In this document: piece by piece, positions 1-62,829 of the stretch
How positions within the stretch are numbered: position 1 is the stretch's first letter
Layout of the letters: each line of letters opens with the position of its first letter
Assembly (NCBI GenBank): GCA_030628945.1
Contig: DAOVPY010000004.1
Location: 1 to 62,829, forward strand
Origin: Candidatus Nealsonbacteria bacterium
GTDB lineage: Bacteria > Patescibacteriota > Minisyncoccia > Minisyncoccales > DAOVPY01
Reading direction: 5' to 3'
DNA: 62,829 nucleotides
Position numbers and translations under genes: made by a program
The notes under the pieces: model-generated
Databases searched by the model: none
The model's input: only the letters and a program-made list of their open reading frames with translations
What the model was told of the DNA's origin: nothing

Positions 1-16
1 CGGACAAACAAGTGGA

Positions 17-84
17 GGTCGCGGATTGGCGAGCGAGGAGCAGGCAAAGCCTGCGACGAGGGTCGACCGAGCCAATCTGCGACC
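17..84 (+). repeat. GC-rich branched hairpin (REP-like)
   Basis: GGTCGCGGATTGGC (17-30) pairs with GCCAATCTGCGACC (71-84; one G-T). Inner hairpin GCAGGC-AAA-GCCTGC; purine-rich GAGCGAGGAG linker. Confidence 0.6.
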
Positions 85-330
85 GACAAAGATGGAACAC
101 AAATCAACAAAGTTATGAGAGAAACTAACCACGAAAGTGTATATAGTCGGGGGTAAGGTCTTTCAGTTTTTGAGGTCTTTTTTCTTGCTCTGATGAATTA
201 AATTTGGTAAGATTAAAGAGAAAGTTTGAACTTGTTTAATTCGAGCGCAAATGAAATTTGAAGGTATTACAGGTACCTGCAAATTTTATTTAGAGGGGAT
301 GCGGTGAGAACCTGACCTACCGATTTGCGA

Positions 331-347
331 CCCCGCTGAAAGCGGGG
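331..347 (+). repeat. Short palindromic hairpin CCCCGCTGAAAGCGGGG
   Basis: Exact reverse complement of 61037-61053 (intron P8); near-identical to 62416-62432 in 23S rRNA. Confidence 0.65.
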
Positions 348-395
348 GAGGCAAAGCCTTCGGGCAACTTTTCGAATCCTGTCCTTTTGGTCAAT

Positions 396-422
396 GAAAA
401 AATCGGTAATGCCGATTTTTTT
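396..422 (+). terminator. Putative intrinsic terminator
   Basis: GAAAAAATCGG-TAATG-CCGATTTTTTT stem-loop followed by a T tract. Confidence 0.6.
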
Positions 423-529
423 CTTTTCATAGCCGTTCCTTTTTTAATTCAACAAGCCAAAAAATTTTAGAAAACAAAACAAAATCAGGCGAACGACGAG
501 ATTTGTTTTGTTTTTTACCTGAAAAAAAC

Positions 530-558
530 TTGAAAATTTAAGATTTTTGTGCTATATT
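530..558 (+). promoter_or_regulatory. sigma70-type promoter, leaderless
   Basis: TTGAAA-17 nt-TATATT with extended TG; ATG at 566 is 7 nt downstream. Confidence 0.6.
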
Positions 559-565
559 ACACATA

Positions 566-1294
566 ATGACAAATCAAAAAGGATTTATTCAAATTTCATT
601 ATTGATACTAATTATCGGAGGTTTATTTCTTATTGCTCAACCAACCCAAGCAGGATTTTTGGATTGGTTTTCGTTGTCTAAAATAAAGTCATTTTTCTCC
701 GGGGAATCAGTTGAGGAAAAATTACCCGCTTCTGTCGCAGAACCAACAAGAGAAATTTCTGCCCCGCAAGAAACGCCTCAAGAAATTCCGGAAGAAATTC
801 AACCGGAAGTTATTTTGGAATTTCCATCAGAAGTCACCAAAGAAATAATCAAAGAAATTCCTGTTGAGAAAATCATCTATAAAAATAATCCAAAACAAGA
901 AGCAACTATCCAAAATTTAAGAAATCAGATTGCGAGTCTTCAAAATCAGATAAAAACACTTGAGAAACAAATTAAAAATTTACTATCTAAATCGCCGGAA
1001 ATAAAAGTAATCACAAAAGAAGTTCCAGTTGAAAAAATTGTCATTAAGGAAGTACCAGTAGAAAAGATTGTTTATGTTGATAGACAGGTCGTTCAAGAGT
1101 GTGAGGAGTGTCCTATCTGTCCAGAGGTTACGTCGGAGTTAGAGGTCTCAGATTATTTTTTGACGATTGAAAGAATAGGGCTTTCTTCCGATTTTTTATC
1201 TTCTATACATTTAGAGAATAAAAATAATTTATCAATGTTTAATGTTTACCGAAACAAAGCTTTGTGCTTGGGAATATGTGCCTACCACTTTTGA
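566..1294 (+). CDS. Membrane-anchored/secreted protein with pilin-like N-terminus, coiled coil and KEVPVEKI repeats
   Basis: N-terminal QKGF plus hydrophobic helix; heptad coiled coil IQNLRNQIASLQNQIKTLEKQIKNL; three KE(I/V)PVEKI repeats. Confidence 0.75.
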   Translation: MTNQKGFIQISLLILIIGGLFLIAQPTQAGFLDWFSLSKIKSFFSGESVEEKLPASVAEPTREISAPQETPQEIPEEIQPEVILEFPSEVTKEIIKEIPVEKIIYKNNPKQEATIQNLRNQIASLQNQIKTLEKQIKNLLSKSPEIKVITKEVPVEKIVIKEVPVEKIVYVDRQVVQECEECPICPEVTSELEVSDYFLTIERIGLSSDFLSSIHLENKNNLSMFNVYRNKALCLGICAYHF

Positions 1295-1610
1295 GTTAAA
1301 AAGATTTGTTATTGAATTAACCGGTACTGCAACTAATGATGATTTTCTTAATGCTTCTTGGCAGGATAAGTATTTTTATAAAGTAGGAGAAAAGACTTTG
1401 GCTTGGGAACATCCCTTTGAAATAGAACCGGCTAATTTTGACTGCGTTGATTTTGTTGTTGATATAACTGGAGTGAAAAATTCCCATATTTCTTTTCAAT
1501 TTCAAATTACTGAAGATAGTTTTGATATAGTTGAGATTGATGATGAAAAGCAGGTTGCGGTAGATGGTAATTTTCCGATATATTCTTGGCGTGTAGAAGC
1601 AGAAGAATAA
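1242..1610 (+). CDS. Hypothetical beta-rich protein; possibly the frameshifted C-terminal part of 566-1294
   Basis: Overlaps the upstream ORF by 53 nt in the +1 frame; frame open from 1215; no signal peptide of its own. Confidence 0.55.
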   Translation: MFTETKLCAWEYVPTTFELKRFVIELTGTATNDDFLNASWQDKYFYKVGEKTLAWEHPFEIEPANFDCVDFVVDITGVKNSHISFQFQITEDSFDIVEIDDEKQVAVDGNFPIYSWRVEAEE

Positions 1611-1742
1611 AATTAATTCCCAAAAATTTTTCGGCTCGCCGAATTAAAATAGAAACGGCTCTGAAAAGAAAAAATTGCGAACAGCAACTTTTGCCAAACC
1701 CGGAAAAAATTTATTCCTATTTCAATTGAAAATTTTTATCGT

Positions 1743-1774
1743 CTGCCCCTGCTTCGGCAAGGGTAGTTTTTTTT
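1743..1774 (+). terminator. Putative intrinsic terminator
   Basis: CTGCCCCTGC-TTCG-GCAAGGGTAG followed by a T tract. Confidence 0.65.
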
Positions 1775-1827
1775 GTTTTTAATAATAGATTAGAACTTTT
1801 AAGAAATATTTGATATAATAAAATTGT

Positions 1828-3141
1828 ATGAATAAAAAGATTTTGATATTTATTGTGGCAGGAATACTTATAGCAGGCCTTGGCGTGGGAAGTTATTTCT
1901 TTTTAGTTCCCCGTTGCCCTGAATCTTGCGATGACGGAAATCCCTGCACCCAAGATTTCTGTTCTCCTGAAACCAATTATCAATGTGAGCATTCTTTGAT
2001 AGTTGGAACTACCGAGGGTTGTCAGGGCTTAGTAGAAACCTGTAAACAATATCAGTGCGTAGAAAGTGAATGTCAGATTGTCGCTTTGGCAGATTGCTGC
2101 GGCAATGGAAAATGTGAGGCAGGAGAAGATTTTGAAACCTGCTCTCAAGATTGCGAAAGGTGCGACGATGGAAATCCTTGCACTCAAGACATTTATTCTT
2201 ATAAAACTGGTAAATGTTCTTATATTAAGATAGATGGAAAACAGCCCGGCTGTTCAGCCAAAATTACTTGCGGCAGTCAAACCTGCAAAGCAGGAGTATG
2301 TCAGATAGAATATATATCAAATTGTTGCGGGAATAAGATTTGCGAAGCTGGAGAAACTTATGAGACCTGTTCCGCAGATTGTCCGAGTTGTGATGATAAA
2401 AACGAGTGCACAATAGATGAATACGATTATCATAAACATAAATGTGTCAATACGCCAATCCTTGATGTTATTTGTTGCGGTAACGGGGTCTGCGAAACAG
2501 GGGAGGATTACGAAAACTGCGCCAAAGATTGCCCGAATTGCGATGATAACAATAAATGCACAAAAGATAGCTATGATTACCATAAACAAAAGTGCATCAA
2601 TGAGATTATCATCCCTTGTTGCGGCAATGGAATATGCGATGAAGATACTGAGGAATACTCAAATTGTCCGACAGATTGTCCAAACTGTGACGATAATAAC
2701 GAGCTTACCGAAGATAGTTTTAACTACACAACCCAGAAGTGCGAGCATATTACCCCTCCATCAATTACTGTTACTTCACCCAGCGGAGGAGAAAAGTGGA
2801 TAATCGGAAATACATATGAAATTAGTTGGAGTTGTAAAAACATTTCTGAAAACAGACTTTCTTTTAGATATTTTGTTAATATACATCTTCTTCAGAACGA
2901 TTCCTTTTACGGAAAATTCAGGACAATTGCTATCGGGGGAATGTCGGGTTATGCCTATCATGCCATTAGTGAAGGATGTGTTTTCAACGGGACAAATAGT
3001 TATTCCTGGCTGGCCGGAGATATAATAGGAGGCGCGGGTCCGGGTGATAACTTTCAGGTTAAAATAGAATTAGAAACTCTTGAAGGAGCATTGATTGTAA
3101 GCGATATTAGCGAAGGTTATTTTACCTTTATAGAGCCCTGA
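1828..3141 (+). CDS. Cysteine-rich repeat surface protein with C-terminal Ig-like domain
   Basis: N-terminal TM anchor; repeated CDDGNPCTQD / CCGNGxCExGExxxxCxxDC motifs; ITVTSPSGGEKW...YEISW Ig-like start. Confidence 0.85.
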   Translation: MNKKILIFIVAGILIAGLGVGSYFFLVPRCPESCDDGNPCTQDFCSPETNYQCEHSLIVGTTEGCQGLVETCKQYQCVESECQIVALADCCGNGKCEAGEDFETCSQDCERCDDGNPCTQDIYSYKTGKCSYIKIDGKQPGCSAKITCGSQTCKAGVCQIEYISNCCGNKICEAGETYETCSADCPSCDDKNECTIDEYDYHKHKCVNTPILDVICCGNGVCETGEDYENCAKDCPNCDDNNKCTKDSYDYHKQKCINEIIIPCCGNGICDEDTEEYSNCPTDCPNCDDNNELTEDSFNYTTQKCEHITPPSITVTSPSGGEKWIIGNTYEISWSCKNISENRLSFRYFVNIHLLQNDSFYGKFRTIAIGGMSGYAYHAISEGCVFNGTNSYSWLAGDIIGGAGPGDNFQVKIELETLEGALIVSDISEGYFTFIEP

Positions 3142-3143
3142 AA

Positions 3144-4334
3144 ATGAAACAAAAAATCGTTGAAAAAATAAAAAAACAACTTTTGGGAGAAATTGAGGGG
3201 CTGAAAGATAAAAAAGGGTTTATACAGGCCGGGGCGCCCAGGTTTCTCGGGCTTTACGGCCGGGATTCTTTGATTACGGCCTGGCAAATGCTGGATTTTG
3301 ACCCAAAAATTGCCAGGAATACTCTTTTAATTTTGGCGAAATTGCAGGGGAAAAAAATAAATCCGAAAACCGGCGAAAAACCGGGAAAAATTCTACATGA
3401 ATATTATTCAAAAAACATTACAGACGGCTGGTGGAAAAAATATAAAAAATACGACCCATGGCTTAAGAGAGGGGAGCCGTTTTATATGTCGGTTGACAGC
3501 ACTCCTCTTTTTTTGATAGTTCTGGCGAAATATTATCGCCAAACAAAAGACAAGGAACTTATTTTAAAACTTTTACCAAATGCCAAAAAAGCCATAGATT
3601 GGCTTATAAATTATGGGGGATTAAAAGATGGATTTCTTAGGCACAGTAAAAGAAAAACGGGAAAAGGTTTAGCCAGCCAAAGCTGGAAAGACGGCGCAGG
3701 AAATCCAATGGAAAAAATGGACGGGCCCATTGCCGTTGCTGAGGTTCAGGGATACGCGTATCTGGCGTTAAAAGAAACCGCAAATCTTGCTAAAATTTTA
3801 AACGAAGAAAAATTGGCTGGCGAACTTTTAGAAAGAGCTAAAATTTTTAAAAAAGATTTTAATGAAAAATTTTGGATGGAAGACAAGCAATACTTTGCTT
3901 TGGCCTTAGATAAAAAAAATAAGCAAAAAAAATCAATTACTTCAAATCCCGGGCATCTTTTATTCACCGGAATTTTAGATAAAAAGAGAACTAAAATAGT
4001 GACGAAAAGATTGTTTGAAAAAGATATGTGGACGCCTTTTGGGGTTAGAACTCATTCAACTATAGAGTCAGATTTTAATCCCTTAAGCTATCAAAATGGC
4101 GCTGTTTGGCCCCACGACAATTGGATTATCGCCCAGGGTCTGAAAAAATTAGGATATAAGAAAGAATACAATAAAATAAAAAACGCGCTCTTGCGAGCGC
4201 ATCAAGAAATTGGATTTATTCCGGAATTTTACGGCGTAGTGGACAATAAAATTATCTTAAAAAAAATGGACAGGATAATCTGCCATCCCCAGGCCTGGGC
4301 TTCGGCCGCTTTACTTAATTTTCTTTTGCGATAG
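3144..4334 (+). CDS. Amylo-alpha-1,6-glucosidase-like glycoside hydrolase ((alpha/alpha)6 barrel, catalytic domain only)
   Basis: Motifs AGAPRF..YGRDSLI, GKILHE, SVDSTPLF, SWKD, EVQGY, NPGHLL, YQNGAVWPHDN, PEFY, PQAW. Confidence 0.85.
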   Translation: MKQKIVEKIKKQLLGEIEGLKDKKGFIQAGAPRFLGLYGRDSLITAWQMLDFDPKIARNTLLILAKLQGKKINPKTGEKPGKILHEYYSKNITDGWWKKYKKYDPWLKRGEPFYMSVDSTPLFLIVLAKYYRQTKDKELILKLLPNAKKAIDWLINYGGLKDGFLRHSKRKTGKGLASQSWKDGAGNPMEKMDGPIAVAEVQGYAYLALKETANLAKILNEEKLAGELLERAKIFKKDFNEKFWMEDKQYFALALDKKNKQKKSITSNPGHLLFTGILDKKRTKIVTKRLFEKDMWTPFGVRTHSTIESDFNPLSYQNGAVWPHDNWIIAQGLKKLGYKKEYNKIKNALLRAHQEIGFIPEFYGVVDNKIILKKMDRIICHPQAWASAALLNFLLR

Positions 4335-5465
4335 AACCTTGTAAAAAACTTCTTCATAGCCGTCAACCATTTTCTCAATTGTAAAATTTTTTTCAACGTG
4401 CTTTCGGCATTCTCTTCGATCAATCAGGTCGATTTTTTTTATGGCTTTTACCATTTGAGAAATATTCTTCACAATAAAGCCGGTTTTCTTGTCTTTAATT
4501 ATTTCCCTTACCGGACCCCTGTCAAAAGCAACCGCGGGAGTGCCGCAAGCCATTGCCTCAATCATCATTAAACCAAAGGGCTCTTCCCATTTGAGCGGAA
4601 AAACAAACGCTTTGGCATTTTTATACACCGAGGAAACTTCAGTATAAGGCAAAAATCCTTTATATTTTATATTTCCTCCCAGATAGGGCTTGATTTTTTT
4701 ATGCCAATAAGCGTCTTCTGTGTGCCTGCCTACAATAACCAATTTTTCTTTTGCTTTTTTTGCGACCTGGATTGCTTCATAAATTCCTTTTTCCGGAGCA
4801 ATTCTCCCGGCCGTAAAAAGATAATCTTTTGGTTTGGGCTCAAAAGGAAAAATTTTAAGGTTAATACCGTTGTGCACTATTGTCGTAAATAACTTTGGCG
4901 CTGATTTAATCTGGGACTTGCTGATACCCACAAAATGAATTTGAGGATACCGTTTTTTATATTCGCTAAAGAAAAATCTATTAAAAGAACCCAGGGGATT
5001 ATGCAAGGTGAAAACAGTCGGGGTTTGGCAAAGCGCGGCAAACGGCAAAGGCCGCAATCCTATCAAGCTTACATAAATGATGTCAAATTTTTTTGCCAGG
5101 GCGGTTTGATATAATTTAGAGATGAGCAAATACTCATAATTTTCAACAATGCCTTTTCTTTCCACTAATTTTCTATAAAATTGACGGCTTTCAATCTCTG
5201 TAACCTGTTTGTAAAATTTCTTTGTTTCTTTACTCGCCCTCAACGAAGTCAAGTTGTTGGAAATGAGTTTTGCCTTTGTTTTTGAATCAGAGGAAGCAAA
5301 TAAGGTAACATTATGGCCCCTTTTCACTAATTCCTCGGTGATGTAATGAGTAAGCCATAAAGGCGCGTAAATGTCCTTCATTTTAGGAGAAGGAGGAACC
5401 GCGAATTCATTAGCGCAAAAAACAGCTATCTTTAATTTTCGTTTGTTTGTTTTATTTGTTTTCAT
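4311..5465 (-). CDS. Glycosyltransferase family 4 (GT-B)
   Basis: GHNVTLFAS, GRIAPEKG, WEEPFGLMMIEAMACGTP. Confidence 0.92.
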   Translation of the reverse strand: MKTNKTNKRKLKIAVFCANEFAVPPSPKMKDIYAPLWLTHYITEELVKRGHNVTLFASSDSKTKAKLISNNLTSLRASKETKKFYKQVTEIESRQFYRKLVERKGIVENYEYLLISKLYQTALAKKFDIIYVSLIGLRPLPFAALCQTPTVFTLHNPLGSFNRFFFSEYKKRYPQIHFVGISKSQIKSAPKLFTTIVHNGINLKIFPFEPKPKDYLFTAGRIAPEKGIYEAIQVAKKAKEKLVIVGRHTEDAYWHKKIKPYLGGNIKYKGFLPYTEVSSVYKNAKAFVFPLKWEEPFGLMMIEAMACGTPAVAFDRGPVREIIKDKKTGFIVKNISQMVKAIKKIDLIDRRECRKHVEKNFTIEKMVDGYEEVFYKVLSQKKIK

Positions 5466-6550
5466 CTTTTTGTTTTTATTTTATTTTTTGAAATTATATC
5501 GCGATAGACCTTTTCGTAGTTATCTACCATTTTTTCCGTTGTAAAATTATCCTCCACCCATTTCCTACATTCTCGCCGGTCAATTTGGTCAATTTTTTTA
5601 ATTGCTTTTACCATTCCTCCAACATCTTTCACGATAAATCCGGATTTGCCGTCTTTCACCGTTTCCCTCGCAGATCCTCTGTCAAAAATAATGGTTGGCG
5701 CGCCGCAGGCGTTTGCTTCAATGGTCACCAGGCCGAATGGTTCTTCCCATTTAATCGGATTAAGCAGGGCCTTAGCATTAGTTAAAAGTTTCACTTTTTG
5801 AGAATGATTGACTTCTCCTATATAGCGAATTTTGGAGCCGAGATTCGGCTTAATGTGCTTATTGAAATATTCCAGGGCAACATGGCTGTTTACGTCTACT
5901 CTGCCGGCTAAAACCAATTCTTCGCCGGCTTTCTTCGCGGCTATGATGGCTTCTTTAGCTCCTTTGTTCGGAGCCGACCTTCCCAGCCAGGCAAGATATT
6001 TCCCTTTTTTTTCTCTGAACGTAAAAGAATCAATGTCTATGCCGTTGTAAACAGTGGCGACGAAATTCAATTTTAGTTTTTTCGCCAAATGTCGGTGAGA
6101 ATTGCTTATGGCGATATAATTGTTTTTTCTATATTTAGTAAAAACCGCCCACCTGTCTTTATCCTTTGGAGAGGGAAAATCGTCGTGAACCGTGATAACA
6201 ACCGGCGTTTTGACTAAACGGATGAAAAAATTAGAAAGGCAGGTATTGTTTTCGTGAACGTGAATAATGTCAAACTCTTTTGCCATTTCAAATGCCTGAG
6301 ACATATTCAATAGAGGAAAAACGCAGTTTCCCCATCTTACCGGATGGCCGCGCAGTTTCTCCCTGATAACGCATTTCTTCCATCCCGGAATTAATTTCGC
6401 CGATGTCTTTGAATCTGCCGAGGCGAATAGGGTTACTTTATGGCCACGGCGAACCAGTCCTTCCGTAAGGTGATAAGCGATTCTTTCAGTTCCTCCGTAT
6501 TTTTTGGGAGGAAGGGCTGTCCATATTGGAGCAACTTGCGCTATTTTCAT
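5462..6550 (-). CDS. Glycosyltransferase family 4 (GT-B)
   Basis: PPKKYGGTE, GHKVTLFAS, WEEPFGLVTIEANACGAP. Confidence 0.92.
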   Translation of the reverse strand: MKIAQVAPIWTALPPKKYGGTERIAYHLTEGLVRRGHKVTLFASADSKTSAKLIPGWKKCVIREKLRGHPVRWGNCVFPLLNMSQAFEMAKEFDIIHVHENNTCLSNFFIRLVKTPVVITVHDDFPSPKDKDRWAVFTKYRKNNYIAISNSHRHLAKKLKLNFVATVYNGIDIDSFTFREKKGKYLAWLGRSAPNKGAKEAIIAAKKAGEELVLAGRVDVNSHVALEYFNKHIKPNLGSKIRYIGEVNHSQKVKLLTNAKALLNPIKWEEPFGLVTIEANACGAPTIIFDRGSARETVKDGKSGFIVKDVGGMVKAIKKIDQIDRRECRKWVEDNFTTEKMVDNYEKVYRDIISKNKIKTKR

Positions 6551-6554
6551 AATT

Positions 6555-7613
6555 TTATTGATAAGGATAAACCTTTAAATTTATATTTTTTTTATTTTGA
6601 TAACATTGTTCGGCTTTTTGAAGAAGAAATTTTATTGTGGAATTTTTTTCCGGCTGTTGGGAAGGGGGAAGGGTAAATTCCGTATTAAAAATTGCTCTTT
6701 GGATGGCAAATTTTGCCTGATAGAGATTGATTCTTTCCGCAAATTCATTAAAAGATTTTGTGTCAAAACAATTCTTTAAAAACTCATTTTTAAGAGATAT
6801 AATCTCTTTTTCTTTTAAAACTGGAGCGCTGTGGTAATCAAATTGAACAAGGAAATTGCCTACATCGCAGAGAGGATCTCCGATACCCGACCAGTCAAAA
6901 TCAACCGCGCTAATGTTTTTGGTTCTTTCGTCGTAAATAATGTTTGTTATCTGGAAATCCCCGTGGACTAAACTAAGATGTCTCCCTTTTGCCAAATAGG
7001 ATTTAGTATGCTCTTGGATAGAATCTAAAAACTTTTTTGTTTTTTGATAAGTGACCGGAAATAAAGATTTTTTTGCCACTTCAAGATAATGTTTAAATTC
7101 TTTTTCTTCAATCGCGGCAATAGAATTAAATATTTTTTGATTCTCTATTTTTAAATTGCGAAGCTTCGCCAGCCACAGACCCGATTTACGCGCCCCGTTT
7201 TTTAATTCCGGGATTTTCTTCTTTTTAACGTATTCAAAGAGGGCTTTTCCCTTTGCCTCTTCCCTTAAAAAAAAATTAAGTCCATGAAATAAAATAATGG
7301 GTTTGGGCACAAGAAGGGGAACAGAGGAAAAGTTATGGCTATAAAGGTAATTCAGGAACAGCCATCGGCTCAAAAACTTTTTGTTTTTTTTGGAAGTGGC
7401 ATAGCCGTAAAACTTAACTTCTTTTTTGCTTTTCAACCTCCCTCTGTATTCAATGAGTTTAAATTCTACTCCCTTAAATTGATAATCGGTGAGTTTTTTA
7501 ATTGCGAAGATGCCTGCCAGTTCATTATAGGGAAAGGGTATTTTTCCCTTATGCTCTTGGAGCCGCTTAAGGATGTATTCCGGCTTTTCTATTAAATCTA
7601 TGTTATTTCCCAT
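6555..7613 (-). CDS. Aminoglycoside phosphotransferase/choline kinase-like small-molecule kinase
   Basis: Brenner motif LVHGDFQITNII, metal-binding VDFD, GDPLCDVGNF. Confidence 0.85.
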   Translation of the reverse strand: MGNNIDLIEKPEYILKRLQEHKGKIPFPYNELAGIFAIKKLTDYQFKGVEFKLIEYRGRLKSKKEVKFYGYATSKKNKKFLSRWLFLNYLYSHNFSSVPLLVPKPIILFHGLNFFLREEAKGKALFEYVKKKKIPELKNGARKSGLWLAKLRNLKIENQKIFNSIAAIEEKEFKHYLEVAKKSLFPVTYQKTKKFLDSIQEHTKSYLAKGRHLSLVHGDFQITNIIYDERTKNISAVDFDWSGIGDPLCDVGNFLVQFDYHSAPVLKEKEIISLKNEFLKNCFDTKSFNEFAERINLYQAKFAIQRAIFNTEFTLPPSQQPEKNSTIKFLLQKAEQCYQNKKNINLKVYPYQ

Positions 7614-8640
7614 TATTTTTGTGATTTTTCAAAAGCGTATTGTAAAGCGCTTCGTATTTGTTGACCATTTTCCTTAAACTAAATCTTCTGGTTACCTGAC
7701 GCCGGCAGTCAATTCGTTTAATTTTGTTTAGTTTTTTCAGGGCTTCAACCATTTCTTCCTTGGTCTTAACCAAAAAACCGTTTTTGCCGTGTTTAATCAA
7801 TTCCGGCATTGAGCCCTCGGTGTAAGCAATAACCGGAGCGCCGCAAGCCATTGCTTCTATCACTACCAAACCAAAAGGTTCGGGTCTTCTTATTGGATAC
7901 AATAAGGCCTTGGCGTTCGCAAAGAGCTCTATTTTCTTTTCAAAATTTGAAGCTCCTAGAAATTGAATTTGCTTATTGTCAATTTTGGGCTGGATGCGAT
8001 ATTCAAAATAATCCTGGCATTCCTTGGGAATAACTCCGGAAATAATTAATTTTTCTTTGGCAAGCTGGGCGACGTCAATTGCCTCGGCAAGTCCTTTCCC
8101 GGGCGTAATTTTGGAAAGCCAAAGAAGGTAATCCTTTGGACGCGGGTTAAACGGATATTTTTCAACGGGCAAGCCATGATAAATTGTCTTAACGAAATTT
8201 ACTCCCGGCGCGGATTTCTTCTGATGTTTTGAAATTGCGACATAGTTAATTTCTGGAAATTTCTTGAATAAAATTATCATTTCTTCATAAACAGGATGGT
8301 GGATAGTGGAAACAACAGGGACATTCATGGATTTGAAAAGGGGAACGGTATAAAACTCGCAATGGTCGTGGATAATATCAAATTCCTTGTGAATTGACAA
8401 TAATTTTTCATAGAGCAAAGAAAAAACCGCGTGAGGAGTATTTAACTTTGCCCGCCATAAACTTTTAGGCCAGACCGGAATAAGATTGGCTAAAGTTTTT
8501 GAATCGCCGGTGGCCAAAAGAGTAACATCATGCCCTCTTCTAACCAGCTCGTCGGTGAGCCAGGAAATGGATAATTCTATTCCGCCGTAGGTATAAGGAG
8601 GGACCGGTATCCATGGCGGCGCTATTTGAAGAATACGCAT
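7603..8640 (-). CDS. Glycosyltransferase family 4 (GT-B)
   Basis: PPYTYGGIE, GHDVTLLATGDS, PEPFGLVVIEAMACGAP. Confidence 0.92.
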   Translation of the reverse strand: MRILQIAPPWIPVPPYTYGGIELSISWLTDELVRRGHDVTLLATGDSKTLANLIPVWPKSLWRAKLNTPHAVFSLLYEKLLSIHKEFDIIHDHCEFYTVPLFKSMNVPVVSTIHHPVYEEMIILFKKFPEINYVAISKHQKKSAPGVNFVKTIYHGLPVEKYPFNPRPKDYLLWLSKITPGKGLAEAIDVAQLAKEKLIISGVIPKECQDYFEYRIQPKIDNKQIQFLGASNFEKKIELFANAKALLYPIRRPEPFGLVVIEAMACGAPVIAYTEGSMPELIKHGKNGFLVKTKEEMVEALKKLNKIKRIDCRRQVTRRFSLRKMVNKYEALYNTLLKNHKNNGK

Positions 8641-8687
8641 AAATGAGTTAAAATTATAATAGTTTTATTATAACAAACTCCCTTCAT

Positions 8688-10448
8688 ATGTTCAACTCAC
8701 CAATTGAGGAAATTAAAAATCGGCTGGATATAGTAGAAGTAATCGGCGATTATATTAAACTTCAAAAGGCCGGGGCGAATTATCGGGCGCCCTGTCCCTT
8801 TCATTCGGAGAAAAATCCTTCTTTTTTTGTTTCGCCAAGCCGCCAAATTTGGCACTGCTTCGGCAGCTGTTCGGAGGGCGGCGATATTTTCAAATTTATA
8901 ATGAAAATTGAAGGAGTGGAATTCCGCGACGCTTTAAGGATTTTAGCCAAGAAAGCCGGAATAGAATTAAAAAAACAAGACCCCAAAATAAGAACGGAAA
9001 GAGAGCGGCTTTATGAAATTTGCGAGATTGCCTGCCGATTTTTTGAAACCCAGCTTCAAGAAAGCAAAATTGGGCAGGAAGCCGGGAAATATCTTTTAGA
9101 GAGGAGAATAAACAAAGAGAGTATGAAAAAATGGCGGCTCGGCTACGCTCCAGATGTCTGGCAGGGATTATCTGATTTTTTAGCGGCAAAAGGATACAAA
9201 AAACAAGAAATTGAAAAAGCCGGGCTTGCGATTAAATCAGCGAACAGCGAACAGCGAACAGCGAACAACTATTACGATAGATTTAGGGGGCGGATAATGT
9301 TTCCCATTTTTGACCTGAGTTCCCAAGTGGTCGGATTTACCGGCAGAATTTTCAATAAAAAAGAAGAAATTGCAAAATATTTGAATACGCCAAACACTCT
9401 CTTATACGACAAAAGTAGGATTCTTTACGGTTTAGACAAGGCAAAGCTGGCAATTAGAAAAAAAGACAGGTGTATTTTAACAGAGGGCCAAACCGATGTG
9501 ATTATGTCCCATCAGGCAGGAATTGAAAATGCGGTAGCAACCTCGGGCACCGCTTTGACCGCTTATCAGCTTTTTATTCTAAAAAGATACACGGAAAATT
9601 TAATCACTGCTTTTGATATGGACATGGCAGGCGATTCAGCGACCAAAAAAGGAATTGATTTAGCTCAAATGAAGGGATTTAATATAAGGATAATCGTGAT
9701 GCCCAAGGATTTAGACCCTGCCGATGTTGCGGCAAAGAATCCCGAGGACTGGAAAAATCTTACAAAAAAATCCAAATCTATTCTGGAATTTTATTTTGAT
9801 ACCACTTTCGCTTGTTTTGATTTCAGGACGCCGGAGGGCAAAAAAGAAATCGCGAGAATTCTTCTGCCAATAATCAAAAGAATTCCCAACCGAATTGAAC
9901 AATCCCATTGGCTTCAGCAGCTTGCTAAAAAAATAGAAGTAAAAGAAGAAGACGTGGAAATAGAACTGAAGAAACTTTCCTCTGCGAGCAGTCAAGTAAG
10001 AGAAAAAGAAATACAAGAAAAAATCCCTGAAACCAGTCATAAAACTCGAAGAGAACGGCTGGAACAAAGGATTCTTTCTTTGGTCTTAAAATCGCCCAAA
10101 AATGTTTTTCTTTTGGACAAAGAATACCTGCCTTTTTTTTCAGCGCAAACCCGGGAAATATTAAAGAATTTTGAAAAAGACCCGCGCTTCTTTGAAAAAC
10201 AAGACGCGCCCGAGGACTTGAAAGATTTTTTAAATGAGCTTTGTTTCCAGGCCGAAATAGAAGAGGGAACTGACCTGAAAAAAGAAATCCAAACCTGCTG
10301 TCTGGAAATAAAAACCATGCAGATAAAAAACAAACTTGAGGGAATCTCCCAAAAAATAAAAAAAGCCGAGAAAGAAAACAACAAAGAAGAAGTCGGCTCA
10401 CTTACTCAAGAATTCAACGCCCTTTGCTTCAAATTAAACCATAAATAA
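8688..10448 (+). CDS. dnaG: DNA primase
   Basis: CPFHSEKNPSF zinc finger, YDRFRGRIMFPI, KYLNTP, TOPRIM EGQTDVI...AFDMDMAG. Confidence 0.97.
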   Translation: MFNSPIEEIKNRLDIVEVIGDYIKLQKAGANYRAPCPFHSEKNPSFFVSPSRQIWHCFGSCSEGGDIFKFIMKIEGVEFRDALRILAKKAGIELKKQDPKIRTERERLYEICEIACRFFETQLQESKIGQEAGKYLLERRINKESMKKWRLGYAPDVWQGLSDFLAAKGYKKQEIEKAGLAIKSANSEQRTANNYYDRFRGRIMFPIFDLSSQVVGFTGRIFNKKEEIAKYLNTPNTLLYDKSRILYGLDKAKLAIRKKDRCILTEGQTDVIMSHQAGIENAVATSGTALTAYQLFILKRYTENLITAFDMDMAGDSATKKGIDLAQMKGFNIRIIVMPKDLDPADVAAKNPEDWKNLTKKSKSILEFYFDTTFACFDFRTPEGKKEIARILLPIIKRIPNRIEQSHWLQQLAKKIEVKEEDVEIELKKLSSASSQVREKEIQEKIPETSHKTRRERLEQRILSLVLKSPKNVFLLDKEYLPFFSAQTREILKNFEKDPRFFEKQDAPEDLKDFLNELCFQAEIEEGTDLKKEIQTCCLEIKTMQIKNKLEGISQKIKKAEKENNKEEVGSLTQEFNALCFKLNHK

Positions 10449-10546
10449 TATACGAACAAGAAATTAGACGCTACCCCTTGACAAAATTTCCTTTTTGTTT
10501 TAGTATAATATAAAGTAAGAATAATTTGGGACGGTAGAAAGAAGAG

Positions 10547-10873
10547 ATGACAAAAGTAGATAAAGAGATGCTTGATTTGATTTCGGGAAAAAGTGGAAGA
10601 AAAATTTTGAGTTTGTTTATAGATGAGGGAAGAATAAAAGTTGAAGAAAAGGAAATTTATGACAGGGTAACAAAACAAGGAAGAAGTGGCTGGGACGTAA
10701 AAGCGGTTTTGCAGGATATGTGCAAAACAGGTTTGTTAAAGGTAATTGTAGGACATCCAACGGTATATATTCTAGATATGGACGCGATAAAAACAGTCAA
10801 AAATTATATGTTAGATATAACATATAAAATGAGCGAATTTACAGAGCTTACAAATCAAGAACTCTACGAATAA
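10547..10873 (+). CDS. Hypothetical winged-helix DNA-binding protein
   Basis: 108 aa with own promoter and terminator; wHTH-like pattern VKAVLQDMCKTGLLKVIVGHPTVY. Confidence 0.6.
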   Translation: MTKVDKEMLDLISGKSGRKILSLFIDEGRIKVEEKEIYDRVTKQGRSGWDVKAVLQDMCKTGLLKVIVGHPTVYILDMDAIKTVKNYMLDITYKMSEFTELTNQELYE

Positions 10874-10913
10874 ATAGAAAGGAATAAATAAATAGGAGGG
10901 AATAAAAATTAAG

Positions 10914-10947
10914 AAGAAAGGGACCAATCATCCCTTTTTCTTTTTTT
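10914..10947 (+). terminator. Putative intrinsic terminator
   Basis: AAAGGGA-CCAATCA-TCCCTTT followed by a T tract. Confidence 0.6.
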
Positions 10948-10991
10948 GAAAATTTGTGGTAGAATAAAATAATAATTCAAAAAATAAATTT

Positions 10992-11618
10992 ATGCGCAAA
11001 AATACTTATCCGGGAAAGTTTATTGTTTTTGACGGGCTGGACGGCGCGGGCCAGTCAACCCAAGCAGGGAAATTAAAGGATTATCTGGACGAAAAAAAAC
11101 AAAAACTTAAATTTGGCCATACAGGCGTCCATTCAACCAAAGAGCCAACATCCGGTTTAATCGGAGGACTTATCCGTGGACAATTAACTCATGATTGGAA
11201 ATCTTCACCGGAATGCCTGCAGCTTCTTTTTACCGCTGACAGAGCTCGCCATTTGGAAAAAGAAATAATGCCGCTTTTGGAACGAGGAGTCATCGTGGTT
11301 TGCGACCGTTATTTTTTTTCCTCGTTCGCTTTCGGCGCTTTAGAACTCAAGCAAAACTGGCTTTTTCAAATCAATCAAAATTTTATCCTGCCGGATATAA
11401 CTTTTTTTCTTAAAGTTTCGCCCAAGATTTGCGCCGAACGGATTAGAAGAAACCGCTATGAAATAGCTCTTTTTGAGAAAGAGGAAATTGCAATAAAGGT
11501 TTGGAAAAATTATCAGAAATTAGGCAAAAAATTCAAAAATGTTTATATCATCAACGGCGAAAAACCGGTAGACAAGGTATTTGAACAAATCAAAACCATA
11601 ATTGACCGCAAACTTTAG
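10992..11618 (+). CDS. tmk: Thymidylate kinase
   Basis: P-loop FDGLDGAGQSTQ, TKEP, LFTADR, VVCDRY, PDITFFL. Confidence 0.95.
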   Translation: MRKNTYPGKFIVFDGLDGAGQSTQAGKLKDYLDEKKQKLKFGHTGVHSTKEPTSGLIGGLIRGQLTHDWKSSPECLQLLFTADRARHLEKEIMPLLERGVIVVCDRYFFSSFAFGALELKQNWLFQINQNFILPDITFFLKVSPKICAERIRRNRYEIALFEKEEIAIKVWKNYQKLGKKFKNVYIINGEKPVDKVFEQIKTIIDRKL

Positions 11619-11623
11619 GTTAT

Positions 11624-12280
11624 ATGGAAAATATCGCAAAAATCATTGACCACACCAACATAGAGAAAGGGGCCACAGCCAAAGATATTAAAAAAACCTG
11701 CGATGAAGCGAAAAAATATAATTTTCGCAGTGTTTGTATTAACCCGGAATGGGTAAAATTGGCAAAGCAAGAATTAAAATATACCGATGTCATGGTAGTG
11801 GTTTTAATTGACCCGCCAATGGGTTTGAGTTCAGAGCAAAGACGGCTGAAAATGTGCGAGAAAGCTAAAAGAGACGGCGCAGATGAATTAGACGTGGTAA
11901 TGAATATTATAGATTTGAAATACGAAAAATACGCTCGGATTTTGAAAAACCTTAAGAGAATTTGTAAAATCCTGCCGACAAAAGTGATTATTGGAAGCGG
12001 TTATCTGACTGACAATGAAATAAAAATCGCTTCTGGAATTGTTAAAAAAGCCGGGGCAATCTGCGTTAAGACCGCCACATTTAAAGATCCATTGGAGCAT
12101 CGGGAATTAAAAGAAAAAGCCGTACATCTTAAAATTATGAAAAAATCCGCGCCTCATGTTTTAATAAAAGCCGCCGGCAAAATCAAAACCTTAAAAGACC
12201 TCAAAATGATGGTAAAAGCCGGGGCAAATATTATTGGAACGAGTTCAGGAATAGAAATAATGAGAGAATTCAAAAAATAA
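11624..12280 (+). CDS. deoC: Deoxyribose-phosphate aldolase (divergent)
   Basis: IDHTN, SVCINP, GADELDVVMN, VKT, IKAAG, IGTSSG. Confidence 0.88.
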   Translation: MENIAKIIDHTNIEKGATAKDIKKTCDEAKKYNFRSVCINPEWVKLAKQELKYTDVMVVVLIDPPMGLSSEQRRLKMCEKAKRDGADELDVVMNIIDLKYEKYARILKNLKRICKILPTKVIIGSGYLTDNEIKIASGIVKKAGAICVKTATFKDPLEHRELKEKAVHLKIMKKSAPHVLIKAAGKIKTLKDLKMMVKAGANIIGTSSGIEIMREFKK

Positions 12281-12288
12281 TTTTCAAT

Positions 12289-13749
12289 ATGTATTTTCCC
12301 ACAATCGGTTTGGAAATCCACGCCGAACTAAAAACAAAATCAAAAATGTTTTGCAGCTGCGCAAACGACCCGGATGAAAAGCAAGCCAATATTAATATTT
12401 GTCCTGTTTGCATGGGACATCCCGGCACTCTGCCGGTAATAAATGAACAAGCAAAAAGAAAAGTGATAAAAACCGGACTAGCTTTGAATTCTCAAATCCC
12501 GGAATATTCTAAATTTGACAGGAAAAATTATTTTTATCCGGATCTCCCCAAGGGCTATCAGATTTCTCAGTATGATATGCCTCTTTGCAAGGGGGGATTT
12601 TTAGAAATCAACAAAAGAAAAATACGAATAACAAGAATCCATTTAGAAGAAGATACTGGTAGTTTAGTCCATCCGCGAAAAGCGGATTATTCTTTGGTAG
12701 ATTTTAACAGAGCAGGACGGCCTTTAATGGAATTAGTTACCGAACCGGATATTCATTCAGCGCGCGAAGCAAGAAAGTTTGCCGAGGAATTGCAATTGAT
12801 TTTAAGGTATTTAGATGTTTCTGAGGCAAATATGGAAAAAGGACAAATGCGCGTTGAAGTGAATATATCGCTTCAACGCAAATCCAAAATCCAAAATCCA
12901 AAACTTGGGACTAAAGTTGAAATTAAGAACCTTAATTCGTTTCGCGCGGTGGAGAAGGGGATTGAATATGAAATTAAGAGACAGGGAGAAGTTTTAGAAA
13001 AAGGGGGAAAAATAATTCAAGAGACCAGGGGCTGGCACGATGTAAAACAAATTACTATTAGCCAAAGAGAAAAAGAAGAGTCACATGATTACCGTTACTT
13101 TCCTGAACCGGACCTTCCAATAATAAATATCAAAAATCAAATGATAAATCTGAATAAAATACAAGCGGAGATTCCGGAACTGCCGCGGCAAAGAAGAAAA
13201 AGATTTAAAAAAGAATATGGATTAGACGAAAAATCCACCGAGGTTTTTGTTCAAAACAAAAATTTGGGAGAATATTTTGAAAAAGCGATTTCTGAATTGA
13301 AAAATTGGGCTAAAATCAAAAAAATCAAATTTGGCGCGGATTTAATCAAATTGACCTCAAATTACCTTATTAATGAACTTATAGGAATAGCCGGCAGGGA
13401 TTTTAAGTTCCATGAAAAAATTAGTCCGGAAAATTTCGCCGAGTTTATCACCCTAATTTGCCAAAGCAAAATCTCAAGCAAAATCGCCAAAATAGTTTTA
13501 AAAGAAATGTTAAATACTGGCGCGGATCCCTCTCATATTATTGAGGAAAAAAAATTAACTCAAATAACCGATGAGTCAGAAATAGAAAAAGTTATCAAAA
13601 AAGTAATTTCTACTAATCCCAAACCTGTAGAAGATTACAAAAAAGGAAAGCAAAACGCTCTCCAATTTTTAATCGGCCAGATAATGGCAGCCACAAAAGG
13701 CAAGGCAAATCCCGAAACAGTCAACAAAATTTTGAGAAAATTCCTTTAA
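12289..13749 (+). CDS. gatB: Asp/Glu-tRNA amidotransferase subunit B
   Basis: IGLEIHAEL, FDRKNYFYPDLPKGYQISQ, HLEED, DYRYFPEPDLP. Confidence 0.98.
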   Translation: MYFPTIGLEIHAELKTKSKMFCSCANDPDEKQANINICPVCMGHPGTLPVINEQAKRKVIKTGLALNSQIPEYSKFDRKNYFYPDLPKGYQISQYDMPLCKGGFLEINKRKIRITRIHLEEDTGSLVHPRKADYSLVDFNRAGRPLMELVTEPDIHSAREARKFAEELQLILRYLDVSEANMEKGQMRVEVNISLQRKSKIQNPKLGTKVEIKNLNSFRAVEKGIEYEIKRQGEVLEKGGKIIQETRGWHDVKQITISQREKEESHDYRYFPEPDLPIINIKNQMINLNKIQAEIPELPRQRRKRFKKEYGLDEKSTEVFVQNKNLGEYFEKAISELKNWAKIKKIKFGADLIKLTSNYLINELIGIAGRDFKFHEKISPENFAEFITLICQSKISSKIAKIVLKEMLNTGADPSHIIEEKKLTQITDESEIEKVIKKVISTNPKPVEDYKKGKQNALQFLIGQIMAATKGKANPETVNKILRKFL

Positions 13750-15127
13750 GTCCCCAGGGGATGGCGCCGGTGACTTTAACTTTCACGAATTTCCCGACTA
13801 AATCTTGTAACTTGTAACTTGTAACTTGTAACTTAATAGTTTTGTAATTTTTTGTTTTGCCGACTAACCAACCCTTTCGTTCGTATTCCAACCCGCCTCG
13901 CCTCGCCCGCGAGTCGGGCGAGGCGGGCAGAACTTCAACAATTTTTCCAATATATTTTTTATTATTTTCCAAAGCAATTTTCTTGAGGACTTTGGTCAAA
14001 TTTTTTTCTCTTGTCTTTTTTGCTTGCAAAGATACAGTATCTTTCATTTTGAACGCCGCGGTGCCCGAGCGAGGGGAATATTGAGCGATATAAGCCATAT
14101 CCGGCTTGATTTCTTTAAACAATTTGATTGTATTTTCAAATTGTTTTTTTGTTTCCCCGGGAAAGCCCACGATGACATCGGTAGAAAAAAAGACATTTGG
14201 AATTTTGCAGCGGATTTTTTTAATTAAATTTTTATATTGAGCCACGGTGTAGGGCCGGTTCATTTTTTTTAAAATCGCGGGGTCTCCGGACTGGACCGGC
14301 AAACTGATATATTTTGTCACCTTTTTACATTGAGCAATTGTCTCAATCAACTCGTTGGAAAAATCCTTGGGATGCGAAGAAGTAAACCTAATCCAAAACT
14401 CCCCTGGAATATCATTTATCATCCTTAATAATTTAGCAAAATTAACTACTCTCTTATTCACGCGAATAAGAGAGTGGTAGCTGTTGACGTTTTCGCCGAG
14501 AAGCCATATCTCCTTATACCCCTTTTTGACTAAATTTTTTACTTCTTTCAAAATGTCGTCTGTTGGTCTGGAAATTTCCACACCCCTGGTGTAGGGAACT
14601 ACGCAATAAGAGCAAAAGTTATTGCAGCCGATAATAATCGGAATGTAAGCCGAAAAATTGTTGCGATATTCTGGTTTGATTTTCAAGTAATTACAGTTTG
14701 AATGACAGAGACCTGTTCTCTGCCATTTAGCAGATTTACGGAGAACAGTTCTCCGTTGATTTACGGAGAACTGTTCTTTATTCCGCTCTTTTTTTAGGAA
14801 GTTTTTCCAATGGGGCAGGCTTTTAATGGATAAAATATAATCAAACCTTGTTTGAAATTTTTTCAAATCATATTCAAGAACACAGCCGGTTAATAAAATT
14901 TTTAGTTTGGGATTTTTTCTCTTTAATTTGATAAAATTTTTAATTTGGCCATAGACCCGGTCAACTGCTGATTGCCGAACGGAGCACATATTAACCACAA
15001 TCAAATCCGCCTCCCCCATTTTTGAACAGGATTTATAGCCGATTTTTTCCAAAACCGCTGCAATCCGCTCGCTGTCTGAAACATTGAGCTGGCAGCCATA
15101 GGTGATGATGAAATATTTTTTAGACAT
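13721..15127 (-). CDS. miaB: tRNA-i6A37 methylthiotransferase (radical SAM)
   Basis: TYGCQLN, NMCSVR, GCNNFCSYC, YSPRSGT, C-terminal TRAM domain. Confidence 0.93.
   Translation of the reverse strand: MSKKYFIITYGCQLNVSDSERIAAVLEKIGYKSCSKMGEADLIVVNMCSVRQSAVDRVYGQIKNFIKLKRKNPKLKILLTGCVLEYDLKKFQTRFDYILSIKSLPHWKNFLKKERNKEQFSVNQRRTVLRKSAKWQRTGLCHSNCNYLKIKPEYRNNFSAYIPIIIGCNNFCSYCVVPYTRGVEISRPTDDILKEVKNLVKKGYKEIWLLGENVNSYHSLIRVNKRVVNFAKLLRMINDIPGEFWIRFTSSHPKDFSNELIETIAQCKKVTKYISLPVQSGDPAILKKMNRPYTVAQYKNLIKKIRCKIPNVFFSTDVIVGFPGETKKQFENTIKLFKEIKPDMAYIAQYSPRSGTAAFKMKDTVSLQAKKTREKNLTKVLKKIALENNKKYIGKIVEVLPASPDSRARRGGLEYERKGWLVGKTKNYKTIKLQVTSYKLQDLVGKFVKVKVTGAIPWGLKGIFSKFC
13892..13927. repeat. 36-bp in-frame palindromic insertion in miaB
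   Basis: CCCGCCTCGCC...GGCGAGGCGGG; encodes PASPDSRARRGG; much more GC-rich than flanks. Confidence 0.75.
14706..14777. repeat. Cluster of CGGAGAAC(A/T)GTTCTCCG-type palindromes in-frame in miaB
   Basis: Copies at 14706-14722 (degenerate), 14739-14755 and 14764-14777 (truncated); same family as 54098-54143. Confidence 0.75.
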
Positions 15128-15160
15128 TATAATACTTTATTTTATACTGATTTAGAATTA

Positions 15161-15193
15161 AAAAACAGCCCCCTCCTCTGGAGGCTGTTTTTT
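15161..15193. terminator. Bidirectional-type intrinsic terminator
   Basis: AAAAACAGCC...GGCTGTTTTT downstream of the 15214-17784 gene. Confidence 0.65.
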
Positions 15194-15213
15194 AATATCT
15201 ACCAGCTTGATTA

Positions 15214-17784
15214 TTATCTGTTGATTTCTTGCTCTTTTTCAATTGCTTCCATTTTCATCGCTTCCATTTCAATTGTTTCTGTTCTCATCGGTTCTATAAT
15301 TCGCTGGAATTCTGTTTCTATTTTTTCAAAAGTAGAGGGAACTTCCTTTATTGATTGTTCTGATGTCTGTGATTTTTCAGCGAGGTTTTTTTCACATTCT
15401 TCCTTAGTTCCAAAAGTCCGCAGCCCTAAATACATATACACGCCACAAAAGGTTTTTTGCTGGCAGACTTGATACCTATCATCATGCCACCACAAAATTC
15501 TACATTCCCCGCCAAAATGCTGCTGATATTCATGGGAAGGAAGAATTACTTTTTTACATACTCCTTTACAGGCGATTTCTACTCCCGCAAGTTTAGCGAA
15601 ACAATCGTTACTATAAGTTTTGCCGTCTTTGCCGCAAACCGGATCAAAAATTTGGGCGCAAACCCGTTCTCCGTCCGGAGTGATTTTTTCTCGCAGAATT
15701 TCTCTGTGAATTTCCCGCTCTAAACTTAGTTCTTCTTCAACTGGATATCTTTCCGGAGATATAATTCGTTCCTTAAATTCTCCGGGTAAAGGAATTGCCT
15801 CTGAGGGAAATTCCTGTTTGAATTGTTTTTCAAACATTTCTCTTCTTATATTTTCTTCCTCAAACAGTTTTTCTTCCAGCCGTTTTTCTCCCCATTCCCG
15901 GCGCAAGGATATGTCTTTTATAATTCGGCAGGCATTATTCGCCTCAAGGAAAGCAGCTGTTGCCTGACCAAACGCCTCACCGTAAAATTTATTATCATAG
16001 GCTTCTTGAGCCGAGGCAATTTTCTTTTGAGCGTTGGTTAAAAGCACCCGGAAAGGGCTTCTTTGAGTTATTTCATTTTTGGTCTCATCGTCTAATGCCG
16101 CGAATTCTTCCTCTGCCGCAATAATCTCTTTTTTTGCCTGTTCAAGGCGCGCTAACGGTTTTTCCGGACTCATCTCCTTAAAAAAGATATCTTCCCGCGC
16201 TTCAATTTTTTGGAAGATTTGAGGATACCGGTTTTCCAATTCTCTCATTATTGTTTCATCTTCTTCAATCCTTGTTTTTAGAAATTCTAATTTAATAACA
16301 TCTTCGGTTGTTTCAATTCTTTTAGAAAGTTTTTCCATTTGTTCCTTCAAGATTTCCGTCATTATCTCTCGTGGGGCGCCAAATTCTTTGATAATGGCAA
16401 TATGTTCTGGCGCGTCTCCTGCTAATTTCTCAAACTTCATTCTTCTTTGTTCCGCGGTTTTTGCTCTTTCAATATCTTGTTTCATTTCTTTCATTGCTTT
16501 TTCTTTCATTTCTTCCCAAAATTCTTTTTTCTCTTCAGGAATAAATTCGTCCATTTCCTTAAACATTTCAAACTGTTTTACATCATGAAATTTCTCCAAT
16601 TCTTTGAAAAAAACCTCTTGTTTCTCCGGAGTGTCGGCACTTAAGACATTTTCTTTAAGGTTCATCATTGTCTTATTTTTAACTTCCAATATTTTATCAA
16701 TTACCTCGCGCGGAAGATTATTTTCTAATTCGTTGACAATTCTCAAATTTTCCATCTGGCCTTCTTCCAAATGCCGCAGGAACATTTTTTTCTCATTCTC
16801 CATTTCTTGTTTTTCAAACTCTTTCATTCTTTTTTCAATTTTAACAATGGCTTTTTCTTTGGCTTTCTCCATTTCTTCTCTGATAATTTCCGGAATTTCC
16901 TCTGCTTCAAAATGGTGAATAATTTCCATATGTCTTACTTCGTTGCCGCCGATTTGTTCCACATAATTTCCAAACTTTTCTCTGTCCTCAAACGACATTC
17001 CCTCAAAATCTCCGTGGAGCCGCTGGAATGCGTTATCTTGAGCCATCCTTATAGCGTCTTTGGCTTGCTCTGGAACTTTTTCCTCTAATTGCTGAAGAAT
17101 TTCTAAATTTTTGAAGTATTTGAAATTGCTGCCAGGCTGTTCTTCCATAACAGCGATAATTTTCTCCTGGAATTGTTCCGGCTCTATAAATTTCAGTCCG
17201 ATGTCAGAAAATTTCATCATATTTTCCTCTTTGGTTTTTTCTATCATTTCAAACATTTCTAACGGCAGTTCTTTCGCGAGTTTCCCGAATAATTTTTGAT
17301 GTTTTAAATTATGGTCAATGAATTTATCCATAAATTTCTCAACATTCGGGTCGTCTATGGTTTCCTTTATTTTTTCAGCTGCTTTTTCCAAACGCTCGGC
17401 CTCTTTTTGATAGTTTTCAAAAGCCCTGTCCAAAATTTCCTGTTCTTCCGGACGTTCTTCGGCTAATTTTTTTACCTCTATCAGTTTTTCATCAACAAAT
17501 TTTTGTTTAAGTTCAGCTTTTTTTACCGGATTAAAAGTAATAAGCGACTGAATTCCCCGCCCCATTTCTTTCAAAAAATAAAAAGGGCTGTCCGGCAAAA
17601 TCCGCGGCTCTTTTACGCCCAAATCTTGGGCCTGAATATTCTCATCAAGCGCAACCTCTGCTATTTCAGGAATAGTTATTTCTCTTTCCGGCGCGTCTGC
17701 CTCCTGAGCCAGCGCGGCTGAAAAAGTCCCTATCGCTAAACAAACAGCGATTAAGGATATAAAAAGTTTGGTTGAATAAAACAT
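15214..17784 (-). CDS. Large secreted DUF5667-like helical protein with Kazal-type domain
   Basis: Signal peptide; ILPDSPFYFLKE..F.PVKKAEL motif; CAQIFDPVCGKDGKTYSNDC Kazal motif. Confidence 0.85.
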   Translation of the reverse strand: MFYSTKLFISLIAVCLAIGTFSAALAQEADAPEREITIPEIAEVALDENIQAQDLGVKEPRILPDSPFYFLKEMGRGIQSLITFNPVKKAELKQKFVDEKLIEVKKLAEERPEEQEILDRAFENYQKEAERLEKAAEKIKETIDDPNVEKFMDKFIDHNLKHQKLFGKLAKELPLEMFEMIEKTKEENMMKFSDIGLKFIEPEQFQEKIIAVMEEQPGSNFKYFKNLEILQQLEEKVPEQAKDAIRMAQDNAFQRLHGDFEGMSFEDREKFGNYVEQIGGNEVRHMEIIHHFEAEEIPEIIREEMEKAKEKAIVKIEKRMKEFEKQEMENEKKMFLRHLEEGQMENLRIVNELENNLPREVIDKILEVKNKTMMNLKENVLSADTPEKQEVFFKELEKFHDVKQFEMFKEMDEFIPEEKKEFWEEMKEKAMKEMKQDIERAKTAEQRRMKFEKLAGDAPEHIAIIKEFGAPREIMTEILKEQMEKLSKRIETTEDVIKLEFLKTRIEEDETIMRELENRYPQIFQKIEAREDIFFKEMSPEKPLARLEQAKKEIIAAEEEFAALDDETKNEITQRSPFRVLLTNAQKKIASAQEAYDNKFYGEAFGQATAAFLEANNACRIIKDISLRREWGEKRLEEKLFEEENIRREMFEKQFKQEFPSEAIPLPGEFKERIISPERYPVEEELSLEREIHREILREKITPDGERVCAQIFDPVCGKDGKTYSNDCFAKLAGVEIACKGVCKKVILPSHEYQQHFGGECRILWWHDDRYQVCQQKTFCGVYMYLGLRTFGTKEECEKNLAEKSQTSEQSIKEVPSTFEKIETEFQRIIEPMRTETIEMEAMKMEAIEKEQEINR

Positions 17785-17792
17785 AAAAATAG

Positions 17793-17918
17793 AATTTCTA
17801 ATTCCTAATTAACCTAATGTCTAATCAATACCCAATGTCCAAAAACCAATGACCAAAAAATTTAGATATTAGAAATTGGGATTTGGGATTTGATTAGAAA
17901 TTAGAAATTAGAAATTAG
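17793..17918. repeat. Heptamer-built foldback element, copy E1
   Basis: Left arm of CTAAT/CCAAT-type 7-mers, right arm of their reverse complements; shares exact 19- and 15-bp blocks with E2-E4. Confidence 0.85.
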
Positions 17919-17925
17919 TTATTTA

Positions 17926-19560
17926 TTAATGTATTTCTTCTTTTTTCTCTTTTAAAAAATATCGCCACTGTTCCAGAAATCCCACAAAAGTCAGGAAAGG
18001 GGCGTCAATTAAAATGGCTATTATTAAAGATATATTCAGTTTTGTCCATCTTGCCGAAAGCCATTTTCCCGCCTGAACAACTGGCAGGAAAAAGAAATCA
18101 AGAAGGGATTTGAAAAATGTTTCTTTCTTTTCCTCTATGGTTAATTCTTTATTTCTTTCTCTGATTCTCATCCCAAAAAAACTAATAACCGAAATAAAGA
18201 AAAGGAAAATAATCATAGAGAGAATCCCGAAATTTAATTTTTGAAGCGCCCAAATTATTATACCAAAAGAAACAAGAAAAGTTAAGAAATAAAAACCCAC
18301 GATTATACCTTGCATAATTTTTCCTCTTTTTTTCGGTATTTTTATTTCATAAACATCCTTTTGCTTCCGTTGAAAAATAAGTTTCATAACTTCCATCATT
18401 ATCACCTTAAGATTTTCTTTTTTCGGCGGCTTGATAGTGGCTACCAGAAAAAACATTAAAAGGGGAGGAAAGAGAACATTAATCCATAAAACCGAATAAC
18501 TAAACTCGTGAGTTAGATATTTGTCAACCGGAATTTCAATGGCTAAAGCCAGGGCTATTTTGGTAATAAATATAGAAAGGGTGCTGTAAATTGCGGCTCG
18601 CTTTGTCCTTTTTTTAAGTTTAATAAGCCGCTTGCCATATGCTTTTTCAATGAGTTCCTCTAATATCTCCGGTTTGGCGAGATTTTCTTCGGCTCTATTC
18701 GGGTCCTCGGCTATAATATCTCCTAAAATTAGATAAGAGGTGTCGTATTTTTCGCAGATATTATAGAATTTATCAGCCAAAGGATGATTTAAACTTGCTT
18801 CAATGCTTTCTTTTATAGAAAAAATATTTTGAGCGATAGCTGAAAGCAAAGGAGAAGGGGGAGTAAGTTCAAGCCATCCTGAATATCGCTTTTCTAAAAG
18901 ATTATAACCGATAGTGGAAGAATCCAATTTAAAAAGAGCCCTCTGAACCGCTATATAAATTTGGCTTTTTTCCTCTTCTTCGCTTAAGCCTTTTATGGCT
19001 ATAATTCCTTCTTTAACCCTTATTCGCTCCTGCATAAATTGGGTCATATATTCTATTAAATACTCTTCTTTTGAGCAGGAAGATAAGGTTTTTTCCAATT
19101 CATAACTGGCAATTTCCAAAAGCCAATTTCGGAGACAGACTTTTTCTTTTTCCCGGGTTTCTGTTGCTTCCGGGGAAGCAGGGGACAAGGGAGCAGAATT
19201 TTCTAAAATAAAAAAATGCTTATTTAAAATTTTCTGAACCTTTGTAATTTTTGTTTCCGGAATAGCGTCATTGGGAAAATGACCGCCCCTGATGAGTTCG
19301 TAGACCAGGGATTCGGCTATTTCTTTGTTCTTTTGATTTAAAATAATTCTTCTCTTCAGAATCCGTTCAATAGCCCGCTTTCTTAAAAGATGTTCCTCTT
19401 CCCAGTCCACCACTCCTTTTATTTTTTCATAAAAAGCCGCTACTCGCGAAGCGACCTCATCAACGTGGATAAAAGAAACACCCTCCTTTGGCTGAAGGGA
19501 TTGATGCCATGCCTGGTATTTTTCAATAAGTTGTTGAGTTGGCTGAGATATTGTATTCAT
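17926..19560 (-). CDS. Hypothetical multi-pass membrane protein
   Basis: 544 aa; soluble N-terminal region followed by several TM helices. Confidence 0.85.
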   Translation of the reverse strand: MNTISQPTQQLIEKYQAWHQSLQPKEGVSFIHVDEVASRVAAFYEKIKGVVDWEEEHLLRKRAIERILKRRIILNQKNKEIAESLVYELIRGGHFPNDAIPETKITKVQKILNKHFFILENSAPLSPASPEATETREKEKVCLRNWLLEIASYELEKTLSSCSKEEYLIEYMTQFMQERIRVKEGIIAIKGLSEEEEKSQIYIAVQRALFKLDSSTIGYNLLEKRYSGWLELTPPSPLLSAIAQNIFSIKESIEASLNHPLADKFYNICEKYDTSYLILGDIIAEDPNRAEENLAKPEILEELIEKAYGKRLIKLKKRTKRAAIYSTLSIFITKIALALAIEIPVDKYLTHEFSYSVLWINVLFPPLLMFFLVATIKPPKKENLKVIMMEVMKLIFQRKQKDVYEIKIPKKRGKIMQGIIVGFYFLTFLVSFGIIIWALQKLNFGILSMIIFLFFISVISFFGMRIRERNKELTIEEKKETFFKSLLDFFFLPVVQAGKWLSARWTKLNISLIIAILIDAPFLTFVGFLEQWRYFLKEKKEEIH

Positions 19561-21140
19561 TTTTTCTTTTCTACCTCCATTTTAACTTTTTCAAGAAATT
19601 TATTCAATCTTATCATGCCAATATCTCCTTTGCCGTGTTCGCGGACCCGGACTGATTTTGATTTTTGTTCTTTGTCGCCCACAACCAAAAGATAGGGGAT
19701 TTTTTGCAGCTCTCCTTCCCGAATTTTTTTACTCACCGTCTCATTTTCATCCTTAACCTCTAACCTATAACCTGCAACCTGCAATCTCTTGCCAATTTCT
19801 TGGGCAAATTTTTTGTGCCGGGTTCCGACCGGAATAACCCATATCTGAACAGGGGACAGCCACAAAGGCAAAACGCCGGCGCAATGTTCCAGCAAAACGC
19901 CGATAAACCTTTCTATGCATCCCAAAAGAGCCCGATGAATCATTATGGGCTGTTGTTTTTTTCCTTTTTCATCAATATAGGTTATATTGAATTTTTCCGG
20001 CAGATTGAAATCAACCTGAATAGTTGTACACTGCCAATCCCTGCCAAGAGAATCCTTTATCTTAATGTCAACTTTTGGCCCGTAAAATACTCCTTCACCC
20101 GGATCAATTTGATATTTTAATTTTAATTTATCCAAAGCAAATTTCAGAGATTTAGTAGCTTTTTGCCAACTTTTTAGATTTCCCACATATTTTTTAGGAC
20201 GGGTGGATAAATAAATATCATAATCCTTAAATCCGAATGTTTTCAGGATTTTGAGCCCCTGTTTTAAGAGTTTTACTAATTCATCGCTTAATTGTTCTTT
20301 AGCGCAGAAAATGTGAGCGTCGTCCTGGGTAAAGCCGCGGACCCTGGTTAAGCCGTGTAGAACACCGGATTTTTCATAGCGATATACAGTTCCCAATTCA
20401 GCGTATTTTACAGGTAAATCCCGATAACTTCTGATTTTGTTTTGATACGTTTTGATATGAAATGGACAGTTCATGGGCTTTAACATATATTGCTCCTCGT
20501 CTATTTGAATGGGGGAATACATATTTTCTCTATAGAACTCCCAATGCCCGGATTTTTTCCAAAGGTCTAATTTCCCAATATGAGGAGTCCATAGCCAGCC
20601 ATAACCCTGCCTGGTCAATTCCTGATATAAATAATCTTCAATAATTTTTCGCAGAATCGCTCCCTTGGGAAGCCAGATTGGAAGTCCGGCTCCTACTTCT
20701 TCGTCAAATAAAAATAATTCCAATTTTTGGCCCAGAACGCGATGGTCTCTTTTTTCCGCTTCTTTTTGCTGATGAAAATAATCATCTATTTCTTTTTTTG
20801 TTTGAAAAGCGATTCCGTAAATTCGGGTGAGCATTTTGTTTTTTGCGTCGCCTTTCCAATAAGCGCCAGCGATTTTAGTCAATTTGAAAACTCCTGCTGA
20901 TTTTTTCCCAACAAGTTTTTTCATCTTTTTTTCAATTTTCGGCAAATCAAAAGCGCTTATACTCTTTCCTTTTGGCAAATCAAAATCGCAAAAGAACCCG
21001 TTCTCTGTTATTTTCTTTTCTTTGATTTCAGCGCCGGCATACAATTCCTGGACCGCGCTTGCCAACACGCGCGCCAACGAGCGCCGAGTTGTTTCAATTT
21101 TAGTTTGTTTTATCATAGATGTAATCAATAAACGAGGCAA
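19557..21140 (-). CDS. thrS: Threonine-tRNA ligase with degenerate editing domain (start may be ATG at 21116)
   Basis: RDHRVLG, KPMNCPFH, RVRGFTQDDAHIF, FYGPKVD, WQCTTIQVDF, IHRALLG. Confidence 0.97.
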   Translation of the reverse strand: MPRLLITSMIKQTKIETTRRSLARVLASAVQELYAGAEIKEKKITENGFFCDFDLPKGKSISAFDLPKIEKKMKKLVGKKSAGVFKLTKIAGAYWKGDAKNKMLTRIYGIAFQTKKEIDDYFHQQKEAEKRDHRVLGQKLELFLFDEEVGAGLPIWLPKGAILRKIIEDYLYQELTRQGYGWLWTPHIGKLDLWKKSGHWEFYRENMYSPIQIDEEQYMLKPMNCPFHIKTYQNKIRSYRDLPVKYAELGTVYRYEKSGVLHGLTRVRGFTQDDAHIFCAKEQLSDELVKLLKQGLKILKTFGFKDYDIYLSTRPKKYVGNLKSWQKATKSLKFALDKLKLKYQIDPGEGVFYGPKVDIKIKDSLGRDWQCTTIQVDFNLPEKFNITYIDEKGKKQQPIMIHRALLGCIERFIGVLLEHCAGVLPLWLSPVQIWVIPVGTRHKKFAQEIGKRLQVAGYRLEVKDENETVSKKIREGELQKIPYLLVVGDKEQKSKSVRVREHGKGDIGMIRLNKFLEKVKMEVEKKK

Positions 21141-21209
21141 AGAAAAATTTTTAGTATGGGGTGGTCTGGGTGGGTCTATTACTAAAAATTTTTCTTTGCC
21201 GAGAGATTA

Positions 21210-24200
21210 TTATTTTTCTTCCACGATTTCTTCTATTTCCTGGCAGATAATTTTTGCCACGCCGTCGCGATTGTCCACCCGTCCTTTAACAATAACAATT
21301 TTGTTTTCCTGAAAAATATCGGGATTTTGTTCAATAATTGAGGGGAAGACAACCAATTCAATTTTATTTGTTTGGTCTTCCAATTTCACAAAAAGCATTG
21401 GTTTGCCGGTTTTAGTGATGATTTTTTTAATTGAAGAAATTACGCCTGCGGATTTTACTATTTTGCCGGTTAAATCCTGGGAGATTTTTATTAAGGGCAG
21501 GACGGTTTTTCCAAACGCCTTTTTGAAATCTTCCAAGGGATGGCTGGAAATATAAAGGCCTAAAAGCTCTTTTTCCCATTTTAATTTTTCTTTTTTTGAA
21601 GCCGGGGGCGCCGGCGAAAGAAAAAGACCGTTATTATTGGATTTTATTCCGTCAAAAAGCCCTTTTTGCCCGTTTGCCTTGTTTTTTTGGGTTTCCCTGC
21701 TCCATTCCAAAAATTTTTCCAAATTTACAAGAAGTTTATTTCTCTCTTCAAACTTGTCAAACGCCCCTGCTTTAATTAAACTCTCCAAAGACCTTTTGTT
21801 CAAATTTTTTGTAGAAATCCTGGTGACGAAATCAGTCATAGAATCAAAATGCTTATTTTTCTTTCTTTCTTCAACTATCGCTTCAACTACATTATAGCCC
21901 ACATTTTTAATGGCTAAAAGCCCGAAACGGATTTTTTTCTGTCCCGGAATAACGCTGAAATTTCTAAAACTTTCATTAATATCAGGCGCGAGAACTTCTA
22001 TTTTCATTCTTTTGCACTCTTCTATCAAGAAAGCGATTTTTTCAAGGTCCTGCCTTTCCGAAGTGAGAACAGCCGCCATAAACTCTATTGGATAATGGAC
22101 TTTCAAATAAGCGGTGCGGTAGGCAATCATTGCGTAGGACGCCGCGTGGCTCCTGTTAAATGAGTAGCTGGCAAAGGGCTCAATCCAATGCCAAATTTTT
22201 TCCATAATTTTTGCGTCTATTCCATTCTTCTTTCCGTTGTTAATAAATTTCTCTTTCTGTCCCAAAAGAAGCTCTTTAATTTTTTTACCAATCGCTTTTC
22301 TTAAAATATCTGCTTCTGCTAAAGTAAATCCGGCTAATTCCTGGGCAATCTGCATAACCTGCTCCTGATATACAATTATATTGTAAGTTTTTTTCAAAAT
22401 CGGCTCTAATTTTGGATGAAGATATTCAATTTTCTTTTTTCCGTGTTTGCCTTTGATGTATTCGGGAATAAATTGCATGGGCCCTGGCCTGTACAAAGCC
22501 ACCATCGCAATAATATCTTCAAACTCGCTTGGCTTAAGCTGTTTTAGATATCTTTTCATTCCATCGCTCTCAAGTTGAAAGACCGATGTGCTTTCTCCTT
22601 TTGCCAAAAGTTCATAGATTTTTTTGTCATCAAGGGGAATATCCTCTATTTTTAAAGATTTATTCTGAACCTTGTAAATGCGGCTTAGAGTGTCTTCAAT
22701 AATAGTTAGATTTTTTAATCCCAAAAGGTCAAGTTTTAATAACCCCAAATCATCAATGGAATGAAGCTCATATTGGGTAACGATTGCTTTATCATTTTGT
22801 GTCGGATGTTGAAGCGGCACTATTTCTGTTAATGGTTCTTTGGAAATGACCACGCCGCAGGCGTGAGTAGAAGCGTGCCGCGCGACTCCTTCTAATTTTT
22901 TAGCCAGATCAATCAACCGAGTTGCTTTTTCATCGGATTGATAAATGTCCCTGAATTCATCAATTTTTTTAAGGGTTTCATCCAGAGTAAAGCCAAAAGG
23001 AATAAGCTTGGCAAGATGATCGCAAAAAGTATAAGAATATTGAAGCGCTCTGCCCACGTCGCGAATTACGGCCCTGCTTGCCATTGTGCCAAAAGTAATA
23101 ATCTGAGCCACCTTATCCCGACCATATTTTTGAGCAATGTAGTTTATCACTTCGTCCCTTCTCCAATCAGTGAAATCAATATCAAAATCCGGCATTGAAA
23201 CGCGCGAAGGATTTAAAAAACGTTCAAATATCAATCCATATTTTATTGGATTAATGTCAGTAATATTCAACAGATAGCATGCCAATGAACCGGCATCGCT
23301 GCCTCTGCCAGGACCCACAACAATCCGATTTTCTTTTGCCCAGTTGACAAAATCCTGCACAATAAGAAAAAAGGGCGCAAATTTGGTTTGTTTTATTATT
23401 GAAAGTTCGTATTCTAATCGTTTTATCGCCTCCTGCTCATTTGCGATTTGCGATTTGCGATTTTCCAATCCTTGTTCGCATAACTCTTTTAGATATTCAT
23501 CAGCTGTTTTATTTTCCGGCGCTGGAAAATATGGTAATTTCATTTCTCCGAGCTTAAAATCAAAATTACACTGCTCTTTAATTTTTTGAGTGTTTTCAAT
23601 CGCTTCGGGCGTTTTTTTGAAGAATTCGGCCATTTTTTCCGGCGAGTGTATGGAAAAATCGTCTGATTTCATTGTTAAACGGCCAGGGGCATCTGGTTTT
23701 GAACCGGTATTAATAAGCATTAAAATATCCTGGGCTTCCGCGTCTTCTATTCGCAAATAATGGCAGTCATTGGTGGCAACAAGAGGGATGTTTAATTTTT
23801 TGGAAAAGTCAATCAGCCCGTCATTGGCTTTTTGCTGTTCTCGCAGATTAGGATGGTGTTGAATTTCCAGATAAAAATTATCTTTGTTAAAAATTTTTTG
23901 ATATTTTAAAATAGTTTTTTCCGCTTCATCAGTTTTATTAGAAATAATCATTTGAGGAATTTTCCCGCGGATACAAGCAGTCATACCAATCAATCCCTTG
24001 CTGTATCGCGCCAACAACTCTTCGTCAATCCTGGGTTTATAATAAAAACCCTCTAAATGGGCTTTGGTTACCAATTTAACTAAATTTTTATAACCCTCTT
24101 CATTCTTAACCAGCAAGACCAGGTGATATCTTTTGTCGTCAATGTTCGGCCTTTTTTGGTCCATTCCCTCATAACTCATATATACTTCGCAGCCAATAAT

Positions 24201-24386
24201 CGGCTTTATTCCTTTTGCTTTGGCTTTTTTATAAAATTCCACAGCGCCGTAAAGAACCCCGTGGTCCGTAAGGGCGACAGAATCCATTCCCAGCTTCTGG
24301 ACATAATCCAAAAGCTCGTCAATCTTTGGCAGACCATCAAGCAGGGAATAGTGAGAATGAACGTGTAAATGGGTGAATTTGGACAT
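21210..24386 (-). CDS. dnaE: DNA polymerase III alpha subunit
   Basis: PHP HLHVHSHYSLLDG, GRGSDAGSL, PDFDIDF, FNRSHA, C-terminal OB fold; no intein seen. Confidence 0.98.
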   Translation of the reverse strand: MSKFTHLHVHSHYSLLDGLPKIDELLDYVQKLGMDSVALTDHGVLYGAVEFYKKAKAKGIKPIIGCEVYMSYEGMDQKRPNIDDKRYHLVLLVKNEEGYKNLVKLVTKAHLEGFYYKPRIDEELLARYSKGLIGMTACIRGKIPQMIISNKTDEAEKTILKYQKIFNKDNFYLEIQHHPNLREQQKANDGLIDFSKKLNIPLVATNDCHYLRIEDAEAQDILMLINTGSKPDAPGRLTMKSDDFSIHSPEKMAEFFKKTPEAIENTQKIKEQCNFDFKLGEMKLPYFPAPENKTADEYLKELCEQGLENRKSQIANEQEAIKRLEYELSIIKQTKFAPFFLIVQDFVNWAKENRIVVGPGRGSDAGSLACYLLNITDINPIKYGLIFERFLNPSRVSMPDFDIDFTDWRRDEVINYIAQKYGRDKVAQIITFGTMASRAVIRDVGRALQYSYTFCDHLAKLIPFGFTLDETLKKIDEFRDIYQSDEKATRLIDLAKKLEGVARHASTHACGVVISKEPLTEIVPLQHPTQNDKAIVTQYELHSIDDLGLLKLDLLGLKNLTIIEDTLSRIYKVQNKSLKIEDIPLDDKKIYELLAKGESTSVFQLESDGMKRYLKQLKPSEFEDIIAMVALYRPGPMQFIPEYIKGKHGKKKIEYLHPKLEPILKKTYNIIVYQEQVMQIAQELAGFTLAEADILRKAIGKKIKELLLGQKEKFINNGKKNGIDAKIMEKIWHWIEPFASYSFNRSHAASYAMIAYRTAYLKVHYPIEFMAAVLTSERQDLEKIAFLIEECKRMKIEVLAPDINESFRNFSVIPGQKKIRFGLLAIKNVGYNVVEAIVEERKKNKHFDSMTDFVTRISTKNLNKRSLESLIKAGAFDKFEERNKLLVNLEKFLEWSRETQKNKANGQKGLFDGIKSNNNGLFLSPAPPASKKEKLKWEKELLGLYISSHPLEDFKKAFGKTVLPLIKISQDLTGKIVKSAGVISSIKKIITKTGKPMLFVKLEDQTNKIELVVFPSIIEQNPDIFQENKIVIVKGRVDNRDGVAKIICQEIEEIVEEK

Positions 24387-24419
24387 AAACGAAATATAGA
24401 GAATTATTGGGCAACTATA

Positions 24420-24565
24420 AATATCTAATATCTAATTTCTAATTTCTAATCAAATCCCAAACCCCAATGTCTAATATCTAAATTTTTTTTGGTCATTGGT
24501 CATTGGACATTGGGTATTGATTAGGTCAATTGGGTCAATTGGGTTAATTAGGAATTAGAAATTTT
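24420..24565. repeat. Heptamer-built foldback element, copy E2
   Basis: CTAATCAAATCCCAA (24446-24460) and GACATTGGGTATTGATTAG (24506-24524); reverse orientation to E1. Confidence 0.85.
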
Positions 24566-24697
24566 ATTATTCTATTATATCTCTTGCTTTTTTTTCTGGC
24601 AAATTTTTTTTGCACTGAATCCTTTAAAGTTTTCCACAGGATTTTTATTACTCAATTTTTTGTTGATTATTTTTCTTTCTTGGGATAGAATAAAAAA

Positions 24698-25957
24698 ATG
24701 AGGCAAACCCGGCTTTTTAGCAAAACAATCAGAGAAGCGCCAAAAGATGAAAAATGCCTTAATGCCCAACTTTTAATTCGGGCCGGTTTTATTGATAAAT
24801 TAGCGGCCGGAATTTACACTTTTTTGCCTTTGGGCTTAAGGGTTTTGAAAAAAATTGAAAAAATTATTAATGAGGAAATGGCCGCTGTCGGCGGCGAAAG
24901 AATTTTAATGCCTGGGCTTATTCCCAAAAAAAATTGGGAGCAAACCAAACGTTGGAAGACATTTAAAGAGCTTTACAAGATTAAAGGAGAAAGCGGTCAG
25001 GAATATGGTTTGGGTTCAACTCATGAGGAAGTAGTGGTTCCATTACTTCAAAAATATGTTTCGTCTTATAAGGATTTGCCTTGTTATGTTTATCAGATTC
25101 AAACAAAATACAGAGATGAAATTAGAACGAAATCAGGATTATTGAGGGACAGGGAATTTGGAATGAAAGATTTGTATTCTTTTCACAAAGATGAAAAAGA
25201 TTTAGATTCTTACTATGAAAAAATTAAAAAAAGTTATTTCAAAATTTTGAAAAGGATAGATTTAGAAAATAAAACCTATCTAACCTTGGCTTCAGGCGGC
25301 ACTTTTTCAAAATATTCTCATGAATTTCAAACCATAACCCCTGCCGGAGAGGATATCATTTATATTTGCGAAAATTGTAATTTTGCCATAAATAAAGAAA
25401 TCAAAGGCGAATATTCAAAATGCCCTGAATGCAGGGGCAAAAAATTCAGACAGGAGAAAGCCATAGAAGTAGGCAACATTTTTAAACTTGGAACAAAATA
25501 TACCAAGCCGTTTAATTTTGAATTTACTGACAAAGACGGTTCAAAAAAATTAGTAGTAATGGGGTGTTACGGCATAGGTCCTGCTCGTTTAATGGGAACC
25601 ATCATAGAGATTCATCATGATGAAAAAGGAATAATTTGGCCCCTGTCAGTGGCGCCTTTTAACGTTCATCTATTGCCTTTGGGAAGCAAAGAAGAAAAAA
25701 TAAAAGAAAATATCAGAAAAACATCGGAAAAAATTTACAGGGATTTACAAAAAGCAAAAATTGAAGTATTATATGATGACCGAGAAGACAAAACACCAGG
25801 AGAAAAATTCGCGGACGCGGATTTGCTCGGAATACCCATCAGAATCGTGGTAAGCGAAAAGACGCTTCAAAAAAATTGCGTGGAAATAAAAAAGCGAAAT
25901 GAAAAGAAAATTAAGTTGATTAAAATAAAACACTTACCGCAATTCCTAAATTTCTAA
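24698..25957 (+). CDS. proS: Proline-tRNA ligase, short form without INS editing domain
   Basis: THEE, YQIQTKYRDE..KSGLLRDREF, EVGNIFKLG, GCYGIG, ADLLGIP; 419 aa. Confidence 0.97.
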   Translation: MRQTRLFSKTIREAPKDEKCLNAQLLIRAGFIDKLAAGIYTFLPLGLRVLKKIEKIINEEMAAVGGERILMPGLIPKKNWEQTKRWKTFKELYKIKGESGQEYGLGSTHEEVVVPLLQKYVSSYKDLPCYVYQIQTKYRDEIRTKSGLLRDREFGMKDLYSFHKDEKDLDSYYEKIKKSYFKILKRIDLENKTYLTLASGGTFSKYSHEFQTITPAGEDIIYICENCNFAINKEIKGEYSKCPECRGKKFRQEKAIEVGNIFKLGTKYTKPFNFEFTDKDGSKKLVVMGCYGIGPARLMGTIIEIHHDEKGIIWPLSVAPFNVHLLPLGSKEEKIKENIRKTSEKIYRDLQKAKIEVLYDDREDKTPGEKFADADLLGIPIRIVVSEKTLQKNCVEIKKRNEKKIKLIKIKHLPQFLNF

Positions 25958-26080
25958 TTTCTAATTTCTAATTTCTAATCAAATCCCAAATCTCAATTTC
26001 TAATGTCTAAATTTTTGGTCATTGGATATTGGTTATTGGATATTGATTAGGTCAATTAGGTCAATTAGGAATTAGACATT
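25941..26080. repeat. Heptamer-built foldback element, copy E3 (overlaps proS stop)
   Basis: (ATTTCTA)n, CTAATCAAATCCCAA 25975-25989, right arm TTGATTAGGTCAATTAGG. Confidence 0.85.
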
Positions 26081-26088
26081 TCAATTTT

Positions 26089-27135
26089 GTGTTAAACAAA
26101 TTTCTCTCCCATTTTCATCAAGACATTGCCATTGATTTAGGGACCGCCAACTCCCTGGTTTATGTTCGGGATAGGGGAATCGTGATTTCCGAGCCCTCGG
26201 TAGTGGCGGTAAACCAAAAAACCGGCCAGATTTTAGCTATCGGCGACGAAGCTAAAAAAATGGTTGGCAGGACTCCCTCCAATATTGTCGCGGCGCGGCC
26301 ATTGGTAAAAGGAGTGGTTTCTGATTTTGAGATTACCGAACAAATGTTAAAATATTTTCTTGAAAGAGTTCGCGGAAAAACTCTTAGTCTCAGGCCGCGG
26401 GTAATTATCGGCATTCCCTGCGGCGTTACCGAAGTGGAAAGAAAGGCGGTCCAAGACGCAACTAAAAACGCCGGGGCAAGAGAAGTTTATTTAATTGAAC
26501 AACCCATGGCCGCCGCAATCGGCGCTCGTCTTCCAATCCAGGAAGCGGCCGGAAATTTTATTGTTGACATCGGCGGCGGAACTACCGAGGTCGCTGTAAT
26601 TTCGCTGGGCGGACTGGTCCTTTCAAAGAGCCTGCGGATAGCGGGAGATAAACTCAATCAAGATATAATTTACTTCAGTCAGGAAGAATATAAACTTTTA
26701 ATAGGAGAACGGACTGCTGAAGAAATTAAAATCGCTATTGGTTCCGCTTATCCGTTGAAAGAGAAAAAAGAGATGCCGATGCGAGGCAGGAATTTAGCGA
26801 CCGGCTTGCCGGAAGAAATTACGGTTTCAGATGAAGAAATAAGGCGAGCCCTGAAAAAATCGGTCGGGGAAATTGTTAACGCTGTCAAAACCACGGTAGA
26901 GGAAACGCCCCCGGAATTGCTCGCCGACATTATGTCAAAGGGAATCTGTCTGGCAGGCGGCGGTTCTCTTTTAAAAGGATTAGATTCTTTAATCACAAAA
27001 GAAACCAAAATTCCCGTCAAAATCATTGACGATCCCTTAACCGCCGTAGCCCGGGGCGCCGGTATGGTTTTGGAAAATCTTGATGAATTACAAGAGGTTC
27101 TGATAGAAACAGAACAATTAGAACTGCCAAAATAA
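26089..27135 (+). CDS. mreB: Rod shape-determining protein MreB (GTG start)
   Basis: IAIDLGTAN, EPSVVA, IVDIGGGTTEVAVISLGG, LAGGGSLL. Confidence 0.97.
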   Translation: MLNKFLSHFHQDIAIDLGTANSLVYVRDRGIVISEPSVVAVNQKTGQILAIGDEAKKMVGRTPSNIVAARPLVKGVVSDFEITEQMLKYFLERVRGKTLSLRPRVIIGIPCGVTEVERKAVQDATKNAGAREVYLIEQPMAAAIGARLPIQEAAGNFIVDIGGGTTEVAVISLGGLVLSKSLRIAGDKLNQDIIYFSQEEYKLLIGERTAEEIKIAIGSAYPLKEKKEMPMRGRNLATGLPEEITVSDEEIRRALKKSVGEIVNAVKTTVEETPPELLADIMSKGICLAGGGSLLKGLDSLITKETKIPVKIIDDPLTAVARGAGMVLENLDELQEVLIETEQLELPK

Positions 27136-27146
27136 TAGAGTAAATC

Positions 27147-27175
27147 TTGACAGATTTATAAACATGGAGTAAAAT
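27147..27175 (+). promoter_or_regulatory. sigma70 promoter upstream of khpA leader
   Basis: TTGACA (27147-27152), 17 nt, TAAAAT (27170-27175). Confidence 0.75.
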
Positions 27176-27180
27176 GACGC

Positions 27181-27263
27181 CAGTAGCCAATAAACCAGCC
27201 ATGCTGGCCATTGGATTCTCTTGAATTGTTGAATGAGAGAATCGCTGAAAGGTCGGGCTACTG
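27181..27263 (+). ncRNA. Candidate structured 5' leader RNA of khpA
   Basis: Outer stem CAGTAGCC/GGCTACTG starting at the predicted TSS; inner hairpins CCAGC/GCTGG and GATTCTCT/AGAGAATC. Confidence 0.45.
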
Positions 27264-27297
27264 TATTATAGAAAAGATAATGTTTTAGAATCAAAAT

Positions 27298-27615
27298 ATG
27301 GCAAAAGTATCTAGTGATCAGGAATTTCTTGAATTTCTAATTAAGTCCCTTGTTGACAATCCGGACGATGTAAAAGTAGAAAGAAAAGTGGATGAAATGG
27401 GAGTTTTACTTTCTTTGAAAGTAAATCCAGAAGATATGGGCCAGATAATCGGCAAAGCTGGAGCTACGGCAAAAGCAATAAGGTCGTTGGTTCGGGTTGT
27501 CGGTCTTAAGAACCACGCCAGAGTTAACTTAAAGATTGAAGAGCCGGAAGGCGGCCGAGCCCCTGCGCGAGAAAGGGAAAGTTCCAAGGAAGGACTTGGC
27601 GACTTAAAACTGTAA
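27298..27615 (+). CDS. khpA: KH-domain RNA-binding protein
   Basis: LVDNPDDVKV, DMGQIIGKAGATAKAIR. Confidence 0.92.
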   Translation: MAKVSSDQEFLEFLIKSLVDNPDDVKVERKVDEMGVLLSLKVNPEDMGQIIGKAGATAKAIRSLVRVVGLKNHARVNLKIEEPEGGRAPARERESSKEGLGDLKL

Positions 27616-27702
27616 ACCTTAAACACGTTTACAATCAACAGAAAACCGTGCTATTATAAAAATGGCGCGGTTTTCATTTGCCCCTCTTACTTTCGCTTTT
27701 TT

Positions 27703-28413
27703 ATGATTAAATTTGATATTATTACAATCTTTCCGGAAATTTTTAATTCTTATTTTCAGGAATCCCTTATCAAACGCGCCGTTAAAAAACGGCTGATTAA
27801 GATTAATATCCGAAATTTAAGGGATTATACCGCTGATAAACGCCATACTGTTGACGACCGTCCCTTTGGGGGAGGCATTGGAATGGTGTTAAAAATTGAA
27901 CCGATATATCAATGCGTTCAGCGAATATTAAGCAAAAAACCTAAAACCTGTAACCTAAAACCTAAAACCTTAACAATATTATTTACGCCGAGAGGAAAAA
28001 AATTTAATCAGAAAATGGCTTATCAATTTTCTAAATTGGACCGGCTGATTCTGATTTGCGGCAGATATGAAGGCGTGGATGAAAGAGCGGCAAAGCATAT
28101 CGCTGATATGGAATTATCCATCGGCGATTATGACTTAATGGGCGGCGAACTGCCGGCAATGGTGGTTGTTGAAACAATATCCCGCTTAATTCCAGGAGTA
28201 ATCAACAATCCCCAGCTGTTAAAAGAAAGAATCCCAACTGCGAGCAACAGGGACGGAAGGGGATTTATTGAATACCCGCAATATACCCGACCCGAAATTT
28301 TTTCGCCTTGCTCTCGCCAAAAAGAAATAAAGTGGCGAACGCCAAAAGTTTTATTATCGGGGGACCACAAAAAAATCGCTGACTGGCGGAAAAAACACTC
28401 AAAAATAATATGA
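27703..28413 (+). CDS. trmD: tRNA (guanine37-N1)-methyltransferase
   Basis: VDDRPFGGGIGM, CGRYEGVDER, SIGDYDLMGGE, EYPQYTRP. Confidence 0.97.
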   Translation: MIKFDIITIFPEIFNSYFQESLIKRAVKKRLIKINIRNLRDYTADKRHTVDDRPFGGGIGMVLKIEPIYQCVQRILSKKPKTCNLKPKTLTILFTPRGKKFNQKMAYQFSKLDRLILICGRYEGVDERAAKHIADMELSIGDYDLMGGELPAMVVVETISRLIPGVINNPQLLKERIPTASNRDGRGFIEYPQYTRPEIFSPCSRQKEIKWRTPKVLLSGDHKKIADWRKKHSKII

Positions 28414-29873
28414 TAATAATCAATGAATTAAGAAAAAAACGGCTCAAAAAATTGAAAACGATTAAAGAAAGCGGGATTAATCCTTATCCGGAAAAGACGA
28501 AAAGAACTTTTTCAGCAACTGAAATTTTAATAAATTTCAAAAAACTGAAAAACAAAAAACAAAGGGTGACAGCGGTTGGCAGGATTAAATCTATCAGAGA
28601 GCATGGCGGTTCAACTTTTCTCAATTTTGAAGACGGAACAGGAAAAATCCAGGCATATCTCAGGCGAAATAAATTAGGCGAAAAAGGATATAAATTTTTC
28701 TTAGACAACTTTGATATCGGTGATTTTATTGAAATTTCCGGAATTTTGTTTGAAACCAAAAAAGGAGAAAAAACCATTGAGGTCTCGGATTTCAAAATGT
28801 TAGCGAAAGCTTTATTGCCCTTGCCGGAAAAATGGCATGGCTTGAAAGACATTGAAGAAAGATACAGAAAAAGATATTTAGACCTGCTCTTTAACCCGGA
28901 AGTTAAAGAAAAATTTATTTTGCGGACAAAAATTATCAAAGAAATCCGCGATTTTTTAGACAAAAAAGGATTTTTAGAAGTGGAAACGCCAATTTTGCAG
29001 CCAATATACGGCGGAGCAAAGGCAAAACCGTTCAAGACCCATTTAAATGCTTTAAATATGGACTTGTATTTGAGAATTGCCATGGAGCTTTATCTGAAAC
29101 GTTTATTGGTTGGCGGTTTTGAAAATGTCTATGAAATCGGAAGAATTTTCAGAAACGAGGGCATGGACAAAGCCCACAATCCGGATTTCACTATGCTTGA
29201 GTTTTACCGGGCTTATACTGATTACAAAGATTTAATGAAATTTACAGAACAATTGTTTGTAAATTTAGTTAAAAAAATATTCAAAAAAACAGAAATAGAA
29301 TATGAAGGCAAAAAAATTGATTTCACGCCGCCCTGGCAGAGGATTGAATTTTCCCAGCTTTTGAGAAAATACGCAAAAATTAATTTAGAAGATATAAATG
29401 AAAAAGCCCTGGCAAAAAAAGCCATGGAATTGGGCATTAAAACAGAAAAGGGCTCTGGAAAATCGGAAATTGCCGACGCAATTTATAAAAAAATCTGCCG
29501 TGGACATATCTGGCAGCCAAGCTTTGTTCTCCACCATCCTTTGGGCAGTTTTCCTTTGGCTAAAGCGTCAGAGAAAAATCCAGACAAGCTGGCAAATTTT
29601 CAGCTGGTAATCGGGGCATGGGAAATAGCTCTTGGTTTTTCCGAGCTTAATGATCCGGTTGAACAAAGAAAAAGATTTGAAGAACAGGAAAAGCTCCTCA
29701 AAAAAGGATTTGAGGAAGCGCAGAGAAAGGACGAAAATTTCTTAGAGGCGCTGGAACACGGAATGCCGCCTACCTCGGGTTTTGGAATGGGAATAGACCG
29801 ATTAGCCGCCCTGCTTACCAATTCACATAGTTTGCGGGAAGTGATACTTTTCCCCACAATGCGCCCAAAATAA
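28410..29873 (+). CDS. lysS: Lysine-tRNA ligase (class II)
   Basis: LPEKWHGL, YLRIAMELYLKRL, FRNEG..HNPDFTMLE, GMPPTSGFGMGIDR. Confidence 0.98.
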   Translation: MIIINELRKKRLKKLKTIKESGINPYPEKTKRTFSATEILINFKKLKNKKQRVTAVGRIKSIREHGGSTFLNFEDGTGKIQAYLRRNKLGEKGYKFFLDNFDIGDFIEISGILFETKKGEKTIEVSDFKMLAKALLPLPEKWHGLKDIEERYRKRYLDLLFNPEVKEKFILRTKIIKEIRDFLDKKGFLEVETPILQPIYGGAKAKPFKTHLNALNMDLYLRIAMELYLKRLLVGGFENVYEIGRIFRNEGMDKAHNPDFTMLEFYRAYTDYKDLMKFTEQLFVNLVKKIFKKTEIEYEGKKIDFTPPWQRIEFSQLLRKYAKINLEDINEKALAKKAMELGIKTEKGSGKSEIADAIYKKICRGHIWQPSFVLHHPLGSFPLAKASEKNPDKLANFQLVIGAWEIALGFSELNDPVEQRKRFEEQEKLLKKGFEEAQRKDENFLEALEHGMPPTSGFGMGIDRLAALLTNSHSLREVILFPTMRPK

Positions 29874-29880
29874 AACGCTC

Positions 29881-30028
29881 GGAATGCTGGTTTCAGGGGT
29901 CGCTCGCCAGCCCCAGCGTGGCTGGCTCGCTCACGCAAGGCAGTATAAATTGCTCGCTCTCCTCGCTCACTCCGTTCGCTCGGAACCATGCTTATCTGCA
30001 GCCTTGAGTGTCCCTGAAACCACATTCC
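29881..30028. repeat. ~150-bp multibranch foldback element between lysS and serS
   Basis: GGAATG-C-TGGTTTCAGGG pairs with CCCTGAAACCA-CATTCC; inner stems GCCAGC/GCTGGC and CACGCAAGGC/GCCTTGAGTG; CTCGCT-rich. Confidence 0.7.
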
Positions 30029-30042
30029 TCGCTTAAATATTT

Positions 30043-31322
30043 ATGTTAGATATTAAATTTATAAGAGAAAATCCAAAGAAAGTGAAAAAAGGCTGTAAAG
30101 ACAAGCAAGTCAAAATTGATATTAACCATATTTTGGATTTGGATAAAAAAAGGCGGGAGATTTTGCTCGCTTTGGAGGATTTAAGAGCCAAAAAAATAAA
30201 GCGAGTAAAGACATTGCCGTTGCCAAAAATAAAAGAGACAAAAAACGCTTTGCTAAAATTATTCTCCAGATGCAAGAGTTGGATAAAAACAACGACCAAA
30301 TTGACGAAAAATTCAAAAAAACCGCGGAAGAATTTAATAAACTAATGCTTCAAATTCCGAATTTGCCAACAGATGACGCGCCAATTGGAAAAAACGAAAA
30401 AGACAATAAGGTATTGCGAAAAATAGGGGATAAGCCAAAATTTAATTTTGAGCAAAAAGATTACTTGGAAATCGCGGAAAAATTAGGCCTTATTGATGTA
30501 AAAAGAGCGGCTAAGGTTGCGGGCAGCCGTTTTGGCTATCTTAAAAACCAGGCTGTTTTATTGGAATTTGCTTTGGTGAATTTGGTTTTTGAAACCCTGC
30601 TCAAAGAGGATTTTACTCCGGTTATTCCGCCGGTAATGTTAAAATCAAAAATGGCTCAAGGAACAGGATATTTTGAAGCAACAGACATTGAAGATGCGTA
30701 TTTTCTGCCAAAGGACGATTTATTTTTAGTCGGCACCTCTGAACAATCTTTGCTTACTATGCGCGCCGACGAAATTCTGGAAGAAAAAGAATTGCCGAAA
30801 AGATACGTTGGATTTTCCACTTGTTTCCGCAGGGAAGCCGGCGCTTATGGCAAAGATACTAAAGGGATTCTCAGGGTTCATCAATTTGATAAATTAGAAA
30901 TGTTTAGTTTTTGCAGACCTGAGCAATCAAAAAAAGAGCATCAATTTTTTCTCTCAATGGAGGAAAAATTGATGCAAGCGTTAAAATTGCCGTATCAAAT
31001 AATCAATATCTGCACCGGCGATTTGGGTTTTCCAGCCGCCGCAAAATACGACATTGAGGCATGGATTCCTTCGGAAAATCGCTATCGCGAAACCCACTCA
31101 ACATCAAATTGCACGGATTTTCAGGCAAGGCGGTTGAACATCCGCTATCGTGATTCAAAAACGCAAAAATTGGACTTTGTCCACACTGTCAACGGCACTG
31201 CGTTCGCCATTGGCAGAACCCTTATCGCCATTATTGAAAACTATCAACAAAAAAACGGAACCATTTTAGTCCCGCAAATTCTCCAAAAATACTTAGGATT
31301 TAAAATTATTTCTAAAAAATGA
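30043..31322 (+). CDS. serS: Serine-tRNA ligase, interrupted by a 1-nt frameshift at A7 (30190-30196)
   Basis: MLDIKFIRENP start; adding one A restores LRAKKNKASKDIA into the catalytic ORF with GTSE, FRREAG, RVHQFDK, HTVNGT. Confidence 0.93.
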
Positions 31323-32101
31323 AAACCCTAATTATTCTTCACGGCTGGCAGAGCTCAAAAGAAAAATGGCAGGCAGTAGAGCAGGGGATTAAGGAACAAG
31401 GAATTAAGGTTATTGCCCCTGACCTGCCCGGTTTTAAAAAAGAGACAGAACTCACTAAACCTTGGAATCTAGACGATTATGTAGATTGGTTCAAGCGCGA
31501 ACCCGAGACCCGACGTCGGGGCTATAGCCCCGACGTCGGGTCTCGGGTTTCTTCTCGAGTTTCTAATTATCAAAAAGCTCGTCCTAATCGAAACGAAAAG
31601 TTTTTTTTGTTGGGACATTCTTTTGGCGGACGCATTGCCATAAAATTCGCCGCTAAATATCCGGAAAAACTAAAAGGCCTGATTTTGGTTTCATCCGCAG
31701 GAATAAAACATAAAAGAACCCCTTATGTTCGCGCAATTCTTGATATAGCAAGAATTGCGCGGCAATGCCGTTTTGCGCCGTTTTATCCTTTTCTCCGGAA
31801 AATTTTTTACAAATATGTCTTAAGAAGAACCGATTATATTAACACGGAAAAAATGCCCAATCTTAAAGAAACTTTCAAAAATATAATTCAAGAGGATTTA
31901 TTTCCTTATCTATCTCAAATTAAGACTCGCACTTTAATCATCTGGGGCGAGAAAGACAAAATAACGCCTTTGTCTGACGCTGAACTAATGAATAAAAAAA
32001 TCCAGAATTCCAAACTGGAAATTCTGAAAAACACGGGCCACGCCCCTTATTTGGAAAACCCGGAAATTTTAGCAAATAAAATCACAAAATTTATTTCATA
32101 G
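31319..32101 (+). CDS. Alpha/beta hydrolase
   Basis: LHGW, APDLPGF, GHSFGG nucleophile elbow, WGEKD, GHAP. Confidence 0.92.
   Translation: MKTLIILHGWQSSKEKWQAVEQGIKEQGIKVIAPDLPGFKKETELTKPWNLDDYVDWFKREPETRRRGYSPDVGSRVSSRVSNYQKARPNRNEKFFLLGHSFGGRIAIKFAAKYPEKLKGLILVSSAGIKHKRTPYVRAILDIARIARQCRFAPFYPFLRKIFYKYVLRRTDYINTEKMPNLKETFKNIIQEDLFPYLSQIKTRTLIIWGEKDKITPLSDAELMNKKIQNSKLEILKNTGHAPYLENPEILANKITKFIS
31500..31549. repeat. Perfect 50-bp palindrome in-frame in the hydrolase
   Basis: AACCCGAGACCCGACGTCGGGGCTA/TAGCCCCGACGTCGGGTCTCGGGTT with no spacer. Confidence 0.9.
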
Positions 32102-32103
32102 AT

Positions 32104-33657
32104 ATGTTTTTTGTTTTAGGATTTTTTTGGTTTATCAGGACAGCAAAAATAATTTTGTTTTGGGCTTATCTCTGGCAATTGAAGGAATATCATCTCGGCA
32201 GGTTTAGGGCGCATTTTAGCACTGCAAAAGGAAAAGAACTCATATTTAATAAACTTCTGTTTTTGAAAATTGCCCTGTTGCTGGGCTTTTTGTTTTCCAG
32301 CGTTTTTATTGGCTTTGGCTTGGGATTGTTTAACTTTGCGCTCTTGCTTCCATTGATTCTTTTGTTTTTATATCTGATTGAGGCCGCAAAAGCTCTCAAA
32401 GATTTTTTCCAAAAAAAATTAAAAAGGCCTGTTCTAACCAAAAAAACAAGCGTAATTTTATTTTTCGCTTTTGTTTTATTCGCTTTTGCGCCTGTTTTCT
32501 TATGGCAGGAAATTCAACAAAGCAAAATTATTTTTGACAGGCCGAATTTGCATAGATTTTGTTTTTGGCTCTTAATGATTGATGTTTTTACTCCCTTAAT
32601 TGTTTCTTTAATTGTTCTGGCTTTCCAGCCATTAACTATTTTAATCAGAAACAGAATTATAAAAAGAGCCAAACAAAAACGAGAGAAATTTAAGGACTTG
32701 CTCGTTATTGGTATTACCGGCAGTTACGGCAAGACATCAACAAAAGAGTTTTTATACACAATTTTGTCTGAATCTGAAAAATATAAAAACAAAGTTCTAA
32801 AAACCAAAGAACACCAAAATTCTGAAATCGGGATTTCTCAATGCATTTTAAACGACTTAAAGTCGGAGCATAAAATTTTTATTTGCGAAATGGGCGCTTA
32901 TAATATGGGAGGGATAAAACTGCTTTGCGAGATTGCGCAGCCAAAAATCGGAATTCTTACGGGCATCAACGAACAGCATATGGCAACTTTTGGCTCGCAG
33001 GAAAATATTATTAAAGCAAAATTTGAACTAATTGAGAGTTTACCAGCAGACGGAACAGCTTTTTTCAACAAAAAAAATAAACATTGTTTAGGGCTTTTTC
33101 AAAAAACCAAAATCAATAAGATACTTTATGGAGAGGGAACAGGTTTGGTTGATTCAGAGAATATTGCCGGAGCCATAAGCGTGGCTAAGGAATTGGGAAT
33201 GAGCGAGGAAGAAATTGCTCATAGCAAAGAAAAAATTAAACCCTGGCCCCAATTTAAAAAAGGAATAAATGGTTTAAATATCATTGACGCCACTTATTCG
33301 GCAAATCCCAATAGCGTAATTGCCCATCTTGATTATTTAAAAACCTGTGAAGGCAAGAAGATAATTATTATGCCCTGTCTAATTGAACTTGGCAAGGCAA
33401 CAAAAGAGGTCCATCAGAAAATAGGGGAGAGGATAGGCAAAATTTGCGATTTAGCGATAATTACAACCAAAGAATGCTTTGACGAAATTAAAAAATCCGT
33501 TGTAAAAAGCGGAATGGAAAAAGAAAATATTTTATTTATTGAAAACCCGGAAACAATCTTAAAAAAAATAAAAGAATTCTGCAAAGCAGGGGACATAGTA
33601 TTGCTGGAAAGCCGGTTGCCAAAAGAATTGGTTGTGGGATTATTAAAAATAGGGTAA
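32104..33657 (+). CDS. murF: MurF-like Mur ligase with N-terminal TM region
   Basis: GITGSYGKTSTKE, CEMGAY, NEQHM, IIDATYSANP. Confidence 0.75.
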   Translation: MFFVLGFFWFIRTAKIILFWAYLWQLKEYHLGRFRAHFSTAKGKELIFNKLLFLKIALLLGFLFSSVFIGFGLGLFNFALLLPLILLFLYLIEAAKALKDFFQKKLKRPVLTKKTSVILFFAFVLFAFAPVFLWQEIQQSKIIFDRPNLHRFCFWLLMIDVFTPLIVSLIVLAFQPLTILIRNRIIKRAKQKREKFKDLLVIGITGSYGKTSTKEFLYTILSESEKYKNKVLKTKEHQNSEIGISQCILNDLKSEHKIFICEMGAYNMGGIKLLCEIAQPKIGILTGINEQHMATFGSQENIIKAKFELIESLPADGTAFFNKKNKHCLGLFQKTKINKILYGEGTGLVDSENIAGAISVAKELGMSEEEIAHSKEKIKPWPQFKKGINGLNIIDATYSANPNSVIAHLDYLKTCEGKKIIIMPCLIELGKATKEVHQKIGERIGKICDLAIITTKECFDEIKKSVVKSGMEKENILFIENPETILKKIKEFCKAGDIVLLESRLPKELVVGLLKIG

Positions 33658-33716
33658 AATATAATAAAAGGCACCGGAAAGGTACCTTATTAATTGAATA
33701 AATTATTCGTTCTATA

Positions 33717-34043
33717 TTAATCTATATAAAACAAAATTATTCCAACAATTATCACTATCGCTATAATACTAGTTATAATACATAATATTATTGATAGAAT
33801 AAAGCATATCGAAAAAATTAGTTGTGACCACGCTCCAAGTGTTACAAAAGAAGCAATAAATGGTTCAATAGATGACTCCATTATGTGGCAATAAATCAAT
33901 GGCCCCGCAAATGGAATAAGACCTAGCAATGAAGCGAGTAAGGCCAAAATACCATAAAGAAATGCCGCAATTCCAGCCGTGAGTCCCATTGTCAGCGCAA
34001 GCAATACGCCTATACACAAAAACACCAACTTTATCAATCCCAT
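33717..34043 (-). CDS. Small hydrophobic membrane protein
   Basis: Predominantly hydrophobic helices; ATG at 34043 preferred. Confidence 0.6.
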   Translation of the reverse strand: MGLIKLVFLCIGVLLALTMGLTAGIAAFLYGILALLASLLGLIPFAGPLIYCHIMESSIEPFIASFVTLGAWSQLIFSICFILSIILCIITSIIAIVIIVGIILFYID

Positions 34044-34081
34044 TTTTTTCGTTTTCAACTCCTATATTATTTAAAAGAACT

Positions 34082-34537
34082 ATGTCTTTCAAATATATTT
34101 TATCATACAAGGTTATAATCATCTTGTCAATACCTGTATTGGCAATGAGTTTAATTTTGCCAAATTTCTGTTTTGCCCAAACAGCAGAAACTCCAAAAGA
34201 TTTTGAAGAGGCAAAAGGATTTGGGATGAAAATCATAAAATCTCTGCCTGACGCTACAAGAGGCGCCTGGGGCGAAGCAAAGGGGATTTGGCAAAGAACA
34301 TGGGTTAAATGGTGGCGCAATGATATTAAACCCTGGTTTCGAGCTATGTGGTATAAAAGGGCTAAACCCTTTACTGACAGAATAATAAACAAAGTAAGGA
34401 CTCTTTTGGGTCAGGAAATTGAAAAAAGAGAACCAATTCTGAAACAAGAATTTGAAAAAGAAAAGCAAGAATTAAAACAGGAACTTCCGGGGATTAGCAA
34501 AGGACTTTGGGAAAGATTTAAAGAGTTATTAAAATAG
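34082..34537 (+). CDS. Hypothetical secreted/membrane-anchored helical protein
   Basis: Signal-like segment ending CFAQ; Trp-rich amphipathic helix; EFEKEKQELKQELP tail. Confidence 0.7.
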   Translation: MSFKYILSYKVIIILSIPVLAMSLILPNFCFAQTAETPKDFEEAKGFGMKIIKSLPDATRGAWGEAKGIWQRTWVKWWRNDIKPWFRAMWYKRAKPFTDRIINKVRTLLGQEIEKREPILKQEFEKEKQELKQELPGISKGLWERFKELLK

Positions 34538-34572
34538 TATCTAATACTGGCAGGGAAGCGGGATTTTTCCCC

Positions 34573-34601
34573 TTGACAGGCCTTTTGGACCTGTTTATTA
34601 T
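34573..34601 (+). promoter_or_regulatory. sigma70 promoter of the Xer-like gene
   Basis: TTGACA, 17 nt, TATTAT. Confidence 0.65.
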
Positions 34602-34703
34602 GAAAGAAAGAAGTGAGTATAATATCTCTAACACTCATTACTTCGTTGCTTCGCTCCTCAGGAATGAGCGTTAGATTATTCCCTACATCAATATCTTAAT
34701 TAT

Positions 34704-35638
34704 ATGTTAAATTATCTTGAAGATTTTCTTCTTCATATCCAAACAAATAACTATTCTTTAGAAACGCTTTATAATTATGAGCGGGATTTAAAGACATTTG
34801 AAAATTTTCTGAAAAAAGAAATAAAAATTCCTTTTGAGAAAATTACTAAAAAAACTATAGAACAATATAAGGCCTATTTAGTGTCTTGCGACCGCAAGAC
34901 CGCCATGGGCCAAAACCCAAGAAAAATCTAACTGCCGGCTCAATAAACCGCATTCTTTCAAGTTTGCGCCGATACCTGAAATACTTAATTAAAATGGACT
35001 ATAAAACCCCTATTGCTCCTGAAGCTATTGAACTCTTGCGGACAGAAAAAAAACATCCTCGGGTTTCAGGGTTTGAGGAAATAGTAAAATTAATCGAGTC
35101 ACCTGCTCAATTTGAGAAAAACAAAAAAGTCGGCCTTCGCAATCGGGCAATGTTAGAGGTGTTGTTTTCTACGGGAATGAGAATTTCTGAACTAATAAAT
35201 TTAAAAACCGTCCAAATTGATAAAACCGGCCGGGTTTTTATCAAAGGAAAAGGCAAGAAAGAAAGATTTGTTTATTTGACGCCCCGGGCTCAAAGACATA
35301 TTAAAAAATATCTGGAGATGCGTGGCGGAAGCGAGTCGCCTTATTTATTTATTCCCTACCGGGGAAAAAACATTCATCAGAAAGATAAAAAAATCTCCCC
35401 CAACTATTTAGAGGATAAAGTGAAGAAATATAGAGAATTATTGGGTTTCAATATTCCGATTTCGCCGCACTCAATTCGCCACGCCTTTGCGACTTATTTA
35501 GCGGAAAGCGGTGCTAATCCAGTTGCTATCCAAATTCTTTTAGGCCACGAATCCTTGGACACTACTACTCGCTATGTTCACGCTTCTGACCGCTACGCCG
35601 AAAAAATGCATCATAAATACCACCCCTTAAAAGAATGA
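34704..35638 (+). CDS. XerC/XerD-like tyrosine recombinase, split by a 1-nt frameshift near 34912-34926
   Basis: N-terminal SAM-like domain (TLYNYERDL); RNRAMLEVLFSTGMRISEL, GKGKKER, HSIRHAFAT, LGHESLDTTTRY. Confidence 0.88.
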
Positions 35639-35793
35639 TTATCTGATTGTTCAATTTGCAGGGGTTGTTTTTCTTGGCATTTTGCCGTGATATAGCCAAC
35701 AGCAAAAGAAAGCAAGGAAATCAAAATAACGCCAATAATTAAGATTATATCTTCTTGATATTTTTTGACAAAATGAGGGAAGTTTGATAACAT
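35611..35793 (-). CDS. Small single-TM protein
   Basis: MLSNF...IILIIGVILISLLSFAVGYI; divergent from rpmA. Confidence 0.65.
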   Translation of the reverse strand: MLSNFPHFVKKYQEDIILIIGVILISLLSFAVGYITAKCQEKQPLQIEQSDNHSFKGWYL

Positions 35794-35801
35794 AATATTG
35801 T

Positions 35802-36077
35802 ATGGCAAAGACCAAATCAGCCGGCGCAACCCGATTGGGCCGGGATTCCAGACCAAAATATTTGGGCGTTAAACTCTACGCCGGACAAAAAACCAAGCCC
35901 GGCAGTATTATTATTCGCCAGCGCGGAACAAAATTTCTGCCCGGGAAAAATGTCAGACGGGGCAGAGACGACACTCTCTACTCTGTTAAGGAGGGCGTGG
36001 TTAAATTTACCACAAAACGCAAGAAAAAATTTGACAAAAGCCAACGGATAGTTAAAATTGTAAATGTAGAAACTTAA
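35802..36077 (+). CDS. rpmA: 50S ribosomal protein L27
   Basis: [33 protein letters not shown]. Confidence 0.97.
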
Positions 36078-36127
36078 AATAAAAATAGGAGGTAAGAAAG
36101 AAGAAATGAACTGAGTAAAACATAATT

Positions 36128-36153
36128 AAGGAAGACACTTCTAAGGTCTTCCT
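36128..36153. terminator. Hairpin/terminator between convergent rpmA and pyrG
   Basis: AAGGAAGAC...GTCTTCCTT. Confidence 0.55.
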
Positions 36154-36154
36154 T

Positions 36155-37783
36155 TTATTTCTTTATACACGTTCTTATAAATTCTCTGAACAACGGATGG
36201 GGGTTCAGGGGTCGGGATTTGAATTCCGGATGGAACTGGGTTGCCACAAAGAAAGGATGATTTTTTAACTCTATAATTTCCACGAGGTTTCTTTCAGGGT
36301 TTATACCGGCCATTACCATGCCTTTTTGCTCTAAAACCTCTTTAAACGCGTTATTTAGCTCGTAGCGGTGTCTGTGCCGCTCAGATATATCAGAACACTT
36401 ATAAGCCCGAAAACTAATGGTTTTAAGCTTTATTTTACACTTATAAGCGCCTAATCTCATTGTAGCGCCATATTTTTTTTCTTTTAGCAGGGCTTTCTGG
36501 TCCGGCATTACATCAATTACCGGCTCCTGGCAATCAGGCGATAATTCAATGGAATTTGCTTTTTTTAGTTCGCAGACATTTCGGGCGAATTCTATTACAG
36601 CAAGCTGCATTCCAAAACATAATCCCAAAAAAGGGATTTTATTTTTGCGGCAGAATTCAATGGCTTTTATTTTGCCATTTACTCCCCTGCTTCCAAAACC
36701 GCCCGGCACAATTATCCCGTTATAATTTTTAAGTTCCTTGACAGATTTCGGATTTGTTTCATAATTTTCCGCGTTGAGCCAATAAATTTTCGGCTTTCTT
36801 TTATAAAACCAACAACTATGCTTAATTGCTTCAATTACTGAAATATAACTATCTTTCAAAACAAATTCTCCGGTTTTAAAATATTTTCCCACTATGCCTA
36901 TTTTTATTGGATTTTGAGCTGTTTTGATTGTCTTTACCAATTTCTTCCAATCTCTTAAATCTTCTTTTGTTTTCGGCTTGAGATTAAATTTTTTTAGAAT
37001 CTTTATCCCCAACTTATCTTTCTCAAAACTTATCGGCACCTCATAGATTGATTCAATATCAGGAGCCGAGATAACGTTTTCTCTGGAGATATTGCAGAAA
37101 ATTGATATTTTTCTTTTACGGGGTTCGTCCAATGGAACTACTGACCTGGCTAAAATTATGTCCGGCTGGATACCGGCGGAATTCAGAGTTCTCACCGCGT
37201 ATTGGGTTGGCTTAGTTTTCATCTCCCCTATTATTTTCGGCACCGGCACATAACTCACTAAAATAAAAAGAATATCTTTGGGAGTTCGCAATTTCATCAT
37301 TCGCGCCGCCTCCAGAAAAAGCATATTTTGGTACTCCCCCACTGTGCCGCCGATTTCTATTAAAACAAAATCAGCCCTGTTTTTTTTGGCTGATTTTGTA
37401 ATTCGGGAGATTACCTCATTAGGGATGTCGGGAACGACCTCAACACATCGGCCGCCATACTCCAGATTTCTCTCCCGATTTATCACTGCCTGATAGACCC
37501 TGCCTGTAGTAATATAATTATCAGTGCTTAAATTTTCGTCTAAAAATCTTTCGTAATTTCCCAGATCCTGGTCGCATTCTGTTCCGTCATCGGTTACAAA
37601 AACCTCTCCATGTTCAACGGGATTCATTGTTCCAGCGTCAACATTAACATAAGGATCAATTTTAACCGCGGTTACCTTAAATCCTTTGCTTTGCAGAATT
37701 CTGCCGATTGAGGCCGTGGCCACCCCCTTGCCAATACCGGACATTACGCCGCCGGCAACAAAAATAAATTTTGGCATAGCCAA
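36155..37783 (-). CDS. pyrG: CTP synthase
   Basis: GGVMSGIGKG, KIDPYVNVDAGTM, GLCFGMQ, ERHRHRYE, QFHPEF. Confidence 0.98.
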   Translation of the reverse strand: MAMPKFIFVAGGVMSGIGKGVATASIGRILQSKGFKVTAVKIDPYVNVDAGTMNPVEHGEVFVTDDGTECDQDLGNYERFLDENLSTDNYITTGRVYQAVINRERNLEYGGRCVEVVPDIPNEVISRITKSAKKNRADFVLIEIGGTVGEYQNMLFLEAARMMKLRTPKDILFILVSYVPVPKIIGEMKTKPTQYAVRTLNSAGIQPDIILARSVVPLDEPRKRKISIFCNISRENVISAPDIESIYEVPISFEKDKLGIKILKKFNLKPKTKEDLRDWKKLVKTIKTAQNPIKIGIVGKYFKTGEFVLKDSYISVIEAIKHSCWFYKRKPKIYWLNAENYETNPKSVKELKNYNGIIVPGGFGSRGVNGKIKAIEFCRKNKIPFLGLCFGMQLAVIEFARNVCELKKANSIELSPDCQEPVIDVMPDQKALLKEKKYGATMRLGAYKCKIKLKTISFRAYKCSDISERHRHRYELNNAFKEVLEQKGMVMAGINPERNLVEIIELKNHPFFVATQFHPEFKSRPLNPHPLFREFIRTCIKK

Positions 37784-37792
37784 TTAAAAATT

Positions 37793-46669: not shown

Positions 46670-48543
46670 TCACGATACTCTCCTTCTTCCGTCCCTTCCT
46701 TCTTTTCGCCTTCATCTTTGGGCTTTTCCTGCCCTTGCTGCGCGTTTTTGTACATTTCGGCTCCGACCTTCTGAATTGCCTGGGACAATTCCGCTGTTTT
46801 TGTTTTTATATCCTCTATATTATCACTCTGTTTAATTTTGTTCAAATCTTGTATTTTTTCTTCAATTTCTTTTTTTACTGTTGCGGAAATTTTGTCTTTG
46901 GCGTCTGCAAGAGTTTTTTCAGCGGTGTAAACCAGGGTGTCCGCAATGTTCCGCGCCTCAATTAGTTCCTGCTTTTTTTTGTCTTCCTGGACGTGAAGTT
47001 CCGCTTCTTTTTTCATTTTTTCCACTTCTTCTTTGGAAACGCCGCAGGAACCCTCAATTTTAATGGATTGGGATTTATTGGTTGCTTTGTCTTTTGCCGT
47101 GACCTCAAGAATTCCGTTAGCGTCAATATCAAAACTCACTTCAATTTGAGGAATCCCCCGCGGAGACGGCGGCATGCCGTCTAAGATAAACCTTCCAAGT
47201 GTTTTGTTGTGAGCGGACATTGGTCTTTCTCCTTGCAGCACATGAATTTCTACCGAGGGCTGGTTGTCAGCGGCTGTGGAAAAAATCTGGGTTTTGCCCG
47301 TGGGAACAGTGGTATTTTTAGGGATTAAAATAGTGCTAACGCCGCCCAAAGTCTCTATTCCCAAAGACAAAGGCGTAACATCCAACAATAACACATCCTT
47401 GACTTCACCCTGTAAAATTCCGGCTTGCGTTGCCGCGCCTACCGCCACCACCTCGTCCGGATTAATTCCTTTGTGCGTATCTTTGCCAAAAAACTTTTTA
47501 ATTTCTTCCTGAATTTTGGGCATTCGCGTTTGGCCGCCCACTAAAACAATTTCTTCAATATCTTTTGTCTCTAATTTCGCGTCTTTAAGGGTTTCTTCAA
47601 CCAACGCAAGAGAACGGTCAATATATTCTTTCACCAGGTTCTCAAATTGGGCGCGCGACAATTTATATAAAAGATGTTTGGGGCCCGCGGCGTCAGAAGT
47701 GACAAAAGGAAGATTAATTTCCGTTTCCATGGTGGTGGAAAGCTCAATTTTCGCTTTTTCCGCGGCTTCCTTTAATCGCTGGAGAGCCAAAACGTCTTTG
47801 GACAAATCAATGCCCTGGTCTTTTTGGAATTGTTTAACCAGCCAATCAATTATTTTTTGGTCAAAGTCGTCGCCCCCCAAATGAGTGTCGCCGCCCGTGC
47901 CTTTTACTTCTACCGTGTCCTCGCCAACATCCAAAATAGAAATATCAAAAGTTCCGCCGCCGAAATCATATACCACAATCTGCTGATTTTTTTTCTCGGT
48001 TAAGCCGTAAGCCAGAGCCGCGGCAGTCGGTTCGTTAATAACCCGCCTCACCTTAAACCCGGCAACTTCGCCCGCCACCTTGGTGGCTTTTCTTTGGGAA
48101 TCGTCAAAATAAGCCGGACAAGTGATAATTGCTTCTTCAATTTTTTCTCCTAATTTCGCTTCCGCGTCGCTTTTTAATTTCTGCAAAATCATTGCCGAAA
48201 TTTCCAGGGGCTGATACCATTTGTCCCCCATTTTTACCTCTATTCCTCCATTTTTGGCTTCCCTGATTTCATAAGATAAAAGTTTTTTATCTTTCTGAAC
48301 CTGAGCGTCGGAAAACTTTCTGCCTATCAATCGTTTAATGGAATAAATAGTATTTTGGGGATTAGTAATTTGCTGGCGTCTGGCTAAAATTCCTGCCAAT
48401 CTTTCATTGGTTTTAGAGACAGCCACAATTGAAGGAGTGGTTCTGGCTCCTTCCTTATTCTCAATAATTTTCGGCTCCCCTGCTTCAACAGCCGCCATAG
48501 CGGAAAAAGTGGTGCCGAGATCAATACCTAAAATTTTACTCAT
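46654..48543 (-). CDS. dnaK: Chaperone DnaK
   Basis: GIDLGTT, TCPAYF, INEPTAAA, DFGGGTFD, LVGGQTRMP. Confidence 0.98.
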   Translation of the reverse strand: MSKILGIDLGTTFSAMAAVEAGEPKIIENKEGARTTPSIVAVSKTNERLAGILARRQQITNPQNTIYSIKRLIGRKFSDAQVQKDKKLLSYEIREAKNGGIEVKMGDKWYQPLEISAMILQKLKSDAEAKLGEKIEEAIITCPAYFDDSQRKATKVAGEVAGFKVRRVINEPTAAALAYGLTEKKNQQIVVYDFGGGTFDISILDVGEDTVEVKGTGGDTHLGGDDFDQKIIDWLVKQFQKDQGIDLSKDVLALQRLKEAAEKAKIELSTTMETEINLPFVTSDAAGPKHLLYKLSRAQFENLVKEYIDRSLALVEETLKDAKLETKDIEEIVLVGGQTRMPKIQEEIKKFFGKDTHKGINPDEVVAVGAATQAGILQGEVKDVLLLDVTPLSLGIETLGGVSTILIPKNTTVPTGKTQIFSTAADNQPSVEIHVLQGERPMSAHNKTLGRFILDGMPPSPRGIPQIEVSFDIDANGILEVTAKDKATNKSQSIKIEGSCGVSKEEVEKMKKEAELHVQEDKKKQELIEARNIADTLVYTAEKTLADAKDKISATVKKEIEEKIQDLNKIKQSDNIEDIKTKTAELSQAIQKVGAEMYKNAQQGQEKPKDEGEKKEGTEEGEYRENPKS

Positions 48544-48580
48544 AAATTTTTCTTGACCCTGTAGGGTTACTTTTTAATTT

Positions 48581-48874
48581 TTAGAAACCGAGTTTGGGTT
48601 TTTCTTCTGTTGTTTGCGGCGCTTTGGCTTCTTTTAGTTTGCCGAATTTGTCTTCGTATTTTTTGATGTTTTCTTCAAGCGCCTTAATCATTCTTTTTAC
48701 GTGGCCCGGACTCATAATCACCCGGGAACACAAAACGCCCTGAGGCGGCGAAGCCAAAAAAAAGTCCAGAATAAACTCCTCTTTGGTGTGGACAATCTGC
48801 ATCAGATTGGAATACTTGCCTTTTAAATCTTCGTCTTTGGCTTTAATTTGTAATTGTTGTTTTTGCTGTTCCAT
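48581..48874 (-). CDS. DUF3467-like small protein
   Basis: GKYSNLMQIVHTKEEFILDF...SRVIMSPGHVKR pattern. Confidence 0.8.
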   Translation of the reverse strand: MEQQKQQLQIKAKDEDLKGKYSNLMQIVHTKEEFILDFFLASPPQGVLCSRVIMSPGHVKRMIKALEENIKKYEDKFGKLKEAKAPQTTEEKPKLGF

Positions 48875-48893
48875 AGATTTTAAAATTAAAAAT

Positions 48894-49385
48894 TCACTTA
48901 ACGACCTTTATTCTTGCTGCTCTTATAACTTTTCCTTGAAAAGTATATCCTTTTTGAATCTCCTCCACAATTACGTTGCTTTGTTTTTCTTTCATTTCAA
49001 TCTGTTCCACTACTTCGTGAAAATTTGGGTCAAACTTCTGACCTATTGTTTTCATCTCTTCTATTCCGTATTTTTTAAGAAAATCCTGAATTTGAGTTTT
49101 TATTTGCAGAACGCCTTTCACTTCGGAATTATTTTTTAAATCTTCTGAAAGTTTCTTTTCAATCAAATCAAAATTATCCAAAATCGGCAAAATTTTCAAG
49201 AGCATTTCTGCCTGGCTTATACCCACTAACGCGCCAATTCTTTCCATCTCTTCTTTTTTGTAATTCAAAAAATCAGCCCGGGCTCTCTGCCACCCGGCCA
49301 AATATTCATTTTTTTTCTTTTCACTTTCCTCTAATCTTTTTTCTATTTCTTTTTCCGCGGATTCTTTTTTACTTTTCTCCTCCAT
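48894..49385 (-). CDS. grpE: Nucleotide exchange factor GrpE
   Basis: WQRARADFLNYKK, LPILDNF, FDPNFHE, KGYTFQGKVIRAARIKV. Confidence 0.97.
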   Translation of the reverse strand: MEEKSKKESAEKEIEKRLEESEKKKNEYLAGWQRARADFLNYKKEEMERIGALVGISQAEMLLKILPILDNFDLIEKKLSEDLKNNSEVKGVLQIKTQIQDFLKKYGIEEMKTIGQKFDPNFHEVVEQIEMKEKQSNVIVEEIQKGYTFQGKVIRAARIKVVK

Positions 49386-49467
49386 TATTATTTATTATAC
49401 TTTTTTGAGAGCAACAGTCAAGATTTCCACAATGCTTTTTTTTTGAAATGTGCTAAAATACTTTAAC

Positions 49468-50382
49468 ATGAGGAAAATTATCAGAGGACCAAAAGTAACC
49501 TGGGTGGATATCAAAGACCCGAATGAAAAAGATATCAAATACCTCAAGGAGCGTTTCAATCTCCATCCTTTGGTTTTGGGCGAACTAATTCCGCCGGGTC
49601 ATCGGCCAAAAGTAGAGCATTATCCCGACTATCTGTTTCTAATTCTTTATTATCCCATTCACGATAAAGAAAAACGGGAAACCAAGCCCCGGGAACTGGA
49701 CATTATTATCACTAAAAACGTGCTGATTACCAGCCACTATAAATCAATTCTTCCCTTAAAAGCGCTTTTTGACACCTGCAACCTTTATTCAGAATCCCAA
49801 AAAAAATATATGTCTGAAGGACCTGGCCAGCTTCTCTTTTTTCTTTTGAGCGGGTTTTGGAAAAATTGCCTCGGCAAATTAGAGAGAATAGACAAAAAAA
49901 TCAACGTGGCTGAAAAAGAGATATTTGCCGGCAAGGAAAAAGAAATGGTTTTGGAAACATCTTTGATTAAAGCCGATATCATTAATTTCTGGAGAATTAT
50001 TGAACCCCAGGGCGAAATTTTGGAATCGCTCTCCAAAGAGGGAACATCTTTTTTCGGAAAAAATCTATCTCCATATTTTTCTGACATTTTAGGAACTTAC
50101 GGCAAAGCATGGAATGACATTAAAACATTTAAGGAAACTATTTTAGCGTTAGAAGACACCAATCAGTCATTGCTCTCCAGCAAGATTAACGAAATTATGC
50201 AAATTTTAACTATTTTCTCGGTGATTTTTCTTCCATTAACCTTGCTTGCTTCAATCTGGGGAATGAATATTGCTTCTATGCCTTTTAGTCAATCGCGAAT
50301 CGGCTTCTGGCTTATTCTGCTCTTAATGGCAGCTTTAATAGGACTGATGATATTTTTTTTCAAAAAGAAAAAATGGCTGTAA
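49468..50382 (+). CDS. corA: CorA-family Mg2+/divalent cation transporter
   Basis: TWVDI..P, LHPL, NEIMQILT, IWGMN motif, two C-terminal TM helices; ATG 49468 follows TGcTAAAAT. Confidence 0.92.
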   Translation: MRKIIRGPKVTWVDIKDPNEKDIKYLKERFNLHPLVLGELIPPGHRPKVEHYPDYLFLILYYPIHDKEKRETKPRELDIIITKNVLITSHYKSILPLKALFDTCNLYSESQKKYMSEGPGQLLFFLLSGFWKNCLGKLERIDKKINVAEKEIFAGKEKEMVLETSLIKADIINFWRIIEPQGEILESLSKEGTSFFGKNLSPYFSDILGTYGKAWNDIKTFKETILALEDTNQSLLSSKINEIMQILTIFSVIFLPLTLLASIWGMNIASMPFSQSRIGFWLILLLMAALIGLMIFFFKKKKWL

Positions 50383-50454
50383 TAAAAACGCAAAACGCAA
50401 AACGCAAAATAACAGTTTAAAACTTAAAAAAACTTTTAATTTAGCGAAGCGCTT

Positions 50455-52272
50455 ATGTCCAACCGCGTCACCAATGTAGTTGCTGCGATATTGCTTGCCG
50501 TAATGTTTGTTACGGCGGTTTTTAGCATAAAACACGATTCAACAACAATGGACGAACTCGCCCATCTGCCGGCCGGCTATTCTTATCTAACTCAAAAAGA
50601 TATGCGGCTCAATCCAGAACATCCGCCTCTGATAAAAGACCTTTCAGCCATTCCCCTGCTCTTTATTAAGGGACTAAACTTTCCTTCTGAAATCAAAGAA
50701 TGGAAGAGCGATGTCAACGGACAATGGGGATTTGGCTCTTATTTTCTGTATGAAGCCGGCAATCCGGCTGATAAAATGATTTTCTGGGACCGGCTGCCAA
50801 TGATTTTAATTTTAATTTTGCTCGGATTTTATATTTTTAAAGCCGCTCGGGAATTATTCGGAGCCCAAACAGCCCTGTTTTCCTTGTTTTTATTCTCTTT
50901 CTCCCCTACCTTCTTAGCTCACGGAAGATTGGTGACCACTGATGTCGGAGCCGCGGCCGGCATATTCATCGCCACTTATTATTTTCTTAAAACCCTTTCC
51001 AAGCCAACCAGGAAAAACATTCTTTTAGCCGGGATTTTTTTCGGCTTGGCGCAACTTTGCAAATTTTCAGTAATACTTTTGGGTCCTTTCTTTGTCTTTT
51101 TGATTTTAATTTGGTGGCTGATTAAATCCGGGAAAATAATGAAAACTTTAAAAATTTTAATTCTGGTTTTTACAATCGGCTTTCTTTTAATCGGAGCTGT
51201 CTATCAATATCATACCTGGAATTATCCACCCGAAAGACAAGTACAAGACACTAAAATTCTTTTGCCCGACTATTCTGATAACTTCATCAAGGGTTCTATA
51301 AAAAATTCTATTGTTTGGGCCGCTGATAAGCCAATTCTCCGTCCTTACGCCCATTATCTAACCGGTTTGGTTATGATTTTCAATCGAACCGCTTACGGGC
51401 ACACAACTTATTTCCTTGGCGAAATTTCCAACAAGGGATGGAAAAATTATTTTCCAATTGTCTACGCAATTAAAGAACCCTTAAGCTTTCATATTCTCAC
51501 CCTGATTGCCTTGCTTTATCTCGGTTGGCTGATTAAAAGACCTTGCTGGTTAAACGCTTTTCAAAGAATAAAAAATTGGATTAGAACGCACTTTATTGAA
51601 TTTGCCATGCTTGTTTTTATCGCTTTTTACTGGGGAGTAAGCTTGAAAACAGACCTGAATCTTGGAGCGCGCCACCTTTTGCCGATTTTTCCGTTTACTT
51701 TTATTTTAGTAAGCGCAACAATAATCAATTGGCTTCACCCTGTTAAATGCCGCGAAGCGGCAATTTCGCCAAAGGCGAAATTATTTAACAGGGTAGAAGG
51801 CCCTCTTTGGAGCAGAACAAAACACACTATTGTCTACGGCTTAATTTTCTTGCAAATTATTAGCGTTATGGCTGTTTTTCCTCATTTTTTAGCCTATTTT
51901 AACATCTTAGCGCGCGGTCCGGACAACGGTTATATCTATACCGTTGATTCCAACCTTGACTGGGGGCAGGACCTTAAACGATTAACAGAATGGACAGAAA
52001 AAAATAAAATTGATAAAATTTATCTTGATTATTTCGGAGGCGGAAAGCCGGAATACTACCTGAAAGAAAAATATGCCCCTTGGTGGGGCAATCGCGATTC
52101 GCGGGACTTTCCAAAAAATAATTATCTGGCTGTTTCAGCGACTCCTCTTCAAATAGGAAGAGGGACAGCGGCTTTGGAATTTGACCAACCTACCGGCCAT
52201 TATAAATGGCTTGATGAATATAAACTAATAACAAAAATCGGCTACTCAATCTTTATCTATTACATTGACTAA
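50455..52272 (+). CDS. ArnT/PMT-like (GT-C) membrane glycosyltransferase
   Basis: STTMDELAHLPAG, NPEHPPLIK, LVTTD, ARHLLP, DSNLDWGQDL; many TM helices. Confidence 0.88.
   Translation: MSNRVTNVVAAILLAVMFVTAVFSIKHDSTTMDELAHLPAGYSYLTQKDMRLNPEHPPLIKDLSAIPLLFIKGLNFPSEIKEWKSDVNGQWGFGSYFLYEAGNPADKMIFWDRLPMILILILLGFYIFKAARELFGAQTALFSLFLFSFSPTFLAHGRLVTTDVGAAAGIFIATYYFLKTLSKPTRKNILLAGIFFGLAQLCKFSVILLGPFFVFLILIWWLIKSGKIMKTLKILILVFTIGFLLIGAVYQYHTWNYPPERQVQDTKILLPDYSDNFIKGSIKNSIVWAADKPILRPYAHYLTGLVMIFNRTAYGHTTYFLGEISNKGWKNYFPIVYAIKEPLSFHILTLIALLYLGWLIKRPCWLNAFQRIKNWIRTHFIEFAMLVFIAFYWGVSLKTDLNLGARHLLPIFPFTFILVSATIINWLHPVKCREAAISPKAKLFNRVEGPLWSRTKHTIVYGLIFLQIISVMAVFPHFLAYFNILARGPDNGYIYTVDSNLDWGQDLKRLTEWTEKNKIDKIYLDYFGGGKPEYYLKEKYAPWWGNRDSRDFPKNNYLAVSATPLQIGRGTAALEFDQPTGHYKWLDEYKLITKIGYSIFIYYID
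51738..51793. repeat. 56-bp three-way-junction element in-frame in the GT-C gene
   Basis: CCCTGTTAAAT...ATTTAACAGGG with two inner hairpins; second copy at 61329-61384. Confidence 0.9.
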
Positions 52273-53132
52273 CGATACCGATAATAAACTCTGCTAAATC
52301 TCAAGTCAATATATTCAAGTATTTCTCTTCTTTCGGAAGGGATTTTGTTTTGTAAAAGCAAGTCAAGTTCAGTAATTTGCCAATTTATATCCTCTGTTGG
52401 ATTAAAATAAATTTCCCAGCCTTCATTTGTTTTAACATTCAACCGCTCCCCGGAAACAATCTCAGCCAAATCGCATGAAATTTTCAAATCCTGTTTTAAT
52501 TTAGAAATAATTTCTAAAATCTGAGTTAATTTTTCTTTTTCAATAACGCTGTCTCCGGGTTTTAATTGTATGTCGTGGGCGCGGCTTTCAATTTTCAGTA
52601 ATTTTGGATTTTCTTCAAAAATTTCCCCTGCCCCCACACCAATATTTGGATAGTGGGGGCTTGCCCCCACACCTATATTTAGGTAGTGGGGGTCAAAAAT
52701 TATTCCTTCGCTGTCCAGCAAGAAACATTGTTGCCCTTGGCAAAAAACCCCTGTTCCCAATCTTTCTGTCACAACAACATTCAACGCGGCTGGAAATCCC
52801 CTGCGCATCTCAATCTCAGCTATAGTGGGAAAATTATTTAAAATATCTTCCCTTATTTTTTTAAAGTTGGCTAAAAAAATACTTTTGGTCGGGAAAAACA
52901 ATATTTTTTTTGCGATTTGGTTTTCAACAACGCCTTTAATTCCTTGTTTTGAAACTTTTTCCTCTCCTGAGATTATGATATTTTCTATTTGAAAAGTCGC
53001 TGAAAAAATCAAAAGATAAAAGACAGAAATCGCGAGAATTGAAAATAAAATTACTTGCCGAAAAAATCTATTTTTCAAGATAGATTTTTTTCTTCTAATT
53101 CTATGGGGTGTGTAAACTTGACTTTTTTTCAT
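52269..53132 (-). CDS. ftsQ: Cell division protein FtsQ/DivIB-like
   Basis: Basic N-terminus, single TM, POTRA-like FQIENIIISG, C-terminal LEYIDLRF. Confidence 0.8.
   Translation of the reverse strand: MKKSQVYTPHRIRRKKSILKNRFFRQVILFSILAISVFYLLIFSATFQIENIIISGEEKVSKQGIKGVVENQIAKKILFFPTKSIFLANFKKIREDILNNFPTIAEIEMRRGFPAALNVVVTERLGTGVFCQGQQCFLLDSEGIIFDPHYLNIGVGASPHYPNIGVGAGEIFEENPKLLKIESRAHDIQLKPGDSVIEKEKLTQILEIISKLKQDLKISCDLAEIVSGERLNVKTNEGWEIYFNPTEDINWQITELDLLLQNKIPSERREILEYIDLRFSRVYYRYR
52630..52695. repeat. Two tandem 33-bp hairpin units in-frame in ftsQ
   Basis: GCCCCCACACC(A/T)ATATTT(G/A)G(A/G)TAGTGGGGG x2; encodes PHYLNIGVGAS/PHYPNIGVGAG. Confidence 0.85.
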
Positions 53133-53172
53133 AGATAGTTATAATCTTATCAAGGAGGTAAATCACAGAAAA

Positions 53173-53289
53173 ATGGGACCTTTAACAATTTTGGCTATAG
53201 GGATAGGGATTGGATGTATAAGCACTTATCTTGGTCTGCGGCAGATAAGGAAATATGTTGAAATATTTGTGATAAAAGAAAAGGAGTGA
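53173..53289 (+). CDS. Candidate 38-aa single-TM microprotein
   Basis: MGPLTILAIGIGIGCISTYLGLRQIRKYVEIFVIKEKE; AAGGAGGT upstream; fills the ftsQ-femAB gap. Confidence 0.45.
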   Translation: MGPLTILAIGIGIGCISTYLGLRQIRKYVEIFVIKEKE

Positions 53290-53308
53290 AAAAAAAGTTA
53301 AAGAGGCA

Positions 53309-54382
53309 TTACAAACCTCTTTTTGTTTTTCTGATTTTTTCCACAATATAATTCAGCCAGTATTTTGGAGACAAAACTAAATCCTGGGTTTTCACATATT
53401 CTTTTTTATAGCCGCCAAAACCCATTTTGAATAAAGTTAAGCCAGCCCAAGGGTGGTTTTTATTAATAATTGATAATTGATTATTTATCATTTTGACGGG
53501 CGCTATACCCCAAAAATTATATAATCTGCATCCTCGTAGTTTCGCTTCTTTAATCGCTTCCCATTGCAAAAGATACGAAACCGGAATTTTGGGATGTTTC
53601 AGAGACGAAGCGCCTTGATGGTAAAATCCAATCCCCTGCCAGAAAATAATTATTGCCGAAGAAATAATCTCGCCTTTATATCTGCCTAAAAAAATAGAAA
53701 TTTGATTATCGGCTTGAAATACTGAAAATTCGTTTTTCAGATATTCTAAAGAAAATGGCGTAAAATGGTGGCGATTAACAGTTGCTTGATAAAGTTCATC
53801 AAATTTTTTAACATCCTTAATATCCTGGCTTTGAACTATCTCAATATCCTGATTTTTTTCCGCCTGGCGGATGAGATATCTTGTCGTTTTCCGCATATTC
53901 ATCAATAATTCTTGTTCTGATGGCTTAATATCTAATTTCCAGGTTGTTTCCGGGTGCATGTGAATCGGCGCGTTTCTAAATCCCAAATCTTTAAAAATTT
54001 TAACATTCTCCTCTCTCCTTTCCCAAATTACACTTATCCGAATAAAACCGCAATTTTCTTGTTTCGCAATTTCTTTTAATTTTTCCAATAAAGCTCTCAT
54101 CGGAGAACTGTTCTCCGATACATCGGAGAACTGTTCTCCGATGTTTTTAATTACTGGACCGTGAGGGACAAATATAAATGTCCCTCTTTTCGCCTGAATT
54201 TTAATCACCAAAGCAACTGCAATTAACTGTTCGCTGTTATAAACGCCCAGCCGCCAAATCTTGTATCCCATTTTCTTTTGAAATTCTCCCCAATTCCAGG
54301 AACTCAAAAAGGTCTTTTCTCCACACTCCTCCAAAAAACCCTCCCAAATTTGCTTTTCAATTATTTCTTTAGATAGTAACAT
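53309..54382 (-). CDS. FemAB/FemX-family peptidoglycan interpeptide bridge peptidyltransferase
   Basis: FLSSWNWGEF, PHGP, MRKTTRYLIR, LLQWEAI..AK..G...YNFWGI, LTLFKMGFGG. Confidence 0.9.
   Translation of the reverse strand: MLLSKEIIEKQIWEGFLEECGEKTFLSSWNWGEFQKKMGYKIWRLGVYNSEQLIAVALVIKIQAKRGTFIFVPHGPVIKNIGEQFSDVSENSSPMRALLEKLKEIAKQENCGFIRISVIWERREENVKIFKDLGFRNAPIHMHPETTWKLDIKPSEQELLMNMRKTTRYLIRQAEKNQDIEIVQSQDIKDVKKFDELYQATVNRHHFTPFSLEYLKNEFSVFQADNQISIFLGRYKGEIISSAIIIFWQGIGFYHQGASSLKHPKIPVSYLLQWEAIKEAKLRGCRLYNFWGIAPVKMINNQLSIINKNHPWAGLTLFKMGFGGYKKEYVKTQDLVLSPKYWLNYIVEKIRKTKRGL
54098..54143. repeat. Tandem 23-bp palindromes in-frame in femAB
   Basis: CATCGGAGAACTGTTCTCCGAT(A/G) x2. Confidence 0.85.
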
Positions 54383-55913
54383 AATTTTCTCTTGCCGCTT
54401 TTATTCTTTGCAGAGTTTTTTGTTTGCCTAAAATTTCAGCGATTTCAAAAGGACTCGGGGAGGCCTTTTTTCCGCTTAAAGCGGCTCTCAATGGCCACAA
54501 TAACTCTCCCCTATCTTTTCTTTTCTCGGCTTCAAGCATCAAAACCTTTTCTAAATTTTCTTTATCAAATTTGTCGAGTTCAAGCCCGGATAATATCTCT
54601 TCTAATTTATCTAAAACATCTTTTACATCGTCATTACTCATATCTTTCCATTTTAATAAATCTTTGTAATACTCCAATTTTTCCTTGAAGAAAAAGTCAA
54701 TGAATTCTGAAATTTCCGAGAGTTTTTTCAGCCGTTCCTGGTATAAACCCACAATTTTTTTCAAAGAATCAAAAGTTATTCTTTCTTTTGTTTCTTTAAC
54801 GACATATTTCTGGACAATCTCTTTGCCTAAATATCCGGTCAAATTCGGCATTCTTTCCTCTGATTCAAAAATCGGCTCAACCAAGCCCTCCTCAATCAGA
54901 AATGGCAGACAGGATTCTGTTAATTTGTCCAAAGATTTCTGGCGAATGTAAAACCCATTTAGATAATCCAAACGTTTGATATTAAAAATCGCTCCGCCTT
55001 TCTGAACTTTTTCCAAGGAAAATTCTTTAATCAAAGAAGAGAGAGAAAAAATTTCTCTTTCCGTGTCAGGGTTCCAGCCCAAAAACGCCATAAAATTGAC
55101 AAGAGTTTCGGGTAAATAGCCCTGTTTTCGGTATTCGGCAACAGCGCAGGCGTTGTGGCGCTTGCTTAATTTTGTTCGGTCCGGGCCTAAAATCAGAGGC
55201 AAGTGAGCGTATTTTGGATTAGGAAAATTTAAGGCTTCCTGAATTAAAATCTGTTTAGGAGTATTTGGAATATGGTCTTCTCCCCGAATGACATGGCTGA
55301 TTTTCATTTCAAAATCGTCAACAACGCAGGCGAAATTATACAAAGGAGTCGCCAAATCCTTGGCAATGGCAATGTCTCCCAATAAAGAAGAGTCAAATTC
55401 TAATTTTCCGCGGATTAAATCATGGAAAATTATTTTTTTGTCCGGCATCTTAAATCTTATGATTGACTGCTTGCTCGCAGCTAATCTTTTTTTAATTTCA
55501 TTTTCAGAAAGACCGCGGCATTTTCCATTATAGCGAAGAGGCTGCCCGACGCTCAATTGATATTGCCTCATTGCTTCTAATTCTTCCTGCGAACAAAAAC
55601 AATAATATGCCTTTTTCTCTTTCAAAAGTTTCTCTAAATACCTGGCGTAAACAGGAATTCGCTGGCTTTGCCTATAGGGTCCGAGGTCCCAGTTAATCCC
55701 CAACCATTTTAAATTCTCTATAATGTCTTTTTCAAATTTTGGCTCTGACCTTTTTTGATCGGTATCCTCCAGCCGCAAAATGAATTTTCCTTTATTCTTT
55801 TTAGCAAAAACATAATTAAAAAGCGCTGTCCGAGCCAGACCGAGATGTAAAAAACCGGTTGGCGAAGGCGCAATTCTCACCCTGACATCTTTTAAGAATT
55901 TTGAATCGTCCAT
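54369..55913 (-). CDS. gltX: Glutamate-tRNA ligase
   Basis: RIAPSPTGFLHLG (HIGH-like), LRLEDTD, HVIRGEDH, KLSKR. Confidence 0.97.
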   Translation of the reverse strand: MDDSKFLKDVRVRIAPSPTGFLHLGLARTALFNYVFAKKNKGKFILRLEDTDQKRSEPKFEKDIIENLKWLGINWDLGPYRQSQRIPVYARYLEKLLKEKKAYYCFCSQEELEAMRQYQLSVGQPLRYNGKCRGLSENEIKKRLAASKQSIIRFKMPDKKIIFHDLIRGKLEFDSSLLGDIAIAKDLATPLYNFACVVDDFEMKISHVIRGEDHIPNTPKQILIQEALNFPNPKYAHLPLILGPDRTKLSKRHNACAVAEYRKQGYLPETLVNFMAFLGWNPDTEREIFSLSSLIKEFSLEKVQKGGAIFNIKRLDYLNGFYIRQKSLDKLTESCLPFLIEEGLVEPIFESEERMPNLTGYLGKEIVQKYVVKETKERITFDSLKKIVGLYQERLKKLSEISEFIDFFFKEKLEYYKDLLKWKDMSNDDVKDVLDKLEEILSGLELDKFDKENLEKVLMLEAEKRKDRGELLWPLRAALSGKKASPSPFEIAEILGKQKTLQRIKAARENYVTI

Positions 55914-55953
55914 TACTTCACTTTAACATTTTCTATTTGAGAAAAAAAGGTTA

Positions 55954-56033
55954 TAATTGAGAGAGAGGGAGGAAAAGAAAAATTTATTTTTCTTTTCCGA
56001 CCGAACGAACAATTATGTCTGTAAAGTCATAAT
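55954..56033 (+). repeat. Third copy of the ~75-bp structured element
   Basis: TAATTG...GAGGGAGGAAAAGAAAAATTTATTTTTCTTTTCCGACCGAACGAA..CAATTA...GTCATAAT. Confidence 0.9.
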
Positions 56034-56039
56034 GAAGTT

Positions 56040-57317
56040 ATGAAGGTTTTTGAACTTTATTTTAATCCAAAAGCGAATAAAGAAGTAATATACGACAGTT
56101 TTGTTTACGAGCCCGAAAATATATCCGAAAAAGGGATGGGCAATTTGTATGTTGTAGGCGAGCTAAATAATGCCCTTTCCAAGGATTCCGCTTTTCTGAA
56201 CAATTTAGCCAAAATAATTAAAAAAGAATATTATATCGGCGCTTCTATTGAGAATCAAGAGACAAAAATATCCAGCGAGCAAGCCCTTAAAAAAGGACTC
56301 AAGAAAGCAAACGAGCTTTTAACCGAAGAAATAAAAAAGGGCAATGTGGGCTGGCTGGGAAATTTAAACTTTGCTGTTTTGAGTTTTAAGGATTTTATTT
56401 TAAATTTCACAAAAATCGGCGATATTAAAATTTTATTATTAAGGTCCGCAACTGTTTTTGACAGGCCGAAAAATTCGTCAGATATAGAAATAATGGATAT
56501 TGGCACCAACCTTGAATTTCAGAATACCGAACCCTCTCCCTCAAAAATTTTCGGGAATATCGCCACAGGCAAACTAACCCCGGAAGACAAAATTATAATT
56601 TTAACCAAAAATGCCTTTGAATTATTTAAAAATAAAAATATAATCCAGGAATTGGCCCTTGCCCGCGAAGAAAAAGAACTTAAAAAAATTTTAAAAGCCA
56701 AAAAAGAAATTTTTACGGAAACCTCCGGGATATGCCTTTTACTATTTTCCGGTTCTCATAGCTATTACAACGGAGAATCAATCAGGGAATGTTTTCACCC
56801 TCCTTTTTTTCAAAAAACAAAAATCCTCAGCTCGCTTTTTAACAGAGGATTCGCTTTTCTGAAATATATTTTCAAAATTTTGACAGGGTTGAAAAAAAAC
56901 AGAATTATAGAAAACCCGGAATTAAACCCTGCAAAGCATTGGAGCATGTCATTTCCGCCGCGATTTTCATTGTCCTCTTCCTCTAAGATTAAAAAATTCT
57001 TAATCCTGGTTCTTATTTTAATTTTAATGCTGGCAAGCGGTTATTTTATCTTCAAAAAAGAAGACGAACAAAAATTCAGCTTAACGGCTCAGGCCGTAGA
57101 ACAGGCGGAACTGAAGATAATTCAAGCCGAAAATGCTTTAATTTTTAAGGATGAAGCAAGGGCAGAGCTTTTATTTCAGGAGGCCTGGGAGAAAATTTCG
57201 CCTTTTATTGAAGAAGAATCTTCTTTTAAAGAAGAAATCCAGTCTCTTAAAAAATCAATAGAACAAGGCCTTGCCTTTCTTGATAACTTGGAAAAAACAG
57301 ACCAACTCCCCCATTAA
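56040..57317 (+). CDS. Hypothetical protein with one TM segment
   Basis: Long ORF; soluble N-terminal domain, TM helix near residue 320, helical tail. Confidence 0.8.
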   Translation: MKVFELYFNPKANKEVIYDSFVYEPENISEKGMGNLYVVGELNNALSKDSAFLNNLAKIIKKEYYIGASIENQETKISSEQALKKGLKKANELLTEEIKKGNVGWLGNLNFAVLSFKDFILNFTKIGDIKILLLRSATVFDRPKNSSDIEIMDIGTNLEFQNTEPSPSKIFGNIATGKLTPEDKIIILTKNAFELFKNKNIIQELALAREEKELKKILKAKKEIFTETSGICLLLFSGSHSYYNGESIRECFHPPFFQKTKILSSLFNRGFAFLKYIFKILTGLKKNRIIENPELNPAKHWSMSFPPRFSLSSSSKIKKFLILVLILILMLASGYFIFKKEDEQKFSLTAQAVEQAELKIIQAENALIFKDEARAELLFQEAWEKISPFIEEESSFKEEIQSLKKSIEQGLAFLDNLEKTDQLPH

Positions 57318-59332
57318 TATTCCGAAGACCGTTCAAAATACCATTTTAACAACTCCTTTGCCACCGGCAGAACAACTCCCCCCAGACCTTTTACATCTTC
57401 AACAATGATGGTTAAAACAATTTCAGGCTCGTCATAAGGGGCAAAAATCGTTACCCAGTGATGATAACAATCTTCTTCGGATGTCTGGGCCGTACCTGTT
57501 TTTGCCGCAGCCGAAACTGGCAATGAATTTAAAATATAGCTTGGCATATCCGGAGTAGTTATTGCTTGTCTCATTCCCTCTCTTACAATCTGAAGATATT
57601 CCGGCTCAATAAAGTCCTCTCTTATAATTTTGGGCTCGATATCCCAGGTTTGTCCCGAGATTGCCGAAGAGTCTAAAATTTTCTGGACCAATCGGGGCTC
57701 ATAAAGAGTTCCTTTGTTAGCAATCGCGGAAAAAGCAGAAGCCACCTGAAGAGGGGTTATTTTGAGATATCCCTGTCCGATTGAAAGATGATAAGTGTCG
57801 CCGATAGTCCAATCATCGTTGATTACTTCTTTTTCCCATTGGGGGTCTGGAATAAATCCCGATTGTTCATTCGGAATATCCACTCCTGTTTTGCTTCCCC
57901 AACCGAAAAGTTCAAGATATTCTTTTATTTTTTTTTCTCCCAAGCCCTTAAAATCCTTATATCCCCCGCCTATGGTATAAAAATAGATATTGCAGGACTG
58001 GGCAATGGCTTTTCTCAAATCAGTCAAGCCATGCGTTCTCCAATCGTGATAAACCCATTCTTTTTGATTTACATCTGATTCCGGCTCCTCTGGATTGAAC
58101 CAGGGATTTTCAATAACAATTTCGCCCGTACAAAGAATATTTTTTTCAGGTTCAATTATTTTTTCCTGCAAAGCCGCGGACGCAATCAACGGCTTAATGA
58201 TAGAGCCAGTGAGATATTGTCCTGACACTGCCCTGTTGAGAAATGGTTTTAATTCATCATCCTGCATTGCTTTTAACTGCTCATGGGAAATGCCATGCGA
58301 AAATAAATTATTGTTAAAGTTGGGAATACTTACCATCGCTAAAATTCCTCCGTTTTGCGGATTTATGGCTATTGCCGCGGCTTTTTGCGCGCCAATATTT
58401 TTAAGTTTGTTGTTTAATTCTTGCTCTATCTTTTTTTGAAGCTCGGAATCCAACCAAAGAAGCAAACTTTTCCCTGATTCTGGCTGAGATTTCACAAATT
58501 CCTTGATTATCCTGCCTCTGGCGTCTTTTTCAATCTGAAATTCGCCGGGCTTGCCTCTTAAAATTTCTTCATAAGATTTTTCCAAACCGGTTTTTCCAAT
58601 ATAGTCGGTGAGAGAATAATTATTAAAAATCCTAAATTCATCTGCGTTTATTCTGCCGGTATAACCTATCAAATGGGAAAGATTCACTCCTTCAATATAA
58701 TTTCGGAGCGTGTTTTCCTCAATTTTAACGCCCGGAAATTCATTTCGGTTTTTTATTTTTACTTCCAGCGCGACCAAATCCGAGTGCTCAAGGTTTTCAT
58801 AAAGAGGAACTATCGGCAATCTGCTTTTCTCTATTTCTTTCAGCAAGTCCTCAACAACAATTTCTTCAACAATTTCTGAAATTTTTTTAAGGATTTTCTT
58901 GGCTTCTTTCTCCTCTTCGGGAAAATCCCTTTTATCTAAAACCAAATCAAAACTCGGTTTATTCCAAACGAGCTGCTCCAAATTGCTGTCGTAAATCACT
59001 CCCCGCTCTGGTCTGAGCGGATAAATTCTCAATCTATTTTCCGACGAGCGAAGCGCCAATTCTTCCCCCTTTATAATTTGAAGTTGAAAAATTCTGCCCC
59101 AAAAAATACTTATTGTGAGCAGGAAAATAGCATAAATAATCAGGATAATTTTTGGATGGAAAGGAACTTCAATTTTTTTTTCCGAAGTTCCCATTTCTCT
59201 CTCTTTTTCCTGAGCTAATGAATCCAAAAAAATCTCCTGTGGTTCTATCTCTTCCTTAAATGTTTTAATCTTTCTTTTGACGCCGAGACCTTTGGAATGG
59301 AGCCGGAATTTTTTAAACCGGAATTCTAACAT
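57314..59332 (-). CDS. mrdA: Penicillin-binding protein 2
   Basis: PERGVIYD, GKTGLEK, GSIIKP (SxxK), SCN (SxN), KTGTAQ. Confidence 0.93.
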   Translation of the reverse strand: MLEFRFKKFRLHSKGLGVKRKIKTFKEEIEPQEIFLDSLAQEKEREMGTSEKKIEVPFHPKIILIIYAIFLLTISIFWGRIFQLQIIKGEELALRSSENRLRIYPLRPERGVIYDSNLEQLVWNKPSFDLVLDKRDFPEEEKEAKKILKKISEIVEEIVVEDLLKEIEKSRLPIVPLYENLEHSDLVALEVKIKNRNEFPGVKIEENTLRNYIEGVNLSHLIGYTGRINADEFRIFNNYSLTDYIGKTGLEKSYEEILRGKPGEFQIEKDARGRIIKEFVKSQPESGKSLLLWLDSELQKKIEQELNNKLKNIGAQKAAAIAINPQNGGILAMVSIPNFNNNLFSHGISHEQLKAMQDDELKPFLNRAVSGQYLTGSIIKPLIASAALQEKIIEPEKNILCTGEIVIENPWFNPEEPESDVNQKEWVYHDWRTHGLTDLRKAIAQSCNIYFYTIGGGYKDFKGLGEKKIKEYLELFGWGSKTGVDIPNEQSGFIPDPQWEKEVINDDWTIGDTYHLSIGQGYLKITPLQVASAFSAIANKGTLYEPRLVQKILDSSAISGQTWDIEPKIIREDFIEPEYLQIVREGMRQAITTPDMPSYILNSLPVSAAAKTGTAQTSEEDCYHHWVTIFAPYDEPEIVLTIIVEDVKGLGGVVLPVAKELLKWYFERSSEY

Positions 59333-59627
59333 ATCTTTTAAAAATCGCTTTTATAAAAATTACTATTCCGAGTAAAATAAGAATATGGAAGCCGATAAAT
59401 TGACTTGAAAAAACATCCAGAAAAAATCCGCCGGCTATTGCCGCCCAAAAAGAGTAAAATTCTTGTTTGGAAACAAGAATATTTTCAAAAAAGCTTAAAA
59501 ACAAAACAGCAATAAAGATAAGGTTTGGAATTAAAACTGCCGCCCCGAAATGAACGAAAAAACTTGTTTGCAACAAAACCAAAAAATAAAGAGAAAAAAA
59601 GATAATTAGAATTTTTATAAATTTCAT
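59313..59627 (-). CDS. mreD: Rod shape-determining protein MreD
   Basis: LLQTSF..IPNL..GGFFLDVFS..G; lies between mreC and pbp2. Confidence 0.8.
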   Translation of the reverse strand: MKFIKILIIFFSLYFLVLLQTSFFVHFGAAVLIPNLIFIAVLFLSFFENILVSKQEFYSFWAAIAGGFFLDVFSSQFIGFHILILLGIVIFIKAIFKRYVRIPV

Positions 59628-60421
59628 CGGTATTGGGTAATAATAAATATTTTTTCTATTTCTTCAATATTAAAAAAAGGCGAAATCTTCACTTGCTGAA
59701 AGGGTTCAGTGTCGCTTTTTTGAATTTCTTTCACCTTGCCGACTAACAAACCGGGCGGAAAATCTCCGCCTAAAATATCAGTCAGCGCAACATCTTCTTT
59801 GAGGATTTCCTTGTCATGGGGAATACGTTCAAAGGAAAGGAGCAATCTCCCTTTTCCTTGAATAATCCCCAGGACCTTTTTTTCTTGAACTTCTATTTTA
59901 GCCGAGAAACGGCTTTTTTTGTTGGAAATGAGCATTACCCTGGAAAAATTTTTATAAACCTCGCTGATTTTTCCCAAAAGCGCTTTTTCCTGGCTAATCA
60001 CAACCATACCCTTGGAAATTTGATCTTGAGAACCCTTGTTAATCAAAAGAAAATCCTGAAGAACATCTTTATTAATTATATCAGCCATAATTAGTTTAAA
60101 CTCTTTCTCCAAACCGATTTCCATGGCTTGTCTCAGGATTTCATTTTCTTTTTTTATCTCTTTTAGATTAAAAATCTCATGCAGCATTCCCTGATTCACG
60201 CGTTCCAATTCTTTATTTTCTTGGTTTAAATTTTTCATCTCGCGCATCGTCTCCCAAAAATCAGAAACTTCGTCCCCCGCGCTCCAAAGAATTTTTTGAA
60301 TCGGCGAAGATACTAAATAAAAAGCATTCTTAACATCTTTTTGGAAAAAATTCAAAATCAAGAGAATGAATATAAATCCAATTACAACCACAAGTCCTTT
60401 TTTAAAAAAAGAAAATCTCAT
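59624..60421 (-). CDS. mreC: Rod shape-determining protein MreC
   Basis: TM, coiled coil ENEILR, INKGS..GMVV, FPPGLLVGKV. Confidence 0.92.
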   Translation of the reverse strand: MRFSFFKKGLVVVIGFIFILLILNFFQKDVKNAFYLVSSPIQKILWSAGDEVSDFWETMREMKNLNQENKELERVNQGMLHEIFNLKEIKKENEILRQAMEIGLEKEFKLIMADIINKDVLQDFLLINKGSQDQISKGMVVISQEKALLGKISEVYKNFSRVMLISNKKSRFSAKIEVQEKKVLGIIQGKGRLLLSFERIPHDKEILKEDVALTDILGGDFPPGLLVGKVKEIQKSDTEPFQQVKISPFFNIEEIEKIFIITQYR

Positions 60422-60460
60422 AATATTTTCTTTATTATACTAAAAGAAAAAGGAAGACAC

Positions 60461-60576
60461 AATCTTGGCGACTATCTACTTTCGCGGGAAAACCCACTAT
60501 CATCGACCCTGGGAGATTTCACTACTGTGTTCGAAATGGGAACAGGTGGAGCACTCCCGGTATTATCACCAAGATT
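60461..60576 (-). rRNA. rrf: 5S rRNA
   Basis: Terminal helix TCTTGGTG/CGCCAAGA; conserved CACCTGTTCCCATTTCGAACACAG core. Confidence 0.92.
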
Positions 60577-60891
60577 GTATCTTCCTTATTTGAAAACTGA
60601 TTATTAATTGCCAGCCAAGAATTGTCTTGGCTAATTAGTAATACTTGGCTTAATGTTTTACAACACTTACACCTGTATCCTATTAAGGTCGTGTTCTCCG
60701 ACCAGCCTAAGAGTCCTGATCTTGGGGTGGGCTTCGTGCTTAGATGCTTTCAGCTCTTATCCCTTCCCAACTTAGCTACCCAGCGATGCTCCTGGCGGAA
60801 CAACTGGTACACCAGAGGTTAGTTCAGTCCGATCCTCTCGTACAAGGACCAAATCCCCTCAAGACTCGACGCCTGCGGTAGATAGGGACCA

Positions 60892-60925
<34 letters not shown>

Positions 60926-60929
60926 TCCT

Positions 60930-60980
<51 letters not shown>

Positions 60981-60996
60981 AGAAGAGCCGACATCG

Positions 60997-61246
60997 CATT
61001 TTTCTATTATTTCTAATAGTATGGACTATATCTTCACCCCGCTTTCAGCGGGGGTTGGCGTATTATAACAGTTTAAACCTGCTATCCTTTCTTGCTAAAA
61101 TTTAGCAAGAAAAAGTCTCTACGGGGCGAAGCACATAGAATTCATGTACTCGCTTCCCACGGTGTTGTCAATGAGATTCCACCGTTATTAGCCAAATTTT
61201 TGGTATGGCATTACTGCCATAGCACCCCGATTTGTCGGTATATTTG
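60997..61246 (-). mobile_element. Group I intron at 23S position 2500 (no ORF, 250 nt)
   Basis: Interrupts GGCACCU/CGAUG; terminal G; P1 GCACCU pairs with GGGUGC giving the U-G pair; R CCCCGUAGAGACU and S AAGAUAUAGUC. Confidence 0.93.
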
Positions 61247-61328
61247 AGGTGCCGAACAGGGCCGTTGATGTGAACTCGCGGGCCCTACTAGCCTGTTCAA
61301 TCTTTTTTAAGATTAGACTATATCTTCA

Positions 61329-61384
61329 CCCTGTTAAATGCCGCTTCGCGGCAATTTTGCCAAAAGCAAAATTATTTAACAGGG
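61329..61384. repeat. 56-bp element occupying P8 of intron L2449
   Basis: CCCTGTTAAATGCCGCTTCGCGGCAATTTTGCCAAAAGCAAAATTATTTAACAGGG; homolog of 51738-51793. Confidence 0.9.
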
Positions 61385-61444
61385 GACGGCGTATCAGCAA
61401 GGTTTTACCTTACTCTGTCCGCTTATGGACAAGTCGTTACGGGG

Positions 61445-62038
61445 TCAAGAAGGAAGTTTGTAATTAAATTGAGAAAGTATATGACGTTTAACAATTACTT
61501 TTAATTTTTTTGCTTCTTTAGGAGGAAAATAAATCGCGTATCCTTTCTTTTTTTGTTTTACCCGACTCAAAATGTTGAATTTTTTCAACAAAGATTGAGA
61601 TGTAATTTTGGCTTCTTCTTCGCTAACATTTCCCAAATAAAGATAACTACAATAATCTCTTTGGCAGTAATATCCGTCATCCGTATACCAAACTGCAAGC
61701 ATTAGCGGTGTTAAATATTTTTCTAATTTTTCTGGAATTTTTTTCTTTCCTTCTGGATAGAAGATTTTTCTCAATTTACCAAGATAAGGAATAGATTGAG
61801 ATTGATGGCGCCAATAGCCATATGTTTTCTTAGAGATTGGATGAATTCTTTCTAAATATTTTGCTTTCCCTTGAAAGAGAGAATCAAGTTTTTTCACTTT
61901 CCATAGTAAGTATTCTTTTTGGTTTTTTCCATGTTCTAATCGAAGCCGAGAATTTTTTTCTCCAGTTTTTTGAAGATATCCATCTCCAAGAATTGTTCCA
62001 AAGAGAATTGATTTTTGTTCTCGCGATAAAGAAATCAT
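61445..62038 (-). CDS. Intron-encoded LAGLIDADG homing endonuclease (double motif)
   Basis: LFGTILGDGYL and LAVWYTDDGY motifs; lies inside intron L2449. Confidence 0.93.
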   Translation of the reverse strand: MISLSREQKSILFGTILGDGYLQKTGEKNSRLRLEHGKNQKEYLLWKVKKLDSLFQGKAKYLERIHPISKKTYGYWRHQSQSIPYLGKLRKIFYPEGKKKIPEKLEKYLTPLMLAVWYTDDGYYCQRDYCSYLYLGNVSEEEAKITSQSLLKKFNILSRVKQKKKGYAIYFPPKEAKKLKVIVKRHILSQFNYKLPS

Positions 62039-62829
62039 AAACTAAAACAAACTTCTTCCGACTTCCCACGGTATTACAAGAACTCTAAACCTTTTTCAAG
62101 GAAGACCGGTTCTCGCTTCACCGTTATAAGCCGTATTTATTACCTCACCTTACGGTGAGGAGGACAACAAACTCTTATTTCAGAGTCTATCCCCGGGGTA
62201 ACTTTTATCTGATAATCTCCTCCGGTTCTATCAACCGAAGTCGGTTCACTAAGTTCTGCTTTCGCAACAGCTCGACATATCCGTCTCGCTGTAAAGCTGG
62301 CTTTTGGCTTTGCCCGACATTTCCGATTTCCATCCGGAAATAGCCAACCTTTAAACGCCTCCATTACCTTTTGGGAGGCAAGTGCCCCACTTAAACTGAC
62401 CGGATAACACTGTTTCCCCGCTAAAAGCGGGGGTTAGAACCAAGAATTTAAAAGATGGGTGTTTCATTGACGACTCCTTCCCGACCGAAATCGGGAAATC
62501 AAAGTCTCCCCACTACGCTACGCATCTAAATTCAAAATCCAATGTCACCCTACAGTAAAGCTCCCGGGGTCTTTCCGTCTAGCCGTAGGTAACCGGCATC
62601 TTTACCGGTATTGCATTTTCACCGGGCTCCTCGTTGAGACAGTTTCCCAGTCGTTAAACCTTTCCTGCGGGCCGGAACTTACCCGGCAAGGGATTACGGT
62701 ACTTTAAGACAGTTATAGTTACTGCCGACGTTCACTGGCGCTTCAATCGCTCAGCCATCCCGCCCGAAGGCGGAAAGACCGGCAACATTAACGTTCCAGC
62801 ACTGGTCAGGTCTCAGCCCCTATACATCC

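Follow-up and report, generated by a model that had tools for sequence, protein, structure and literature searches.

Four foldback copies in the window

The stretch of DNA analysed here, which we call the window and which is 62,829 nt long in full, contains four copies of a foldback element, E1 to E4, which a first-pass annotation of the same letters had already listed with slightly narrower bounds. The copies, with their orientation relative to the family and the features needed to place them, are as follows.

15214-17784, minus strand: DUF5667/Kazal gene of 856 aa, neighbour of E1
17789-17924, family orientation plus: E1, an ORF-less foldback (nhmmer 130 bits, E 2.8e-38)
17849-17872, plus strand: loop of E1, ATGACCAAAAAATTTAGATATTAG, read directly from the sequence
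17926-19560, minus strand: unknown gene of 544 aa, neighbour of E1
24418-24567, family orientation minus: E2, a foldback (nhmmer 124.9 bits; alignment)
25947-26084, family orientation minus: E3, a foldback between proS and mreB (26089-27135, plus; nhmmer 119.2 bits)
46530-46671, family orientation plus: E4, a foldback between dnaK (46654-48543, minus) and dnaJ (45414-46526, minus; nhmmer 114.3 bits)

E1 fills its spacer, with gaps of 4 and 1 nt to the flanking ORFs, while E2 lies between the divergent genes dnaE (21210-24386, minus) and proS (24698-25957, plus), as named by Pfam searches of the neighbours. Two of the copies take part in the ends of genes, as had been claimed: E3 supplies the TAA stop (25955-25957) of proS, whose identity we confirm, and the stop codon of dnaK (46654-46656) lies inside E4.

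All four share one architecture, the arms of which were described at first pass: a left arm of xxCTAAT/xxCCAAT heptamers, then an A-rich loop, then a right arm of ATTGG/ATTAG units. The arm heptamers form a series of related, non-identical units, and Tandem Repeats Finder (TRF) reports period-7 rows, that is, a tandem 7-nt array, inside every window copy. When E1 and E4 are read on the plus strand and E2 and E3 on the minus strand, the alignment has 79% mean column identity; E4 is the most diverged of the four and E2 has two additional 9-nt units in one arm. The two exact shared blocks reported earlier are present, CTAATCAATACCCAATGTC at 17821 and 46562 (plus) and 24506 (minus), and CTAATCAAATCCCAA at 24446 and 25975 (plus) and 17883 and 46629 (minus). 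The arms, 20-44 nt long and 70-94% complementary, close a long stem, and on both strands the predicted minimum free energy lies between -32 and -47 kcal/mol (z -4.0 to -8.5), with 0 of 200 shuffles folding as well. For E1 the values are -32.5 kcal/mol on the plus strand and -43.9 on the minus strand, with z of -4.8 and -7.7.

The window also holds other tandem heptamer arrays, perfect or near-perfect: CAGCGAA at 9238-9267, AAATCCA at 12880-12903 and CTTGTAA at 13804-13834, and further on ATTTGCG at 23439-23463, AAAACCT at 27936-27974 and AAAACGC at 50385-50409.

A family of intergenic copies with filled and empty sites

A profile built from E1-E4 finds 14 full copies (E 1e-26 to 1e-38) in the 825-kb, 17-contig genome of this ultra-small Patescibacteria organism, each about 135 bp long and with a median pairwise identity of 90%. 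Read in its better direction a copy scores roughly 100-130 bits, and in the opposite one 40-60; the element is therefore polar, an imperfect palindrome. The family termini are the inverted repeats AAATTTCTAATT and AATTAGAAATTT; heptamer numbers differ from copy to copy, an ordered series of different heptamers is common to all 14, and the 21-mer GGGATTTGGGATTTGATTAGA is invariant. All 14 lie in intergenic DNA, as a rule with gaps of 0-10 nt to the ORFs on either side, and the junctions are co-directional, divergent and convergent in the proportion 12:2:0, which matches the 607:60:66 of the genome as a whole. The four repeats of the window are genuine copies of a small DNA element that is probably mobile.

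It had been noticed that E1, E3 and E4 all read the same way relative to transcription. This holds for those three, but it does not extend to the genome: among the 12 copies between co-directional genes (the other two lie between divergent genes), 6 are sense and 6 antisense, and the agreement within the window is thus a matter of chance.

Elsewhere in the genome, one copy (C16:22428-22598, given as contig:positions) carries in its right arm a nested 38-bp GC-rich hairpin insert (GCAACCCTACGGGGAGTCTTCCGCTAAAAGCGGAATCCAGG), of which the genome holds no second full copy. There are also solo arms, that is, arrays of these or similar heptamers that stand on one side only, with no complementary partner, at C4:4992-5045, C7:7840-7906, C9:16018-16049 and C3:22785-22857; the one on C7 is followed by a GC hairpin.

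Beyond this genome the distribution is patchy. Of 41 same-order genomes searched, 22 contain family matches, among them the relative G035 with about 20 full copies, and the genome of the same family contains none. Exact copies of the invariant 21-mer occur in 18 contigs among 185,579 species genomes, mostly of Patescibacteria (Saccharibacteria, Berkelbacteria, Portnoybacteria, Nealsonbacteria, Curtissbacteria and Parcubacteria), and many of these contigs carry full-length look-alikes. At the related loci Rfam reports nothing except tRNAs.

Filled and empty sites are seen between genomes of different families: gene pairs that the element splits in G035 stand 5-35 nt apart here. Within the species no filled/empty pair of alleles turned up, the sole contig with an identical protein being from the same strain. 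The junction occupied by E4 offers a broader sample, 68 related contigs from a metagenome scan with DnaJ identity of at most 71%. In these the dnaK-dnaJ spacer is bimodal, being 2-65 nt long in 45 contigs and 80-214 nt long and filled by a foldback in the other 23. These 23 foldbacks are mostly short-word arrays of many different word families, and one of them (locus L135) belongs to the same family as E4 and has the opposite orientation. Moreover, the two arms covary. A hinge that is specific to each lineage has changed on both sides with pairing kept, reading CTAATCAA/TTGATTAG in this genome, CTAACTAA/TTAGTTAG in ten G035 copies and CTAATAAA/TTTATTAG in the relative G036. We find no target-site duplication, the longest flank repeat averaging 2.14 nt at the copies and 2.08 nt for mismatched flanks. 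The label "MITE-like" of the first-pass annotation nevertheless fits a family that is multi-copy and intergenic and has terminal inverted repeats and both filled and empty sites.

Gene-bearing cassettes and 23S rRNA intervening sequences

The same annotation had raised the possibility that the element is a shell, left empty when a cassette lost its cargo gene. Copies that enclose an ORF between the same arms do exist, one in this genome on contig C7 and others in relatives (loci L073, L074 and L079). The C7 cassette is laid out as follows.

C7:9302-9379: left part of the element (model positions 12-85)
C7:9390-9734: intact ORF of 114 aa
C7:9889-9938: right part of the element (model positions 88-134)

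The ORF belongs to PF05635 (23S_rRNA_IVP, E 1.8e-14) and to TIGR02436, "four helix bundle protein" (77.7 bits), and its product matches PDB entry 2RLD, which has five chains in the crystal. In G036 (L073, L079) and G035 (L074) the same PF05635 gene is bracketed exactly by a CTAAT arm on one side and an ATTAG arm on the other, and lineage-specific arm variants are common to the cassettes and the short forms. A profile search finds no ORF other than PF05635 between these termini. Some copies of the cassette gene in G035 and G036 contain stop codons. The cassette ORF is under purifying selection, with pN of 0.20-0.38 against a saturated pS of 0.66-0.86.

In G035 the relation between long and short forms is explicit. 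The 495-nt cassette and the short elements are 88-100% identical over nt 15-85 and again over nt 428/444-485 of the cassette, the first shared block keeps the start codon and four further codons (ATGAACAAAAAG), and the short form of G035 derives from the cassette by deletion of nt ~86-427, just as the shell idea had it. For the local family, a similar origin is suggested by the loop of the window copies, ATGACCAAAAAATTTAGAC, which resembles the ORF starts of the relatives (ATGAACAAAAAGTTTGAC..., that is MNKKFDLEERTAKFGE, in G035 and ATGACTAAAAAC... in G036), and the E1 loop is likely a remnant of a cassette ORF start. We therefore infer that the local short forms also derive from a cassette, with the derivation clean for G035 only. 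In the C7 cassette the ORF follows model position ~85, whereas in G035 it sits in the loop, and the C7 ORF is followed by a nested short element that is complete, so that descent of the local family from this particular cassette is no more than a possibility.

On the same contig lies a diversity-generating retroelement (DGR, locus L075). Its target gene encodes 651 aa and has a variable region at the C-terminal end; the other parts are an Avd-like gene of 114 aa (2097-2441), a template repeat and a gene for reverse transcriptase (2582-4075).

The name of the Pfam family leads to ribosomal RNA. In G036 a complete 23S rRNA gene (L049, RF02541) contains three foldbacks of this family, two of them within composite inserts of 236 nt. 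These two inserts have the same sequence (100% identity), with a folding energy of -94.7 kcal/mol, and, judged from sequence context rather than from a numbered alignment, they appear to occupy the classical sites of intervening sequences (IVSs), helix 25 and helix 45. Such a location is seen only in G036. All 14 copies of the present genome lie between protein genes, and its own 23S gene is empty at the first two L049 sites, the sole ones on the comparable part of the gene.

The 23S gene of this genome lies on two contigs. Its 5' half is at the end of contig C4 (30946-31998), and the window carries, at 60463-62814 on the minus strand, the 5S rRNA (60463-60573) and the 23S 3' half (60628-62814, model positions 1854-2912). 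Insertions in the latter add up to about 1.1 kb, and an ORF of 197 aa within them (61445-62038) resembles a LAGLIDADG homing endonuclease.

Classical IVSs form stem-loops whose ends are inverted repeats; some have an S23p/PF05635 ORF, they are excised by RNase III, and it is an old hypothesis that the ORF serves mobility (PMC4990558). The present family resembles them in several respects: both are stem-loops closed by terminal inverted repeats and distributed sporadically, both include ORF-less forms, and the full forms of both encode a four-helix-bundle protein of about 110-130 aa, the classical ones being known from Leptospira and Coxiella burnetii (PMC4990558). On the other hand, the window copies lie between protein-coding genes, there are 14 copies in 825 kb, and the arms are tandem heptamer arrays. 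In the rRNA genes of CPR bacteria, short uncharacterised insertions have been described at 23IS2 and 23IS4, with IVP ORFs as well and with repeats unmentioned (PMC11270868); copies outside rRNA are described in neither of these two papers.

Taken together, we consider it likely that E1-E4 are non-autonomous, ORF-less copies, or shells, of a selfish foldback cassette of the IVS type. What would remain after loss of the ORF is a hairpin of some 135 bp with the arms and the first few codons still in place. Such copies would lodge in very short intergenic spacers, often giving the upstream gene its stop codon, and in relatives also inside 23S rRNA, at what sequence context indicates are classical IVS sites. 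How could insertions between co-transcribed genes be borne? Probably by RNase III cutting of the co-transcribed hairpin, by analogy with classical IVSs; the gene for this enzyme, rnc, is present (C17:157468-157863, 142.9 bits). RNase III is known to cut Correia hairpins in transcripts. A hairpin should be cuttable in either orientation, and orientation would then be irrelevant. If these elements are what we propose, gene-less cassette shells multiply between the essential genes of an 825-kb genome.

Possible routes of spread and cassettes in other phyla

Spread of the shells would need a trans-acting factor, and this is the least secure step of the proposal. Since these arms are not linked to any canonical transposase, we favour the protein that the cassette itself encodes, aided by replication or repair enzymes of the host. 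The element could instead be REPIN-like, mobilised as a folded single strand by a Y1 transposase (HUH, RAYT/IS200-like), with the four-helix-bundle gene an occasional cargo. In favour of this, the element is a foldback that leaves no target duplication, this genome has three Y1_Tnp genes, element matches occur in 16 of 21 relatives with Y1_Tnp and in 6 of 20 without (p = 0.005), and Y1 genes stand 1-3 kb from PF05635 genes in four cases (G036:C2, G003:C13, G022:C35 and G035:C9). REP/REPIN-RAYT systems likewise consist of dispersed intergenic hairpin repeats without target duplication and have a co-evolving single-copy partner gene (PMC3116915). However, REPs are short GC-rich palindromes that flank their own RAYT gene, whereas here PF05635 is enclosed, as the sole ORF found between arms, and the Y1 genes are flanked otherwise: two of the three have GC-rich hairpins of their own (GGCAGAGACCTGTTCTCTGCC; GTTTAAGGTAGAACCTTAAAC) and none has heptamer arms. 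Nor does a conserved short target motif adjoin the element, and its orientation relative to gene direction is 6:6. We therefore regard a Y1 mover as unlikely for this family; the Y1 genes are probably the movers of other small palindromes in this genome. They lie at C12:13887-14465, C5:29246-30058 and C12:33252-33995, and the two on C12 are those bracketed by GC-rich hairpins.

Still less likely, in our estimate, is an element that serves its host as RNA, an intercistronic hairpin or protein-binding array that processes, stabilises or uncouples operon mRNAs. Such a role would account for strong hairpins placed exactly between the stop and start codons of co-transcribed genes, and for arms that are conserved far above neutral expectation (the 21-mer recurs in 18 contigs) whereas the cassette ORF is saturated at its synonymous sites. 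But the orientation-dependent RNA-level role put forward at first pass is not supported, given the 6:6 split and the orthologous spacers of relatives that have no copies; in addition, the family is patchy, the dnaK-dnaJ junction is filled by unrelated word families or empty, copies occur inside rRNA, and the distribution of junction types equals expectation. A retro-element, in which a resident reverse transcriptase copies the excised hairpin RNA with an Avd-like cofactor before re-insertion, seems to us very improbable. PF05635 is indeed the family of the DGR cofactor Avd, and the DGR at C7:80-4075 lies 5 kb upstream of the C7 cassette; yet RVT_1 turns up in no more than 7 of the 41 relatives, G035 and G036 lack it although they are rich in elements and 97-100% complete, and it shows no association with the element (p = 1.0). 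We give hardly any credence to the last pair of options, a classical MITE belonging to a DDE insertion sequence, or immobile arrays that have lengthened by slippage where they stand. The terminal inverted repeats would suit the former and the varying heptamer numbers the latter, and the family does share much with bacterial MITEs such as Nezha of Anabaena/Nostoc (PMC3184786) and Correia/NEMIS of Neisseria, which are likewise 100-170 bp long, non-coding and multi-copy with terminal inverted repeats, and more generally are predicted to fold into stable hairpins, have both filled and empty sites and arise by deletion from a longer element. Unlike MITEs, the present family lacks a target-site duplication, its arms are word arrays, and the longer partner with the same ends, the only ORF-bearing form that the profile search finds, encodes a four-helix-bundle protein and no known transposase. 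As for slippage, the same heptamer order in all 14 copies together with the filled and empty sites means that growth in place cannot produce the family.

We return to the IVS-type cassette as the source of E1-E4, and to how far its gene and its arms keep company elsewhere. Among the 41 relatives, counted as raw genomes regardless of phylogeny, element DNA matches occur in 13 of 14 with PF05635 above the cut-off and in 9 of 27 without (p = 3e-4). The 8-9 relatives that have heptamer matches without PF05635 count against a tie between gene and element, and given the correlation with Y1 too, some genomes may simply be repeat-tolerant. In a wider sample PF05635 is present in 151 of 301 Patescibacteria, in up to 15 copies per ~1 Mb genome. 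Inverted arms of short, mostly 7-nt, words flank the PF05635 ORF at 38 of 53 Patescibacteria loci, against none of 106 control windows shifted by 1 kb (p = 9e-25). Arm words differ between PF05635 cassettes, and the commonest internal arm period in a 30-locus sample of the phylum is 7.

A tblastn search of 72,556 plasmids matched 32, about 26 of them cyanobacterial (Nostoc, Calothrix, Trichormus, Anabaena and others). Of 16 plasmid PF05635 genes examined, 12, mostly cyanobacterial, have inverted word arms, for example TAGGGAG x8 / TCCCTAC x5, GGGAACA x4 / TGTTCCC x7, or TCAGGAG with its complement, and the remaining 4 have non-complementary heptamer arrays on one or both sides. These arrays recall the STRR repeats of cyanobacteria, which like the present family place tandem 7-nt units in intergenic DNA; STRR-like arrays, usually inverted, flank the plasmid four-helix-bundle genes of Nostoc, Anabaena, Calothrix, Aulosira and Trichormus. 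STRRs have reportedly been described, in work of 1990 and 2008, as tandem arrays, and we know of no report that links them to a gene family. Our own search of the literature found no link between PF05635/S23p and repeats, though the older STRR papers may already describe one.

A more general proposal, which we advance only tentatively and think more doubtful than the reading of E1-E4, is that PF05635/TIGR02436 genes with short-word arms make up a widespread, so far unrecognised class of mobile cassette that spawns ORF-less foldbacks and solo arrays, its own protein recognising the arm words and driving copying without a canonical transposase. The same gene stands between inverted arms of 7-nt words in four phyla. 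If true, the class would span at least Patescibacteria, Cyanobacteria, Bacteroidota and Gemmatimonadota, and would explain the heptamer foldbacks of CPR genomes, the classical 23S IVSs and the STRR repeats of cyanobacteria alike. The present locus would then tie the function of the 23S IVS protein, a question since the early 1990s, to the origin of heptamer repeats. Annotators of tiny genomes would gain a rule for a large class of repeats that so far lack an explanation, and the idea of Ralph and McClelland that mobility is what the IVS ORF serves could now be tested directly in culturable cyanobacteria.

On the plasmids, the four-helix-bundle genes are also found wedged in operons, between cas6 and cas4 (twice), between cas10 and cmr3, and between nrdB and nrdA. 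The CRISPR-cas cases come from Anabaena sp. 90 pANA02 (L117), a Pseudanabaena galeata plasmid (L199) and a Picosynechococcus PCC 7003 plasmid (L205), the cas6-cas4 insertions being in two different cyanobacteria and the cas10-cmr3 insertion in a third. In Pseudanabaena the flanking arrays, AGCTAAA x10 and AGCCAAA x9, are direct rather than inverted.

Follow-up and report, generated by a model that had tools for sequence, protein, structure and literature searches.

Two copies of a 60-nt palindromic repeat lie in the window (the whole 62,829-nt stretch of DNA analysed here). One copy is read in frame within the gene of a predicted membrane enzyme, and the other forms helix P8 of a group I intron in the 23S rRNA gene. 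Both copies belong to one family of tiny, non-autonomous, hairpin-forming repeats, probably selfish mobile DNA that behaves like the Rickettsia palindromic elements and the hairpin elements of mitochondria. The cores of the two copies, at 51738-51793 and 61329-61384, are identical at 50 of 56 positions (BLAST E = 3e-15, against the genome). Each core begins with CCCTGTTAAAT and finishes with ATTTAACAGGG, which together form perfect 11-bp inverted ends, and CTTCA stands directly 5' of both. Three of the six differences fall in the loop of the first hairpin (GAA vs TTC) and two turn a C-G pair of the second hairpin into T-A. These terminal repeats, the shared CTTCA and the structure-preserving character of the differences had been recognised in a first-pass annotation of this DNA, and all are found in the sequence. 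The sixth difference, G>A, unpairs the closing pair of the second hairpin.

The first-pass annotation had also suggested a genome-wide BLASTN search, and this search showed the window pair to be part of a larger family, whose roughly 30 members are spread over 10 contigs of an 825-kb Patescibacteria genome (a 17-contig assembly, estimated 100% complete). With 0.6 occurrences expected, the genome contains the exact end 11-mer about 45 times, which excludes a chance origin. The full unit is 60 nt long, CA + 56 + TA, and the family consensus is (C/T)A + CCCTGTTAAAT + one or two variable hairpins + ATTTAACAGGG + T(A/G). The inverted ends are perfect over 11 bp; if one T·G / C·A position is allowed, they reach 15 bp. 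As a single strand, the unit folds into a three-way junction in the shape of a T or Y. Size variants range from 35 to 68 nt, and their hosts are Patescibacteria and members of other phyla. The element is present in 6/41 genomes of the same order (the source genome included), and exact-end copies were found on at least 119 contigs from many phyla. Some copies adjoin tRNA genes, and one precedes the 5' end of the 23S gene by 44 nt.

The element lands between TT and AA-like dinucleotides. In this genome, 13/17 exact-end copies are flanked as TT/CA…TA/AA or its reverse complement (slashes mark junctions), and in other genomes just 47/129 copies have TT…AA flanks. No target duplication was found: the TT and AA flanks are not direct repeats, and the filled site in the glycosyltransferase gene described below differs from the empty ortholog site by a clean gain of 60 nt. 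The ends of the element are invariant and its inner hairpins vary by compensatory substitutions. A set of 22 distinct 56-mers shows changes on both sides at 11/14 inner base pairs. In this set 98% of cells are paired vs at most 48.5% with the partners slid, a percentage that is inflated by the preselection of the set for pairing in the same architecture (at least 13/14 pairs). None of 500 shuffles reaches the observed value. Selection on structure is one possible reading of this covariation; copying of one arm from the other within a hairpin gives the same pattern. The earlier proposal had been a structure-selected mobile mini-element that resides in protein loops and RNA helices. Its mobile part stands, and we infer mobility from the dispersed copies and from the orthologs and majority of introns that are free of the insert; its structure-selected part is one of the two readings just given.

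The invariant ends and the strongly conserved shape would also suit a non-mobile motif kept by host selection: in its folded state, as DNA or RNA, the motif would be bound by a host factor or serve for termination or stabilisation (cf. REP/BIME), and selection for that role would account for its spread. The copies beside tRNA genes and upstream of the 23S gene point the same way. We consider this explanation very unlikely. Most copies lie inside unrelated housekeeping coding regions and are missing from the orthologs, the distribution among related genomes is patchy, and identical ends recur in many phyla. The stem is not followed by a T run and is thus unlike an intrinsic terminator.

The coding copy of the window and its host gene are as follows.

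50455..52272, plus strand: host gene, a glycosyltransferase of GT-C fold and the PMT_2 / GT39 family, 605 aa (Pfam PF13231, E = 7e-16)
51736..51795, plus strand: 60-nt palindromic unit with the predicted in-frame translation HPVKCREAAISPKAKLFNRV

This unit is ordered CA + CCCTGTTAAAT + GCCGC-GAA-GCGGC + AATTTCGCC-AAA-GGCGAAATT + ATTTAACAGGG + TA, and it is in frame within the open reading frame, as first annotated. The GT39 gene has >2000 homologs, several of them named glycosyltransferase family 39. Relative to ortholog DNA, the insert amounts to exactly 20 codons, set between CTT (Leu) and GAA at a site of class TT^(A/G)A, and the empty site reads TTA^AAA or CTG^AAA. The alignment of GT-C orthologs, a check put forward by the first-pass annotation, shows the insert to be missing in 24 of them; the peptide is not ancestral. 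The 158 aa downstream of the insert are in frame and conserved. Residues 428-447, which make up the insert, lie in a loop of the AlphaFold model with pLDDT <50, between helices 411-427 and 450-485.

At least 13 copies of the family are read in one common frame, (I/V)HPVK…LFNRV(K). According to Pfam, their hosts are MetRS, S1 (two copies), TsaD, LigA, FtsZ, an amidase (GatA), S9, L23, sigma-70, a GT4 enzyme and the GT39 enzyme. A six-frame check found exactly one frame that is open through the unit and its usual flank, and therefore the copies that survive in essential genes would insert a fixed peptide of 20 residues where the protein surface is permissive.

There is next to no chance that the two window copies stem from an assembly chimera or that the 20-residue peptide is ancestral in GT39. 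An assembly of 17 contigs makes misjoins conceivable in principle, and no positive evidence of one was found. The copies differ at 6/56 positions and have unique flanks, about 30 copies are spread over 10 contigs, and independent assemblies carry the family, including a closed 639-kb Nealsonbacteria genome. One intron-borne copy, that of genome G085, is found with identical sequence in a separate metagenome contig (L196). Ancestry is contradicted by the 24 peptide-free orthologs, whose DNA is uninterrupted at the site. The copy differences, the spread of the family and these orthologs already refute both ideas.

The assembly has a single 23S rRNA gene, with exons that are single copy in the genome, and the second window copy lies in it.

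60628..62829, minus strand: 3' part of the 23S rRNA gene, ending at the contig end (Rfam LSU_rRNA_bacteria, 747 bits)
61298..62188, minus strand: group I intron 1, 891 nt, after U2449 of 23S rRNA in E. coli numbering (exon/intron junctions and Rfam RF00028)
61445..62038, minus strand: homing endonuclease gene inside intron 1, LAGLIDADG_2, 197 aa (Pfam PF03161, E = 3.9e-39)
61327..61386, minus strand: second copy of the element (core 61329-61384), P8 of intron 1 (Rfam alignment and homologous introns)
61247..61297, minus strand: 51-nt 23S exon (positions 2450-2500) between the introns (read from the sequence; matches the segment skipped in the LSU model)
60997..61246, minus strand: group I intron 2, 250 nt, no ORF, after U2500 (Rfam RF00028, 36 bits; gathering score 50)

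The junctions of intron 1 read GGGGAU/AGACUCUG and GAUUG/AACAGGC, with the 5' exon end (U2449) at 62189. Intron 1 has the features of a group I intron, namely the 5'-exon U, the terminal G, the J8/7-P7 core UGAAGAUAUAGUC and a P8 between J3/8 and J8/7. It scores 28.3 bits with RF00028 vs a gathering score of 50, because its large ORF insert and its 56-nt P8 lower the score. The homing endonuclease gene precedes the P7/P3/P8 region. In the alignment to the Rfam group I model, the arms of the element fall on P8, immediately 5' of the conserved UGAAGAUAUAGUC, and P8 is an 11-bp stem with two capping hairpins, that is, a three-way junction (RNAfold -27.1 kcal/mol). The earlier assignment of this copy to P8 of an L2449 intron is thus upheld by the Rfam alignment, and it is upheld as well by 13 homologous introns. 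L2449 is also the site of the yeast mitochondrial omega intron. We infer that the ribozyme of intron 1 still splices, because the assembly has no other 23S gene and the peptidyl-transferase region is interrupted by both introns. The P8 of intron 2 (61054-61037) is a plain hairpin, CCCCCGCUGAAAGCGGGG, and serves as the empty comparison for element-bearing L2500 introns.

The 13 homologous L2449 introns have their P8 at the same position as the element of intron 1. The comparison with introns that lack the insert, proposed in the first-pass annotation, gave a short, plain, covarying P8 in 12/13 of these relatives and the element as P8 in 1/13 (G085). Over all 14 introns, intron 1 included, P8 covaries. 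Outside P8, the G085 intron is 95% identical to the plain-P8 intron of G025. The P8 flanks of intron 1 share 88% identity with those of the G216 intron, whose plain P8 is UCCCGCUAAAAGCGGGA. In the intron tree, G085 falls in a clade of five with support 96/93 and intron 1 lies outside that clade; the two element-bearing L2449 introns are not sisters. The element was also found as P8 on 20 metagenome contigs, with the 3' exons AACAGGC (L2449), CGATGTCGGCUC (L2500) and CGUGAGACAG (L2593), and the inner part of these copies is seen in both orientations. One of these introns (L182, at L2500) has flanks that are near-identical to intron 2. Across 301 genomes, the element occupies 2 of about 119 UGAAGAUAUAGUC sites vs about 0.004 expected, a rough estimate from copy density. 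Two further candidates, in G027 and G113, fitted the junction pattern but for one mismatch; they were rejected as their P8 is plain.

As P8 is peripheral, a swap there leaves the register of J3/8, J8/7 and the ribozyme core unchanged. The small mobile repeat may have entered the intron by either of two routes. It could have inserted at UG^AA, after which slippage between GUCCCC and GUACCC would have removed the old P8; alternatively, it could have replaced P8 through shared end sequences. No intermediate with the old P8 and the element together was found among the introns compared. The movement itself would proceed through folded single-stranded DNA, cut by a hypothetical HUH/Y1-type or other structure-specific enzyme supplied in trans.

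The first-pass annotation had raised direct traffic from the intron to the gene. This is not supported. Both window copies have a closer relative elsewhere: the copy at C9:19357 is the best match of both (95% to the gene copy and 93% to the intron copy, which are 90% identical to each other), and genome G003 has six copies and no such intron. In a wider form, introns would be the source or the main vehicle of the family, with P8 and the start of J8/7 (CCC…GGG-UGAA) as the original home from which copies escape to the chromosome, and homing introns would take the element from lineage to lineage. The native P8 context C/CCC…GGG/UG/AAGAUAUAGUC resembles the element ends A/CCC…GGG/TG/AA, such that the ends equal the native P8 base plus UGAA, and roughly half of the 50 distinct introns of this kind have a P8 that ends in GGG directly before UGAAG. 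The element is P8 at three or more different rRNA sites, and the L184 (L2449) and L197 (L2500) introns carry nearly the same variant, one nucleotide apart. The near-identity of the G085 and G025 introns holds across different host families (f10 and f25), and a published survey found no relationship of rRNA insertion position to host phylogeny (PMC11270868). Phages and plasmids are without the element, which calls for another vector. We nevertheless think it unlikely that introns were the source or the main vehicle. The window copies are not each other's closest relatives, about 117/119 sampled introns are without the element, and neither G003 nor G024 has an intron of this motif. TTYA precedes the dispersed copies and is missing in introns; the 5' flank of the element in intron 1 is GUC. 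We also know of no mechanism for releasing just a P8 hairpin from an intron.

A three-layer nest of selfish elements may be imagined: an rRNA gene contains a homing group I intron, and the P8 of that intron contains a 60-nt element. P8 would be the preferred dock, where the P8 base and J8/7 (C/CCC…GGG/UG^AA) mimic the ends and the target of the element. The cassette would pass among L2449, L2500 and L2593 introns, the introns would home into universally conserved rRNA sites and carry the element across genera and perhaps phyla, and from the intron the element would seed TT^AA sites of chromosomal genes. This arrangement is doubtful. If true, it would account for a gene-less 60-nt sequence with identical ends in distant bacteria.

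A search of this genome for an autonomous partner, also suggested at first pass, found no element or parent insertion sequence with the same ends. The 11-mer occurs here just in short elements and in a few solo arms, e.g. at C9:44493 and C9:44999 (same strand) and a left arm at C17:158685, and no inverted 11-mer pair with IS-like spacing was seen. Three RAYT-like Y1_Tnp genes are present in the genome, including those at C5:29321 and C12:33255, each flanked by its own different REP hairpins and not by the element, and ten RAYT-like genes in other element-bearing genomes are flanked by other hairpins too. A Y1_Tnp match occurs in 6/6 element-bearing genomes vs 21/41 overall (hypergeometric p ~0.012). 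The RAYT tree shows no clean clade of element-bearing genomes, and 37/500 shuffles are equally clustered. RAYT was rejected as the cognate enzyme on account of the hairpins at its flanks and the unclean tree, and is kept as a weak lead.

The inner 8 nt of the element ends, TGTTAAAT, are the same as the outer XerD arm of the E. coli dif site. A hijack of Xer/dif was rejected: this genome was scanned with a fuzzy pattern and 41 genomes with a dif-like one, and neither count exceeded that of a reversed-pattern control. Integron attC sites have the core motifs GTTRRRY/RYYYAAC, in a set order along attC. The element ends contain GTTAAAT/ATTTAAC, which fit these motifs. The analogy to attC was set aside, as the arm order along the stem is opposite to that of attC. 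A DNA-uptake sequence was dismissed by reasoning alone: a density of about 1 per 18 kb and a spread across phyla are unfit for a species-specific signal. As to a phage or plasmid carrier, INPHARED and PLSDB gave no match, and 1 of 2.9 million IMG/VR contigs did. A literature search for the end sequence returned just unrelated primers and one archaeal plasmid promoter.

The repeat family has several consequences. Among the smallest bacterial genomes, a 60-nt parasite appears to be tolerated inside the most essential genes. Each coding insertion is a ready-made 20-residue peptide and makes up a natural experiment in protein evolution by insertion. The P8 of a group I ribozyme appears to be exchangeable, repeatedly, for an unrelated three-way junction, which is a parallel natural experiment in ribozyme tolerance. 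On the practical side, the inserts distort protein alignments, depress intron-model scores (28 vs 50 bits) and may mislead CPR annotation. Invariant ends in many phyla, with no enzyme identified, point to a mobilisation mechanism yet undescribed, and the P8 hot spot offers a defined, testable substrate for this problem.

Several known systems resemble parts of this picture. Intron 1 is an ordinary member of the CPR 23S rRNA group I introns with LAGLIDADG genes, located in domain V near the peptidyl-transferase centre; such introns are distributed without regard to host phylogeny (PMC11270868). That survey has no occurrence of the words palindrom, hairpin or repeat, and the nested P8 repeat therefore seems to be previously unnoted. 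Like MITEs, the element has terminal inverted repeats, is small and numerous, has no transposase coding capacity and is at times fused in frame to host genes. Unlike MITEs, it makes no target-site duplication and has no same-ended parent insertion sequence in the genome. To our knowledge, all MITE examples are longer than 60 nt. As regards the single-strand "peel and paste" elements of IS200/IS605 type, the insertions in this genome are free of duplication and their target is TT^AA-like, 47/129 copies elsewhere have TT…AA flanks, and no cognate enzyme was found. REPs and REPINs with their RAYTs are likewise tiny, palindromic, non-autonomous repeats, and their proposed mode of movement, as folded single strands, leaves no target duplication (PMC3116915, PMC3337134, PMC3733652). 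REPs are lineage- and RAYT-specific, whereas the element adjoins no RAYT gene, is without a GTAG/CGTC tag, is mostly intragenic and has the same ends across phyla.

Hairpin elements are also found in mitochondria, such as the GC clusters of yeast (PMC4478555) and the repetitive hairpin elements of sponges (PMC2800124), and a passage of PMC7218506 cites double-hairpin elements of mitochondrial genomes. An excerpt of PMC2800124 places such elements in intergenic regions and within protein and rRNA genes. These are small, mobile-looking hairpins or double hairpins of compact genomes, with structure conserved above sequence, as is the case here. They are organellar and lineage-restricted, whereas the element described here is found in bacteria of several phyla and has sequence-invariant ends. 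The literature searched contained no report of a mitochondrial-type hairpin element that repeatedly replaces the P8 of a group I intron. A further parallel is with the Rickettsia palindromic elements (Ogata et al. 2000, summarised in PMC10969869), which are about 100-150 bp long and confined to Rickettsia. Both are short palindromic repeats that lie in frame in unrelated housekeeping genes of a reduced genome, add a conserved peptide with the host gene kept, and have no associated transposase known. Compared by description, the element reported here is different in its 60-nt length, its invariant 11-15-bp ends and exchangeable inner hairpins, its presence in many phyla, and its additional role as a ribozyme helix.

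The window carries two copies of one palindromic element, in a gene for a PMT_2/GT39 membrane glycosyltransferase and in a group I intron of the 23S rRNA gene:

51738-51793, gene copy, CCCTGTTAAAT-GCCGCGAAGCGGC-AATTTCGCCAAAGGCGAAATT-ATTTAACAGGG
61329-61384, intron copy, CCCTGTTAAAT-GCCGCTTCGCGGC-AATTTTGCCAAAAGCAAAATT-ATTTAACAGGG

Both are directly preceded by CTTCA and they are identical at 50 of 56 positions (BLAST E = 3e-15 in a whole-genome search). Three of the six differences make up an inverted loop (GAA versus TTC), two are a compensatory change of C-G to T-A, and one opens a closing pair. The ORF at 50455-52272 reads HPVKCREAAISPKAKLFNRV across the gene copy, and the Rfam group I model places the arms of the intron copy on P8, immediately 5' of UGAAGAUAUAGUC. 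The first-pass annotation had described the shared element, its in-frame translation and its position in P8 of the intron after U2449, all of which is borne out. It had also proposed either a mobile mini-element or direct traffic from intron to gene. The latter is not supported. A sequence on another contig of the genome, C9:19357, is the best match of both copies (95% to the gene copy and 93% to the intron copy, versus 90% between the two), so there is no specific link between the pair. Mobility of a mini-element is supported for both copies by a family of about 30 members, by orthologs without the insert and by the plain P8 of most related introns.

The window is contig C13 of a genome that comprises 825 kb in 17 contigs. 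The annotation had seen a pair, and a search for both arms found a family of about 30 elements across 10 contigs. They are 35, 44, 56, 62 or 68 nt long with one or two inner hairpins, and the inner part is present in both orientations relative to the slightly asymmetric ends. Composition predicts 0.6 occurrences of the exact end 11-mer, and about 45 are present. Conservation extends two bases past the core at either end, and the conserved part is mostly flanked by TT on one side and AA on the other, which gives the canonical form TT/CA-CCCTGTTAAAT…ATTTAACAGGG-TA/AA or its reverse complement TT/TA…TG/AA, and 13 of the 17 exact-end copies of this genome have these flanks. Among the copies at C4:30832-30887, C9:22076-22110 and C3:154652-154707, one lies 44 nt upstream of the 23S rRNA 5' end and two precede tRNA genes by 5 nt and 22 nt, so several copies probably belong to stable-RNA precursor transcripts.

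Of 41 genomes from the order, 6 (the window's included), which belong to six different families, have exact-end copies. Such copies are also found among GTDB species genomes, in at least 119 contigs. These contigs are labeled as Patescibacteria (many classes), Desulfobacterales, WOR-3, Omnitrophota, Cloacimonadota, Acidobacteriota, Bacteroidales and others. The element is essentially missing from the phage, plasmid and viral-contig collections searched. A gap-free alignment of 22 distinct 56-mers from this and other genomes showed that the 11 end pairs are invariant and that 11 of 14 inner pairs have changes on both sides. In this set 98.4% of cells are paired, versus at most 48.5% with partners slid, and 0 of 500 shuffles matched the observed values; the 56-mers were picked for pairing in the same architecture, which inflates the paired percentage and leaves the variety of compensatory pairs unaffected. 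Selection on shape and a mechanism that copies one hairpin arm from the other would each explain this compensatory pattern.

At least 13 copies lie within long ORFs and share one frame, (I/V)HPVK…LFNRV(K); the 35-nt variants translate as TPLNSAKGNLTG. The peptide is uniform because five of the six frames are closed within the unit or its usual flank. Host genes identified by Pfam encode MetRS, ribosomal protein S1 (two tandem copies), TsaD, NAD-dependent DNA ligase, FtsZ, an amidase (GatA), S9, L23, sigma-70, a GT4 enzyme and the PMT_2/GT39 enzyme of the window. The tandem copies at the 5' end of rpsA (C9:7400-7527) are 62 nt each with 4 nt between them, and both are in frame at the N-terminus of S1.

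An ancestral origin of the GT39 peptide is ruled out, since alignment shows it missing from 24 orthologs with uninterrupted codons at the site (TTA^AAA or CTG^AAA). At the codon level the insert is a clean 60-nt gain between CTT and GAA. In the AlphaFold model (mean pLDDT 65.8), insert residues 428-447 have pLDDT below 50, with helix 411-427 before them and helix 450-485 after. A related shorter palindrome (…ACCCCGTTAGAAAT…) is present in three orthologs, five codons downstream of the window's site:

L141:301-2127, ortholog P0023
L142:301-2118, ortholog P0024
L143:301-2082, ortholog P0004

It has the form TAAACCCCGTTAGAAAT…ATTTCTAAACGGGGTAAA, spans 12-14 codons in frame within the same loop and translates as (V/I)(N/S)P(V/L)RN…(N/S)(G/R)V. 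It appears to be a sister family whose ends are similar, and its position indicates that this AT-rich Leu/Lys loop has been struck more than once.

The 23S rRNA gene contains 1184 additional nt near the peptidyl-transferase centre:

62188-61298 (891 nt), minus strand, intron 1, after U2449, with a final G and then AACAGGC
61297-61247 (51 nt), minus strand, exon, 23S positions 2450-2500
61246-60997 (250 nt), minus strand, intron 2, after U2500, group I without an ORF

Intron 1 encodes an intact LAGLIDADG_2 gene (E = 3.9e-39). Intron 2 starts only 51 nt downstream of intron 1, and a plain hairpin at 61054-61037 forms its P8. The genome has the 23S exons in a single copy, so ribosome production would require splicing of both introns.

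Searching 301 genomes from the order by sequence pattern recovered 13 further L2449 introns, all of the form …ACGCCGNN-[P8]-UGAAGAUAUAGUC. In 12 of these P8 is a short plain hairpin of 17-38 nt with a covarying stem, and in about 11 of 14 (the window's counted) it begins with CCC and ends with GGG. The L2449 introns of G218 (L014) and G192 (L012) have P8 sequences CCCGUUAAAAU-UAAG-AUUUUAGCGGG and CCCAAUUAAAUGUUGGG that resemble element arms without the inner hairpins and may be decayed or minimal copies. Outside P8, intron 1 is 88% identical to the intron of genome G216, whose P8 is UCCCGCUAAAAGCGGGA. The element also forms P8 in the intron of G085, with its inner part reversed and partly decayed, although P8 is plain in the G025 intron, which is 95% identical to it outside P8. 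The G085 intron falls inside a supported five-member clade (96/93) and the window's intron falls outside. Occurrence in non-sister introns with plain-P8 close relatives implies that the element replaced P8 exactly, either at least twice or through exchange between introns. The native context C/CCC…GGG/UG/AA equals the element's own ends A/CCC…GGG/TG/AA. The element occupies 2 of about 119 UGAAGAUAUAGUC sites in the 301 genomes, where a rough estimate from density (29 copies in about 25 Mb) predicts about 0.004. Further, 20 metagenome contigs contain the junction ATTTAACAGGG+TGAAGATATAGTC, and in them the element is P8 of introns with 3' exon AACAGGC (L2449), CGATGTCGGCTC (L2500) or CGTGAGACAG (L2593). 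These P8 copies are 35, 50 or 56 nt long, and their inner part takes either orientation. One L2500 intron with the element (L182) is near-homologous to intron 2 of the window, its 'empty' counterpart. The P8 elements of an L2449 intron (L184) and an L2500 intron (L197) from different samples are one nucleotide apart, which suggests exchange of a P8 cassette between introns.

An autonomous partner, envisaged in the annotation, was sought by a whole-genome 11-mer search, and no same-ended element long enough to encode a protein was found. Three genes resemble REP-associated Y1 (HUH) transposases (RAYT):

C12:13980-14465, RAYT-like gene
C5:29321-30058, RAYT-like gene
C12:33255-33995, RAYT-like gene

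The flanks of each gene carry a REP hairpin family of its own, distinct from the element, as do those of RAYT genes in other genomes. In this genome GGCAGAGACCTGTTCTCTGCC has 13 copies (one in the window at ~14704-14724), GTTTAAGGTAGAACCTTAAAC 6-8 and TTCTAAACGGGC 2. A Y1 gene is present in 6/6 element-bearing genomes versus 21/41 overall (p about 0.012), and the element has no clean association with the RAYT tree. The window also encodes a tyrosine recombinase at 35078-35590 on the plus strand (Phage_integrase domain, E = 1.9e-35) and contig C17 a second; no link of either to the element was seen. Xer/dif mobilisation was tested and dropped, and an analogy to attC was reasoned through and dropped. 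A single-strand, structure-specific mechanism, by which the element would have moved, best fits its folded shape, its lack of a target duplication and the occurrence of the inner part in both orientations.

A literature search with the end sequence gave no relevant match. A published survey of CPR rRNA introns that carry LAGLIDADG genes (PMC11270868) makes no reference to palindromes, hairpins or repeats. Hairpin elements are known in organelle genes and introns (PMC2800124, PMC4478555, PMC7218506), and in-frame palindromic repeats are known in Rickettsia (PMC10969869). The element shares with the Rickettsia palindromic elements a palindromic repeat that is in frame within genes. It is best read as selfish DNA, and the unexpected feature is that P8 of rRNA group I introns hosts it repeatedly.
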